From positions 1 to 38,928 of the forward strand of contig CAMIMK010000001.1 in assembly GCA_946221765.1 (NCBI GenBank): DNA of 38,928 nt, in the 5' to 3' direction. This document shows, piece by piece, positions 1 through 38,928 of this stretch (positions are counted from its first letter, which is position 1; each line of letters begins with the position of its first letter). The notes beneath the pieces were generated by a model. The model had not been told where the DNA came from. It was given only the letters and a program-made list of their open reading frames with translations, and did no database searches. Source of the stretch: an uncultured Rhodovulum sp. (GTDB lineage Bacteria; Pseudomonadota; Alphaproteobacteria; Rhodobacterales; Rhodobacteraceae). The translations under genes were made by a program, and so were the position numbers.

Positions 1-507
1 GACCGACGGCCATTCGTCTACACCCGGATTCTCCACCACCTTGACGGACGTGACCAGTGGATCGAGCGACCGGAACTTCGCGCGATTGCCCAGCACGAGA
101 CGCGCGGACACATGCCCTCGGATCTGGGCCGCTATCTGTTTGCTGCCGTGTTCGGGACCGTCCGTGGTTACAGCCCGAAGGCTGCTGAATTTCCCTTGGT
201 GATCAGCCCAGATCACCGCAACTGGCACAGCGGTGTCTTCAACGACCGCTTCCGGGTTCAGCTGGCGGACGAGGCATCGACCACGGTCACGAGCCACATC
301 TCGAAAGATGGCCACTACTTCATCCATCCCGATCCGATCCAGTGCCGCAGCCTGACCGTTCGCGAGGCGGCCCGCCTGCAGACCTTCCCCGACGACTACC
401 TATTTCTCGGCAACCGCACACAGCAGTATGTCCAGGTCGGAAACGCCGTGCCGCCGTTTCTTGCAAGGAAGATCGCTGCGCTAGTGCTATCTACGCTGAA
501 ACGGTGA
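1..507 (+). CDS. dcm: DNA (cytosine-5)-methyltransferase, 3' part (5' end outside window)
   Basis: Frame is open from base 1. C5-MTase motif IX (RSLTVREAARLQTFPDDY) and motif X (QQYVQVGNAVPP), preceded by TTVTSHISKDGHYFIHPD. Convergent with the MORC/Z1/AIPR operon, a usual context. Confidence 0.93.
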   Translation, partial: DRRPFVYTRILHHLDGRDQWIERPELRAIAQHETRGHMPSDLGRYLFAAVFGTVRGYSPKAAEFPLVISPDHRNWHSGVFNDRFRVQLADEASTTVTSHISKDGHYFIHPDPIQCRSLTVREAARLQTFPDDYLFLGNRTQQYVQVGNAVPPFLARKIAALVLSTLKR

Positions 508-575
508 AAACCACCCATATGTAGTGACGGGCTCCAGGCCAGAATTTGCGACAACGCCGATGTCAGGCATCATGA

Positions 576-2390
576 TTATCGCAGCTCTTGGATTGAACCC
601 CGCGGAACAGGGAATTCAGCGGATCGAACCTTCGCCCACGTGTCCGCACGCTTCCCTACCTCCGAAATCTGCTGGCCCGGAGCGATCCTGTTGAACTCGG
701 CGTTCACGACAACGGCCCAGTCCCAGAGCAGGTCCCGCAGACCAGCTGAAATCCCTTGCCGCATCCAGATCTGCTCGAGGTCGAGCTTGTCGCCAAGTCG
801 GTCAGCGGCCACCGAAACGACGTACGTGGCGATGTTCACCCATCCTTGGCGGAACACCTCCTTCGCCTCCTTCGTCTTGATCATGCTTTCAATTGCCTTG
901 AACAGAATGACCTTGGCGATCATCGCCCGATACCAGCGGGCATCGAGTGGGCTGGGCACAATGGTCGGATCGTCATCGAGAGCAGCCATGAAGGCCGCGA
1001 AGTTCTTCTCGCCAGCCATGGCGACCTGGTTCGGCTTGCAGCGCCACGCTTCATGGTACTTGGCGATGTCGTTCTTGGTCAGCTTGCGTTTCGGCGGGAT
1101 CATCTCCTTCAGGTTTCGCCTTTTGGCCGGCGTGGTGCCTTCTCTCAGAAGCATGACGTTGTAGGCGCCAGCTGCGCGCTCGTAGAACCATCGCGTTGCA
1201 CCGTCAGGGCACCACGTGTCGTTCGCGAGTTTCTCAAGCTCTCGATGGAACGGGCGGTTTGCCGACAGGTCGGACATTTTCACCGCGTTCTGACTGTTCG
1301 CATAGCGGGACACGTTGCTGATCAGTCTCTCGCGCGCTTCGTCCTGCGATCCCTTGAGGATGATGATCTTGGCCGGGACCATGACGTGGCTCAGATCGAT
1401 GGTGCGATCATCGCGGGATGAGAAGTAGATGGTCGAGGTCGTCTGGCCGCCGTTCACGATCTGCAGACCCTTCAGGAAGGACAGGCCCAGATTCCCGTCC
1501 TCAGTCCGCTCGAAGGCCGCTTCGTCGCAGACAAGCACGAGGCCATTGTTGAAGGCGAGGAAGTGCTCCGGTTCCTTTCGCAGCGTTTCGACGATGCCCT
1601 TGTTGACCGCGCGCTTGTTCCCCAGAAAGGTGCGGATATTGGCTTCGAGCAGGGTCGTCCCGTAGCGCAGATAGAGATCCCGGATGAGCTGCCCGGGAAT
1701 GGCAGTAAGGGCATACTCGTAGTCAGCATCAGGGTCTGGGACATGTACGCAGGGAAGCGCCCGACCGATCGACTGGACGAAACTCACGGCCAGCTCGTCT
1801 CGCGGTTTGCCCTCGGTGTGGCGGAACAGCCTCTCCATATCCATGGCCTCGACGGCCACCATCTTCTGGTGAACCTCTTTGTTCGAGAACCGCTTGGTCT
1901 TGGTCTTGCCATCGGTGATCACGAACACACGAAGTCGGTCGATGTCGCCCCAGCGAGAACGAATGGTCGCAACCAGATCCCTGACCGGATGCGTCGGATC
2001 GATCCTTGCATCGAGGTTGCCGCTTGCCGCTCGAAACAGAAAGCGAACGCCTTCGCTTGCGGTTGCGGTCGCATCCGAGTCCCTGAGATCGTTCAGTTCT
2101 TCGGTCCCGAAATAGTGGGTCACGAAGAGGTCGAGAGCCGTTTCATCGGAGCTGAGCGCATAGCCCGTAATGCGGAGTTTCGCGTTGCCGACCTTGCCGC
2201 TCCAGTGACAAACGGTTGGTGCCTCGCAGATCCCGGTTTCTGCGACATGCTCCATGACCATTTCCGCAAAGACGAGCTCATCCGAAGGAAAGGGGCCTTC
2301 GCCGGCCTCTACGCGCTCGGCGATGATTGTCTGCAGATCGGAACGAAAGTTGCGGTGAAAATCATCGAGGCTCATGTCAATCCAGTCCAA
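576..2390 (-). CDS. mzaE: AIPR family protein (Mza system, last gene)
   Basis: AIPR motifs LLEANIRTFL, FLAFNNGL, LQIVNGGQTT, YANSQNAV, WFYERAAGAY. Start is TTG 2390 or ATG 2375. Confidence 0.9.
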   Translation of the reverse strand: MDWIDMSLDDFHRNFRSDLQTIIAERVEAGEGPFPSDELVFAEMVMEHVAETGICEAPTVCHWSGKVGNAKLRITGYALSSDETALDLFVTHYFGTEELNDLRDSDATATASEGVRFLFRAASGNLDARIDPTHPVRDLVATIRSRWGDIDRLRVFVITDGKTKTKRFSNKEVHQKMVAVEAMDMERLFRHTEGKPRDELAVSFVQSIGRALPCVHVPDPDADYEYALTAIPGQLIRDLYLRYGTTLLEANIRTFLGNKRAVNKGIVETLRKEPEHFLAFNNGLVLVCDEAAFERTEDGNLGLSFLKGLQIVNGGQTTSTIYFSSRDDRTIDLSHVMVPAKIIILKGSQDEARERLISNVSRYANSQNAVKMSDLSANRPFHRELEKLANDTWCPDGATRWFYERAAGAYNVMLLREGTTPAKRRNLKEMIPPKRKLTKNDIAKYHEAWRCKPNQVAMAGEKNFAAFMAALDDDPTIVPSPLDARWYRAMIAKVILFKAIESMIKTKEAKEVFRQGWVNIATYVVSVAADRLGDKLDLEQIWMRQGISAGLRDLLWDWAVVVNAEFNRIAPGQQISEVGKRADTWAKVRSAEFPVPRGSIQELR

Positions 2391-3381
2391 ATTCGTTGAT
2401 CAACTCCGAAAGTCCGATCGAGGGAACTTCGAGCGCGTCGAGGTCGAGCACATAGGCAGCTGAGCGGATGGCAGCTGGAAGCGCCGCGCGCGTGAGACGC
2501 GGCATGTCACCTTCCGCGCGGAACGCCCTTGCGTCCTTCAATGTCAGTGTGCGCCCGTAGAGCGCTGCATGCTCGTCGAGGTACCCCATCACCATGAGCA
2601 GTGCTTCGAACCCGCGTTGCACTCCGACCAGTCCGAACCTCTTTCGAAGTTCAGTCACAAGACTGACGAGCGAGATCCCATCGGTGGTTTCCTCGAAGCG
2701 GAAGGCGCACAGGAAGATCGGCGCCCGGTCACCATCCAGCTGTTCGATGCTGTTGATCCGCGCGAGGAAACTGCCGGTGCGGATCGTGCTCTTCACCTCT
2801 ACAGCGCCCCCCCGAACGTGGAAGTCCTGCGCCGCTCGCAACGGTCCCTGCCAGCAGTCGAGAGCACCCGCCCCAAGGGAAGTGTCCGCCAGCAATCTGA
2901 GCATCCAAAGCTCGCCGAGCAGGCCGATCTGCGCGTCGGACGAAAGAGGGCGGTGTGATCGGGCCATGAAAGCCTGCCACTCCCTGACCCGCTCGAGGAA
3001 CGCCTCCATAACGTCGCGGCCCGCGCCGTTGGCTGCAGTCTCCAGCGCTCTCAAGACATCCACGACCATGATGGCGAAGATGTCGGGTGAGCCCTCTGGC
3101 CGCCTGACGAGAGCAATCGCCGTCTTGCCTGCGAATACGGTCTGCCCCTCGATGCAGGCGACGTCGAAGCCCTTGCCTTCAGGAAGCCTTGCTGGGTTCA
3201 CCGGCCAAGATCCCGGAAAGGAGACGATCAGCGCCTCCCGCCCGAGTGGAAACTGACAACCCGCCTCAACCGAGACCGCGCCCATATCGGTGAGATGTAC
3301 AAACCGCCAGTCTTCCGCCGCTTCCTGTCGCGCGAGCGCTCGCCAGGCACGAGCAATCCCCTCTTCAGTCCACCCAGTCAT
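2377..3381 (-). CDS. mzaD: PD-(D/E)XK motif protein (DUF4420-like), Mza system
   Basis: GLLGELW...WQGP...QDF...AVEVKST...INSIEQL signature. Start placed at ATG 3381 (MTGW), overlapping the Z1 gene end. Confidence 0.88.
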   Translation of the reverse strand: MTGWTEEGIARAWRALARQEAAEDWRFVHLTDMGAVSVEAGCQFPLGREALIVSFPGSWPVNPARLPEGKGFDVACIEGQTVFAGKTAIALVRRPEGSPDIFAIMVVDVLRALETAANGAGRDVMEAFLERVREWQAFMARSHRPLSSDAQIGLLGELWMLRLLADTSLGAGALDCWQGPLRAAQDFHVRGGAVEVKSTIRTGSFLARINSIEQLDGDRAPIFLCAFRFEETTDGISLVSLVTELRKRFGLVGVQRGFEALLMVMGYLDEHAALYGRTLTLKDARAFRAEGDMPRLTRAALPAAIRSAAYVLDLDALEVPSIGLSELINEFGLD

Positions 3382-6232
3382 TGAGGCCCCCCCACAGTAC
3401 GCTGTTGGCAATGTACCTCGAGTTGGAGACCCTTCTCTCGGAAGTGCTTGACGGAAAACTGATTGCCCAGGCCACGACGGGATCGGCATCCTTCAGTTCA
3501 TCGACACCCGCACCCTCGGGATCGAGCAGATAGAGCATGAGAAGGCCTCGTTCCCGACGAGTCGGAATGCCCGCTTCGGCGACGCCTTCCCCGAGTACGT
3601 GACGGATCTGTGGGCCTCTCGGTTCGGACGGCGGCTCCTTGCCTTCGTTTCGATCCGTGTCGTTGCGCCAGGTCTTCTGGCTGAGTTCGAGCGCTGCCTT
3701 CCATTCCGCCTCGGTCAGATCGATGGCCTGATCGCGAGGCGAGATCAGCGTCTTGATCGAGTATCGATCGGTATGTTCGGTGGTGCGCTTGCGCTGGAGC
3801 ATGTTGACCGAGCAACCGCCTACTTTGCGGTGCTTGTCGTCCGGACCGCTGTCCTTCCCGATCAGCGCGACGGTCCAGCTCGTGAGCTCGCGATCCTTGT
3901 TCATTTCCTCGATGAAGTCCGCAATCAGCGGACTCATGATCCTGAAGCTGGCGGAGTGGGTCCTGTAGTCCCGCAGAAACGAGATGACGTTCAGGGCTGA
4001 CACATTCCGCCAGAGGTGACCGTTCCACTTCTGACCTTGTGGAACGAAATGCTGATCGTTCAGATCCGTCGATGGACCGAGTGCGCTGATGAACCGATCC
4101 GTGGCATTGAAGTTTGCAGTGATGTCCTCCTTGCGGTTGGGAAACACGATGGTCTGCAAAAGGTCGCCCGAGTAGGTCAGCTGCATCGCGCGAGCGTTTC
4201 TCATCTTGGCCCGAGAGGTCACCGTCAGCACGGAATGCGATTTCACCCGCAGACCGAACTGTTTTGGCGTAGCGCCGGCCGCGACCATGTTGTCAAACTC
4301 CTGGCGGAGCTCTTCTGCGGCATCGGCGATGTGGCCGAACCACTCCACCATTTCCTGCGATGTGTAGAGGCGGCAGACATCGAGGTAGCCGTCGCGATAG
4401 CCGAACCATCGCCCCATCTGCATTAGCGTGTCGTACATGCGTGCGGTTCGAAGGAAGTAGCTCGTGCAGAGACCCTCGAGCGTCAGACCACGCGCCAGCT
4501 TGTCGCCGCCGATGGCAATCACCTTAAGGCCGGTGCCATCATTTTCGGCGTAGTCGAGTGCGTCCTTGGCCGTGCCGTTGATCTCGCGGACGCGAATGTC
4601 GGACAGTACGTCGGGGAGGACGGCACGAATGTCGGCCCACGAGAAGTCCTCCAGCGTTTCACCCTCGACGAGGGCGGAACGGATCCCCTGCATCCCTGGC
4701 AGAAAGGTTTCCTGATACTCCGTGCGCATGGACGCCTCGAGGTTCTCGAGCTCGATGCCGCGGGTGTAGCGGCCCTTCAGATCTCGCACGTACTCTGCGA
4801 CCTGGTTGACGACGGCGTTCTGCACCGAGGTGAAGCGGGTAACGTGGATGAGCATCGAGGAGTGTTTGCTGCCCTGTCCGCGCAGCTTCCTCACGGCACA
4901 GGCATAGACGAAGGAGCGGATCGCTTCTGCAAGCGAGTCCGGCACACGGTCATCCCCCTGCCATCGCGGCCGGTAGCCGTTCTTGTGTCGTGGCGGCATC
5001 CACGGCTGGAACTCATCGTCCAAAAGCGGGCGCACCAGAGGCAGGTCTTCCGGCGTGCTGGAAGCTGATCCGAAGACACGACCCGGTCCGACATAATTCG
5101 ATGGCGCCGCAAGGCTGGTGATGAAGGCTGCGGGGAAGAGATCCGGTCCGTGCTCCTGAGTCTCCCCACGGTCATGAATGAAGATGTTCGCAAAGGGTGT
5201 CGCCGTGTAGCCGACATAAGCCTTCCGCGAGAAATGGTGGAGGATCGACCGGATCAACCTGTTGATCGTCTTGGGCTCGTGTTCGAGATCCGGGTTGCCG
5301 AACTCGTCCACGACATCTTCACCGGTGTCGACAGATCCGTGATCGGACTCGTCGTCGATCACCATGAGAGGCAGGTTGGTGACGAGTTTGCGACCTGTTT
5401 CGGGGTCGACGTGATTGGCCACACGGTTGCGGATCCAGTGCAGCAGGCGCTCCAGCACCGTCTTGTTCTTCTTGACGACGAACAACCACGGTCGCTGTTC
5501 CGGGCTGATGTTCATCTTCGCGGCAACGGCCGTGTTGAAGTCGCCCTTGTCGCTCCGATTCGTTGCAGCATTGGGACGGACCGACATGTCCTTGTCGATC
5601 AGTCCGACCCCCACTGCTGGGAGCTCGTCAGCATCCGCGATGGTGGCAAAACCGAGAAACCCCTCGTCCAGGCGGATCTGGGTCTGTGCTCTGAGGTTGT
5701 TGTGCAGGCCGGCGAGCACGATGATGATCTTGTATCCAGCGTCGGCGGCCTTGCAGATCAGTCCGGTATAATTGCCTGTCTTCCCCGACTGAACGTGGCC
5801 AACGACCAGTCCGCGACGATCCCAGGCGCCTTCCCGGGTCGGGTCCTCGAGCTGTGAGAGGACTTCGTCAGTGGCGACGTCGAGCGCGTCGAGGGCTGTC
5901 CAGGGGATGCGCGCTTCCATGTACTCCGAGTAGCGCTGCCAATAGGTCCAGCCCTTCTTTCTTTCTGCATCCAGCCAGGCAACATGGTCCTCACCGCTCG
6001 ACAGGGTGGCGTTCTCGCCCACCGTGCGGCTTGACCGGCGGATCAGTTCGTCAACGAGCGCGTCCCGATCAACAAGGGCGAAATCGTCCTCCATCATGAT
6101 CGACAGCTTGGTCAGCTCCTTCTCGATCATTTCCGGAGTGACAGGGCTCTGAGCGCGTTCCGCAGCAAGGCGGAGCATGTTCTGGGCCATGGAAAGGATT
6201 AAATCGAAGGCCTTCTGGTTTGAAATCGTCAT
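3365..6232 (-). CDS. mzaC: Z1-domain SF2 helicase-like/endonuclease protein, Mza system
   Basis: Walker A GHVQSGKT, IDDESD, YVGYTATPFANIFI, HSSMLIH, GGDKLARGLTLEGL, YDTLMQMGRWFGYR. Confidence 0.93.
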   Translation of the reverse strand: MTISNQKAFDLILSMAQNMLRLAAERAQSPVTPEMIEKELTKLSIMMEDDFALVDRDALVDELIRRSSRTVGENATLSSGEDHVAWLDAERKKGWTYWQRYSEYMEARIPWTALDALDVATDEVLSQLEDPTREGAWDRRGLVVGHVQSGKTGNYTGLICKAADAGYKIIIVLAGLHNNLRAQTQIRLDEGFLGFATIADADELPAVGVGLIDKDMSVRPNAATNRSDKGDFNTAVAAKMNISPEQRPWLFVVKKNKTVLERLLHWIRNRVANHVDPETGRKLVTNLPLMVIDDESDHGSVDTGEDVVDEFGNPDLEHEPKTINRLIRSILHHFSRKAYVGYTATPFANIFIHDRGETQEHGPDLFPAAFITSLAAPSNYVGPGRVFGSASSTPEDLPLVRPLLDDEFQPWMPPRHKNGYRPRWQGDDRVPDSLAEAIRSFVYACAVRKLRGQGSKHSSMLIHVTRFTSVQNAVVNQVAEYVRDLKGRYTRGIELENLEASMRTEYQETFLPGMQGIRSALVEGETLEDFSWADIRAVLPDVLSDIRVREINGTAKDALDYAENDGTGLKVIAIGGDKLARGLTLEGLCTSYFLRTARMYDTLMQMGRWFGYRDGYLDVCRLYTSQEMVEWFGHIADAAEELRQEFDNMVAAGATPKQFGLRVKSHSVLTVTSRAKMRNARAMQLTYSGDLLQTIVFPNRKEDITANFNATDRFISALGPSTDLNDQHFVPQGQKWNGHLWRNVSALNVISFLRDYRTHSASFRIMSPLIADFIEEMNKDRELTSWTVALIGKDSGPDDKHRKVGGCSVNMLQRKRTTEHTDRYSIKTLISPRDQAIDLTEAEWKAALELSQKTWRNDTDRNEGKEPPSEPRGPQIRHVLGEGVAEAGIPTRRERGLLMLYLLDPEGAGVDELKDADPVVAWAISFPSSTSERRVSNSRYIANSVLWGGLNDWVD

Positions 6233-7731
6233 TGCGTGTCTTTCGCTGCAAGGGCTGCAACCAGGCCGAGGTGCCGGTCGAATGGGGGCGTGCGACCGAG
6301 CCGCTCGCGCGCCTCGGTCGGGCTGAGCCCGCGGAACTTCACCAGTGCTTCAAACATCGAGGACAGGGTCTCCATCACCTCGTTGTCAGCCGCTCCGGCG
6401 AAACCAGTTCTCGGCGTCTCCTTGTCTTCCGCCGTATCCAGCCAGATACGCTGCACGGGCACTGTCTCCTCGATCAGCCTCAGAAGAGCGAGGATGTCGG
6501 GCTTGAGTGGCCCGGCGCGATCGAGGATCGAGGCGACAAGATCATGGTCACGAGCGATCCGGTAAGACGTTCCTTGTGCCGAGCGCCGCACTTGCCAGGC
6601 TTCGGCGACTGCGTTCGGGCGCGTGCCTGAGGCCGGGGTCACGTGTCCCCGGTGGGCGAAGACCCGCCGCGCCGTGTCGCGTGTTTCTGTTGCGAGACGA
6701 TGAAGCTGGGATCGCAGGCGCACCGGGGGGCTGGCCGTTGATTTCAGGACATTGATCTTCCAATCGGCATCCGCGCTGTTCGGTATGTCGAGCCGGATAC
6801 GAGCGAGCCTGTGAGCTTCATCGCGCGGCCATGGCTTGCCGCCATCGCCGAGGCCAAGCCAACCCCCAGCGAGAAGGAGACGCTTGTTGCGGTAGACGTA
6901 GAAGCCCTCCTGCTGCGTCCATCCTCCGGGCCCCGCCGCCGCTTCCTGTTCGGCAGGCTTGAGCATGTCGCGATGCGGAAGGACGTGGCATTGCCCGATC
7001 ACACCGGTGGTGTGGAGGATCCGATACTCGGGGCTTTCGAGCGCCTTGCCGGGATGACCGACGAGGTACGGGTCCCAAGGCTTCAATCCTCTGCCATTCA
7101 GCGCCAAGCGCAGCATTGGCATTTGGCCATCAAGGAGCCGATGAAAGGTCATCGCAAGATGCGCCTCCACGCGATCCGCGAGCTCGATCATGTCGGTGGC
7201 CGCGAAGCCATCGGTCACGATACGGTCCAGTTTCTCCCAGAGAACGACGGTGCCGTGGGCCATCTGGTCCAGCGGCTCAAGCAGATGCTCTGATCCCGGC
7301 GCCGGCCCTTCGAAGAGCGGCCACTCGGTGCCTGGTTCCTGACCGATGAGATCGAGGTCCCAGCGCAAGCAGACGACCGGTCCCCCTTCCTTCCGACTGG
7401 CGACGGTCAGGCGACGAGCCTGAGAGAAGCTGGCCGTCTTCAGGCCCAGCCCGAAGCGCCCAAGGTCAGTGGCGGCGCGTTCAGTCCTCGGATCGCGAGC
7501 GCCAAGGCGCATGCCGGCCTCCAGAGCCGCGTCGTCCATGCCGTCACCGTCATCGACGATTCTTACCCAGCTTTCTGGACCGGCCCACTCAAGATGAACG
7601 GCGACGTCGCGTGCATTTGCAGCGATGGAATTGTCGACCAGATCGGCAAGTGCGGTGGGAGGCGAGTAGCCGAGCCCGCGCAAAGATTCGAGCATCGAAC
7701 CGGCATGCGGGGGGGCATTTCGCACGGTCAT
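6229..7731 (-). CDS. mzaB: GHKL (MORC/MutL-like) ATPase, Mza system
   Basis: LRGLGYSPPTALADLVDNSI, DDGDGM, DLGRFGLGLKTASFSQ, HGTVVLW, GFYVYRNKRLL. ATGA overlaps with both neighbours (alternative start 7737). Confidence 0.92.
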   Translation of the reverse strand: MTVRNAPPHAGSMLESLRGLGYSPPTALADLVDNSIAANARDVAVHLEWAGPESWVRIVDDGDGMDDAALEAGMRLGARDPRTERAATDLGRFGLGLKTASFSQARRLTVASRKEGGPVVCLRWDLDLIGQEPGTEWPLFEGPAPGSEHLLEPLDQMAHGTVVLWEKLDRIVTDGFAATDMIELADRVEAHLAMTFHRLLDGQMPMLRLALNGRGLKPWDPYLVGHPGKALESPEYRILHTTGVIGQCHVLPHRDMLKPAEQEAAAGPGGWTQQEGFYVYRNKRLLLAGGWLGLGDGGKPWPRDEAHRLARIRLDIPNSADADWKINVLKSTASPPVRLRSQLHRLATETRDTARRVFAHRGHVTPASGTRPNAVAEAWQVRRSAQGTSYRIARDHDLVASILDRAGPLKPDILALLRLIEETVPVQRIWLDTAEDKETPRTGFAGAADNEVMETLSSMFEALVKFRGLSPTEARERLGRTPPFDRHLGLVAALAAKDTQ

Positions 7732-10187
7732 TGGCATTGCCCCCTATCGGAGTCTACTAGACCGAGGCGGCTCAGTTTGCCAATTACTGCATTCCGGCTG
7801 GTTCCCCCTAGTTCCTGCGCAATCTCACTTGCGCTCATACCGGCTGCCCAGAGTTCTTTGAGGCGATCTATCCGACTTTCGGACCAAGACGTCAGTGTTT
7901 GACTCTTTTCTACAGGTTCCGCTGGGCTGTGCTGCTCTCGCTCGGCCGAAGAGGAAGCTTTTGACCCGCGGCTGCTGTCGTAGCCCAGCAACTCCTGGAG
8001 CCGACGCTTGCGCCCCGGATGGGAAAGGCGATCAAGGCCCTTCGCTTCGATCTGGCGAATGCGCTCGCGCGTCACGCCGTAGATCTGACCAATTTCCTCG
8101 AGGGTCATGTCAGAATCGCGCCCTATACCAAAGCGCATCCGGATCACATCAGCCTGACGTTCCGGCAGATCAGCCAGTGCGTCTGTCACGATCCTTTCGG
8201 TTTCTGCCTGGTCGAAGACATCCACTTCTGGAGGTTCGGGCAGCAGGTTGTCCCAGTCGTCAAGGCTTGCGGGATATTCGGCTTCACGCGGGATGCCGCG
8301 GAACTGTCTGACCTCGTCGATTGTCCATTCCAGATCTTCGGCGAGCTCGAGGTCGGAGACAGCGCCACCGACCCGAACGTCCAGCCTCTCGAGGGCGCGA
8401 TTAAGCTTGGTGATCTTCTCGTTACGATGCACGGGGATGCGGATCGCCGCGCCTTCATCAGCGCGCCATCGCATGATGGCCTGTCTCATCCAGTAAGTGG
8501 CGTAGATGAGGAAGCGATAACCACGTTCGGGATCAAATCGCCTTGTGGAACGCTGCAGACCCATGAACGCCACTTGGAAGACGTCCTCTGGATCCTCGCC
8601 TTCCTCCACGTTCCGCGAGGCAAACCGCCGCACGTAAGGCAGGTGCTCGCGGATAAGGTGTTCGGTAGCGGATTCGGAGATCAGGATTTCGGCTTCCAGC
8701 TCACTGGCCTCGGCTTGGCACGCTGGGAACTGCTCCAGTCTGCGGACCAACTCCTTGTGGAATGCGAGAGAGAGTTCCAATGCCTCGAGCGCAGCAAGTG
8801 CCTCTCTTCGTCGTTTGCCGTCCATTACCCGGCCAGTAGTGTGCCACGACCTCAGGGCGTCCGCGGCGGCCATTACTTCGGACGTCTCCGCATGGCCCGG
8901 TCGCGAGGGAATAATGGTTCTCAGGGAAACCGAGCCGGGGTCTCGCGAACCGTCGCGGATGCGGTCCATGACGTCGAGGATCGTTTCGACGGCGGTCTCG
9001 GAGGCTAGGATGCCCAGCTGGAGTTCCTGCTTGGCCCGCATCATTGGCTCCAGCAACTGCAGCTCTTCTGATTTGTCCATGACGAAGCGCTGTGTGCCGG
9101 GAAGCCGCGTCCGACGCGTAAGGGCTGCCTCTATCGCGTCAGCAAGGTCATCGGACGATGTGTCCGAGACGGCGTCCCAGAGGTCGGCATCATGCCCCGT
9201 CGCTTGAGCGGGATCGAAGCCAGCTGCTTCCAGGTTGCGCTGGAGATTGATGCGCAGTTCCTCGAGATCACCATTCCCTTCGCAATGGGCGACCAGGCGG
9301 TCGATATCGTCGAGGGAGCACCGACCCTTTGCCAGAATCTCCTCTGCCCAGGTGAAGCAGAGATCTGGGTCGATCGACATCCGCGTGCCGGTCTGGACGA
9401 CCGCTCGTTTGACCGATTGTCGGCCGCGGTTGCGGACCTGCAGGAAGTCACTCTCTGCACCGTGATCGGCGGCCGCAGCGGCACTGGAGCCGATGCCCTC
9501 TCCGGAAATTGGTGCTTGTGAAAGGTCGAGATCCCAATCCCCGTCCTCGTCATCCGAAACCACGGGTGACGAACTGACGAGCGCAACGAATGTCCCCGAT
9601 GCCGTATCGCCCGCGTACTGATCGAAGAATTCCTCTGGTTCTGCCTCAGCTTCGAAATTCAGCAGGTCATCCAGGTCGTCAACCCTATCGGCTGGCTCAG
9701 TCTCCTGAATTCCCGCGAAACGGTGCTCCCGAACTGCATTGTGCCCGGCAACGACAGAGTCGACCACGAGTGAAACCTCGCGCTCGCTAACCGTCTCCGT
9801 CTCCGTCTCCGTCTCCGTCTCCGTCTCCGTTTCCGGCGACCCCGCAACAAGCGAAGACAGAAGCTGCGCGGTGAGACCGTGACCTTCGGCAAATGCCACA
9901 TCAGCAGGCGTCTGTCGGTCGTGGTTCAGTACGCCGGGGTCAGCACCCGACCGAATGAAGAGATCGCAAACGGCAAGATTGCCCATGCGCGCAGCAAGGT
10001 GGAGCGGCGTATCTCCCTTAGGGTCGGCCGCGTGGAGGCGGGAGGATGCCGCAAAATCGGCAAGCCGCTCGAGCTTCCCTTCGGCGATCAGCCGGATCTC
10101 GAAAGGGCCAAGAACATGGCTCTCCGGTTCGCTCGTCGCCTCGTCGCGACTGCCGAAGATGCGGGACAGTCTATCCATGATCTTCAT
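7728..10187 (-). CDS. mzaA: Ankyrin-repeat / sigma-70 family protein with C-terminal GcrA-like HTH, Mza system
   Basis: Ankyrin GDTPLHLAARMGN. Sigma region 2 RFDPERGYRFLIYATYWMRQAI...IRIPVH. Region 4 MTLEEIGQIYGVTRERIRQIEAK. Terminal SWSESRIDRLKELW...SRNAVIGKLSRLGL. SD GGAGG before ATG 10187. Confidence 0.9.
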   Translation of the reverse strand: MKIMDRLSRIFGSRDEATSEPESHVLGPFEIRLIAEGKLERLADFAASSRLHAADPKGDTPLHLAARMGNLAVCDLFIRSGADPGVLNHDRQTPADVAFAEGHGLTAQLLSSLVAGSPETETETETETETETVSEREVSLVVDSVVAGHNAVREHRFAGIQETEPADRVDDLDDLLNFEAEAEPEEFFDQYAGDTASGTFVALVSSSPVVSDDEDGDWDLDLSQAPISGEGIGSSAAAAADHGAESDFLQVRNRGRQSVKRAVVQTGTRMSIDPDLCFTWAEEILAKGRCSLDDIDRLVAHCEGNGDLEELRINLQRNLEAAGFDPAQATGHDADLWDAVSDTSSDDLADAIEAALTRRTRLPGTQRFVMDKSEELQLLEPMMRAKQELQLGILASETAVETILDVMDRIRDGSRDPGSVSLRTIIPSRPGHAETSEVMAAADALRSWHTTGRVMDGKRRREALAALEALELSLAFHKELVRRLEQFPACQAEASELEAEILISESATEHLIREHLPYVRRFASRNVEEGEDPEDVFQVAFMGLQRSTRRFDPERGYRFLIYATYWMRQAIMRWRADEGAAIRIPVHRNEKITKLNRALERLDVRVGGAVSDLELAEDLEWTIDEVRQFRGIPREAEYPASLDDWDNLLPEPPEVDVFDQAETERIVTDALADLPERQADVIRMRFGIGRDSDMTLEEIGQIYGVTRERIRQIEAKGLDRLSHPGRKRRLQELLGYDSSRGSKASSSAEREQHSPAEPVEKSQTLTSWSESRIDRLKELWAAGMSASEIAQELGGTSRNAVIGKLSRLGLVDSDRGQCQ
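9791..9832. repeat. Hexanucleotide tandem repeat (CCGTCT)6 + CCGTTT encoding (ET)7 in mzaA
   Basis: Read directly from the sequence; in frame. Confidence 0.95.
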
Positions 10188-11031
10188 GAATGACCTCCCT
10201 GTTGAGAAGTATGATCTGCTGGTCTTGTGGCTTCCTCGCGCTGGGATCAGTATCGAGTCCGAGACGTCTCAGCGCGTAGTACAACAGCGCACGTCGGACC
10301 TTGATCTTCGCCTTGCCGCCACGCATCCCGTAGTCGAGCGCGATGACCTTTGCCTGAGTTTCCGACAGGGCGGGGTGGGGCCCGACCTCCAGCGTGACCT
10401 CGGAATGCCAGTCGCGATCATCGTCGGCTGACGCTTCGCTCTCACGCGATCCTCGAATCTCCAGCACCCGCGAGAGCAGGAAGTCCTTGAAGCAGTCATC
10501 GGTCAGGCAGAGCGCCCGGGTGTGCCAGCGGAACCCGTCGAACGCGATGGCGTGAGGCGCGATCCAGCGCCAGCGCGGCTCGGGGCTAGACAGGGACTGG
10601 TACTTCACCTCGATCGCCTCGGACCGGCGGATGGCGCCGACAACCGAGCGAAGTGTCACCGGCTCAACGCCGCGAACCGGCGTCGGGGCGGATGCGTAGG
10701 GTGGCAGGTCAGGGATCCAGCAATCTTCGCGCTCCAGCACATCGTCGGCAACCAAGCGAATTTGGGCGAGGTAGTGCGCTGCGTCCGGCGGGCGGAACTT
10801 GCAGTCGAAGTCTGGGCCGCGGACGTAGGTCCGCGCGCTCTTGTCGTAGACCATGTTGTCCGGTGCCAGCGCGATGTAGCGGTTCAGGTCCGAGGATGCC
10901 TGGTTCACCGAGACGCCGAACTGCTGCATCACGTCGATACGATTGACGTGTCCCTCCCAGAACAGACGGAACTCGATGAACTCGAGGCGCTGCTCAATCC
11001 CCCAGCGAAGTTCGGCCTTGTCCCGGTCCAC
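10171..11031 (-). CDS. WYL-domain transcriptional regulator, CapW-like (wHTH-WYL-dimerisation)
   Basis: QRLEFIEFRLFWEGHVNR...FGVSVNQASSDL wHTH. WYL core YQSLSSPEPRWRWIAPHAIAFDGFRWHTRA...FKDFLLSR. Start placed at GTG 11031 with GGGAG SD upstream. Overlaps the mzaA start. Confidence 0.9.
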   Translation of the reverse strand: MDRDKAELRWGIEQRLEFIEFRLFWEGHVNRIDVMQQFGVSVNQASSDLNRYIALAPDNMVYDKSARTYVRGPDFDCKFRPPDAAHYLAQIRLVADDVLEREDCWIPDLPPYASAPTPVRGVEPVTLRSVVGAIRRSEAIEVKYQSLSSPEPRWRWIAPHAIAFDGFRWHTRALCLTDDCFKDFLLSRVLEIRGSRESEASADDDRDWHSEVTLEVGPHPALSETQAKVIALDYGMRGGKAKIKVRRALLYYALRRLGLDTDPSARKPQDQQIILLNREVIHEDHG

Positions 11032-11042
11032 GTTGCGCTCCC

Positions 11043-11088
11043 GCCCAGACCTGCGCGCACGCGAACTGTGCGCGCCCAATTTCTGGGC
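11043..11088. promoter_or_regulatory. Inverted repeat upstream of the WYL gene, candidate operator
   Basis: GCGCGCAC-N7-GTGCGCGC (11053-11075) flanked by GCCCAGA (11043-11049) and TCTGGGC (11082-11088). Confidence 0.45.
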
Positions 11089-11151
11089 TTTCTTGGACCG
11101 TAGCCGTGAGGGATTGCGCAATCAATCGAAAAGGGGCGCGTCGGGGCGCGA

Positions 11152-12305
11152 TTATCCCAAGGATTGCCTGAGGTTCTGCGCCACCGCATCGGCAGCCATC
11201 CGCACCGGCTCGGCCGCCAGATGGGCGTAGCGCGCCGTGGTCTGGACCTGCGTGTGGCCAAGGAGCTTGCCGATCATCGGCAGTCCCTGACCCGACGCCA
11301 CGGCCGCGGACGCGAAGGTGTGACGCAGGTCGTGGATGCGGACGTCCTTGACGCCGGCGCGGGCACGGACGCGCTGCCAGAAGGGCTGCAGATCGCTGAG
11401 GCGCTTGCCCGGCGGGTGCCGGTGATGACCCACGGGTTCCCGTCGATGCGCTGGGCGTCGCGCAGTAGTTCGACGGCGGGCTGTCCGAGATGCACGACCT
11501 TGGCGCCGGACTTGGAATCCGGCAGGCGTAGGACGCGCTCGGCCAGATCGACGTATGCCCACTTCAACGTCATGATCTCGTTCAGCCGACACCCGGTCAG
11601 GATCAGCAGACGGGCGGCGAGGATTGCCGATGGCAGTTCGATCCGCTCCGCCTCCATCTCGCGCAGCACCTCGCCGATCGGGCGCAGTTCCGCCGCGCTG
11701 AGGAAACGCTCGCGCTTCTCCTCGGAGTACTTCCGGATGTGCTTTCGCGGATTGGTTCCGTCCGGACGCAGGCCCCACATCTCGGCGAGGCTGAACATCT
11801 TCGAGACCACTTCGAGGCAGCGGTTCGCCTGATAGGGGATATGGCGGAGGTCGTGGTGGAACTTCGCCACGTCCGCCCGGGTGGTGCCCGTGACCGTCAG
11901 CTGCCCGAGCGCGGGCAGGATGAAGCGTTCGAGGTTCCGGCGATATTCCTTGGCTGTGCTGGCCTTCACGCGGATCGCGATGTGTTCCCTGTCGAACCGC
12001 TCCGCCAGCTCCTTCACCGTGATCGCCTTGCGGCCTGCATCGCGTTCGGCGGCGGGGTCCTCGCCATTGCGGGCGGCGGCGACGATGGAGATGGCGCGGT
12101 TGCGCGCCTGCTCGCAGGTCAGGACCGTGCTGGGCCCGAGGCTGATCCGCCGGGACCGGCGTCCGGCGCGATACTGGACTACGTAGCCCTTGCGCCCGCT
12201 TGGCAGCACGCGCAGCCCGAAGCCAGGGATCTCGCTGTCCCAGACGAAGTATTCGGCGGAGCGGGATTCTGCGGCGTCGACGAGGCGTTTGGTGATCTTG
12301 GGCAT
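11152..12305 (-). pseudogene. Tyrosine integrase with N-terminal arm-binding domain, frameshifted near 11415
   Basis: N-terminus MPKITKRLVD...WDSEIPGFGLRV and TGCRLNEI are in one frame. HDLRHTFAS, LLGHTQ and TARYAH are in another. The junction GGC ACC CG CCG GGC AAG lacks one base. Confidence 0.85.
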
Positions 12306-12524
12306 GGCGTTCTTCGGTGGTTCTTTCGCCGTTCCACAGTGCTGAAGCGCGGGCGACAGTCAACGAACACATTGAAATCGCGAATAAAAAGGAAATGCCT
12401 CGCGTTTCCGCGCAAGGCGTTTCGGCGCGCTGGCGCGGGAAATCGACGAGCCCAGCGAATCAGAACGCAGGTTCCGGCCCCCGCGGACCGCTGATAGGCT
12501 CGGCTAAAAGAAACTGGCGATCCG

Positions 12525-13964
12525 ATGGCTTCCAAGACCACCCTCAATGCGAAGAACCTCGAAGCGCTGGGCGCCGAGCGCCTGGCGCAATTGCTGATCG
12601 AGGTCAGCACCGGCAATGCGGCGGCCAAGCGCAAGCTGCGGCTCGCGCTGGCGGGCGCCCAGAGCCCGAGGGAGGCGGCGAGGGAGATCACCAAACGGCT
12701 GACAAGCATCGCCCGGGCCCGCAGCTTCATCACCTGGAAGAACCGCAAGGCGCTGGTCACAGATCTCGAAACCCAGCGGCGCGCCATCGTCGAGCAGATC
12801 GCGCCGGCCGATCCGGACGAGGCGCTGGCGCTCATGTGGCGGTTCATGGCGCTCGCCACACCGGTGTTCGAGCGCTGCGACGACTCCAGCGGCACCGTCA
12901 TCGGCATCTTCCACCAGGCGTGTGCCGATCTGGGTCAGCTCGCCGCGAAGGTCCGGCCCGATCCGCAGGCGCTCGCCGGCACTGTTCTCGATGCGCTTCA
13001 GGACAACGGCTATGGCCAGTATGACGGCCTGATCGGCATCATGGCGCGGGCGCTCGGCGACGAGGGATTGGCGGTCCTGAAGTCGATGGCCGAGGACCTC
13101 GGTCGCTCGCCTGTGCCGGTGCCGCCGAAGGACCAATGGAAGGCGGTGGGTTGGGGCACGGGCGGCACCACCTACGAGCACGAGATGCGGGCGCGTGAGC
13201 GCGCGAGCACGGTCGCCATGGCGCTCAAGGACATCGCCGACGCGCAGGGAGACGTCGACGGCTTCATCGCCCAGTACGATCCGAAGACCCGCAAGGTGCC
13301 GCAGATCGCGGCCGAGATCGCGCAGCGCCTGCTCGCGGCCGGCAGGGCGGGTGAGGCGCTGGAGTTCCTCGAGCGCGCGGAGCTTGGCGACGGGTTGCGG
13401 GTTCCGCTGGCATGGCAGGACATTCGCCTGCAGACGCTGGAGGCGCTGGGTCGCGGCGAGGAGGCGCAGGCATCCCGGTGGGACTGCTTCGAGCGCACGC
13501 TCTCCGACAGCTACCTGCGGGCCTATCTCAAGCGGCTGCCCGACTTCGACGACATCGAGGCCGAGGAGCGGGCGATGGCGCACGCAATGGCCTATCCGAG
13601 CCTTCTTCACGCCCTGCAGTTCTTCCTTGACTGGCCGGCGCTGGATCGCGCCGCCGAACTCCTGGTGGCCCGGCACGACGAGATCGACGGCGACCACTAC
13701 GAGTATCTTGCCCCCGCGGCGGAGGCCCTGTCAGAGCGTCAGCCGCTGGCCGCGACACTGGTGCTCCGCGCGATGATCGACTTCACGCTCACCAGAACGC
13801 GGGCGAAGCGGTATCGCTATGCCGCCGAGCATCTGGTTACCTGCGCCCGGCTCGCGGGCGACATAGCGGATTTCGCGGCGTTCGAGACGCACGACGCCTA
13901 CGTCGCCCGGCTGAAGGAGGAGCACGGCAGGAAGTTCGGCTTCTGGTCGCTCACCGCCGCCTGA
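12525..13964 (+). CDS. Conserved helical hypothetical protein (DUF6880-like)
   Basis: MASKTTLNAKNLEALGAERLAQLL...RCDDSSG...HGRKFGFW pattern recognised from memory. Strong GC3 codon bias. Function unknown. Confidence 0.75.
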   Translation: MASKTTLNAKNLEALGAERLAQLLIEVSTGNAAAKRKLRLALAGAQSPREAAREITKRLTSIARARSFITWKNRKALVTDLETQRRAIVEQIAPADPDEALALMWRFMALATPVFERCDDSSGTVIGIFHQACADLGQLAAKVRPDPQALAGTVLDALQDNGYGQYDGLIGIMARALGDEGLAVLKSMAEDLGRSPVPVPPKDQWKAVGWGTGGTTYEHEMRARERASTVAMALKDIADAQGDVDGFIAQYDPKTRKVPQIAAEIAQRLLAAGRAGEALEFLERAELGDGLRVPLAWQDIRLQTLEALGRGEEAQASRWDCFERTLSDSYLRAYLKRLPDFDDIEAEERAMAHAMAYPSLLHALQFFLDWPALDRAAELLVARHDEIDGDHYEYLAPAAEALSERQPLAATLVLRAMIDFTLTRTRAKRYRYAAEHLVTCARLAGDIADFAAFETHDAYVARLKEEHGRKFGFWSLTAA

Positions 13965-13999
13965 TGGTCGTGCTACCGGATAATCAGGTCTCGGCCCCT

Positions 14000-14018
14000 T
14001 GGAAGCATGGTGGAAGCA
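14000..14018 (+). repeat. Direct repeat TGGAAGCA x2 at 11-bp period, candidate integrase arm-type sites
   Basis: TGGAAGCA at 14000-14007 and 14011-14018, about 130 bp from the tRNA-fragment att core. Confidence 0.4.
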
Positions 14019-14149
14019 CGAGGGTGAAAATCGCTGCGCAATCCCGACAGATCTTGCGAAGCCGGGCTGCTTTGCAAGGATCGGCAAGTGTTGGAAACTG
14101 CGCAAGAACTCGCGCTTCCGAGTGATTGTTCATGGTTCGTTTGACACGA

Positions 14150-14194
14150 CTCATAACCTGAAGGCCGCAGGTTCAAATCCTGCCCCCGCAACCA
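14150..14194 (+). tRNA. tRNA-Met(CAT) 3' half only (att site fragment, not a functional gene)
   Basis: CTCATAACCTGAAGGCCGCAGGTTCAAATCCTGCCCCCGCAACCA = anticodon loop, T arm, acceptor 3' strand and CCA of an initiator-type tRNA-Met. Upstream sequence has no D arm or acceptor 5' strand. Confidence 0.9.
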
Positions 14195-15812
14195 TCTCAA
14201 ATTGCGATCGGCCCGCCCCAAAGGCGGGCCTTTTGCTGTCCGCAGAGATCGCAAGGATTCCAGCCAGATCGCCGCGGACGTTGATCTGCAGCTGCTCACC
14301 CTCGGGCGTCAGCACGATCTCCTTCACCAGCGAGCGCAGCACCTCGGCGGCCTCCGTCCGTTCCGCGTCGGACTCGCCGTGGAGCGCCGCGTACAGCTCG
14401 TCGACCTTGCTGTGGTAGTGGTGCGCCATGTTGGGGTGCAGCAGCGGCGGCGGGTCCTCCGCCACTTGAAGCTGCGACCGCAATTCTTCCTGACGGGCCT
14501 CGAGATCCTTCATCTGCCGCAACAGACGTGTCGGCGGCTCGCCGTCGGCGGAGGCCATGACGAGCTTCAAAAGTTTGTCGAGCTCGCGGTCGATCCGCTT
14601 GATCTCCTCTTCGGCCGCGTCGATCGAGGCGCGGCCTTCCCGGCGGAGCCGGTTCATCTCTCTGGTGAATTCGGCACAGAACTCGGCGAACAGCGCCGGG
14701 TCCATCAGGTGGTGGCGGAGGGCGTTCAGCACGCGTGCCTCCAGCGCGTCGCGCCGGATGTTGACGCGGTTGTCGCAGGTGCCCTTGTTCCGCGCCGTCG
14801 AGCAGCCGACGAGGTGCGCGGAGATCATGGCATATCCCCCGCCGCAGCATCCGCAGCGTGTGAGGCCGGAGAGCAGGTGCTTGGGCCGCCGGCGGTCGCG
14901 GAACTGCTCGGGCTGTTCCGCAACTCGCTCAGGGGCATCGATCCGCAAAGACCTCTGTCGGTCCTTGACCGCCTGCCAGAGATCTTCATCGACGATGCGA
15001 AGCTCCGGCGCCTCCTGGGTCACCCACTCCGATTCCGGGTTCGGGCGTGCCTGGCGCTTGCCGGTGTCGGGGTCCTTCACGAAGCGCTGGCGGTTCCAGA
15101 CGATCCGGCCGACGTACATTTCGTTGTTAAGGATGCCGGTGCCGCGCTTCGGGTTGCCGTTGATGGTGCTGAAGCCCCAGTCACCGCCCGACGGTGCCGG
15201 GATACTGTCCCGATTGAGTGCGACCGCGATGATCTTCGCCGATTGCCCGGCGGCGTAGGCACGGAAGATGCGGCGGACGACCTCGGCTTCCGCCTCGTTG
15301 ATCGCCCGGTCGCCCCGCACCGCCTCGCCGTCGCCGGCGAAGCTGCGGACCACGTCGTAGCCGTAGGAATTGCCGCCGCCGGACTTGCCGGCCTCAACGC
15401 GGCCGCGCTGGCCACGGCGGGTCTTGTCGGCGAGGTCCTTGAGGAAGAGCGCATTCATCGTGCCCTTCAGACCGACATGCAGATGCGAGACCTCGCCCTC
15501 GGACAGGGTGACGATCTTCACGTTGGCGAAGGACATCCGCTTGAAGAGGCCGGCGATGTCCTCCTGGTCGCGGGAGAGGCGGTCCATCGCCTCGGCGAGG
15601 ATCAGCTCGAAGCGCCCCCGGCCGGCATCGCCGATCAGGGCCTGGATGCCGGGTCGCAGCAGCGACGCGCCGGAGACGGCGTGGTCGGTGTATTCCTCGA
15701 CGACGTGCCAGCCCTGCTTCTCGGCGTGGAGGCGGCAGAGGCGCAGCTGGTCGGCGATCGAAGCGTCGCGCTGGTTGTCGGACGAATAGCGGGCGTAGAG
15801 CGCGACCTTCAC
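14151..15812 (-). CDS. Large serine recombinase (integrase)
   Basis: Catalytic YARYSS, DRLSRD, recombinase domain, Zn ribbon CGCCGG...C...C, coiled coil. C-terminus MVAGAGFEPAAFRL is read antisense to the tRNA fragment. Confidence 0.95.
   Translation of the reverse strand: MKVALYARYSSDNQRDASIADQLRLCRLHAEKQGWHVVEEYTDHAVSGASLLRPGIQALIGDAGRGRFELILAEAMDRLSRDQEDIAGLFKRMSFANVKIVTLSEGEVSHLHVGLKGTMNALFLKDLADKTRRGQRGRVEAGKSGGGNSYGYDVVRSFAGDGEAVRGDRAINEAEAEVVRRIFRAYAAGQSAKIIAVALNRDSIPAPSGGDWGFSTINGNPKRGTGILNNEMYVGRIVWNRQRFVKDPDTGKRQARPNPESEWVTQEAPELRIVDEDLWQAVKDRQRSLRIDAPERVAEQPEQFRDRRRPKHLLSGLTRCGCCGGGYAMISAHLVGCSTARNKGTCDNRVNIRRDALEARVLNALRHHLMDPALFAEFCAEFTREMNRLRREGRASIDAAEEEIKRIDRELDKLLKLVMASADGEPPTRLLRQMKDLEARQEELRSQLQVAEDPPPLLHPNMAHHYHSKVDELYAALHGESDAERTEAAEVLRSLVKEIVLTPEGEQLQINVRGDLAGILAISADSKRPAFGAGRSQFEMVAGAGFEPAAFRL
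14210..14234 (+). terminator. Intrinsic terminator downstream of the tRNA 3' fragment (inside the LSR gene, antisense)
   Basis: GGCCCGCC-CCAAA-GGCGGGCC followed by TTTT. Confidence 0.7.
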
Positions 15813-15825
15813 AGCGGAAGCCCTT

Positions 15826-16044
15826 TCAGTTCGAGCGGCGCGCCGGCGTGGAGCGCTGTTCGGCGTCGAAGGTCTCGCGGGCCAGCTGCCGGCCGAGCAG
15901 TCGGGCGAGCGCGATGAGCCGCGGGTCCGGGTCCCCGCGCGGCGTGAAGGTCAGCTCCACCGCTCCAGAATGGGTGGCGCTGAGAGCCTGACGAGGTCCG
16001 CGCCCATTGTCCGCCTTGTCCGAATTGTGTCGATCCTGCGCCAT
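15826..16044 (-). CDS. Small hypothetical protein upstream of the LSR
   Basis: 72 aa from ATG 16044, ending 14 nt before the LSR start. Contains the amphipathic helix DPRLIALARLLGRQLARE. Confidence 0.5.
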   Translation of the reverse strand: MAQDRHNSDKADNGRGPRQALSATHSGAVELTFTPRGDPDPRLIALARLLGRQLARETFDAEQRSTPARRSN

Positions 16045-16246
16045 GCCGCCGAGTATTGGGGCGGCGCTGCTCGTAAGCAACGGAAATCAAAAGAGAAGAA
16101 CTGACGGTCAACGGCCCGGTGTGGCGTGCTGCGGCGGGAGAGGTCGCGCTCCAGCGTAGAATGGCGGAGTGCAATGACCGGGGTTCAACCAGCGATCTGC
16201 CATCTGCGAACATGCACGCCCCCATCCAAATCCGCATATGCGCACG

Positions 16247-16270
16247 GTATCGTATTGCAAAATGAGATAC
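16247..16270. promoter_or_regulatory. Imperfect palindrome upstream of the TA operon, candidate autoregulatory operator
   Basis: GTATCGTATT-GCAA-AATGAGATAC (8/10 arms) in an AT-rich patch about 30 bp before the antitoxin ATG. Confidence 0.55.
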
Positions 16271-16302
16271 AAGACGCTACTGTCCCACCCGAGGAGATCA
16301 TC

Positions 16303-16602
16303 ATGCCCGGAACCGCCGAACGCAAGGAATACCCAATCTCGATGCGGCTCCCCGAGGCGGACGTCGCGATGATCGACCGCGCCGCCGGGCTGCGCGGCCG
16401 ATCCCGCACCGACTTCGTGCGCGAGGCGGCGGTGCGCGCCGCCGAGGAGGTTCTGATGGACAACCGGCTGATCCGCATGAGCCCGGAAGGGTTCGCCGAC
16501 TTCCTCGGGGCGCTGTCGGCCGAGGCGACACCGGTCCCGGAGATGGTCGAGCTGCTCAAGCGGCCGTCGCCCTGGGAGTCGGGTGGTGCAGATGAGGCGT
16601 GA
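16303..16602 (+). CDS. DUF1778 ribbon-helix-helix antitoxin (TacA/AtaR-like)
   Basis: RKEYPISMRL...IDRAAGLRGRSRTDFVREAA...IRMSPEGF. SD GAGGAG before ATG 16303. Confidence 0.9.
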   Translation: MPGTAERKEYPISMRLPEADVAMIDRAAGLRGRSRTDFVREAAVRAAEEVLMDNRLIRMSPEGFADFLGALSAEATPVPEMVELLKRPSPWESGGADEA

Positions 16603-17117
16603 GGCGCGTGGTCCTGTCCGCGCCAGAGCCGCTGACCGCGGCGCATGACGTTTCGAGCTTCACCTGCGGTAAGCCGACGCTCGATCACTGGCTGAAGGCC
16701 CGCGCGCTCTCCAATCAGGAGAAGGGCTTCACCGCGGTGCTGGTCGTGCACGAGGCTGGTCGCGTGGTTGGCTACTACGGCCTGGCGCCGACGGCGGTGG
16801 TTCCGTCGATCCTGCCACGTTCGGTGCGCACCGGCCAGCCGCCTGACCCGGTGCCCTGCCTGCTGCGCGGCCAGCTCGCCACCGATGTGGGCTGGGCCGG
16901 ACGCGGCGTCGGCACCGGCCTCGTGAAGCACGCGCTCGGGCGCTGCGTTCAGGCGGCGGCGCTGGTCGGGGGCCGGGCGCTGATGGTCAATGCGATCGAT
17001 GACGAGGCGGCGGCGTTCTGGTGCAGGCGCGGCTTCGTGCCGTCGAAGGACGATCCGCTGCTGCTGTTCCAGCCGATCGCCGCGATCGCGGCCTCGCTCG
17101 CCGCGGCGCGCCGGTAG
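16599..17117 (+). CDS. GNAT acetyltransferase toxin (TacT/AtaT-like)
   Basis: PEPLTAAHDVSSFTCGKPTLDHWL, VVGYYGL, GQLATD, acetyl-CoA loop WAGRGVG. GTGA overlap with the antitoxin. Confidence 0.9.
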   Translation: MRRVVLSAPEPLTAAHDVSSFTCGKPTLDHWLKARALSNQEKGFTAVLVVHEAGRVVGYYGLAPTAVVPSILPRSVRTGQPPDPVPCLLRGQLATDVGWAGRGVGTGLVKHALGRCVQAAALVGGRALMVNAIDDEAAAFWCRRGFVPSKDDPLLLFQPIAAIAASLAAARR

Positions 17118-17121
17118 AGGC

Positions 17122-17190
17122 AGAGGGTGGAGGGGAGCTTCGTGACGGGCTTGAGTGCCGGGAGAGAGGCTCCTGGCGGCCGTCGTGGAG
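17122..17190 (+). promoter_or_regulatory. Conserved structured leader, copy A (before DUF932)
   Basis: AGAGGGTGG...GCTTCGTGACGGG...CGGGAGAGAGGCTCCTGG...CCGTCGTGGAG. Homologous to 27881-27949. The stem covers the GGAG SD. Confidence 0.65.
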
Positions 17191-17200
17191 ATGTCTCGCG

Positions 17201-18391
17201 ATGAACATGGCAATGGTGGACGCCGGGCGCGGTTCGGCTGGGTACAAGGTCGATGTCAGTCGGGGCGAGCGGATCGGCCGGGTGTCCTCGGAGTGGTTCT
17301 CGCGGCCGGACGACGAGCGCTTCCTCTCGCTCGACGATCTCGCCCGCTCGGTGCGGAGCCGTGCCGAGCGCAGCCGGACGCGGGTGGTGGAGACCGCCGC
17401 GATCCACGTCGAGGCGAGCCGCGCCGATCCCGAGCGGCTGGCGCTGATCCTGCCAGGAGCCGAGCGGCCGGTGGCGCCGACGCACTGGAGCTTCGGTCAG
17501 CTCGCCGCCCAAGTCGGTGCGCCGGCCGCCTACCTCCGGCAGCTGCCGGCGGCGCTCGCCGCGATCAACCTGCAGTACGGGCTGAGCGCACACCGCGCCG
17601 AGCAGATCAAGACGCTGGAGATCGAGGAGGACCGGGTCGAGCTCCGCGCCGTCACCGGGCCCGACTACGGCCGGATCTACGACCACGAGCTCGTCGAGGC
17701 GGTGCAGCGGATCGCCGGCAACGGCACCGGCGACACGCGTTGGAAGGTGCCGGGCGTGCTCGACTGGTCGACGGGCGTCTACAATCCGCGGGTCGACATC
17801 AGCAAGGACACGACCACGCTCTACGCCTCCGACCGCGACGTCTTCCTGTTCCTCGTTGATGACCTCAATCCGATCGAGGCGGGGAAGCTGCCGGACGGTT
17901 CGCCCGACCTGTTCTTCCGGGGGTTCTACTGCTGGAACTCGGAGGTCGGGGCCAAGACCCTCGGGATGGCGAGCTTCTACCTGCGTGCTGTCTGCCAGAA
18001 CCGCAACCTCTGGGGCGTCGAGGACTTCGAGGAGATCACCATCCGCCATTCGAAGCACGCGGCGTCGCGGTTCGCACATGAGGCGGCGCCGGCGCTGCTG
18101 ACCTTCGCCAACTCGTCGCCAATGCCGTTCGTCAACGGCATCCGGGCGGCGCGGGAGAAGGTGGTGGCCCGAAGCGACGACGACCGGACCGAGTTCCTGC
18201 GCAAGCGTGGCTTCTCGCGGCCGGAGACCGGGCGGATCATCGACGCAGTCCTGGCGGAGGAGGGGCGGCCGCCGGAGAGCGTCTTCGACTTCGTCCAGGG
18301 CATCGCCGCCGTCGCCCGTGATAAGCCGCATCAGGACGCGCGGCTCGACCTGGAGGCCAAGGCGAAGACGCTGTTCGATCAGGCGGCTTGA
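17201..18391 (+). CDS. DUF932 domain protein (ICE/plasmid leading-region type)
   Basis: VSSEWFSRPDDERFLSL, PTHWSFGQLA, TGPDYGRIYD, GFYCWNSEVG, RAVCQNRNLWG. SD GGAG before ATG 17201. Confidence 0.85.
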   Translation: MNMAMVDAGRGSAGYKVDVSRGERIGRVSSEWFSRPDDERFLSLDDLARSVRSRAERSRTRVVETAAIHVEASRADPERLALILPGAERPVAPTHWSFGQLAAQVGAPAAYLRQLPAALAAINLQYGLSAHRAEQIKTLEIEEDRVELRAVTGPDYGRIYDHELVEAVQRIAGNGTGDTRWKVPGVLDWSTGVYNPRVDISKDTTTLYASDRDVFLFLVDDLNPIEAGKLPDGSPDLFFRGFYCWNSEVGAKTLGMASFYLRAVCQNRNLWGVEDFEEITIRHSKHAASRFAHEAAPALLTFANSSPMPFVNGIRAAREKVVARSDDDRTEFLRKRGFSRPETGRIIDAVLAEEGRPPESVFDFVQGIAAVARDKPHQDARLDLEAKAKTLFDQAA

Positions 18392-18397
18392 AACGAG

Positions 18398-18427
18398 GGG
18401 CCGAGGGAGCGTAGACACCTTCGGCCC
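18398..18427 (+). terminator. Hairpin after DUF932, abutting the left end of the int/IS91 element
   Basis: GGGCCGAGGG-N10-CCTTCGGCCC. No U tract; the following sequence is the element end. Confidence 0.4.
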
Positions 18428-18556
18428 AAGGACGAAGCCGCTCCGCGGCATTGGCGCGTGTGGCTGGCGTTCGCCGCTGACCTTACCCGGAGGGCATTTG
18501 GCGACCGGCACTTCTGTCCGACCTTGGGGTCTTTCCCTCTCGGACAGGAGGCTTCC

Positions 18557-19444
18557 ATGGTGGAGGAGCGAACCACGCCGCTGCGTGAGCGGATGATCGA
18601 AGACATGCGCATTCGCGGAATGGGCGAGAAGGCGCAGCAGGCGCATATCCGGGCGGTTAAGGACTTCGCCGCGTTCCTCGGGCGGTCCCCCGACATGGCG
18701 ACGCCCGAAGACCTGCGCGCCTACCAGCTCCACATGACTGACGCCGGGATCACGCCTCCCACGTTCAACGCGCGTATCGTGGCGTTGCGCTTCTTCTTCG
18801 GCATGACCTGTGGGCGCGAGGAGATGAAGCGGTACATGCAGTTCCGCACCCAGCCGCGCAAGCTGCCGGTGGTGTTCAGCGTCGAAGAGGTGTCGGACCT
18901 GCTGACGGCGACGCCGGGACCAGGGCTCAAGTATCGCGCAGCGCTCAGCATCTCCTACGGCGCCGGGCTTCGGGCCGCGGAGGTCTGCAACCTCAAGGTC
19001 GGCGACATCGACAGCGACCGGATGCTGATCCATGTCGAACAGGGCAAGGGGCGCAAGGACCGCAAGGTCATGCTGTCGCCGAGCCTGCTGGCGCTGCTGC
19101 GAGACTACTGGCGCGAGGCCCGGCCCGAGGGCTGGCTCTTTCCGGGCAAGCCGAAGATCAACCCGATCTCGCCGCGGCAGTTGAACCGGGCCTTCATGTC
19201 GGCCAAGCACATGGCGGGCATCGCCAAGCCGGCGACGCTGCACACCCTGCGCCACAGCTTCGCCACCCATCTCCTCGAGGCCAACACCGACGTGCGGGTG
19301 ATCCAGGTGCTGCTCGGGCACGCCAAGCTGACTACCACCGCCCAGTACACCCACGTCGCTACCAGGACGATCCGGGACACCGTCAGCCCCTTCGAAGCGC
19401 TGAAGAAGCTGCAGGACGCGACCCTGCGACGAGGTCTCGAGTAG
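18557..19444 (+). CDS. Tyrosine recombinase (integron-integrase/XerD-like, N-terminal SAM-like domain)
   Basis: TPLRERMIEDMRIRG, YGAGLRAAEV, QGKGRKDR, HTLRHSFATHLLE, LLGHAKLTTTAQYTHV: catalytic R-K-H-R-H-Y intact. SD CAGGAGG. Confidence 0.93.
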   Translation: MVEERTTPLRERMIEDMRIRGMGEKAQQAHIRAVKDFAAFLGRSPDMATPEDLRAYQLHMTDAGITPPTFNARIVALRFFFGMTCGREEMKRYMQFRTQPRKLPVVFSVEEVSDLLTATPGPGLKYRAALSISYGAGLRAAEVCNLKVGDIDSDRMLIHVEQGKGRKDRKVMLSPSLLALLRDYWREARPEGWLFPGKPKINPISPRQLNRAFMSAKHMAGIAKPATLHTLRHSFATHLLEANTDVRVIQVLLGHAKLTTTAQYTHVATRTIRDTVSPFEALKKLQDATLRRGLE

Positions 19445-19456
19445 CCTTCGGGGCGC

Positions 19457-20650
19457 GTGCCCCGGCCACGGCTGGAGATCGCCGACATCTTCCGCACCCA
19501 TGGCCCCGCGTGGCGACGGGCCCATGCCGGGCATGTCAGCCTGACCCAGCTCAAGGTGATGTCGGCAATCGAGGCCTGCCGCACCGAGACTCTCGGTGGG
19601 CATGTCGCGGGCTGCGCCAAGTGCGGCCACCAGCACATCGCCTACAACTCCTGCAAGAACCGGCACTGCCCGAAGTGCCAGGGACCGGCGGCGCGCGACT
19701 GGATGGCGGCGCGCGCCGAGGACCTGTTGCCGGTGGAGTATTTCCACGTCGTCTTCACCCTGCCGGCCGAGATCGCCCGCATCGCGTACTGGAACAAAAA
19801 GGCGGTCTACGATCTGCTGTTCAAGGTGTCGGCCGAGACGGTGACGACGATCGCTGCCGATCCGAAGCGGCTCGGCGCGCGGGTCGGGATGACCAGCGTG
19901 CTGCACACCTGGGGCTCGGCGCTGACGCACCATCCCCATGTCCACATGATCGTCCCCGGCGGCGGCCTGTCGCCGGACGGCGCCCGATGGGTGTCCTGCC
20001 GCCCAGGGTTCTTCCAGCATGTCCGGGTGCTGTCGCGCCTGTTTCGACGGCTGTTCCTCGAAGGATTGCTCGCGCTGCATCGCGCCGGCGCGCTCGTCTT
20101 CTTCGGCGATCTGGCCGGGCTGGCAACCGCGCGGGCTTTCGCCGCATGGACCGCACCTTTCCGCAAATCCGAATGGGTGGTCTACGCCAAGCCGCCCTTC
20201 GGGGGGCCCGCGGCGGTGCTGGCCTACCTCGGCCGCTACACCCACCGCGTCGCCATCTCAAACGCCCGGCTTGTCAGCGCGGATGCCGATACGGTCGCCT
20301 TCCGCTGGAAGGACTACCGCATCAAGTCCGGCGACCGACAGAAGGTGATGCGGCTCGCGACGGACGAGTTCATCCGACGGTTCCTGATCCACGTCCTTCC
20401 CGACGGCTTCCACCGCATCCGGCACTACGGCCTGCTCGCCAGCGCCGCCCGCAAGGCCAACGTCGCGAAGATCCGTGACCTGCTCGACGCCGACCGGCCG
20501 GAACAAAAACCGCAACCGATCGCCGAGATCGTCCCGCTCACCCTGCGCGAGCCATGCCCCTGCTGCGGCGGTCCGATGCGCATCATCGAGATATTCGGTC
20601 CCGGTCAGCCGCCACGATCCCGGGCGCCGCCATCGGAGCGGGCGGCATGA
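19457..20650 (+). CDS. IS91-family (HUH, Y2) transposase
   Basis: Zn-binding CAKCG...YNSCKNRHCPKC, LHTWG...HPHVHM (HUH), YLGRYTHR (Y2), HVLPDGFHRIRHYG. Confidence 0.95.
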   Translation: MPRPRLEIADIFRTHGPAWRRAHAGHVSLTQLKVMSAIEACRTETLGGHVAGCAKCGHQHIAYNSCKNRHCPKCQGPAARDWMAARAEDLLPVEYFHVVFTLPAEIARIAYWNKKAVYDLLFKVSAETVTTIAADPKRLGARVGMTSVLHTWGSALTHHPHVHMIVPGGGLSPDGARWVSCRPGFFQHVRVLSRLFRRLFLEGLLALHRAGALVFFGDLAGLATARAFAAWTAPFRKSEWVVYAKPPFGGPAAVLAYLGRYTHRVAISNARLVSADADTVAFRWKDYRIKSGDRQKVMRLATDEFIRRFLIHVLPDGFHRIRHYGLLASAARKANVAKIRDLLDADRPEQKPQPIAEIVPLTLREPCPCCGGPMRIIEIFGPGQPPRSRAPPSERAA

Positions 20651-20989
20651 CGCCACGCCCGTCATCCTGGCCGATCCAACCCCGGATCCCGATCGGGTGC
20701 CGGCCGACCTGTTCTTCGCCCAGTCAGCGCCACCTCCCGAAACGCGGGGCGAACCGGCCAAACGGTCTCGCCGAAACCCCGCGCATCGCCGGAGCCCAAC
20801 TGCCGCCGCCCGTGACGACGAGAGCCATCCGCCCGTCCACGACGACAGCAGCGTCAACCGTCACCGCGCTTTCCCCATAGACAGCACCCAGCCCCACGCG
20901 GCTTCCTCCTTGGGAGGTTTTCCAACGCGGGCCGAGGTCGCGCCCGTGACAGGCGTCACGCCCCGGCCCGCATCAGAAAACCTTCACCA

Positions 20990-21046
20990 AAGCTGCCGTT
21001 GGCCCTGACCCGGCTTCGCGCCGCAGCATGCTCAATAGCAGCCGTT
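20990..21046 (+). repeat. Two-box motif, left copy (AAGCTGCC...CGCAGCAT...TAGCAGCC)
   Basis: Boxes start 46 bp apart. Inverted counterpart at 27780-27835. Confidence 0.55.
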
Positions 21047-21199
21047 CGGGCTCAGAAATCGCGCGAGCCTTCATCGAGGCCCAAGCGTGACAGTAATCTT
21101 CCGGCTGGCACCCGGCTTGTCGGCGATGTTACCGCTTGCGAGCCGATGCAAGAATTGCGTTTGTTCTCGTTTTGTGCCAAAATTGTGAGGGAGGCGGTG

Positions 21200-23194
21200 A
21201 TGGCGGACGCACACTTTAGCGTACAGGTCGAGAGCGACCACCTGAAACGGCTGTCCGCAGCTCGGCCGATCCCCGCCGTGTCGGAGCTCATCTGGAATGC
21301 ACTCGACGCCGACGCCACCCGAGTAGACCTTGAAGTCGATGCCGATGAGATCGCCATGCGGTCGATCACGGTTCGCGACAATGGCACGGGTTTCCCGCAC
21401 GCTCGAGCGGAAGAGCTGTTCGGACACGTGGGCGGATCGTGGAAGGCGCACGGCTCTCGCTCCGCGCATAACCGCGTTCTCCACGGGAAGGAGGGGAAGG
21501 GTCGCCTGAAGGCCTTGGGTCTCGGCCGCGTCGCAGACTGGGATGTCCGCTATCGCGAGGGCGACCGGCTGCTGGGCTACCGCATCTCACTCATCCGCGA
21601 CGACCTGAAGGACGTGCGGGTATCCGAGCCGGTGGAGATCAACGCAGACCTGGGCACCGGGGTCGACGTCCGCATATCCGAACTCGACCGGACCTATCGG
21701 TCGCTGGCGTGGGACGCTGCAGTGCAGGCGCTCTCCGAGGTGTTCGCGCTTTACCTGACCGACTATACCGATGCCGCGGTCTTCGTCGAGGGCGCGTGCC
21801 TCGATCCGTCGGCCCTGATCGTCGATCGTAAGCCCATCCCTCTCTCGGCGATCGTCGATGAGGGACAGGAGTTTCCCGCCGAGGTTGAGGTCATCGAGTG
21901 GAGGTCTGGCGCAGAGCGGTGGGTGTTCCTCTGCGGCCCGGAGGGTTTCCCCTTCCATCGGATCACGCCGCGCTTTCAGACGCCGGGCTTCCGCTTCTCG
22001 GCCTACCTGAAGTCCAGCTACGTGAGCCTCCTGCAGGAGCGGGGCCAGATCGACCTGGCCGAGATGATCGCACCGCTCCAGACCGTCTATGACGAGGCGT
22101 CGGACAAGATCAAAGCCCACTTCCGCGCCAAGGAGGTCGAGACCGCGAGGTCCGAGATCGAGCAGTGGAAAACTGAGAAGGTCTACCCCTACAAGACGGA
22201 ACCGCAGACGTCCGTCGAGCAGGTTGAACGCCAAGTGTTCGACATCGTGGCGCTCAAGGTCAACGAACACCTCCCTGAATTCGCGGAGCAGGGACACCGG
22301 TCCAAGGCCTTCCAGCTCCGCATGCTAAGGCAAGCGATAGAGCGCGGCCCGGAGGAGCTTCAGCTCATCCTGACCGAGGTGCTCGACCTCCCCGAGCGAA
22401 CTCGCGCGGAACTGGCGAAGCTCCTCGAGGACGCCAACCTCACCAACGTCATCACGGCCGCCCGGCAGGTGGCCGACCGACTCAAGTTCATCCACGGCCT
22501 CGACGCGCTGCTATTCGACCGCGAGAGCCAGAAGCTCCTGAAGGAGCGCAGCCAACTTCACCGGATGATCGCCGACAACAACACATGGATGTTCGGCGAG
22601 GAGTTCAACCTGACCGTCGACGACCAGTCGTTGACAGAGGTGCTCCGAAAGCACCGGAAGCTCATCGGCGCCGACGTAGTGATTGACGACGAGCCCGTGA
22701 GGCGCATCGGCGGAAAGGTCGGCATCGTGGACCTGATGCTTTCGAGGTCTGTTCCCCGCAGCCGCCCAGACGAGCGCGAGCACCTGATCATCGAGCTCAA
22801 GCGCCCGTCGGTGAAGATCGGCAGGGACGAAATTGGCCAGATCAAGGACTACGCCTTCGCGATCGCGGAGGATCAGCGCTTCGCCTCCCACACCACGCGC
22901 TGGAGTTTCTGGGTGGTCTCCAACGAGCTCGATGCGTTCGCTAAGAGAGACACGCGGCAGGATAGCAAGCCAAGGGGACAACTCTACAGCGGCGACGGCA
23001 TCGAGATCTGGGTGAAGCCTTGGGGCGAGATAATTGATGGGTGCAAAGCCCGCATGAACTTCGTGCAAGACCACCTTCAAGCGAACGTCGATCGCGAGAA
23101 CGCCCTCAAGCATCTAAAGCAGGTCTACGCCAAGGTCCTGGCCGGCGTGGCAGAGGGGTACGCCGCCGACGAGGAGACACAAGCCGAAGGCTGA
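21200..23194 (+). CDS. GHKL (HATPase/MORC-like) ATPase fused to a C-terminal PD-(D/E)XK-type nuclease domain
   Basis: AVSELIWNALDADA, VRDNGTGF, HGKEGKGRL, GTGV at the N-terminus. VDLMLSR...IIELKRP...QIKDYA near the C-terminus. SD GGGAGG before ATG 21200. Confidence 0.8.
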   Translation: MADAHFSVQVESDHLKRLSAARPIPAVSELIWNALDADATRVDLEVDADEIAMRSITVRDNGTGFPHARAEELFGHVGGSWKAHGSRSAHNRVLHGKEGKGRLKALGLGRVADWDVRYREGDRLLGYRISLIRDDLKDVRVSEPVEINADLGTGVDVRISELDRTYRSLAWDAAVQALSEVFALYLTDYTDAAVFVEGACLDPSALIVDRKPIPLSAIVDEGQEFPAEVEVIEWRSGAERWVFLCGPEGFPFHRITPRFQTPGFRFSAYLKSSYVSLLQERGQIDLAEMIAPLQTVYDEASDKIKAHFRAKEVETARSEIEQWKTEKVYPYKTEPQTSVEQVERQVFDIVALKVNEHLPEFAEQGHRSKAFQLRMLRQAIERGPEELQLILTEVLDLPERTRAELAKLLEDANLTNVITAARQVADRLKFIHGLDALLFDRESQKLLKERSQLHRMIADNNTWMFGEEFNLTVDDQSLTEVLRKHRKLIGADVVIDDEPVRRIGGKVGIVDLMLSRSVPRSRPDEREHLIIELKRPSVKIGRDEIGQIKDYAFAIAEDQRFASHTTRWSFWVVSNELDAFAKRDTRQDSKPRGQLYSGDGIEIWVKPWGEIIDGCKARMNFVQDHLQANVDRENALKHLKQVYAKVLAGVAEGYAADEETQAEG

Positions 23195-23257
23195 TTCTCT
23201 GCGTTGCGACCCGACTCGGACTGAGTCCCAGCTGCAACGAGACAGAGAATCTCAGCC
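23189..23257. other. 69-nt imperfect inverted repeat between the two cargo units
   Basis: GGCTGA-TTCTCTG-CGTTGC...GACTC-N5-GAGTC...GCAACG-aga-CAGAGAA-tc-TCAGCC. Confidence 0.7.
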
Positions 23258-23359
23258 CTCAAAACCGGTTTCGCTGGCGCCTCAGCCCGCGACGTTGCTA
23301 AACAATGGGGAAAGGCGCGCGATCGTAGACTGCGTCCAGAAAGTCGTAAAGGCTCAAAT

Positions 23360-24442
23360 ATGGCGTCGGCACAGCAGCTTATCGGGCTCGTAAAGAGCCA
23401 TGCGGAGGGGGATGAAGAGCGTTTCTTCGATCTCGCGATGCAGCTTGCCGCAGCGGAAGAGCAGCGTGGTCATACTCGACTGGCGGAACAGCTGCGCCAG
23501 TGGGCGGAGGCGTCTCGCGTTCCGCGTCAAAGCGCAACTTCAAAGCTGACGCCGCTGGCCGCCCCGCGCGGCGATCTCGCGGGCATTCTGGGTGCGCGCT
23601 ATCCGACAACCTCGCTCAGCGATCTGATCTTGCCGGACCACCTTTCCGACGAATTGCGCCAGATCGTTGTCGAGACTCGGAAGCGTGACCTCCTCGAGGA
23701 GAAGGGTCTCTATCCGCGGCGACGTCTTCTTTTTTCGGGCCCGCCGGGTACGGGCAAGACGCTGAGCGCCGAGGCACTGGCCGGTGAACTGAAATTCCCT
23801 TTGTTCACGGTGCTTTTGCACGGGCTTATCACCAAATTCATGGGTGAGACCGCGCAGAAACTGCGTCTGATTTTTGATGCGATCCGCACGACTCGCGGCG
23901 TCTACCTGTTCGACGAAATTGATGCGCTGGCAGCATCTCGTGGGAACGAAAACGACGTTGGCGAAGCAAGGCGAATTCTAAATTCATTCTTGCAGTTTCT
24001 CGATGAGGACACTGGCCCATCGATCGTTGTCGCGACCACAAATATTCCTGAAATCCTCGACCGGGCAATTCTTCGGCGTTTCGAACTGGTGCTGCCCTAC
24101 GAGCTGCCCTCGCGGGAAGCAGTCCAAAAGGCAATGCGACACCGCCTCATTGGATTCGACGTTGATGGCGTGGACTGGGACGCTGTATCTGTGGTTGCGC
24201 AAGGCCTTTCAACGGCAGATGTCGTTGCTGCGGGCGAAGACGCGGGGAGACGCGCTGTCTTGTCCTCAACGGACAAAATTCTGACAAATACGCTCATCGC
24301 CTCAATGGAGCGCAGGCGTTCGTTGCAAGGACTTGGAACATCTCTGAATGGAACGAAATCGCCCTCATCTGATCGTAAACGGCCTCGGACAGGCAGTCGC
24401 GTTTCAGGCGAAGGGCGGCGGTCAGGCAAATCGACCGAGTGA
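23360..24442 (+). CDS. ietA: AAA+ ATPase of an IetAS-type system
   Basis: Walker A GPPGTGKT, ITKFMGETAQKL, Walker B LFDEIDAL, DVGEARRILNSFLQ, LDRAILRRF. Directly upstream of an S8 peptidase. Confidence 0.85.
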   Translation: MASAQQLIGLVKSHAEGDEERFFDLAMQLAAAEEQRGHTRLAEQLRQWAEASRVPRQSATSKLTPLAAPRGDLAGILGARYPTTSLSDLILPDHLSDELRQIVVETRKRDLLEEKGLYPRRRLLFSGPPGTGKTLSAEALAGELKFPLFTVLLHGLITKFMGETAQKLRLIFDAIRTTRGVYLFDEIDALAASRGNENDVGEARRILNSFLQFLDEDTGPSIVVATTNIPEILDRAILRRFELVLPYELPSREAVQKAMRHRLIGFDVDGVDWDAVSVVAQGLSTADVVAAGEDAGRRAVLSSTDKILTNTLIASMERRRSLQGLGTSLNGTKSPSSDRKRPRTGSRVSGEGRRSGKSTE

Positions 24443-26783
24443 TGTCCCAAACCGTCGCGAACACGCTCAGGCGCTGCTGCAGGCAATCGACGCGATCGGC
24501 GATCCGGCCGCGCAGAACCGGCCCGGTGTCTACCTTGAGATGCAAGGCAGGCCGAACGAACCCTTTGTAACGAAGAGCCTGGATGCCAGTGGCCTCCATC
24601 TTCTCAAGGTTTCCACTGACCCCGAGAATGCAGACGCCCCGGCTCGTGCCACCGTTTTCGCTTCGGCTGCAGGCATGGGTAAGCTCAGAGGGAAGATTCG
24701 GGCCTTTCAGGATGAGGACACGGGGAAAGGCCGGCCCAAGAATGCGGACTTGGTGCAGAGCATCTCGGCCATCGTCGAAGCAGGGTTGCGCGCTCTTTGG
24801 CGGAGCCCTCACGCGAGATTCCCTGCCCAAGGCCAGAGGTACCCTTGGGAGATATGGTTGGAACGAAATGAAGCGGACCGTTTCCTGGAGCGAGCGCAGG
24901 CTCTCGGGATCCGCTTCGAAGGGGATCGTCTGCAGTTTCCCGAGGATGTTGTTGTTGTTGGTCATGGAACGCACGAGCAAATTGTCACAGCCGTTCGTAA
25001 TTTTGGAACAGTGAAAGCTCTTGCTGCACCTTCTGTTCTTTCCGAATTCTTCGACGGAATGCCGCCGGAGGAACAGGCGGCGTGGGCCCAAGCCATGCAA
25101 GGTCTAATTCAGGCACCAAATGCTGCTGATCCGAGGTTCATCACACTCCTCGATAGCGGCATTGGACTGAACCATCCTCTCATCCAGCCTTTTCTTGATC
25201 CAGCTGACCGCCACGCAGCCGAACCAGGTTGGGGCTTGGACGACACGCATGGACACGGCACTCAGCTGGCCGGGCTTTCGCTCTTCGGCGATCTGCTCCC
25301 GGTAATCCAAAGCAACATCCCATTGCACGTTGGTTATCGGCTTGAGTCTGCCAAAATCATCCCCGACGCAGGCCAGAACCCTCACCACCTGCTGGGTGCG
25401 GTGGTTCTCAAAGCCGTAAATGCGGTTGAAGCCAATGCGGAGCGCGGTCGAACCTTCGCGCTGGCCAGCACCACCGACGAAGACACGCCGCACGACGGCG
25501 CGCCGACATCGTGGTCGAGCGAAATCGATCAGCTGACCGCAGGTGTGTCAGGCAACCAACGTCGACAGCGGCTGTTTGTGATATCCGCGGGGAACACCGA
25601 TCAAAACCGATTCCGTGGTGCGGATTACCTTTCGATTTGCGATGACCCTGACCACGAGATTCAATCCCCGGCTCATGCTTGGAATTCCATCTGTATTGGG
25701 GCGCAGACCGAAAAGGTGAGGATGCCGGCTGCGCTGCCTGGGCAGGCCGTTGCGCCCATGGGCGATCTGGCACCGTCGTCGCGGACCGCAAGTTGGTCGA
25801 AACACTGGCCGATCAAGCCCGATATGGTGATGGAGGGTGGTAACTGGGTTCAGGACCGTTTTCCGCCGCCCATGAAGCACCCGGCCCTCTCGCTGCTCAC
25901 CACAGATCACAACTACCCCTTGCGCTCCCTTACAACGACCGCTGATACGAGCGCCGCGACGGCGCTGGCGGCAAAAGCGATTACGGAGCTTTGGGAAGAC
26001 TATCCGCACCTGTGGCCCGAAACGATCAGGGCGATATTTGTCTCGTCTGCGCGATGGACGGAACGGATGATGTCGCACCTTCCGCGAAATCCTACAAAGG
26101 GAGACTTCGCCCGGCTGTTTCAGAGATATGGCTACGGCGTCCCTGATCAGGCACGAGCGCGACGTAGCGCCGCCAATGCCCTATCCCTTGTCGTCCAGGA
26201 CACGATAATTCCGTATCGGCCGAGTGCCACCGCTGGGGCTGAGCCTGTCCACAATCAGATGAAGTTCTTCCAGCTGCCTTGGCCGAGAGAGGCGCTTCGG
26301 CAGCTTGGCACAGCGGAGGTCACGCTTCGCGTGGCACTCAGCACTTTCATCGAACCCAATCCTTCAGAAGCGGCCCGCGGATCGAAGTTCCGCTACGCGT
26401 CCCACAATCTTCGGTACAAACTGAACCGGGCCAACGAGAACCCGGCGCAGTTCCAGGCAAGAATCAACAAACTCGCCGATGACCCCGACGCAGAGCCTGT
26501 AGCCGAAGATGACGGCTGGACGTTCGGCCGTAACCGGCGGGACGTCGGTTCCTTGCATATCGATGAGTTTCGTTGTCCCGCCTCGGATCTTGCGCGCCGA
26601 AATCTCCTCGCTGTCCACCCTGTTGCGGGATGGTGGAAATCCAAGTCGGTTCAAAACGTCGACCAGAAAACGGCGCGTTTTGCACTGGTCGTCGAATTAG
26701 ATGCCGGCGTCGTGGAGGCCGATCTCTACGCCGAAGTCAAAGCGGCGATCGCGAACCTGATCCTCCCCCAGATTGCGGTTTAG
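24348..26783 (+). CDS. ietS: S8 (subtilisin-like) serine peptidase of an IetAS-type system
   Basis: Triad motifs LLDSG, HGHGTQLAG, TSAATA, plus oxyanion ISAGN. Also PIKPDMVMEGGN, WPETIRA, YGYGVP. Confidence 0.87.
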   Translation: MERNRPHLIVNGLGQAVAFQAKGGGQANRPSDVPNRREHAQALLQAIDAIGDPAAQNRPGVYLEMQGRPNEPFVTKSLDASGLHLLKVSTDPENADAPARATVFASAAGMGKLRGKIRAFQDEDTGKGRPKNADLVQSISAIVEAGLRALWRSPHARFPAQGQRYPWEIWLERNEADRFLERAQALGIRFEGDRLQFPEDVVVVGHGTHEQIVTAVRNFGTVKALAAPSVLSEFFDGMPPEEQAAWAQAMQGLIQAPNAADPRFITLLDSGIGLNHPLIQPFLDPADRHAAEPGWGLDDTHGHGTQLAGLSLFGDLLPVIQSNIPLHVGYRLESAKIIPDAGQNPHHLLGAVVLKAVNAVEANAERGRTFALASTTDEDTPHDGAPTSWSSEIDQLTAGVSGNQRRQRLFVISAGNTDQNRFRGADYLSICDDPDHEIQSPAHAWNSICIGAQTEKVRMPAALPGQAVAPMGDLAPSSRTASWSKHWPIKPDMVMEGGNWVQDRFPPPMKHPALSLLTTDHNYPLRSLTTTADTSAATALAAKAITELWEDYPHLWPETIRAIFVSSARWTERMMSHLPRNPTKGDFARLFQRYGYGVPDQARARRSAANALSLVVQDTIIPYRPSATAGAEPVHNQMKFFQLPWPREALRQLGTAEVTLRVALSTFIEPNPSEAARGSKFRYASHNLRYKLNRANENPAQFQARINKLADDPDAEPVAEDDGWTFGRNRRDVGSLHIDEFRCPASDLARRNLLAVHPVAGWWKSKSVQNVDQKTARFALVVELDAGVVEADLYAEVKAAIANLILPQIAV

Positions 26784-27672
26784 GGCTCGGGCGAGCGGGG
26801 CGGCAGCGGCAGGATGGTGATGTTTCGCGGGACGACGACGAGGGCGCGGGCGAGGTGCCAGCCCGCCTTGTCGAGGATGAGGACCGCATGGGCATCGGGC
26901 GCGACGGCGGCGCTGATCTCCCCGAGGTGCGCCTGCATGGCGGGCGTGTCGCAGAACGGCATGACGATGCCGGCGCCCTTGCCCTCGGCCGGGCAGATCG
27001 CGCCGAAGATGTAGGCCCAGGCGGTGCGCTGGTCGTGCGGCGCCCGTGGCCGGGTACCGCGCTTCGCCCACCTCCGGGTGAGCTTGTTCTTCTGCCCGAT
27101 CCTGGCCTCGTCCTGGAACCAGAGCTCTATGCGCCTGCCCGGGTGGGCGGCCCGGATCTCCGCCACGCGCTCCGGGAGACTTTTTTAAACGCTTCCGCCG
27201 CCTCCGGATCCTGGGCGTAGTGCCGCGGCCGCGCCGAGAGCTTGCGGAAGCCGAGCGCCCGGAGTTCCCGACCGACCGTCTCCTCGCTCACCGACACCTC
27301 GAATTCCTCCCACAGCCACTGCACCAGGTCGATCCGCCGCCAGCGCACCACGCCATCGCGCCAGGGCTCGGGGCCCGCCTCCACAACCCGCCCCAGCGCC
27401 GCTCGCTGCTCCCCGGTCAGCGTCGGTGCCCTGCCGGGCGCCTTGCGGTCGACCAGACCCTCCGGCCCCTCCGCGTTGAAGCGGAGCACCCAGTCCCGCA
27501 CGATCTGCAATCCGACCCCGCCCAACCGGGCGGCCTCCGTCCGCGTGCCGCCGTCGAGGATCGCCGCGACCGCCAGCAGTCGACGCACCTGCTTCGCGTC
27601 CCCGCTGGCTCGCGCCAGACGGCACACATCGTCACCGCAGAAATCGTCTCGAAGCTCGATCGCTGCCGCCTT
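26784..27672 (-). pseudogene. IS630 transposase, start codon lost and C-terminus truncated
   Basis: AAG at 27672-27670 where ATG is expected (x-AAAIELRDDF...QIVRDWVLRFN). orfB WFQDEARIGQK...ILDKAGWH...LPPRSPE then stop. Confidence 0.8.
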
Positions 27673-27760
27673 GGAAAACCCCCTCGTTCTCCATGGTGAA
27701 TCACGCCGGCACGCTCAGGGAAATCCCACTTCGTGAGTCAGCAACCGCGCCCGCTGGTAT
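26784..27760 (-). mobile_element. IS630-family element remnant (left end intact, 3' end truncated)
   Basis: End ATACCAGCGG next to TA (27761-27762). orfA HTH + orfB DDE joined by an A6G frameshift site (27180-27186). Stops at PPRSPE, before the last catalytic Glu. Confidence 0.85.
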
Positions 27761-27779
27761 TAATGCCACCGTGCGGCCC

Positions 27780-27840
27780 GTCCGCTTCCAGGAGATGCTG
27801 CGCCAGCGACGCCGCACGTGCATCAGTCCGCTTCCCGCCC
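27780..27840 (-). repeat. Two-box motif, right copy (GTCCGCTTCC x2 with ATGCTGCG between), inverted relative to 20990-21046
   Basis: GTCCGCTTCC at 27780-27789 and 27826-27835 (46-bp spacing). Ends in GCCC (27837-27840). Confidence 0.55.
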
Positions 27841-27880
27841 TGAACGACTGCGGAGGTCTTCACCACAGCCGCCGAGAGTG

Positions 27881-27949
27881 AGAGGGTGGCGCGTCGCTTT
27901 GCGACGGGTTCGGGCTCGGGAGAGAGGCTCCCGGGCGCCCGTCGCGGAG
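27881..27949 (+). promoter_or_regulatory. Conserved structured leader, copy B (before ParB-like gene)
   Basis: AGAGGGTGG...GCTTTGCGACGGG...CGGGAGAGAGGCTCCCGG...CCCGTCGCGGAG. Homologous to 17122-17190. Confidence 0.65.
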
Positions 27950-27958
27950 TGAAGACTG

Positions 27959-30094
27959 ATGGCGACTGCCACCCAGAAGATCACGCTCGCGTCCGCGCGC
28001 GACATCCCCTTCAACAAGCTCGTGCTGAGCCAGGCCAACGTCCGCCGGGTCAAGGCCGGTGTCTCGGTCGACGAGCTCGCCGAGTCGATCGCCCGGCGCG
28101 GGCTGATCCAGAGCCTGCACGTCCGGCCGGTGCTCGATGCCGACGGCAAGGACACCGGCACCTACGAGGTCCCCGCCGGCGGTCGGCGCTTCCGGGCGCT
28201 GGAGTTGCTGGTGAAGCAGAAACGGCTCGCACGGACCGCGCCGGTGCCCTGCGTCGTCTCGGACGTTGGCGGCGGCATCCTGATCGACGAGGTGTCGCTC
28301 GCCGAGAACATCGAGCGCGCGCCGCTGCATCCGCTCGACCAGTTCCGCGCCTTCCAGGCGCTGCGCGAGAAGGGGATGACCGAGGAGGCGATCGCCGCCG
28401 CCTTCTTTGTCGGCGTCGCGGTGGTGAAGCAACGGCTACGGCTCGCCTCGGTGTCGCCAATCCTGCTCGAAGTCTATGCCGACGACGGCATGACGCTCGA
28501 GCAGCTGATGGCCTTTACCGTCTCGGAGGACCATGCACGGCAGGAGCAGGTCTGGTCGACGATCGGCAGCGGCTGGAACAAGGAGCCCTTCCAGATTCGC
28601 CGGATGCTGACCGAGACGACGGTGCGCGCCTCCGACCGGCGGGCGCTCTTCGTCGGCGTCGAGGCCTACGAGGCGGCCGGCGGCCTGGTGTTGCGCGATC
28701 TCTTCCAGTCCGACGACGGCGGCTGGCTGCAGGACGCGGGCCTGCTCGACCGGCTGGTGACGGAGAAGCTCAAGGCCGCCGCCGACGCGGTCGCCGGGGA
28801 AGGCTGGAAGTGGGTGGAGGCCGCGGTCACCATTCCCTACGGCACGGCCTTCGGCCTGCGCGCACTCGACGGCACGCCTCTCGCGATGAGCGAGGCGGAG
28901 GTCGCGCAGCGCGACGCGCTGCAGGCCGAGTTCGATCGGCTGAACGAAGCGTACGACAGCGCCGACGAGCTGCCGGACGAGGTCGACGCGCGGCTCGGCG
29001 AGATCGAGGCGGCGCTCGACGCCATCGACACCCGGCCGATGCAGTACGACCCTGCCGAGGTCGCCATCGCCGGCGTCTTCGTCAGCGTCGCGTCGGACGG
29101 GTCGCTGAACATCCAGCGGGGCTTCGTCCGGCCGGAGGACGAGCCGCGGATCCAGCCCGACGGCGAGGAGGCCTCGGGCTACGAGCCGGCGCATACCGCC
29201 GGTGCCTCCGGCGAACCCGCCGTCCAGCGCGCGGTCATCACCGTCGGCGGCCAGCCGGCGGCGCCCGAAGCCGAAGAGGAGGAAGACGACGGCATCCGGC
29301 CGCTGCCGGACCGGCTGATCACCGAGCTGACCGCCCACCGGACGCTGGCGCTGCGCGACGCCGTTGCCGCCAACCCGCGGGTGGCGATGACGGTGCTCCT
29401 GCACAAGCTCGCCTCCGACGCCTTCGGCCGGCGCTCGCGCGAAGGCTGCCTCGAGGCGGAGGTCCGCGAGGTCTACACCCCCATCCAGGCCGACGAGCTC
29501 GGCGAGAGCGCGTCGGCGACCTCGGTTGTCGCGCGGCACGCCCGCTGGAGCGCCGAGGTGCCGACGGAGGACGGGGCACTCTGGGACTGGATCGTCGCGC
29601 TCGACGCCGAGGATCGCATGGCGCTTCTGGCCCACTGCGTCAGCCTCGGGGTCAACGCCCTCCACGAGCGGCCGAACCCCTACGGCGCCGGCGTCAGTGC
29701 CTTCGGGCTGACGAAGCGGCTGGCGCAGGCCGACCGGCTGGCGCGGGCGACCGGGCTCGACATGGTCGAGGCCGGATGGCGGCCGACGGTCGGCAACTAC
29801 CTCGGCCGGGTCACCAAGGCGCGCATCCTCGAGGCGGTGCGCGACGGCGCCGGCGAGCCCGCGGCGCAGCTCATCGACCACCTGAAGAAGGGCGACATGG
29901 CGCGGGAGGCGGAGCGCTTGCTCGCCGACCGCGGCTGGCTGCCCGAGCCGCTGCGGCTGGTTGGGGACGATGCAGTCGATGCGGGCGGGGAGGATGTCGG
30001 CGATGACGAGAGCCTCCCGGCATTCCTCGCCGACGACGACGAGACTGGCGAAGAGGCGGAGGACGACGAGCCGGCCGGTATCGCGGCCGAGTAG
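27959..30094 (+). CDS. Long ParB/RepB/Spo0J-family protein (ICE/plasmid type)
   Basis: IPFNKLVLSQANVR, LAESIARRGLIQSL, AGGRRFRAL, SLAENIERAPLHPLDQFRAF, HTH, C-terminal GWLPEPLR and acidic tail. Confidence 0.9.
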   Translation: MATATQKITLASARDIPFNKLVLSQANVRRVKAGVSVDELAESIARRGLIQSLHVRPVLDADGKDTGTYEVPAGGRRFRALELLVKQKRLARTAPVPCVVSDVGGGILIDEVSLAENIERAPLHPLDQFRAFQALREKGMTEEAIAAAFFVGVAVVKQRLRLASVSPILLEVYADDGMTLEQLMAFTVSEDHARQEQVWSTIGSGWNKEPFQIRRMLTETTVRASDRRALFVGVEAYEAAGGLVLRDLFQSDDGGWLQDAGLLDRLVTEKLKAAADAVAGEGWKWVEAAVTIPYGTAFGLRALDGTPLAMSEAEVAQRDALQAEFDRLNEAYDSADELPDEVDARLGEIEAALDAIDTRPMQYDPAEVAIAGVFVSVASDGSLNIQRGFVRPEDEPRIQPDGEEASGYEPAHTAGASGEPAVQRAVITVGGQPAAPEAEEEEDDGIRPLPDRLITELTAHRTLALRDAVAANPRVAMTVLLHKLASDAFGRRSREGCLEAEVREVYTPIQADELGESASATSVVARHARWSAEVPTEDGALWDWIVALDAEDRMALLAHCVSLGVNALHERPNPYGAGVSAFGLTKRLAQADRLARATGLDMVEAGWRPTVGNYLGRVTKARILEAVRDGAGEPAAQLIDHLKKGDMAREAERLLADRGWLPEPLRLVGDDAVDAGGEDVGDDESLPAFLADDDETGEEAEDDEPAGIAAE

Positions 30095-30477
30095 GCCTCA
30101 GGGCGGGGGGCCGCCACCCGCTCCCCGTCACCGAGCCAGGCTTCAAATCGGGCGTCACCGTCTCGTCGGCATGCGGCGCTCCGCGAGACCCCGGCCTGAA
30201 GCAACGACGACCAGCACCCCTGCACCCTGATCGCACCGATGGCGTCCGCGGTCAGGGGCCGGCTCCTGTCGGCCGGGAACCATCCCCCGCTCGAGGGTCA
30301 CTGCCTGCCCGGGCTTCGGCTTCGACGATCAACCCACGAGGGGTCGGATTACGCAAGCGTGCCGCCGCGCGGATTCGGACGAGCCGAACGCGCGCGGTGA
30401 TCGCAGCCGCTGCCCCGGCGAGCCGCGTCCTGTCGCGCGGGGGATGGTCCCCCGCCTCCGAGACAGGAGCCGGACCG

Positions 30478-30642
30478 ATGACCTACAAGGACGCCACCGC
30501 CTTCGCGATCAGCCTCGCCGCCACGCTGATGGTCACCATCGTCGTCTTCCAGGCCGGCGACGGCAGCCACGGCGCCATGCCCGCCGCCGAGTTCGACGGC
30601 GACGCCGCGATGATCCGCGCCGAGATCGACCCCTTCGACTGA
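30478..30642 (+). CDS. Small hypothetical protein (54 aa) with hydrophobic N-terminal half
   Basis: SD AGGAG, ATG 30478, strong GC3 bias. MTYKDATAFAISLAATLMVTIVVF...EIDPFD. Confidence 0.65.
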   Translation: MTYKDATAFAISLAATLMVTIVVFQAGDGSHGAMPAAEFDGDAAMIRAEIDPFD

Positions 30643-30823
30643 AGGGCCGTCGCCCACCGGCGGCCGGCGCCCCGTCGGCCGTCCGGGACGCGGCGGCTGC
30701 GCCGTCCGCCGGCCCGCGCGCGGTCCGTCGAGAGGAAGAGGCGGGCCGGAGAGGGACGAGCCCGCCGGATCGAGAGCAAGTGCGGCCGGCTCGCTTCCCT
30801 GTTTCGCCACAATGGAGATCACC

Positions 30824-31306
30824 ATGATCGACGACAACGGTGCCGCCACGCCCGACGCTGCGCCGGACAAATTCTCGCACCGGCTGACCGACCACATGGC
30901 TCGCGTCGAGGCGTTGCGCCCGGCGAACAAGGCCGCGATCCTCGACGCGCTCGCCGCGGCCGGGATCACCGAGGTCGAGGTGAACTTCGACGGCTACGGC
31001 GACAGTGGCCAGATCGAGGACATCGTGGCGCGTACCGGCGACGCCGAGGCCAAGGCCGCGCTGTCGGCGGTCGAGGTGCAGCTCTCCGCGCCGGCTTGGG
31101 GCAGCGACCATATCGAGACTCGGACGAAGCCGCTCGCCGAAGCCATCGAGCATTTCGTCTAAGACGCCCTCGCCGACCTGCATCCCGGCTGGGAGAACAA
31201 CGACGGCGCCACCGGGACGTTCACCTTCGGCGTCGCCGACCGCACCGTCACCCTCGACCACGGCGACCGCTACACCACGGTCGAGTATACCACCCATACC
31301 TTCTGA
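30824..31306 (+). pseudogene. DUF6878-like gene with in-frame stop
   Basis: NKAAILDALAAAGIT-V-V-FDGYGDSGQIE. TAA at 31160-31162, then the same frame continues HPGWENNDGATGTFTF to TGA 31306. Confidence 0.75.
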
Positions 31307-31313
31307 GGCGGCC

Positions 31314-31698
31314 ATGGCGCATCCTTGGCATCACGCCCTCTCGTCGGTCCGCAAGTGGGGCGGCGCCCCCGAGGACACCCTCGAAGTCCATACTTGGTTC
31401 GACCTCAGCAAGGCGATCCTCCCGGATTTCCGCCACCGCGCACTCCGCCACCACGCCGAGGGCATCTTCTTGGCGGAGACGATCTTCGGCCCGACGCTCA
31501 CCTTGTCTTCGGGCCGGATCATTCCGACGGGCTCAAGTCGGCGAGCAGCATGTCCGCGAGGACCTCGGCGTCATCCCGTCCTTCGCCGACTGGGCGCGGG
31601 CGATCCGGCCCGAGCCGTGGATGGGCCGGGCGCAGCGGGTCGAGGCCGAGGTCGATCCCTTCGCCGTCGGTGGCGACGTCCCGCTGACCAAGACCTGA
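31314..31698 (+). pseudogene. DUF6915-like gene, +1 frameshift near 31530
   Basis: MAHPWHHALSSVRKWGG...RHRALRHHAEGIF in one frame; VGEQHVREDLGVIPSFADW in the next frame. Confidence 0.75.
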
Positions 31699-31794
31699 TC
31701 CGCCAGCGCGGACGACCACGACTCTTCGAACGCGCATTCCCGTCCATACACGCCCGGCCTCGTGCCGGGCGTCTTCGTTTCCAGGGAGGGCCTG

Positions 31795-32205
31795 ATGGCC
31801 GACACCTTCACCCACTTCTCCTGCCTCCTCGACGTCGGGACGCCGGAGAACGCCGCGCAGGCGCTCGTCCTCTTCGCCGCGCTCGCCGAGGATGAAGAAG
31901 ACGACGTTCGCGCAGACGGCTACGCCGTCTCGATCGACGAGCTCGGCTCCGGCCAGCTCTGGATCCGCGACGAGGGCTCGGGCGACCCCGAGCAGGTCAT
32001 CGGCTTTGTCCGCCGTTGCGCGGCGGCGTTCGGCCTCACCGGCCGCTGGGGGTTCCAGGACGCCACGACCTGCTCGCGGCCGCGGCTCGACGCCTTCGGC
32101 GGCGGGGCGCACGTCATCGATCTCGCCACCGGTGAGACCCTCGACTGGACCAGCACCGACGACTGGCTCGCCATCGTTCTCGCGGGAGACGACCCCGATG
32201 CCTGA
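31795..32205 (+). CDS. Hypothetical protein (ICE backbone)
   Basis: SD GGGAGG, MADTFTHFSCLLDVG...TCSRPRLDAFGGGA. Good codon bias; overlaps the next start. Confidence 0.7.
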   Translation: MADTFTHFSCLLDVGTPENAAQALVLFAALAEDEEDDVRADGYAVSIDELGSGQLWIRDEGSGDPEQVIGFVRRCAAAFGLTGRWGFQDATTCSRPRLDAFGGGAHVIDLATGETLDWTSTDDWLAIVLAGDDPDA

Positions 32206-32823
32206 GATCGTCGAGATCTTCGTCTACCGGCTCGACGAGCTTTCGGCACCGGCCCGCGAGCGGGCAAGGGCGTGGGGTCGGGCGCAGTTGCTCGACCCGG
32301 ACTGGCACGAGTCCGTCTTCGACGACTTCGAGGCGATCTGCGCGATCCTCGGCGTCTCCCTCGGGACCACGCTGGTCCCGCTGATGGGCGGGTGCACCCG
32401 CCCGCGACCGCGCATCTATTTCTCCAGGGCGACGGAGCGTCGTTCGAGGGGCATTTCGCCTATCGCAGGGGCTCCGCACCCTTGATCCGGCACTACGCGC
32501 CGACGGACAGCGCGCTGCACCGGATCGCCGATACCCTGCAGACGGTCCAGCGCCGGCACTTCTACGGCCTCCGCGCCGACGTTCGCCATCAGGGCCGCTA
32601 TGTCCACGAGCTCACCATGGCGATCAGCGTCGAGCGAGCGTCCGGCGAGGCTGTTTTGGCGAAGAACGCGGACATCGTCATCGAGACACTACGCGATCTC
32701 GCCCGCTGGCTCTACCGGCAGCTCGAGCGCGAGCACGACTACCAGACCTCCGACGCCGTCGTCGACGAGGCGATCGACGCGAACGGCTGGACCTTCACCG
32801 AGGACGGCTGCCACTTCGGCTGA
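32198..32823 (+). pseudogene. Conserved backbone gene (family often labelled 'antitoxin of toxin-antitoxin stability system'), frameshifted near 32424
   Basis: MPEIVEIFVYRLDELS...DDFEAICAILG...IYFS in one frame; QGDGASFEG...LARWLYRQLEREHDY...ANGWTFTEDG in another. Confidence 0.7.
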
Positions 32824-32925
32824 GACGCCCGGAGAGGGAGAGGGCTGCCGGGAGATCGGGTGGTCCGGGCGGGTCGAGAGAGTCGCCCGGGGCCGATCAC
32901 AACTTCCCTCTCCGAGGTACTCCCG

Positions 32926-35900
32926 ATGAACATGCTTTCCACCTTGCCTGCGCCGGCCGAGGCGCCCGCGCCCCTCGCCTCCACCCCCGGGACGCTCGGC
33001 GTCTCGATCCTGACCGCCGCGACGCTGCTGCTGCCGCACCTGGAGCGCGGCACCCGGATCGACGCGACGATCCTCCGCGCCGTGATGGCGTCGACCTTCC
33101 TCGACACCGACGCCACCGGCCGCTGGGACTGGAAGACGGCCTACGATGCCTGCGAAGCCGCGACCGTGCTCTTCCTCCGGAAGCACGGCCCCGCGCTCTT
33201 CCGCAAGGCGACGACCTCGGCCGCGCGGCTCCGCCTGCTCGACCGGATCGCCGCGCGCATGCCGACCCACACCCGCCGCTCCGAGGAGAGCCGCGGCCGG
33301 CAGCAGTTCTCGACGCCGATCGGCCTCGGGCTCGCCGCCGCCACCGCCGCGGCGATCACGCCCGACGACCTCGTGCTGGAGCCCTCCGCCGGCACCGGCC
33401 TCCTCGCGATCTTCGCCGAGCGCGCCGGCGCCGGTCTCGCGCTCAACGAGCTCGCCGATAATCGAGCCCGCCTTCTCGCGGCGCTGTTCCCCGACATCCC
33501 GGTCACGCGCTTCGACGCGGCGCAGATCGACGACCATCTCGACCCGGCCTTCACCCCGAGCGTCGTCCTGATGAACCCGCCGTTCTCGGCGCTCGCCGAG
33601 GTAGACGGCCGCGTTGCCGACGCTGCTGCCCGTCACGTCGCCTCGGCCCTCGCGCGTCTCGCCCCCGGTGGACGATTGATGGCGATCACCGGCGCCGGCT
33701 TCGCGCCGGACCACCCGACCTGGGCGCCGACCTTCGCCCGGCTGCAGGAGCACTGCCGCGTCGTCTTCTCCGCCGCGCTCGACGGCGCCGTCTACGCCCG
33801 GCACGGCACCACCATGCCGACACGGATGACCGTCATCGACAAGGCGCCCGCCGACGATCGGACCGTCTTCCCCGCGACGCCAGGCGTGGCGCCGGACGTC
33901 GCGACGCTGCTCGGCTGGATCGATAACATGGTGCCGCCGCGCCTGCCGGTCGTGCGGTCGGGAGTAAGGGAGCCGCGGCCCGCATCCGCGCCGGCTCGCC
34001 GGGCGGACCGACGGTCCGCGCCCGTGGCGCCGTTCGCGACAACCGTCGCGCCCGACGCGGTCGAACTGGCCTACGAGCTGCTCGACGATGTCGCGGCGGC
34101 CGACGCCCGCCTGACCGACGCGGTCTACGAGCCCTACGCCCTGCAGGCGATCCGCATCCCGAGCGCCGCGCCGCATCCGACGCCGCTGGTCCAGTCCGCT
34201 GCCATGGCCTCGGTGATGCCGCCGCGGCCGCGCTACCGCCCGCTGCTGCCGGCGACGATCCTCGGCCCGCTCTCCGACGCGCAGCTGGAGACGGTGATCG
34301 CCGCCGGCGAAGCGCACGCAGCGCACCTCGCCGGCGCCTGGACGGTCGACGCGGCCTTCGACCGGGTCACCGCTGCCGCCGACGGCGCCGAGGGCGCGGT
34401 GCGCTTTCGGCAGGGCTTCATGATCGGTGACGGCACCGGCGTCGGCAAAGGCCGGCAGGCCGCCGCGATCCTGCTCGACAGCTGGCTGCGCGGCCGCCGC
34501 AAGGCGGTCTGGATCTCGAAGTCCGACAAGCTGATCGAGGACGCGCAGCGCGACTGGGCCGCGCTCGGCATGGAGCGGCTGCTGGTGACGCCGCTCGCCC
34601 GCTTCGCTCAAGGCAGGCGGATCACGCTCGGCGAGGGCATCCTCTTCACCACCTACGCCACGCTGCGCTCCGACGGCCGGGGCGAGAAGGTTTCCCGGGT
34701 GCGGCAGATCGTCGACTGGTTGGGCGCCGGTTTCGACGGGGTGATCGTCTTCGACGAGGCGCATGCCATGCAGAACGCCGCCGGAGGCAAGGGCGAACGC
34801 GGCGATGTCGCCGCCTCGCAGCAGGGCCGCGCCGGTCTGCGGCTGCAGCACGCCCTGCCGGAGGCACGCGTGCTCTACGTCTCGGCGACCGGCGCCACCA
34901 CCGTGCAGAACCTCGCCTATGCCCAGCGGCTCGGTCTCTGGGGCGGCGCCGACTTCCCCTTCGCCACCCGCGCGGAGTTCGTCGAGGCGATCGAGGCCGG
35001 CGGCGTCGCGGCGATGGAGGTGCTCGCCCGCGATCTCCGCGCCCTCGGCCTCTACACCGCCCGCTCGCTCTCCTTCGACGGCGTCACCTACGAGCTCCTC
35101 GAGCATGCGCTGACCCCGGAGCAGACCGCGCTCAACGACGCCTATGCCGGCGCCTTCGCCGTCATCCACAACAACCTCGACGCCGCCTTGCGCGCCGCCA
35201 ACGTCACCGGCGCCGCCGGCACGCTGAACCCGCAGGCGAAGTCCGCCGCGCGCTCGGCCTTCGAGGGCGCCAAGCAGCGCTTCTTCGGCCATCTCCTCAC
35301 CAGCATGAAGACCCCGACGCTGCTGCGGTCGATCGCCGGTGATCTCGACGCCGGGCACGCCGCCGTCGTGCAGATCGTCTCGACCGGCGAGGCGCTGATG
35401 GAACGCCGGCTCGCCGAGATCCCGACGGAGGAATGGGGCGACGTCCGGGTCGACATAACGCCTCGGGAGTATGTCCTCGACTACCTCGCGCACTCTTTCC
35501 CGGTGCAGCTCTACGAGCCCTTCACCGACAGCGCCGGCAACCTCGCCTCCCGCCCGGTGATCCGCGACGGCCAGCCGGTCGAGAGCCGCGAGGCGGTCGC
35601 GCGCCGTGACGCGCTGATCGAGCATCTCGCCGCGCTGCCGCCGGTGCCGGGGGCGCTCGACCAGATTGTCCAGCACTTCGGCGCCGACGTCGTCGCCGAG
35701 GTCACCGGCCGCTCCAGGCGCATCGTCCGGCGCCGGCCGGCCAATGGGGTTGCCGGCGGGGACCGCCTCGTCGTCGAGAGCCGGGCGGCCTCGGCGAACC
35801 TCGCCGAAGCCGCCGCCTTCATGGAAGACAAGAAGCGCGTGCTGGTCTTCTCCGACGCCGGCGGCACCGGGCGCAGCTACCACGCCGATCTCGCTGCGAG

Positions 35901-37275
35901 GAACGACCGCCTGCGCATCCACTACCTGCTCGAAGCCGGCTGGAAGGCCGACACCGCGATCCAGGGTCTCGGCCGCACCCACCGGACGAACCAGCGCCAG
36001 CCGCCGCTGTTCCGGCCGATCGCCACCGACGTGAAAGCCGAGAAGCGTTTCCTCTCGACCATCGCCCGCCGGCTCGACACCCTCGGCGCCATCACCCGCG
36101 GCCAGCGCCAGACCGGCGGCCAGGGGCTGTTCCGCCCCGAGGACAATCTCGAAAGCCCCTACGCCCGCGACGCGCTGCGGCAGCTCTACCTACTGATCGT
36201 TCGCGGCAGGATCGAGGGCTGCCCACTCGATCGCTTCGAGGCGGCGACCGGGCTCAAGCTGATGGACGCGAACGGCGTCCGCGACGACCTGCCGCCGATC
36301 ACCACCTTCCTGAACCGGCTGCTGGCGCTGACGATCGATCTGCAGGGCGTGCTCTTCACCGCCTTCGAGCAACTCCTCGCCGCCCGCGTCGAGGGGGCGA
36401 TCGCCGCCGGCGTCTACGACCTCGGGCTGGAGACCCTCGTCGCCGAGAGCTTCACCGTCACCAAACGGCGGACGATCCACACCCATCCGCGCACCGGTGC
36501 CGAGACCCGGCTCCTCACCATCCGCCAGCGCCAGCGCAATCGGCCGTTGGCCGCCGCCGACGCGCTCGCGCGGGCAGAAGAGCCGGGCGCGCGGCTCCTC
36601 GTCAACAGCCGCTCCGGCCGGGCGGCGGTGCAGGTTCCGGCGGCGAGCGTCATGCTCGACGACGGCGAGATCGAGCGGCGGGTGCGGCTGATCCGGGCAA
36701 TGGAGGCGGTGAACCTGCCGGCGAAGGCGCTTGACGAGACGCATTGGGCGGAGGCCGGTCCGGCGACCTTCACGGCAGCCTGGGAGGCCGAGCTCGCCGA
36801 AGTGCCCACCTTCACCGAGTCGACCCTGCACATCGTCTCCGGCTTGTTGCTGCCGATCTGGAAGCGGCTGCCGCAGGACTCGACCCGAGTCTACCGCCTG
36901 CGCACCGACGACGGCGAGCGCATCGTCGGCCGCCGGGTGTCGCCGGCCTGGGTCGCCGGCGTGCTCGCCGCCGAGGGTGCGACGCCGGCGCTGTCGCCGG
37001 AGGACGCCTTCGGCGCGCTCGTCGACGGGCGGATCGTCCTCGACCTCGCCGACGGGCTGCAGCTTCGGCGCTCTCGCGTCATGCACGCCGACCGGATCGA
37101 GCTCCTCGGCTTCACCGAGGGGGTGCGCGAGCGGCTGAAGGCCGACGGGCTCTTTGGCGAGATCATCTCGTGGAAGCTGCGGCTCTTCGTGCCGACCGGC
37201 GCCGAGGGCCCGTCCGTCCTTGGCCGGCTCTTCGCGCGCTGGCCCATCTCGGGCGTCTCCGAGCGGAGTGCCTGA
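32926..37275 (+). CDS. Strawberry-notch family SF2 helicase fused to an N-terminal N6-adenine-type methyltransferase
   Basis: VLEPSAGTG (SAM binding), VLMNPPFS (motif IV), GDGTGVGKGR (Walker A), FDEAH, YVSATGA, QGLGRTHRTNQ. SD GAGG before ATG 32926. Confidence 0.92.
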   Translation: MNMLSTLPAPAEAPAPLASTPGTLGVSILTAATLLLPHLERGTRIDATILRAVMASTFLDTDATGRWDWKTAYDACEAATVLFLRKHGPALFRKATTSAARLRLLDRIAARMPTHTRRSEESRGRQQFSTPIGLGLAAATAAAITPDDLVLEPSAGTGLLAIFAERAGAGLALNELADNRARLLAALFPDIPVTRFDAAQIDDHLDPAFTPSVVLMNPPFSALAEVDGRVADAAARHVASALARLAPGGRLMAITGAGFAPDHPTWAPTFARLQEHCRVVFSAALDGAVYARHGTTMPTRMTVIDKAPADDRTVFPATPGVAPDVATLLGWIDNMVPPRLPVVRSGVREPRPASAPARRADRRSAPVAPFATTVAPDAVELAYELLDDVAAADARLTDAVYEPYALQAIRIPSAAPHPTPLVQSAAMASVMPPRPRYRPLLPATILGPLSDAQLETVIAAGEAHAAHLAGAWTVDAAFDRVTAAADGAEGAVRFRQGFMIGDGTGVGKGRQAAAILLDSWLRGRRKAVWISKSDKLIEDAQRDWAALGMERLLVTPLARFAQGRRITLGEGILFTTYATLRSDGRGEKVSRVRQIVDWLGAGFDGVIVFDEAHAMQNAAGGKGERGDVAASQQGRAGLRLQHALPEARVLYVSATGATTVQNLAYAQRLGLWGGADFPFATRAEFVEAIEAGGVAAMEVLARDLRALGLYTARSLSFDGVTYELLEHALTPEQTALNDAYAGAFAVIHNNLDAALRAANVTGAAGTLNPQAKSAARSAFEGAKQRFFGHLLTSMKTPTLLRSIAGDLDAGHAAVVQIVSTGEALMERRLAEIPTEEWGDVRVDITPREYVLDYLAHSFPVQLYEPFTDSAGNLASRPVIRDGQPVESREAVARRDALIEHLAALPPVPGALDQIVQHFGADVVAEVTGRSRRIVRRRPANGVAGGDRLVVESRAASANLAEAAAFMEDKKRVLVFSDAGGTGRSYHADLAARNDRLRIHYLLEAGWKADTAIQGLGRTHRTNQRQPPLFRPIATDVKAEKRFLSTIARRLDTLGAITRGQRQTGGQGLFRPEDNLESPYARDALRQLYLLIVRGRIEGCPLDRFEAATGLKLMDANGVRDDLPPITTFLNRLLALTIDLQGVLFTAFEQLLAARVEGAIAAGVYDLGLETLVAESFTVTKRRTIHTHPRTGAETRLLTIRQRQRNRPLAAADALARAEEPGARLLVNSRSGRAAVQVPAASVMLDDGEIERRVRLIRAMEAVNLPAKALDETHWAEAGPATFTAAWEAELAEVPTFTESTLHIVSGLLLPIWKRLPQDSTRVYRLRTDDGERIVGRRVSPAWVAGVLAAEGATPALSPEDAFGALVDGRIVLDLADGLQLRRSRVMHADRIELLGFTEGVRERLKADGLFGEIISWKLRLFVPTGAEGPSVLGRLFARWPISGVSERSA

Positions 37276-38312
37276 TGCCGCGCTCCGAGATCGCCGACCT
37301 CGCGGCGCGCCTCGGCAGCGATGCCGAGGCGGTCTGTCGCACCTACCTTTCCGCCGGCCGCCGGGTGGGGCGCTACTGGATCGTCGGCGACGTTCGCAAT
37401 GCCGCCGGCCGCTCGATGTTCGTCCGGCTCTCGGGACCGGCGCGCGGACCCGGCGCGGCCGGGCGCTGGCGCGACGCCGCGACGGGCGAGCATGGCGATC
37501 TCCTCGACGTCATCCGGGAGGCGCTCGGCCTCGCCGGCGTTCGCGATGCCGCCGAGGAGGCCCGGCAGTTCCTCGGTCTGCCTCAGGAGCCGGTGATCGT
37601 CCGGCAGGCCCTCGATCGGCCAGCGAGCTTCGTCGACAGCACCGCTGCGGCGCGGCGGCTCTTCGCGGCTGCGCGTCCGATCGCCGGGACGCTGGCGGAG
37701 ACCTACCTGCGCCGCCGCGGCATCGCGATCTCGCCCGGCATCGACGCCCTGCGCTTCCATCCCCGCTGCTACCATCGCGAGGACGAGCGCGGGCCGCCCC
37801 TGCGGCTGCCGGCGCTCGTCGCCGCCGTCACCGATCTCGCCGGACGGCAGACCGGCGCGCATCGCACCTGGCTCGCCCCGACCGGGCGCGGAAAGGCGCG
37901 GGTCGTCACGCCGCGGCGGGCGATGGGGGAACTGCTCGGGCACGGGGTGCGCTTCGGCATGGCCGGGGAGGTGCTCGCCGTCGGCGAAGGGATCGAGACG
38001 GTGCTCTCGGTGCGGGCGGCGCTGCCGGGCCTGCCGATGCTGGCGGCGCTCTCCGCCGGCCACCTCGCCGCCGTCCGCTTCCCGGAGGCGCTGCGCCGGC
38101 TCTATGTCATCGTGGATCGCGATCCGGCGGGTGAGGCAGCGGGGGAGGCGCTGGCGACCCGAGCCGCCTCGGCCGGGATCGAGGCGGTGGTGCTGGTGCC
38201 GGTGCGAGGCGACTTCAACGACGACCTTCGCGCCTTCGGCCTCGGCGCCCTGCGGGAGGCGGTGCGGGCGCAGCTTCGTCCCGAGGACGCCGAACGGTTG
38301 CTGGGCCGGTGA
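37275..38312 (+). CDS. Toprim-domain primase-like protein
   Basis: TGATG coupling to the helicase gene. AEAVCRTYL...GRWRDAATGEHGDLLD, YLRRRGI, HRTWL, VGEGIETVLS, DRDPAG, GDFNDDL. Confidence 0.87.
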   Translation: MPRSEIADLAARLGSDAEAVCRTYLSAGRRVGRYWIVGDVRNAAGRSMFVRLSGPARGPGAAGRWRDAATGEHGDLLDVIREALGLAGVRDAAEEARQFLGLPQEPVIVRQALDRPASFVDSTAAARRLFAAARPIAGTLAETYLRRRGIAISPGIDALRFHPRCYHREDERGPPLRLPALVAAVTDLAGRQTGAHRTWLAPTGRGKARVVTPRRAMGELLGHGVRFGMAGEVLAVGEGIETVLSVRAALPGLPMLAALSAGHLAAVRFPEALRRLYVIVDRDPAGEAAGEALATRAASAGIEAVVLVPVRGDFNDDLRAFGLGALREAVRAQLRPEDAERLLGR

Positions 38313-38410
38313 GGCACGCGTGGTGGAGAGGGACAGGCGGGGCTACGGGCTCGTCGTGTCGTCTCTGCTGAAGCTGCCATTCCGCTGCACCCCACGCCGG
38401 ACCCGCGTCC

Positions 38411-38616
38411 CCACGGCCTTCTTCAGGGGCGAGCGGCCCACGGGCGGACCGGTCCGGCAATGGCGCGCGCCGCCGGCTATTTTCCGCCGGCGACCGGGGC
38501 GGTCGCCTTTGCATCGCGAGGCAAAATAGCCGGGCTTGGCCATCGAGGCCCTCGCGAAGGCGCTCGGGCTGCCGGACCGGTCCGCCCGTCGGCTTGTCGT
38601 CGCCAGAAGGCCGCGG
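38411..38616. repeat. Nested long inverted repeats in the toprim-DUF2493 intergenic region
   Basis: Perfect 20-bp IR 38440-38459 / 38570-38589, inner CGGCTATTTT/AAAATAGCCG, outer CCACGGCCTTCT/AGAAGGCCGCGG. Confidence 0.85.
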
Positions 38617-38649
38617 CGGTCGCGGTCGATCAGACGAGGAGCCCCCGAG

Positions 38650-38928
38650 ATGGCCCATGACGACGACGGCGCAGGCGACGAGCCGGTCCACACTTCCTCC
38701 GCCACCGACCACGTGCTGACCGAGCTCCAGCTCTACGGCTGGCGTCGCTTCGAGGACGAGCCCGATCCCCGGCCGCTCCCCGAGGGCAACCAGGTCGCCG
38801 CCGCCGTCGCCGACATCCTCGACGCCCTCGTCGCCACCCTTGCCGACACCCGCCTCGAGCCCGACCTCGAGGAGCTGCTCTGGGGCGCGGTCAACCTCTT
38901 CCACCGCGCCGCCTCCCGGGTCGAGCGC
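38650..38928 (+). CDS. DUF2493-type protein, 5' part (runs off the window)
   Basis: SD GAGGAG, open frame MAHDDD...TDHVLTELQLYGWRRFEDEPDPRPLP...LADTRLEPDLEELLWGAVNLFHR. This is its usual position after the toprim gene. Confidence 0.75.
   Translation, partial: MAHDDDGAGDEPVHTSSATDHVLTELQLYGWRRFEDEPDPRPLPEGNQVAAAVADILDALVATLADTRLEPDLEELLWGAVNLFHRAASRVER

Follow-up and report, generated by a model that had tools for sequence, protein, structure and literature searches.

The MzaA-type protein encoded in the window (the whole stretch of DNA analysed, 38,928 nucleotides) ends in what its sequence identifies as a GcrA-type DNA-binding domain, joined to an ankyrin and sigma-70-like body. This sigma-GcrA tail appears to be a fresh architecture inside the known MZA system, with DNA binding by the tail a prediction only; no description of an ankyrin-sigma-GcrA fusion was found in the literature searched. 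The MZA (mzaABCDE) anti-phage system was reportedly first described by Gao et al. in 2020. All five genes, mzaA to mzaE, are present here in order and match the PADLOC models (Table 1). The mzaA-type ORF (7728-10187) encodes 819 aa, and its stop overlaps the start of mzaB as ATGA. The real start of mzaD probably lies further inside its ORF, and that of the WYL regulator gene, which precedes mzaA in most related loci, is likely at 11031. A strict consensus scan for a promoter upstream of the WYL gene found none. The NCBIfam MZA equivalog cut-offs are missed by all five genes (score/cut-off for A to E: 240.7/800, 652.6/850, 1180/1500, 277/420 and 692/1050), and the WYL-mzaABCDE operon belongs to a divergent clade of MZA.

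Table 1 Features of the MZA locus in the window
Feature	Position	Strand	Evidence and remarks
C5-cytosine methyltransferase gene, 3' end	1..507	+	PF00145 E 6.5e-16; truncated at contig start, convergent with mzaE
mzaE, AIPR protein	576..2390	-	PADLOC MzaE E 1.1e-158
mzaD, PD-(D/E)XK nuclease	2377..3489	-	PADLOC MzaD E 7.6e-54, match begins at residue 45
mzaC, Z1-domain protein	3365..6232	-	PADLOC MzaC 1114 bits; PF10593
mzaB, MutL/MORC-type ATPase	6229..7737	-	PADLOC MzaB E 6.5e-170
mzaA-type gene, ankyrin + acidic linker + sigma-70-like body + GcrA-type tail	7728..10187	-	PADLOC MzaA E 1.5e-34
GcrA-type three-helix DNA-binding domain (predicted), MzaA residues 767-810	7758..7889	-	PF07750, 5yiu, 5yiv
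Flexible linker, sigma region 4 to GcrA-type domain	7890..7982	-	pLDDT <50 for residues 738-765
Sigma-70 region 4, RpoD-like recognition helix	8022..8180	-	PF04545 E 2.7e-19
Sigma-70 region 2, divergent from RpoD	8454..8657	-	PF04542 E 8.8e-16; alignment with host RpoD
Ankyrin repeats of MzaA	9858..10037	-	PF12796, PF00023
WYL-domain regulator gene	10171..11121	-	PF13280
Conserved promoter-like + operator-like stretch upstream of WYL gene, without GANTC	11064..11127	-	Alignment of related loci

The GcrA-type tail and the sigma body of MzaA

The preliminary description of this DNA had named the C-terminus of MzaA a GcrA-like DNA-binding domain, and the assignment holds. Translation of 7758-7889 on the minus strand gives the same 44 residues that were quoted there, and the tail matches the Pfam GcrA profile PF07750 with E 5.7e-19 and 69.5 bits (cut-off 26.9), over profile positions 2-50 only. 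Its best PDB sequence match is the DNA-binding domain of Caulobacter GcrA (5yiu, E 7.8e-14). When the tail was modelled with AlphaFold (mean pLDDT 81.9), 5yiv came out as the top structural match, fitting to 0.9 A across 44 columns at 61% identity (Foldseek E 1.2e-3). In the full-length MzaA model the linker (738-765) stays below a pLDDT of 50, and the GcrA-type domain reaches about 80-86. The notion of a single-chain GcrA fusion stands for the DNA-binding half. The sigma-interacting zinc finger and basic patch of GcrA are absent; the match covers positions 2-50 of the 155 in the profile, the ORF ends 9 residues later, and the GcrA whole-protein model NF050816 yields 60 bits against a cut-off of 280.

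We took the contact residues of GcrA from PMC5887438 and placed them on the tail through the 5yiu sequence alignment. Both methyl-pocket sets (R33/N34/I37 and N34/G38) are kept, together with the base contact R42 and the backbone contact K39. The close match to GcrA reported earlier, RNAVIGK included, is borne out. Among 38 distinct C-terminal copies, R33 is found in 37 and N34, I37, G38, K39, R42, W3 and W15 in every one. H41, which contacts both base and backbone, is lost in all 38 (S in 25 and N in 13; S in the window), and this position is variable in phage GcrAs too. Across 43 proteins, domain and core have mean identities of 0.84 and 0.85, and the linker, which measures 33-49 residues as delimited in that comparison, has 0.45. 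A check for purifying selection, proposed in the preliminary description, gave for the domain a dN/dS of 0.12-0.21 (9 informative pairs from 5 sequences, dS up to 1.0), similar to the 0.10-0.15 of the sigma core, in support of purifying selection on the domain. Its mean identity to the GcrA domains of the host's family is about 63%, and those domains are 90% identical to each other, in a comparison of the best 30 of 322 matches that is hence biased towards consensus.

The fusion does not stem from misassembly, because independent contigs bridge the junction. A 601-base contig from another run covers 7618-8218 with zero differences, and contigs from two RNA-library runs span the junction gap-free at about 93% identity; the latter cover the tail as DNA sequence and are no proof of transcription. 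The tail had also been called AT-rich by eye, as a hint of later acquisition, and the AT-rich remark is modestly upheld at the level of codon usage: GC3 is 0.49 for the domain and 0.54 for the 84-codon tail compared with 0.68 for the remainder of the gene (Fisher p 0.013 and 0.010 for the GC3 contrasts), both below the lowest value (0.58) in 249 same-length windows of the operon, as expected of foreign codon usage. The overall GC of 0.56, however, lies inside the range of these 249 windows.

Pfam recognizes sigma regions 2, 3 and 4 in MzaA, and a Foldseek search with the predicted sigma fold returns primary sigma chains as top matches (E about 1e-14, with low TM-scores). Every one of the 86 aligned proteins has the region 4 residues T706, R707, E708, R709, R711 and Q712. 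In region 2, D535, Q538, Y562, W566 and Q569 are the same as in host RpoD, and several neighbouring positions differ, which we take to be positions of core binding and -10 recognition. Because region 2 diverges from RpoD, the binding of RNA polymerase core by MzaA is in doubt. MzaA is on this ground a putative sigma factor, divergent in region 2 and invariant in region 4.2. The papers examined gave no explanation of the function of the sigma-like MzaA within MZA defence.

Occurrence and exchange of the domain

A count of MzaA homologues carrying the tail, which had been suggested at the outset, finds the C-terminal GcrA-type domain in 42 of the 120 closest homologs, so the tail is not unique to one genome. 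No GcrA-type domain is present in 59 of the 120, and in 14 the tail is divergent or decayed. The domain also occurs in a post-ankyrin position (26/120) and within the sigma body of P0122. In a second MzaA lineage only 34-35% identical (P0218, P0303), post-ankyrin as well as C-terminal domains are found; in the domain tree, whose 45 columns are too short for naming a donor, the domain of this lineage lies outside the main C-terminal group. We counted 23 tail-state changes on a 174-row tree, and near-identical tail-less alleles are common (P0043, for one, at 98% identity). A ZitP-like zinc ribbon is found in 9 of the 120 homologs. The tail thus presents itself as an optional, swappable allele of MzaA.

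Internal copies replace I37 by L in 27 of 30 cases and G38 by S in 25 of 30; because the C-terminal copies keep both residues (38/38), selection on the pocket positions is suggested. Canonical- and altered-pocket copies occur together in one protein, tandem copies also exist, and a different recognition helix class is present in 14 of 42 internal copies. Only 6 candidates were available to a search for other long proteins carrying the internal-type domain, which came back with 4 MzaA-family proteins, too few to show absence elsewhere; a viral scan with this domain gave 33 loci, with the RNAVLSK word in none and ISK in two. GcrA-type domains are widespread in phages, and a non-sigma protein, P0270, has four of them. 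The N-terminal part of P0270 shows an Atlas match to RapA_C-bearing clusters, supported by 11% of members and no more than a lead. A metagenome scan for tail DNA gave ordinary gcrA genes (81 domains); the invariance of I37/G38 in these and in most phage domains is partly built in, as they were found via the RNAVIGK word.

All named carriers of the domain on MzaA are alphaproteobacteria. Where the operon is hosted by Pseudomonas and Gemmatimonadaceae, there was no GcrA or CcrM match and no GcrA-type domain. It was likewise in none of 12 non-Rhodobacterales loci, 10 of which are other alphaproteobacteria or unassigned, and the pattern may for this reason be lineage history. A DNA search of 400 family genomes gave 6 with the operon, with no intact tail and one decayed. 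In 400 genomes of the Pseudomonas class, MzaB was matched in 9, and the sigma ORF was recovered from 2 of 3 upstream regions, neither with the domain. The 400 genomes of the host's own class contained 5 others with distant MzaB-like matches. When plasmids were searched with DNA from the 3' end of mzaA, only short matches came up, mostly rpoD-like. The host genome contains GcrA and CcrM homologs, and all 5 domain-bearing genomes tested have a ccrM-like gene. The co-occurrence with ccrM put forward earlier is therefore seen, but it has little power to discriminate, given that tail-less mzaA alleles are also found in hosts with ccrM.

A C5 methyltransferase follows mzaE in 17 of 19 loci; a vsr gene also lies on this side of the operon. 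GANTC is conserved neither in the WYL promoter (23 sequences listed) nor in the methyltransferase/vsr promoter (any GANTC in 3 among the 14 of 17 loci having the gene start), so no in-cis target for the tail was found at these promoters. For the operon, the observed/expected ratio of GANTC ranges over 0.46-0.68 whether or not the tail is present, and the host genome has 0.65; with all three alike, there is no tail-linked enrichment.

Proposed role of the tail and its alternatives

We tentatively propose, giving it somewhat less than an even chance, that the tail adds affinity for CcrM-methylated GANTC close to where sigma region 4 binds. The C-terminal 84 residues of MzaA consist of a flexible linker and the GcrA-type domain, which would act as a tethered reader. 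On its own the GcrA domain is a weak DNA binder, and it functions only while the second domain of GcrA holds it on sigma-70 (GcrA papers), with a Kd of <15 nM for holoenzyme versus about 270 nM for DNA (PMC4647560). The covalent fusion would replace this tether, so that MzaA would become a two-part DNA reader, of a -35-like hexamer and a GANTC box, independent of host GcrA. Such a module may tune the place or duration of MzaA on DNA in alphaproteobacterial hosts and would be dispensable for defence, self-marking more likely coming from the linked C5 methyltransferase. MzaA might either start transcription or guide the MzaB/C/D motor-nuclease; because invariance is seen in region 4.2 but not in region 2, we lean to promoter-like DNA targeting.

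Conservation of the pocket is not specific to methyl reading, because the pocket residues also contact bases. Methylation lowers the Kd of GcrA just 1.4-1.7-fold (PMC4647560), and GcrA contacts on unmethylated DNA are essentially the same as on methylated (PMC5887438). The small Kd effect would suit an avidity module indifferent to methylation, giving MzaA general or GANTC-biased DNA affinity, with the GcrA fold recruited for being a small and mobile helix-turn-helix. Tandem copies, the different recognition helix of some internal copies, the four domains of P0270 and the wide presence in phages fit such a module too. We nevertheless consider it unlikely, given that C-terminal copies hold the pocket residues, that internal ones alter them, and that the named carriers are all inside Alphaproteobacteria. 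The m6A discrimination of host from invader, which the preliminary description had raised as a possibility, is doubtful as the main job in view of the same weak methyl discrimination, the 59 domain-free homologs, the linked C5 methyltransferase, the absence of a conserved GANTC from the promoters of the operon and the divergent region 2. Under a gate of this kind, the domain would read CcrM marks, and MzaA would permit or prevent the action of the MzaB/C/D nuclease depending on whether the DNA is the host's or incoming. This would explain intact C-terminal and altered internal pockets, even in one protein, the altered copies reading the unmethylated or half-methylated state. It would agree with the E. 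coli system, in which MzaD cleaves the DNA of phages and protection is dependent on DNA modification, with no growth arrest (bioRxiv 10.1101/2022.06.16.496414), and with GANTC methyltransferases convergently encoded by alphaproteobacterial phages (PMC5537653). Yet E. coli MzaA has no such domain and the system protects, and near-identical tail-less alleles are common; we judge this gate quite unlikely. Rather improbable, to a like degree, is MzaA as the programmable epigenetic sensor of an immune system, in which canonical domains of alphaproteobacterial alleles read fully methylated and I37L/G38S domains half- or unmethylated GANTC, the nuclease being gated by a cell-cycle methylation mark.

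Copies of host regulators in MzaA (sigma region 4, the GcrA domain and the ZitP-like zinc ribbon) could instead be bait for phage proteins directed at those regulators, or compete with phage GcrA at phage promoters. Phages do encode GcrA homologs, phiCbK gp222 among them (PMC3556154), and both the zinc ribbon and the frequent module swaps are in keeping with bait. We hold this very unlikely, as a decoy is expected to track the host protein, which the tail does poorly (~63% identity to host-family GcrA domains), conservation is focused on the DNA-facing helix, and the E. coli system lacks abortive behaviour. That the tail is a recent, tolerated C-terminal insertion and neutral passenger is highly improbable: about half of the close homologs are tail-less and some tails have decayed, but the low dN/dS at dS up to 1.0, the conserved domain on a variable linker and repeated recruitment in two lineages all speak against neutrality.

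Natural allele pairs 98% identical apart from the GcrA-type domain are a clean handle on MzaA, and they predict both a DNA target (GANTC beside a -35-like site) and a switchable CcrM dependence. The I37L/G38S copies, as natural variants at two floor residues of the GcrA methyl pocket, would test rewiring of m6A-reader specificity. Should methylation gate defence, the orphan cell-cycle methylase CcrM would gain an immune role, and the CcrM-mimic methyltransferases of phages would be explained by a defence to escape.

Comparison with known systems

The MzaA of known MZA systems (NF041931, PADLOC PDLC02203) shares with the present protein the ankyrin and sigma-70 parts and the first-gene position before B-C-D-E. 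The present MzaA differs in its score (240.7 bits against the NF041931 cut-off of 800) and its divergent region 2. E. coli MzaA is 34% identical to it over the sigma core and, unlike it, is without a C-terminal GcrA-type domain. The operon here also has a WYL regulator ahead and a C5 methyltransferase and vsr behind. Caulobacter crescentus GcrA (PF07750; 5yiu, 5yiv, 7ye1; PMC5887438, PMC9976885, PMC4647560) has the three-helix domain, 61% identical to the tail, with R33, N34, I37, G38, K39 and R42 in common and H41 replaced in the tail. Caulobacter GcrA has a zinc finger and basic patch and docks on region 2, whereas the tail lacks both, is covalently joined to region 4 and resides in a mobile defence operon. 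The phage GcrA homologs (phiCbK gp222, PMC3556154) place a GcrA-type domain on mobile elements, like the tail. They are mostly free-standing and keep a SID-like cysteine motif, whereas the tail forms part of a defence protein. MutL/MORC-ATPase restriction-modification clusters contain a Z1 helicase, a nuclease, a C5 methylase and Vsr, and CglI is said to use a DEAD-Z1 motor. Those clusters, as here, set the ATPase, Z1 protein and nuclease beside a C5 methyltransferase and Vsr; the present locus adds an ankyrin-sigma subunit with variable reader modules, and the methyltransferase is its putative partner.

Identity of the C-terminal domain of MzaA

The GcrA-tailed MzaA marks a real variant of a defence system already known, one that is under selection and has been acquired repeatedly. 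The tail sequence quoted in the preliminary description was recovered at residues 767-810 of the window protein, for which Pfam gives ankyrin repeats at 51-110, then sigma-70 regions 2, 3 and 4, and finally GcrA. That assignment held with the tail alone as query (E 5.7e-19), the Pfam profile aligning at positions 2-50 only. Among sequences with a solved structure, the tail comes closest to the DNA-binding domain of Caulobacter GcrA (E 7.8e-14), and its model superimposes on 5yiv at 0.9 A across 44 columns. The full-length model presents a disordered linker (738-765) and a three-helix domain that folds separately.

The junction between the sigma body and the tail is spanned without difference by a 601-base contig of another run, and it lies on long contigs, at ~93% identity, in two RNA-library runs. 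A fourth run holds a tail-less allele, whose contigs part from the window at positions 7721 and 7984. GC3 is 0.49 in the GcrA-type domain, whereas it is 0.68 in the remainder of the mzaA gene. Full-text searches, with most subscription papers outside their reach, returned no title or abstract opening that reports a fusion of a GcrA domain with MzaA or with any sigma factor. Precomputed Pfam annotations already show this architecture in public proteins. PMC8432527 proved unrelated to the subject.

Selection and distribution of the domain

Purifying selection on the domain, raised as a question by the preliminary description, is borne out by dN/dS values of 0.12-0.21, similar to those of the sigma core (five DNA sequences, nine informative pairs). 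Mean identity across 43 proteins is 84-85% for domain and core and 45% for the linker. In Caulobacter GcrA the methyl pockets are formed by R33/N34/I37 and by N34/G38, with further contacts from K39, H41 and R42 (PMC5887438). These residues are all kept in 38 distinct C-terminal copies (copies under 40 bits excluded), with R33 in 37 of them, except for H41, whose position is always S or N. Among 30 distinct internal copies, those placed after the ankyrin repeats, I37 is changed to L in 27 and G38 to S in 25; a further class of internal copies has a different recognition helix. In GcrAs from the host's family I37, G38 and H41 are intact (23/23, in a set biased to consensus).

The domain recurs well beyond this genome. 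Among the best 120 of 6,024 hits, a set that favours tail carriers because the query (residues 360-819) contains the tail, a canonical domain at the C-terminus occurs in 42, a tail that has diverged or decayed in 14, and between one and four post-ankyrin copies in 26; 59 have no GcrA-type domain at all. Named genomes gave 32 loci, or 27 after removal of five (four cut or partial, one plain RpoD-like hit); the tail is found in 4 of the 27 and any GcrA-type copy in 6, all six falling among the 15 Rhodobacterales loci (0/12 elsewhere). Among distant representatives, the majority of those scanned lack a GcrA domain (62 proteins, including 56 of 88 sigma-like ones).

On a 174-row sigma-body tree (FastTree, many weak forks) the tail state requires 23 changes. 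The homolog P0043, at 98% identity to the window protein, is tail-less, and tail and mzaB start vary jointly, as one allele. These observations argue that the tail is exchanged as a module. The proteins P0218 and P0303 form a second lineage (34-35% identity to the window protein), which is nearer canonical MzaA, at 498 bits. Both proteins have a C-terminal GcrA-type domain, and P0303 has two further copies after ankyrin. In a tree of only 45 columns this domain falls outside the group of 38 main C-terminal copies, which suggests an independent capture. In P0122 a GcrA-type copy lies within the sigma body.

Two other proteins of the search differ in layout. P0270 (617 aa), which is not a sigma protein, carries four GcrA-type domains of the canonical kind after its N-terminal domain, for which there is a weak Atlas lead to RapA_C-bearing clusters. 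P0201 (1350 aa) combines ankyrin, three GcrA-type domains, sigma region 4 and a long C-terminal part, with no region 2 match among the matches listed.

The mza operon and its surroundings

The window gene leads mzaABCDE, and PADLOC names all five genes; since 5/5 score under the NCBIfam cut-offs, they represent a divergent clade. A WYL gene lies upstream of mzaA, and the conserved stretch preceding it suggests a start at 11031; the operator-like motif is probably a WYL regulator site. The remaining window is occupied by integrase, recombinase, transposase and plasmid-type genes, which puts the operon on a mobile island.

Features of the window around the GcrA-tailed mzaA gene
Feature	Position	Strand	Remark
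C5-cytosine methyltransferase gene	1-507	+	cut by contig start, convergent on mzaE
mzaA-type ORF	7728-10187	-	819 residues
GcrA-type domain	7758-7889	-	
Hexanucleotide tandem repeat	9790-9835	-	in mzaA, codes Glu-Thr run
Conserved promoter-like stretch	11064-11127	-	with conserved operator-like motif, upstream of WYL gene
Tyrosine integrase	11152-12305	-	two frames, break near residue 297
Large serine recombinase	14151-15812	-	
TacA-like antitoxin and GNAT acetyltransferase	16126-17117	+	pair
Integrase and IS91-type transposase	18458-20650	+	
Second defence cluster	20999-26783	+	GHKL ATPase (weak likeness to type II restriction enzymes), IetA-like AAA ATPase, then IetS-like S8 protease
ParB, strawberry-notch helicase, Toprim genes	27959-38312	+	typical of plasmid or integrative element

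The Glu-Thr run is shorter in close homologs, e.g. P0043, and the integrase is broken at the same place in two related loci (L008 and L026). Downstream of mzaE, the same C5 methyltransferase gene (82-99% identity) is found in 17 of the 19 loci that offer 2.8 kb or more of DNA on that side; in the remaining two a different C5 methyltransferase is close by. The best PADLOC match of the conserved enzyme is DrmMII, and in the one locus checked a vsr gene runs divergently from its gene. This enzyme may be a cognate self-marking methyltransferase absent from the five-gene Mza model. The slot between it and mzaE holds variable defence-like genes, among them an HNH protein (L037:19233-20504) and a PDC-S31-like protein (L007:19615-20502).

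Methylation and the proposed mechanism

The host carries a gcrA of its own along with a ccrM-like gene (625 bits, cut-off 830), a pair that indicates an alphaproteobacterium. As to the proposed co-occurrence with ccrM, a CcrM homolog (70-82% identity) is present in all five domain-bearing genomes tested; two tail-less alphaproteobacterial hosts also carry ccrM, together with gcrA. Pseudomonas and Gemmatimonadaceae hosts gave no GcrA match, no CcrM match and no domain. This pattern agrees with a methyl-reading view, on very few non-alphaproteobacterial cases. In the tail-bearing genome G805 the ccrM-like gene (G805:C1:641971-642901) is in two frames, through sequencing error or a real break.

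A zinc ribbon resembling that of ZitP (PF13717; closest PDB entry 2nb9, assigned as ZitP by residue numbering matched to PMC5182065) is found in the N-terminal part of 9 of the 120 homologs (P0007, P0039, P0058, P0065, P0111, P0116, P0118, P0120 and P0121). The aligned copy keeps four cysteines, R24 and W35, and not R27. The MzaA clade thus took up a second host cell-cycle module.

GcrA reaches promoters via its sigma-binding domain, with affinities of <15 nM for holoenzyme and ~270 nM for its best DNA sites and a Kd that falls 1.4-1.7-fold on methylation (PMC4647560). In the holoenzyme structure GcrA's DNA-binding domain, carried on a flexible linker, occupies the -35/-10 spacer (PMC9976885). 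As GcrA by itself binds DNA weakly, a DNA-binding domain alone would need a tether to be of use, and joining it to a sigma-like chain could provide one. MzaA would then be a two-part reader, in which region 4.2, with a recognition helix unchanged across 86/86 proteins, is joined to a GANTC reader with modest methyl preference. This mechanism is specific and putative; the operon promoters showed no conserved GANTC. Since phages of the host's class encode both GANTC methyltransferases (PMC5537653) and GcrA homologs (PMC3556154), gating and competition are testable rivals.

Region 2 of window MzaA differs from host RpoD at several positions, and for this reason the term "single-chain sigma factor" is unproven for the window's clade. 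The departure is greater than that of E. coli MzaA, which, unlike window MzaA, has no GcrA-type domain. E. coli MZA restricts T4 via MzaD in a modification-dependent manner, with no growth arrest (bioRxiv 10.1101/2022.06.16.496414).

What the first reader, a model, noticed from the sequence alone, without database searches (positions are those of the whole stretch)
18424..27840. Candidate integron-like capture system: tyrosine recombinase + IS91 transposase with motif-bounded defence cargo
Seen: a ~9.4 kb block interrupts the DUF932-ParB backbone. The left boundary reads CTTCGGCCC|AAGGACGAAGCCGC and the right reads CTTCCCGCCC|TGAAC, so GCCC occurs at both junctions (18424-18427 and 27837-27840). 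After int and tnp comes a terminal hairpin, then cargo bounded by inverted two-box motifs, with a bulged hairpin between the two cargo units. Both cargo units are defence-type, and ietAS is visibly more AT-rich than the backbone. Established: IS91/ISCR HUH enzymes mobilise adjacent DNA through ssDNA, and integron integrases recombine folded ssDNA sites. Inference: the recombinase loads cassettes at the element end and the HUH transposase moves the array. This is the best candidate for an undescribed system in the window.
Basis: partly seen in the sequence, partly recalled or inferred. Interest (0 to 1): 0.88.

Follow-up and report, generated by a model that had tools for sequence, protein, structure and literature searches.

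The report
IS91 element beside captured defence genes
The 9.4 kb block is a patchwork of three mobile pieces, namely a complete IS91-type insertion sequence with its own recombinase, a separately travelling defence-gene segment and a broken IS630, and is not a new integron-like cassette system.

Summary
It is a mosaic.

1. 18430-20990 is a discrete 2.56 kb IS91-family IS. It encodes an intact HUH/Y2 transposase and a 295-aa tyrosine recombinase. It is multi-copy in Rhodobacterales and Rhizobiales, and its copies end exactly at ...GAAAACCTTCACC(NN).
2. 20991-27841 is a passenger segment (GHKL ATPase gene, ietA, ietS). Two wastewater metagenomes from other studies hold it at about 99% identity. 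There its left neighbour is not this IS, and one contig joins across the IS630 remnant.

The recombinase lacks the IntI-specific insertion, and 10 of 14 other copies have ordinary genes at their right end. Integron-like cassette loading is therefore not supported.

"GCCC at both junctions" is nevertheless meaningful. Across 25 copies, the last two bases of the right end pair with the foot of the terminal hairpin and match the left-flank target in 23. Both ends of the passenger segment lie at such sites.

Best reading: IS91-type rolling-circle transposition juxtaposed the IS and the passenger segment. Whether by one-ended capture or by tandem targeting is unresolved.

The parts
17021..18391 (+). 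DUF932-like backbone gene (left flank)
   Evidence: Pfam DUF932, E 0.003, below cut-off. 79% nt identical to the paralogue on contig C5.
18419..18429 (+). Left target half: CTTCGGCCC-AA
   Evidence: The dinucleotide at -4,-3 matches the IS right-end dinucleotide in 23 of 25 copies. In the ACC subtype it does so in 6 of 6.
18430..20990 (+). Complete IS91-family insertion sequence with accessory tyrosine recombinase (about 2,561 bp)
   Evidence: Three copies at 99.9-100% identity in Leisingera plasmids sit in unrelated flanks. Matches in 79 plasmid records and in 55 of 400 family genomes. Ends defined.
18430..18452 (+). Left end: GGAC followed by a conserved GC-rich stem-loop (GCCGCTCCGCGGC)
   Evidence: Conserved in 25 alignable copies. 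It matches the description of IS91/IS801 left (terminus) ends in PMC3189936.
18557..19444 (+). int: Xer/IntI-like tyrosine recombinase, 295 aa (the ORF is open from 18458)
   Evidence: Pfam Phage_integrase 2.5e-40. TIGR02249 scores 169 against a cut-off of 265. The IntI insertion is absent.
19457..20650 (+). IS91-family Y2 HUH transposase, 397 aa
   Evidence: NF033538 scores 429.6 bits against a cut-off of 125. Y2_Tnp and Zn_Tnp_IS91 domains. HHPHVH and YLGRY motifs.
20898..20914 (+). Subterminal inverted copy of the left end
   Evidence: 17 nt, 94% complementary to 18425-18441 (I21).
20912..20988 (+). Right-end hairpin. Its foot (G20912, G20913) pairs with the last two IS bases (C20987, C20988).
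   Evidence: Fold z -3.0. In 25 copies the foot pairs are GC 14 / CG 11, and CG 10 / AU 8 / GC 5 / UA 1.
20991..27841 (+). Passenger segment. Without the IS630 remnant it is about 5.9 kb.
   Evidence: Runs X4 and X5 hold it at about 99.3% identity. Fit starts at 20990 (X4 record 18). A joint runs from 26783 to 27760, and 82 letters continue beyond it.
21200..23194 (+). GHKL (HATPase_c_3) ATPase gene, function unknown. The ORF is open from 20999.
   Evidence: Pfam HATPase_c_3. Relatives align from residue 67. The Atlas family consists of 655-680-aa 'ATP-binding proteins'. Weak N-terminal matches to restriction-enzyme models.
23190..23256 (+). Hairpin between the GHKL gene and ietA, probably a terminator
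   Evidence: z -2.8, 0 of 200 shuffles fold as well. Homology of ietAS to other genomes begins at 23266-23296.
23360..24442 (+). ietA (AAA+ ATPase)
   Evidence: PADLOC IetA 8.6e-69. 93.6% aa identical to a Paracoccus aminovorans plasmid.
24348..26783 (+). ietS (S8 subtilase). The ORF is given as listed; the true start may lie later.
   Evidence: PADLOC IetS 3.6e-32, Pfam Peptidase_S8 8.5e-42.
26785..27760 (-). IS630-family remnant, truncated at its 3' end. Slippery TTTAAAAAAG lies near 27183. The TA target is at 27761-27762.
   Evidence: NF033545 model positions 1-134 and 137-261 of 299, in two frames. Loose ends at 26785 and 27760 come from full copies. X4 and X5 contigs skip it, with 15 other letters in its place. 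The end was defined against plasmid copies.
27761..27841 (+). Right terminus of the passenger segment: GTCCGCTTCC twice (27780-27789, 27827-27836), ending CTTCCCGCCC-T
   Evidence: It is contiguous with the ietS 3' flank in X4 and X5. It resembles the left-flank signature of the IS subtype.
27842..27874 (+). Backbone intergenic right half, starting with GAAC
   Evidence: GAAC is among the IS801 target tetranucleotides listed in PMC3189936. 13 of 28 right flanks of this IS begin [AGC]A[AG][GC], against a 5% background.
27959..30094 (+). ParB-like backbone gene (right flank)
   Evidence: Pfam ParB_N. Conserved from about window 27868 onward in 63 of 200 other family genomes.

Best explanation
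The block is a nested and tandem mosaic, not one system.

Shown:
(a) 18430-20990 is a complete, discrete IS91-family IS. Its order is: terminus-type left end, a Xer/IntI-like tyrosine recombinase gene, a Y2 HUH transposase gene, and an origin-type right-end hairpin.
(b) 20991-27841 is a separately travelling passenger segment that carries a GHKL ATPase gene and ietAS.
(c) An IS630 copy inserted at a TA inside the right end of that segment. A deletion then removed the 3' part of the IS630 and 15 bp behind the ietS stop.
(d) The IS family inserts without target duplication at sites that mimic its own nick site. The target reads GGC-YZ-NN | RAAS. YZ equals the last two IS bases, and these pair with the foot of the right-end hairpin.

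Inferred:
Both ends of the passenger segment lie at such sites. Its left end abuts the IS right end and has a typical right-flank sequence (AAAG..GTT). Its right end reads CTTCCCGCCC-T | GAAC. IS91-type rolling-circle transposition therefore brought the IS and the passenger segment together at one nick-site-like target in the DUF932-ParB spacer. Two routes are possible:
- one-ended capture of neighbouring DNA, with a circular intermediate re-opened at the terminus nick;
- two successive insertions into a target that each insertion regenerates.

The recombinase is an accessory gene of the IS. Its role is unknown: circle integration and multimer resolution are guesses. Nothing shows that it loads cassettes.
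For: - Discrete IS. Three copies at 99.9-100% identity in unrelated flanks. Two copies in G315 are 99.9% identical over 2,570 bp. Matches in 79 plasmid records and in 55 of 400 family genomes.
- Intact enzymes.
- Hairpin covariation in 25 copies. Left-flank dinucleotide equals right-end dinucleotide in 23 of 25: CC 6/6, GG 10/11, TC 5/6, AC 2/2.
- Right flanks begin [AGC]A[AG][GC] in 13 of 28, against a 5% background.
- One head-to-tail IS junction (L071). One copy sits directly behind a 152-nt mini-element with a right-end-like terminus.
- Passenger segment. In X4, 32 of 4,907 laid letters differ; in X5, 26 of 3,810. These are two studies other than the likely source. X4 record 18 fits from 20990 and carries 248 further letters that do not fit. 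The joint 26783>27760 has a side of 82 in both runs. Backbone-like contigs in the same runs are only 91-93.5% identical.
- Assembly. In run X1, contigs span all three outer junctions.
- Literature. Rolling-circle transposases often miss termini and carry adjacent DNA (passages of PMC5714925). IS801 recruited 290-1,431 nt in vivo (passages of PMC3189936).
Against: - No copy of IS plus passenger segment was found elsewhere, and no circle or empty site was seen.
- By its left-end features the IS has canonical polarity. Simple read-through would carry DNA on the DUF932 side, not the cargo. The capture route therefore needs a permuted circle or a second insertion.
- The right end of the passenger segment does not resemble the IS right end beyond CTTC..CC. 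The local alignment is at background level (84% of random windows score as well), and the end-anchored alignment ranks 2,863 of 77,798. Its fold is unremarkable: z -1.95, 7 of 200 shuffles.
- GCCC within +/-2 nt of a boundary has roughly 6% chance at this composition (my estimate, no call).
- What lies left of 20990 and right of 27841 in X4 and X5 could not be read.
- The DUF932-ParB spacer varies in the backbone family anyway: 8 of 30 loci have the DUF932 end within 1.5 kb of ParB, with gaps of 135-1,329 bp.
Confidence: 0.55

Rival explanations
1. Independent arrivals. The defence segment reached the variable DUF932-ParB spacer by a route unrelated to IS91, such as homologous exchange between related conjugative elements or another recombinase. 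The IS later landed at its left edge because that junction happens to offer its target.
For: - The spacer is variable in the backbone family.
- X4 and X5 hold backbone-like contigs at depths similar to the cargo contigs, about 4-6. The IS-free cargo may therefore sit in a related element.
- The window's IS has a fully typical left flank and right flank, as expected for a simple insertion.
- The cargo ends show no significant IS-end homology.
- ietAS alone occurs without the GHKL gene on a Paracoccus plasmid.
Against: - The IS would have to insert exactly at the point where X4's homology to the window's cargo begins (20990).
- The right end of the cargo carries the subtype's CTTC..GCCC-N signature next to GAAC.
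- Cargo is 99.3% identical in X4 and X5 while backbone-like contigs are 91-93.5%. This points to recent movement of a defined unit.
Confidence: 0.27
2. The tyrosine recombinase captures circular cassettes at the folded right end of the IS, acting like attI/attC, and the HUH transposase moves the resulting array.
For: - IS91-borne recombinases are the closest relatives of IntI (passage of 10.1101/542381).
- The right end is a conserved single-strand hairpin with an internal loop.
- Insertion sites resemble the joined ends of the IS, as attB resembles attP.
- In 4 of 14 other copies defence-type genes lie directly at the right end: Thoeris, methylases with a helicase, a reverse transcriptase with type I RM, and HNH with a giant helicase. 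None was recognised on the left side of these four.
- One copy (G052) abuts an 8.6 kb segment with 48-bp inverted ends, 41 of 48 identical.
Against: - The IntI-specific insertion is absent: query residues 184-208 stand against IntI4 residues 180-246.
- No array was seen, since there is never more than one segment.
- 10 of 14 right flanks are ordinary genes.
- Recently moved copies end at the right end without cargo.
- The window's boxes are weak.
- No cassette circle or shared recombination site was shown.
Confidence: 0.08
3. Assembly artefact. The MAG contig joins unrelated pieces at repeated IS sequences.
For: - The genome is a MAG of 426 contigs.
- The IS630 interior is covered in X1 only by diverged copies, records 4 and 5.
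Against: - X1 contigs built by another assembler span 18263-19927, 19898-26972 and 27583-28324 without differences.
- X20 holds pieces of the whole stretch at 100% identity.
- The IS is single-copy in the genome.
Confidence: 0.02

Closest known systems
IS91 / IS801 / IS1294 (IS91 family, rolling-circle IS)
   Same: - Y2 HUH transposase with a zinc-binding N-terminus.
- No target duplication.
- Unlike ends, each with secondary structure.
- The left end starts with GGAC/GAAC followed by a GC-rich stem-loop.
- Short purine-rich target next to the right end.
- Documented one-ended transposition that carries neighbouring DNA.
   Different: - Carries an extra tyrosine recombinase gene between the left end and tnp.
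- The target is longer and bipartite (GGC-YZ-NN | RAAS).
- A dinucleotide of the target covaries with the foot of the right-end hairpin. I did not find this stated for IS91 in searches.
- That ISfinder lists IS91 members with an integrase ORF is my recollection, from no call.
ISCR elements
   Same: HUH IS related to IS91, with terIS upstream and oriIS downstream of the gene. They are found with varied passenger genes next to oriIS (passages of PMC13393415).
   Different: ISCR transposases are described as Y1 (passage of PMC10288648). This one has YLGRY. Both ends here are intact, and the passengers here are defence genes rather than resistance genes.
Integrons (IntI, attI, attC cassettes)
   Same: The recombinase belongs to the IntI-like subgroup. 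A folded single-strand hairpin lies at the element's end. Varied genes lie beside it.
   Different: There is no IntI insertion, and the score is below the family cut-off. There is no attC-bounded array and no cassette repeats. The unit that moves is the IS itself.
IS200/IS605 (IS608) guide-sequence targeting
   Same: An HUH element in which the cleavage site at the IS end and the target are alike and are tied to bases at the foot of a terminal hairpin. For IS608 this is my recollection of published work, read in no call.
   Different: The transposase family differs (Y1, dimeric). Here base-pair recognition is inferred from covariation only.
Helitrons
   Same: A hairpin close to one end acts as terminator, and bypassing it captures flanking DNA (abstract of PMC4778049, search listing).
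   Different: Helitrons are eukaryotic and have a RepHel fusion. Here the hairpin end appears to be the origin end.
IetAS defence system
   Same: An AAA+ ATPase and an S8 protease in an operon (PADLOC).
   Different: Both genes score below NCBIfam equivalog cut-offs: 191 against 510, and 34 against 900. The pair is divergent.

Membership tests
Integron | IntI-type integrase with the IntI-specific helical insertion in the catalytic domain | tested here: not met
   The alignment to VchIntIA (2a3v) splits. Query 17-183 aligns to chain 13-179, and query 209-280 to chain 247-318. So 25 query residues stand against 67. TIGR02249 scores 169.4 against a cut-off of 265.
Integron | Array of cassettes, each ending in an attC hairpin, next to attI | tested here: not met
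   There is one segment only. The flanks of 14 other copies show no repeated cassette boundaries. The window's box similarity is weak.
IS91 family | HUH / two-tyrosine transposase with an IS91 zinc-binding domain | tested here: met
   NF033538 scores 429.6 bits against a cut-off of 125. Pfam Y2_Tnp 7.8e-67 and Zn_Tnp_IS91 5.1e-33. HHPHVH and YLGRY motifs.
IS91 family | Discrete multi-copy unit with unlike structured ends and no target duplication | tested here: met
IS91 family | Insertion beside a specific tetranucleotide that resembles the left-end start (GAAC/GGAC/CAAG/CGAC in IS801) | tested here: inconclusive
   The left end starts GGAC or GAAC in 25 of 25 alignable copies. Right flanks start [AGC]A[AG][GC] in 13 of 28, against a 5% background. 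This is a looser rule than in IS801 (PMC3189936).
IS91 family | Rolling-circle transposition with single-strand or circular intermediates | not testable with these tools
   Needs an experiment. No circle junction was seen in the contigs.
IetAS | Adjacent IetA (AAA+) and IetS (S8 protease) genes | tested here: met
   PADLOC IetA 8.6e-69 and IetS 3.6e-32. Both are below NCBIfam equivalog cut-offs. Defence activity was not tested.
IS630 family | HTH plus DDE transposase, TA target, terminal inverted repeats | tested here: met
   NF033545 matches in two frames up to model position 261 of 299. The outer repeat and the TA are present. The inner end is missing, so this is a remnant.

The most novel reading that the evidence does not exclude
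IS91 elements that carry an IntI-like recombinase may be a two-enzyme gene-gathering platform. Their nick or recombination site would be coded by the foot of the origin hairpin. Each insertion would regenerate that site, so passenger segments, often defence systems, would pile up at the origin end and travel between conjugative elements. This would be a functional cousin of integrons and ISCRs, built from an HUH nuclease and the closest relatives of IntI.
Probability: 0.15. Interest if true: 0.75.

Novelty: new variant of a known kind. Interest (0 to 1): 0.45.

Why it matters
The practical message is that this is not an undescribed integron-like system. It is a known kind of IS next to a defence-gene passenger, plus a broken IS630.

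Two points are still worth a specialist's time.

1. In this IS91 subgroup three things covary across four subtypes: the hairpin foot, the last two IS bases and the target. This suggests that target choice is coded in DNA and could be re-programmed. That is directly testable by swapping two base pairs.
2. A 5.9 kb ietAS-bearing segment is about 99% identical in metagenomes of two further studies, while the surrounding element is only about 92% identical there. In 4 of 14 related IS copies, other defence systems lie at the same (origin) end. This bears on how defence genes move between conjugative elements.

Tried and rejected
- Empty site. No allele closer than the 75-80% paralogue on C5 was found. 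Its 90-nt spacer cannot be aligned base by base.
- Exact 24-mer of the cargo's left end in metagenome contigs: 0 matches.
- GHKL protein in metagenome contigs: 1 locus at 44% identity. In genome contigs: 2 loci at 61%. No near-identical cargo was found.
- Cargo DNA in 400 family genomes: best matches 77-83%. In plasmids: 81.7%, ietAS only.
- Similarity of the block's right end to the IS right end: rank 2,863 of 77,798 and background-level local score. Rejected as evidence for a terminus-like end, apart from the short CTTC..CC motif.
- Position-weight matrix of the flank box: 14 hits at 8 bits or more in the window, so it is too noisy. Boxes m4-m6 score below threshold.
- Flank-module profile. 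Its 12 training flanks match by construction. Of the flanks left out, L075 and L091 match at E 0.003-0.005. The window and the other ACC-type flanks do not match.
- Generic search for inverted termini in 15 flanks: only G052 is clear. Its cargo has no match in plasmids.
- Rfam: nothing in the window.
- Read laying. X4 has next to no cover at 90% or more over 18668-20752, and X5 has only 90-95% relatives there. No contig joins across the IS, so this is not used as evidence of absence. The joints with sides of 21-37 letters are taken as noise.
- The IS names searched from memory gave no statement on an integrase ORF.
- No structure or complex prediction was run. None would have changed the reading.

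Full report
OBSERVATION

The window is contig C1 of a 426-contig MAG. The DUF932-like gene lies at 17021-18391 and the ParB-like gene at 27959-30094. The sequence between them differs from a paralogous backbone on contig C5 of the same genome. There the DUF932 stop is followed after 90 nt by the conserved ParB leader. In the window the same two points are 9,483 nt apart. The quoted junction strings are present.

Pfam, PADLOC and NCBIfam give, left to right:
- a tyrosine recombinase;
- an IS91-family transposase;
- a GHKL ATPase protein;
- IetA and IetS;
- on the minus strand, two frames of an IS630 transposase that stop at model position 261 of 299.

GC is 0.58-0.60 over ietAS against 0.68-0.74 in the backbone.

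THE INT-TNP PAIR IS AN ORDINARY, DISCRETE IS

- A search of 72,556 plasmids with the whole block found 79 records. The long matches all cover window 18421-20989 only and are annotated 'site-specific integrase | IS91 family transposase'.
- Leisingera sp. M527 has three copies at 99.9-100% identity in unrelated surroundings.
- Two copies in genome G315 are 99.9% identical over 2,570 bp.
- 55 of 400 genomes of the family hold a relative.
- All copies begin GGAC(G/T)AAGCCGC and end ...GAAAACCTTCA plus two variable bases. In the window this gives 18430 to 20988-20990.
- The transposase has HHPHVH and YLGRY motifs.
- The recombinase is 295 aa from the ATG at 18557 and is closest to XerC-like, XerA and XerD structures.
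- Against VchIntIA, query residues 184-208 stand opposite chain residues 180-246. The IntI-specific insertion is therefore missing.
- A preprint on tyrosine recombinases (10.1101/542381; I saw one passage) states that IS91-borne recombinases fall in the integron-like subgroup and lack this insertion. The pairing is therefore already on record.

HOW THE IS CHOOSES ITS SITES

- The right end folds into a hairpin at 20912-20988 (z -3.0).
- In an alignment of 25 copies, 7 of 17 pairs keep pairing through changes on both sides. The two foot pairs read GC 14 / CG 11, and CG 10 / AU 8 / GC 5 / UA 1. These foot pairs involve the last two bases of the IS, which define four subtypes: CC, GG, TC and AC.
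- The host dinucleotide four and three bases before the left end is the same as this terminal dinucleotide in 23 of 25 copies: CC 6/6, GG 10/11, TC 5/6, AC 2/2.
- The window's left flank, CTTCGGCCC-AA, is of the CC type.
- Right flanks begin [AGC]A[AG][GC] in 13 of 28 copies, against 5% expected. The window's AAAG..GTT is typical.
- One locus shows two copies head to tail (L071). One Leisingera copy sits directly behind a 152-nt mini-element that ends like an IS right end and recurs in other plasmids. The IS thus inserts at sites that look like its own nick site, and each insertion leaves such a site at both of its junctions.
- The left end (GGAC/GAAC plus a conserved GC-rich stem-loop) matches what passages of PMC3189936 describe for the left, terminus end of IS91/IS801. 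In ISCR elements terIS lies upstream of the gene (passages of PMC13393415).
- I therefore take the left end as terminus and the hairpin end as origin. This polarity is inferred, not shown.

THE CARGO IS A UNIT OF ITS OWN

Twenty-one runs were listed as holding parts of the stretch. I laid four of them.

- X1 is probably the source study. Its contigs span 18263-19927, 19898-26972 and 27583-28324 without differences, so the junctions are not an artefact of the MAG assembly.
- X4 and X5 are wastewater metagenomes of two other studies. They hold 20990-26783 with 32 differences in 4,907 letters and 26 in 3,810.
- In X4 a 1,171-nt contig fits from 20990 onward, and its other 248 letters fit nothing in the stretch.
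- In both runs a contig joins 26783 to 27760 with 15 other letters in between and runs on for 82 letters, to about 27841.
- The segment therefore exists without the IS630 remnant and, in X4, without this IS end beside it.
- Backbone-like contigs in the same runs are only 91-93.5% identical.
- The segment is itself composite. ietAS alone is 81% identical (IetA 93.6% aa) on a Paracoccus aminovorans plasmid, from 23296 onward. The hairpin at 23190-23256 (z -2.8) closes the GHKL gene.
- The GHKL protein belongs to a widespread family of 655-680-aa 'ATP-binding proteins' of unknown role. Calling it a defence gene is a guess.

THE IS630 REMNANT

- Loose ends from full copies mark 26785 and 27760.
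- Comparison with plasmid copies places the outer inverted repeat and a TA at 27761-27762.
- Relative to X4 and X5, the window lacks 15 bp behind the ietS stop and the 3' part of the IS630. The simplest history is insertion followed by an adjacent deletion.

HOW THE BLOCK AROSE

The right end of the passenger segment reads CTTCCCGCCC-T and is followed by GAAC. This is the left-flank signature of the CC subtype next to a canonical IS801-type target tetranucleotide. Its left end is a typical right flank of the IS. Two routes fit.

1. One-ended rolling-circle capture.
   - In a donor the IS sat to the right of the segment, and transposition ran past the terminus into it. IS801 did this over 290-1,431 nt (PMC3189936).
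   - The circular product was then opened at the intact terminus nick, giving IS followed by cargo. This is the logic recalled from the ISCR literature for genes lying next to oriIS.
2. Two successive insertions into one regenerating target, in either order.

I could not tell the two routes apart, because the flanks in X4 and X5 were not readable and the scans found no near-identical copy.

Points against any IS91 role:
- The cargo's right end has no significant likeness to the IS right end.
- The box motifs are weak. Left terminus against reverse-complemented right terminus scores 5, against -7 +/- 4.4; 77 of 11,104 windows reach that score.
- The DUF932-ParB spacer varies among related elements in any case.

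COMPARISON WITH OTHER COPIES

I extended the right flanks of 15 other copies to as much as 10 kb; one, L100, reached a contig end after 1.5 kb and had no genes to annotate, so 14 were used.

- In 10 of 14 the adjacent genes are transporters, regulators, metabolic or plasmid genes.
- In 4 of 14 they are defence-type:
  - Thoeris ThsA and ThsB;
  - two methylases with a helicase and an ATPase;
  - a reverse transcriptase with type I RM;
  - HNH with a 1,749-aa helicase.
- No recognised defence gene lies on the left side of those four.
- A conserved module of about 75 nt follows the right end in 12 flanks (alignment; profile matches there are by construction). It also appears in two flanks left out of the profile, at E 0.003-0.005. 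It does not appear in the window or the other CC-type copies.
- One copy (G052) abuts an 8.6 kb segment with 48-bp inverted termini, 41 of 48 identical.

These observations keep open the possibility that passenger segments gather at the origin end of this IS subgroup. The numbers are small, and no array was seen.

VERDICT

The block is a known kind of IS, a defence passenger and a broken IS630. Most likely (0.55) the IS and the passenger were brought together by IS91-type transposition at a nick-site-like target. Integron-like loading by the recombinase is given 0.08. The three-way covariation of hairpin foot, IS end and target is the most interesting by-product. I found no statement of it in searches, which were not exhaustive. 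Subscription papers on IS91 and the TnPedia/ISfinder texts were not available to me.

Noticed in passing
window 17115-17190 and 27875-27950: A repeat of about 80 nt precedes both the DUF932 and the ParB genes. The same element recurs 2.5-15 kb from ParB in related backbones of other genomes. It has no Rfam family. It may be a shared leader or promoter of the transfer-region genes.
   Followed up: partly
window 112-6232: A separate defence-type cluster at GC about 0.60: the 3' end of a C5 cytosine methylase, an AIPR protein and a Z1-domain protein.
   Followed up: no
window 10171-15812 and 32860-37275: Features of an integrative or conjugative element: a WYL regulator, a P4-type integrase (343 aa), DUF6880, a large serine recombinase and a 1,471-aa Strawberry-notch helicase.
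   Followed up: no
G000 contig C5 (L008 9467-12912): A second DUF932-ParB backbone, 75-80% identical, lies in the same MAG and has no insertion in the spacer.
   Followed up: partly
G000 contig C3 30567-31846: A paralogue of the GHKL ATPase gene, 77% nt identical.
   Followed up: no
L042 3853-4004; L113 1501-1655; L114 1501-1652: A 152-nt mini-element (98.7-99.3% identical) in Leisingera and Phaeobacter plasmids ends ...GTCAAAAGAGCCC, like an IS right end. In L042 the left end of the IS follows it directly.
   Followed up: partly
L071 about 2930-2984: A head-to-tail junction of two IS copies: right end, AA, then GGACGAAGCC.
   Followed up: no
L106 (G052), flank positions 2-50 and 8532-8579: An 8.6 kb segment (LysR, EamA, MFS, MerR and LysE genes) with 48-bp inverted termini (41 of 48 identical) starts 2 nt after an IS right end.
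   Followed up: partly
L108 (G213) 408-1868: A Thoeris pair (ThsA Macro type and ThsB TIR) lies directly behind the right end of an internally deleted IS copy.
   Followed up: no
window 27762-27792 and L043 about 1535-1580: The IS630 copies in the window and in a Methylorubrum plasmid both lie next to a GGAAGC(G/T)GACGG(G/T)CCGC-like palindromic motif. This may be a preferred target of that IS630 group.
   Followed up: no
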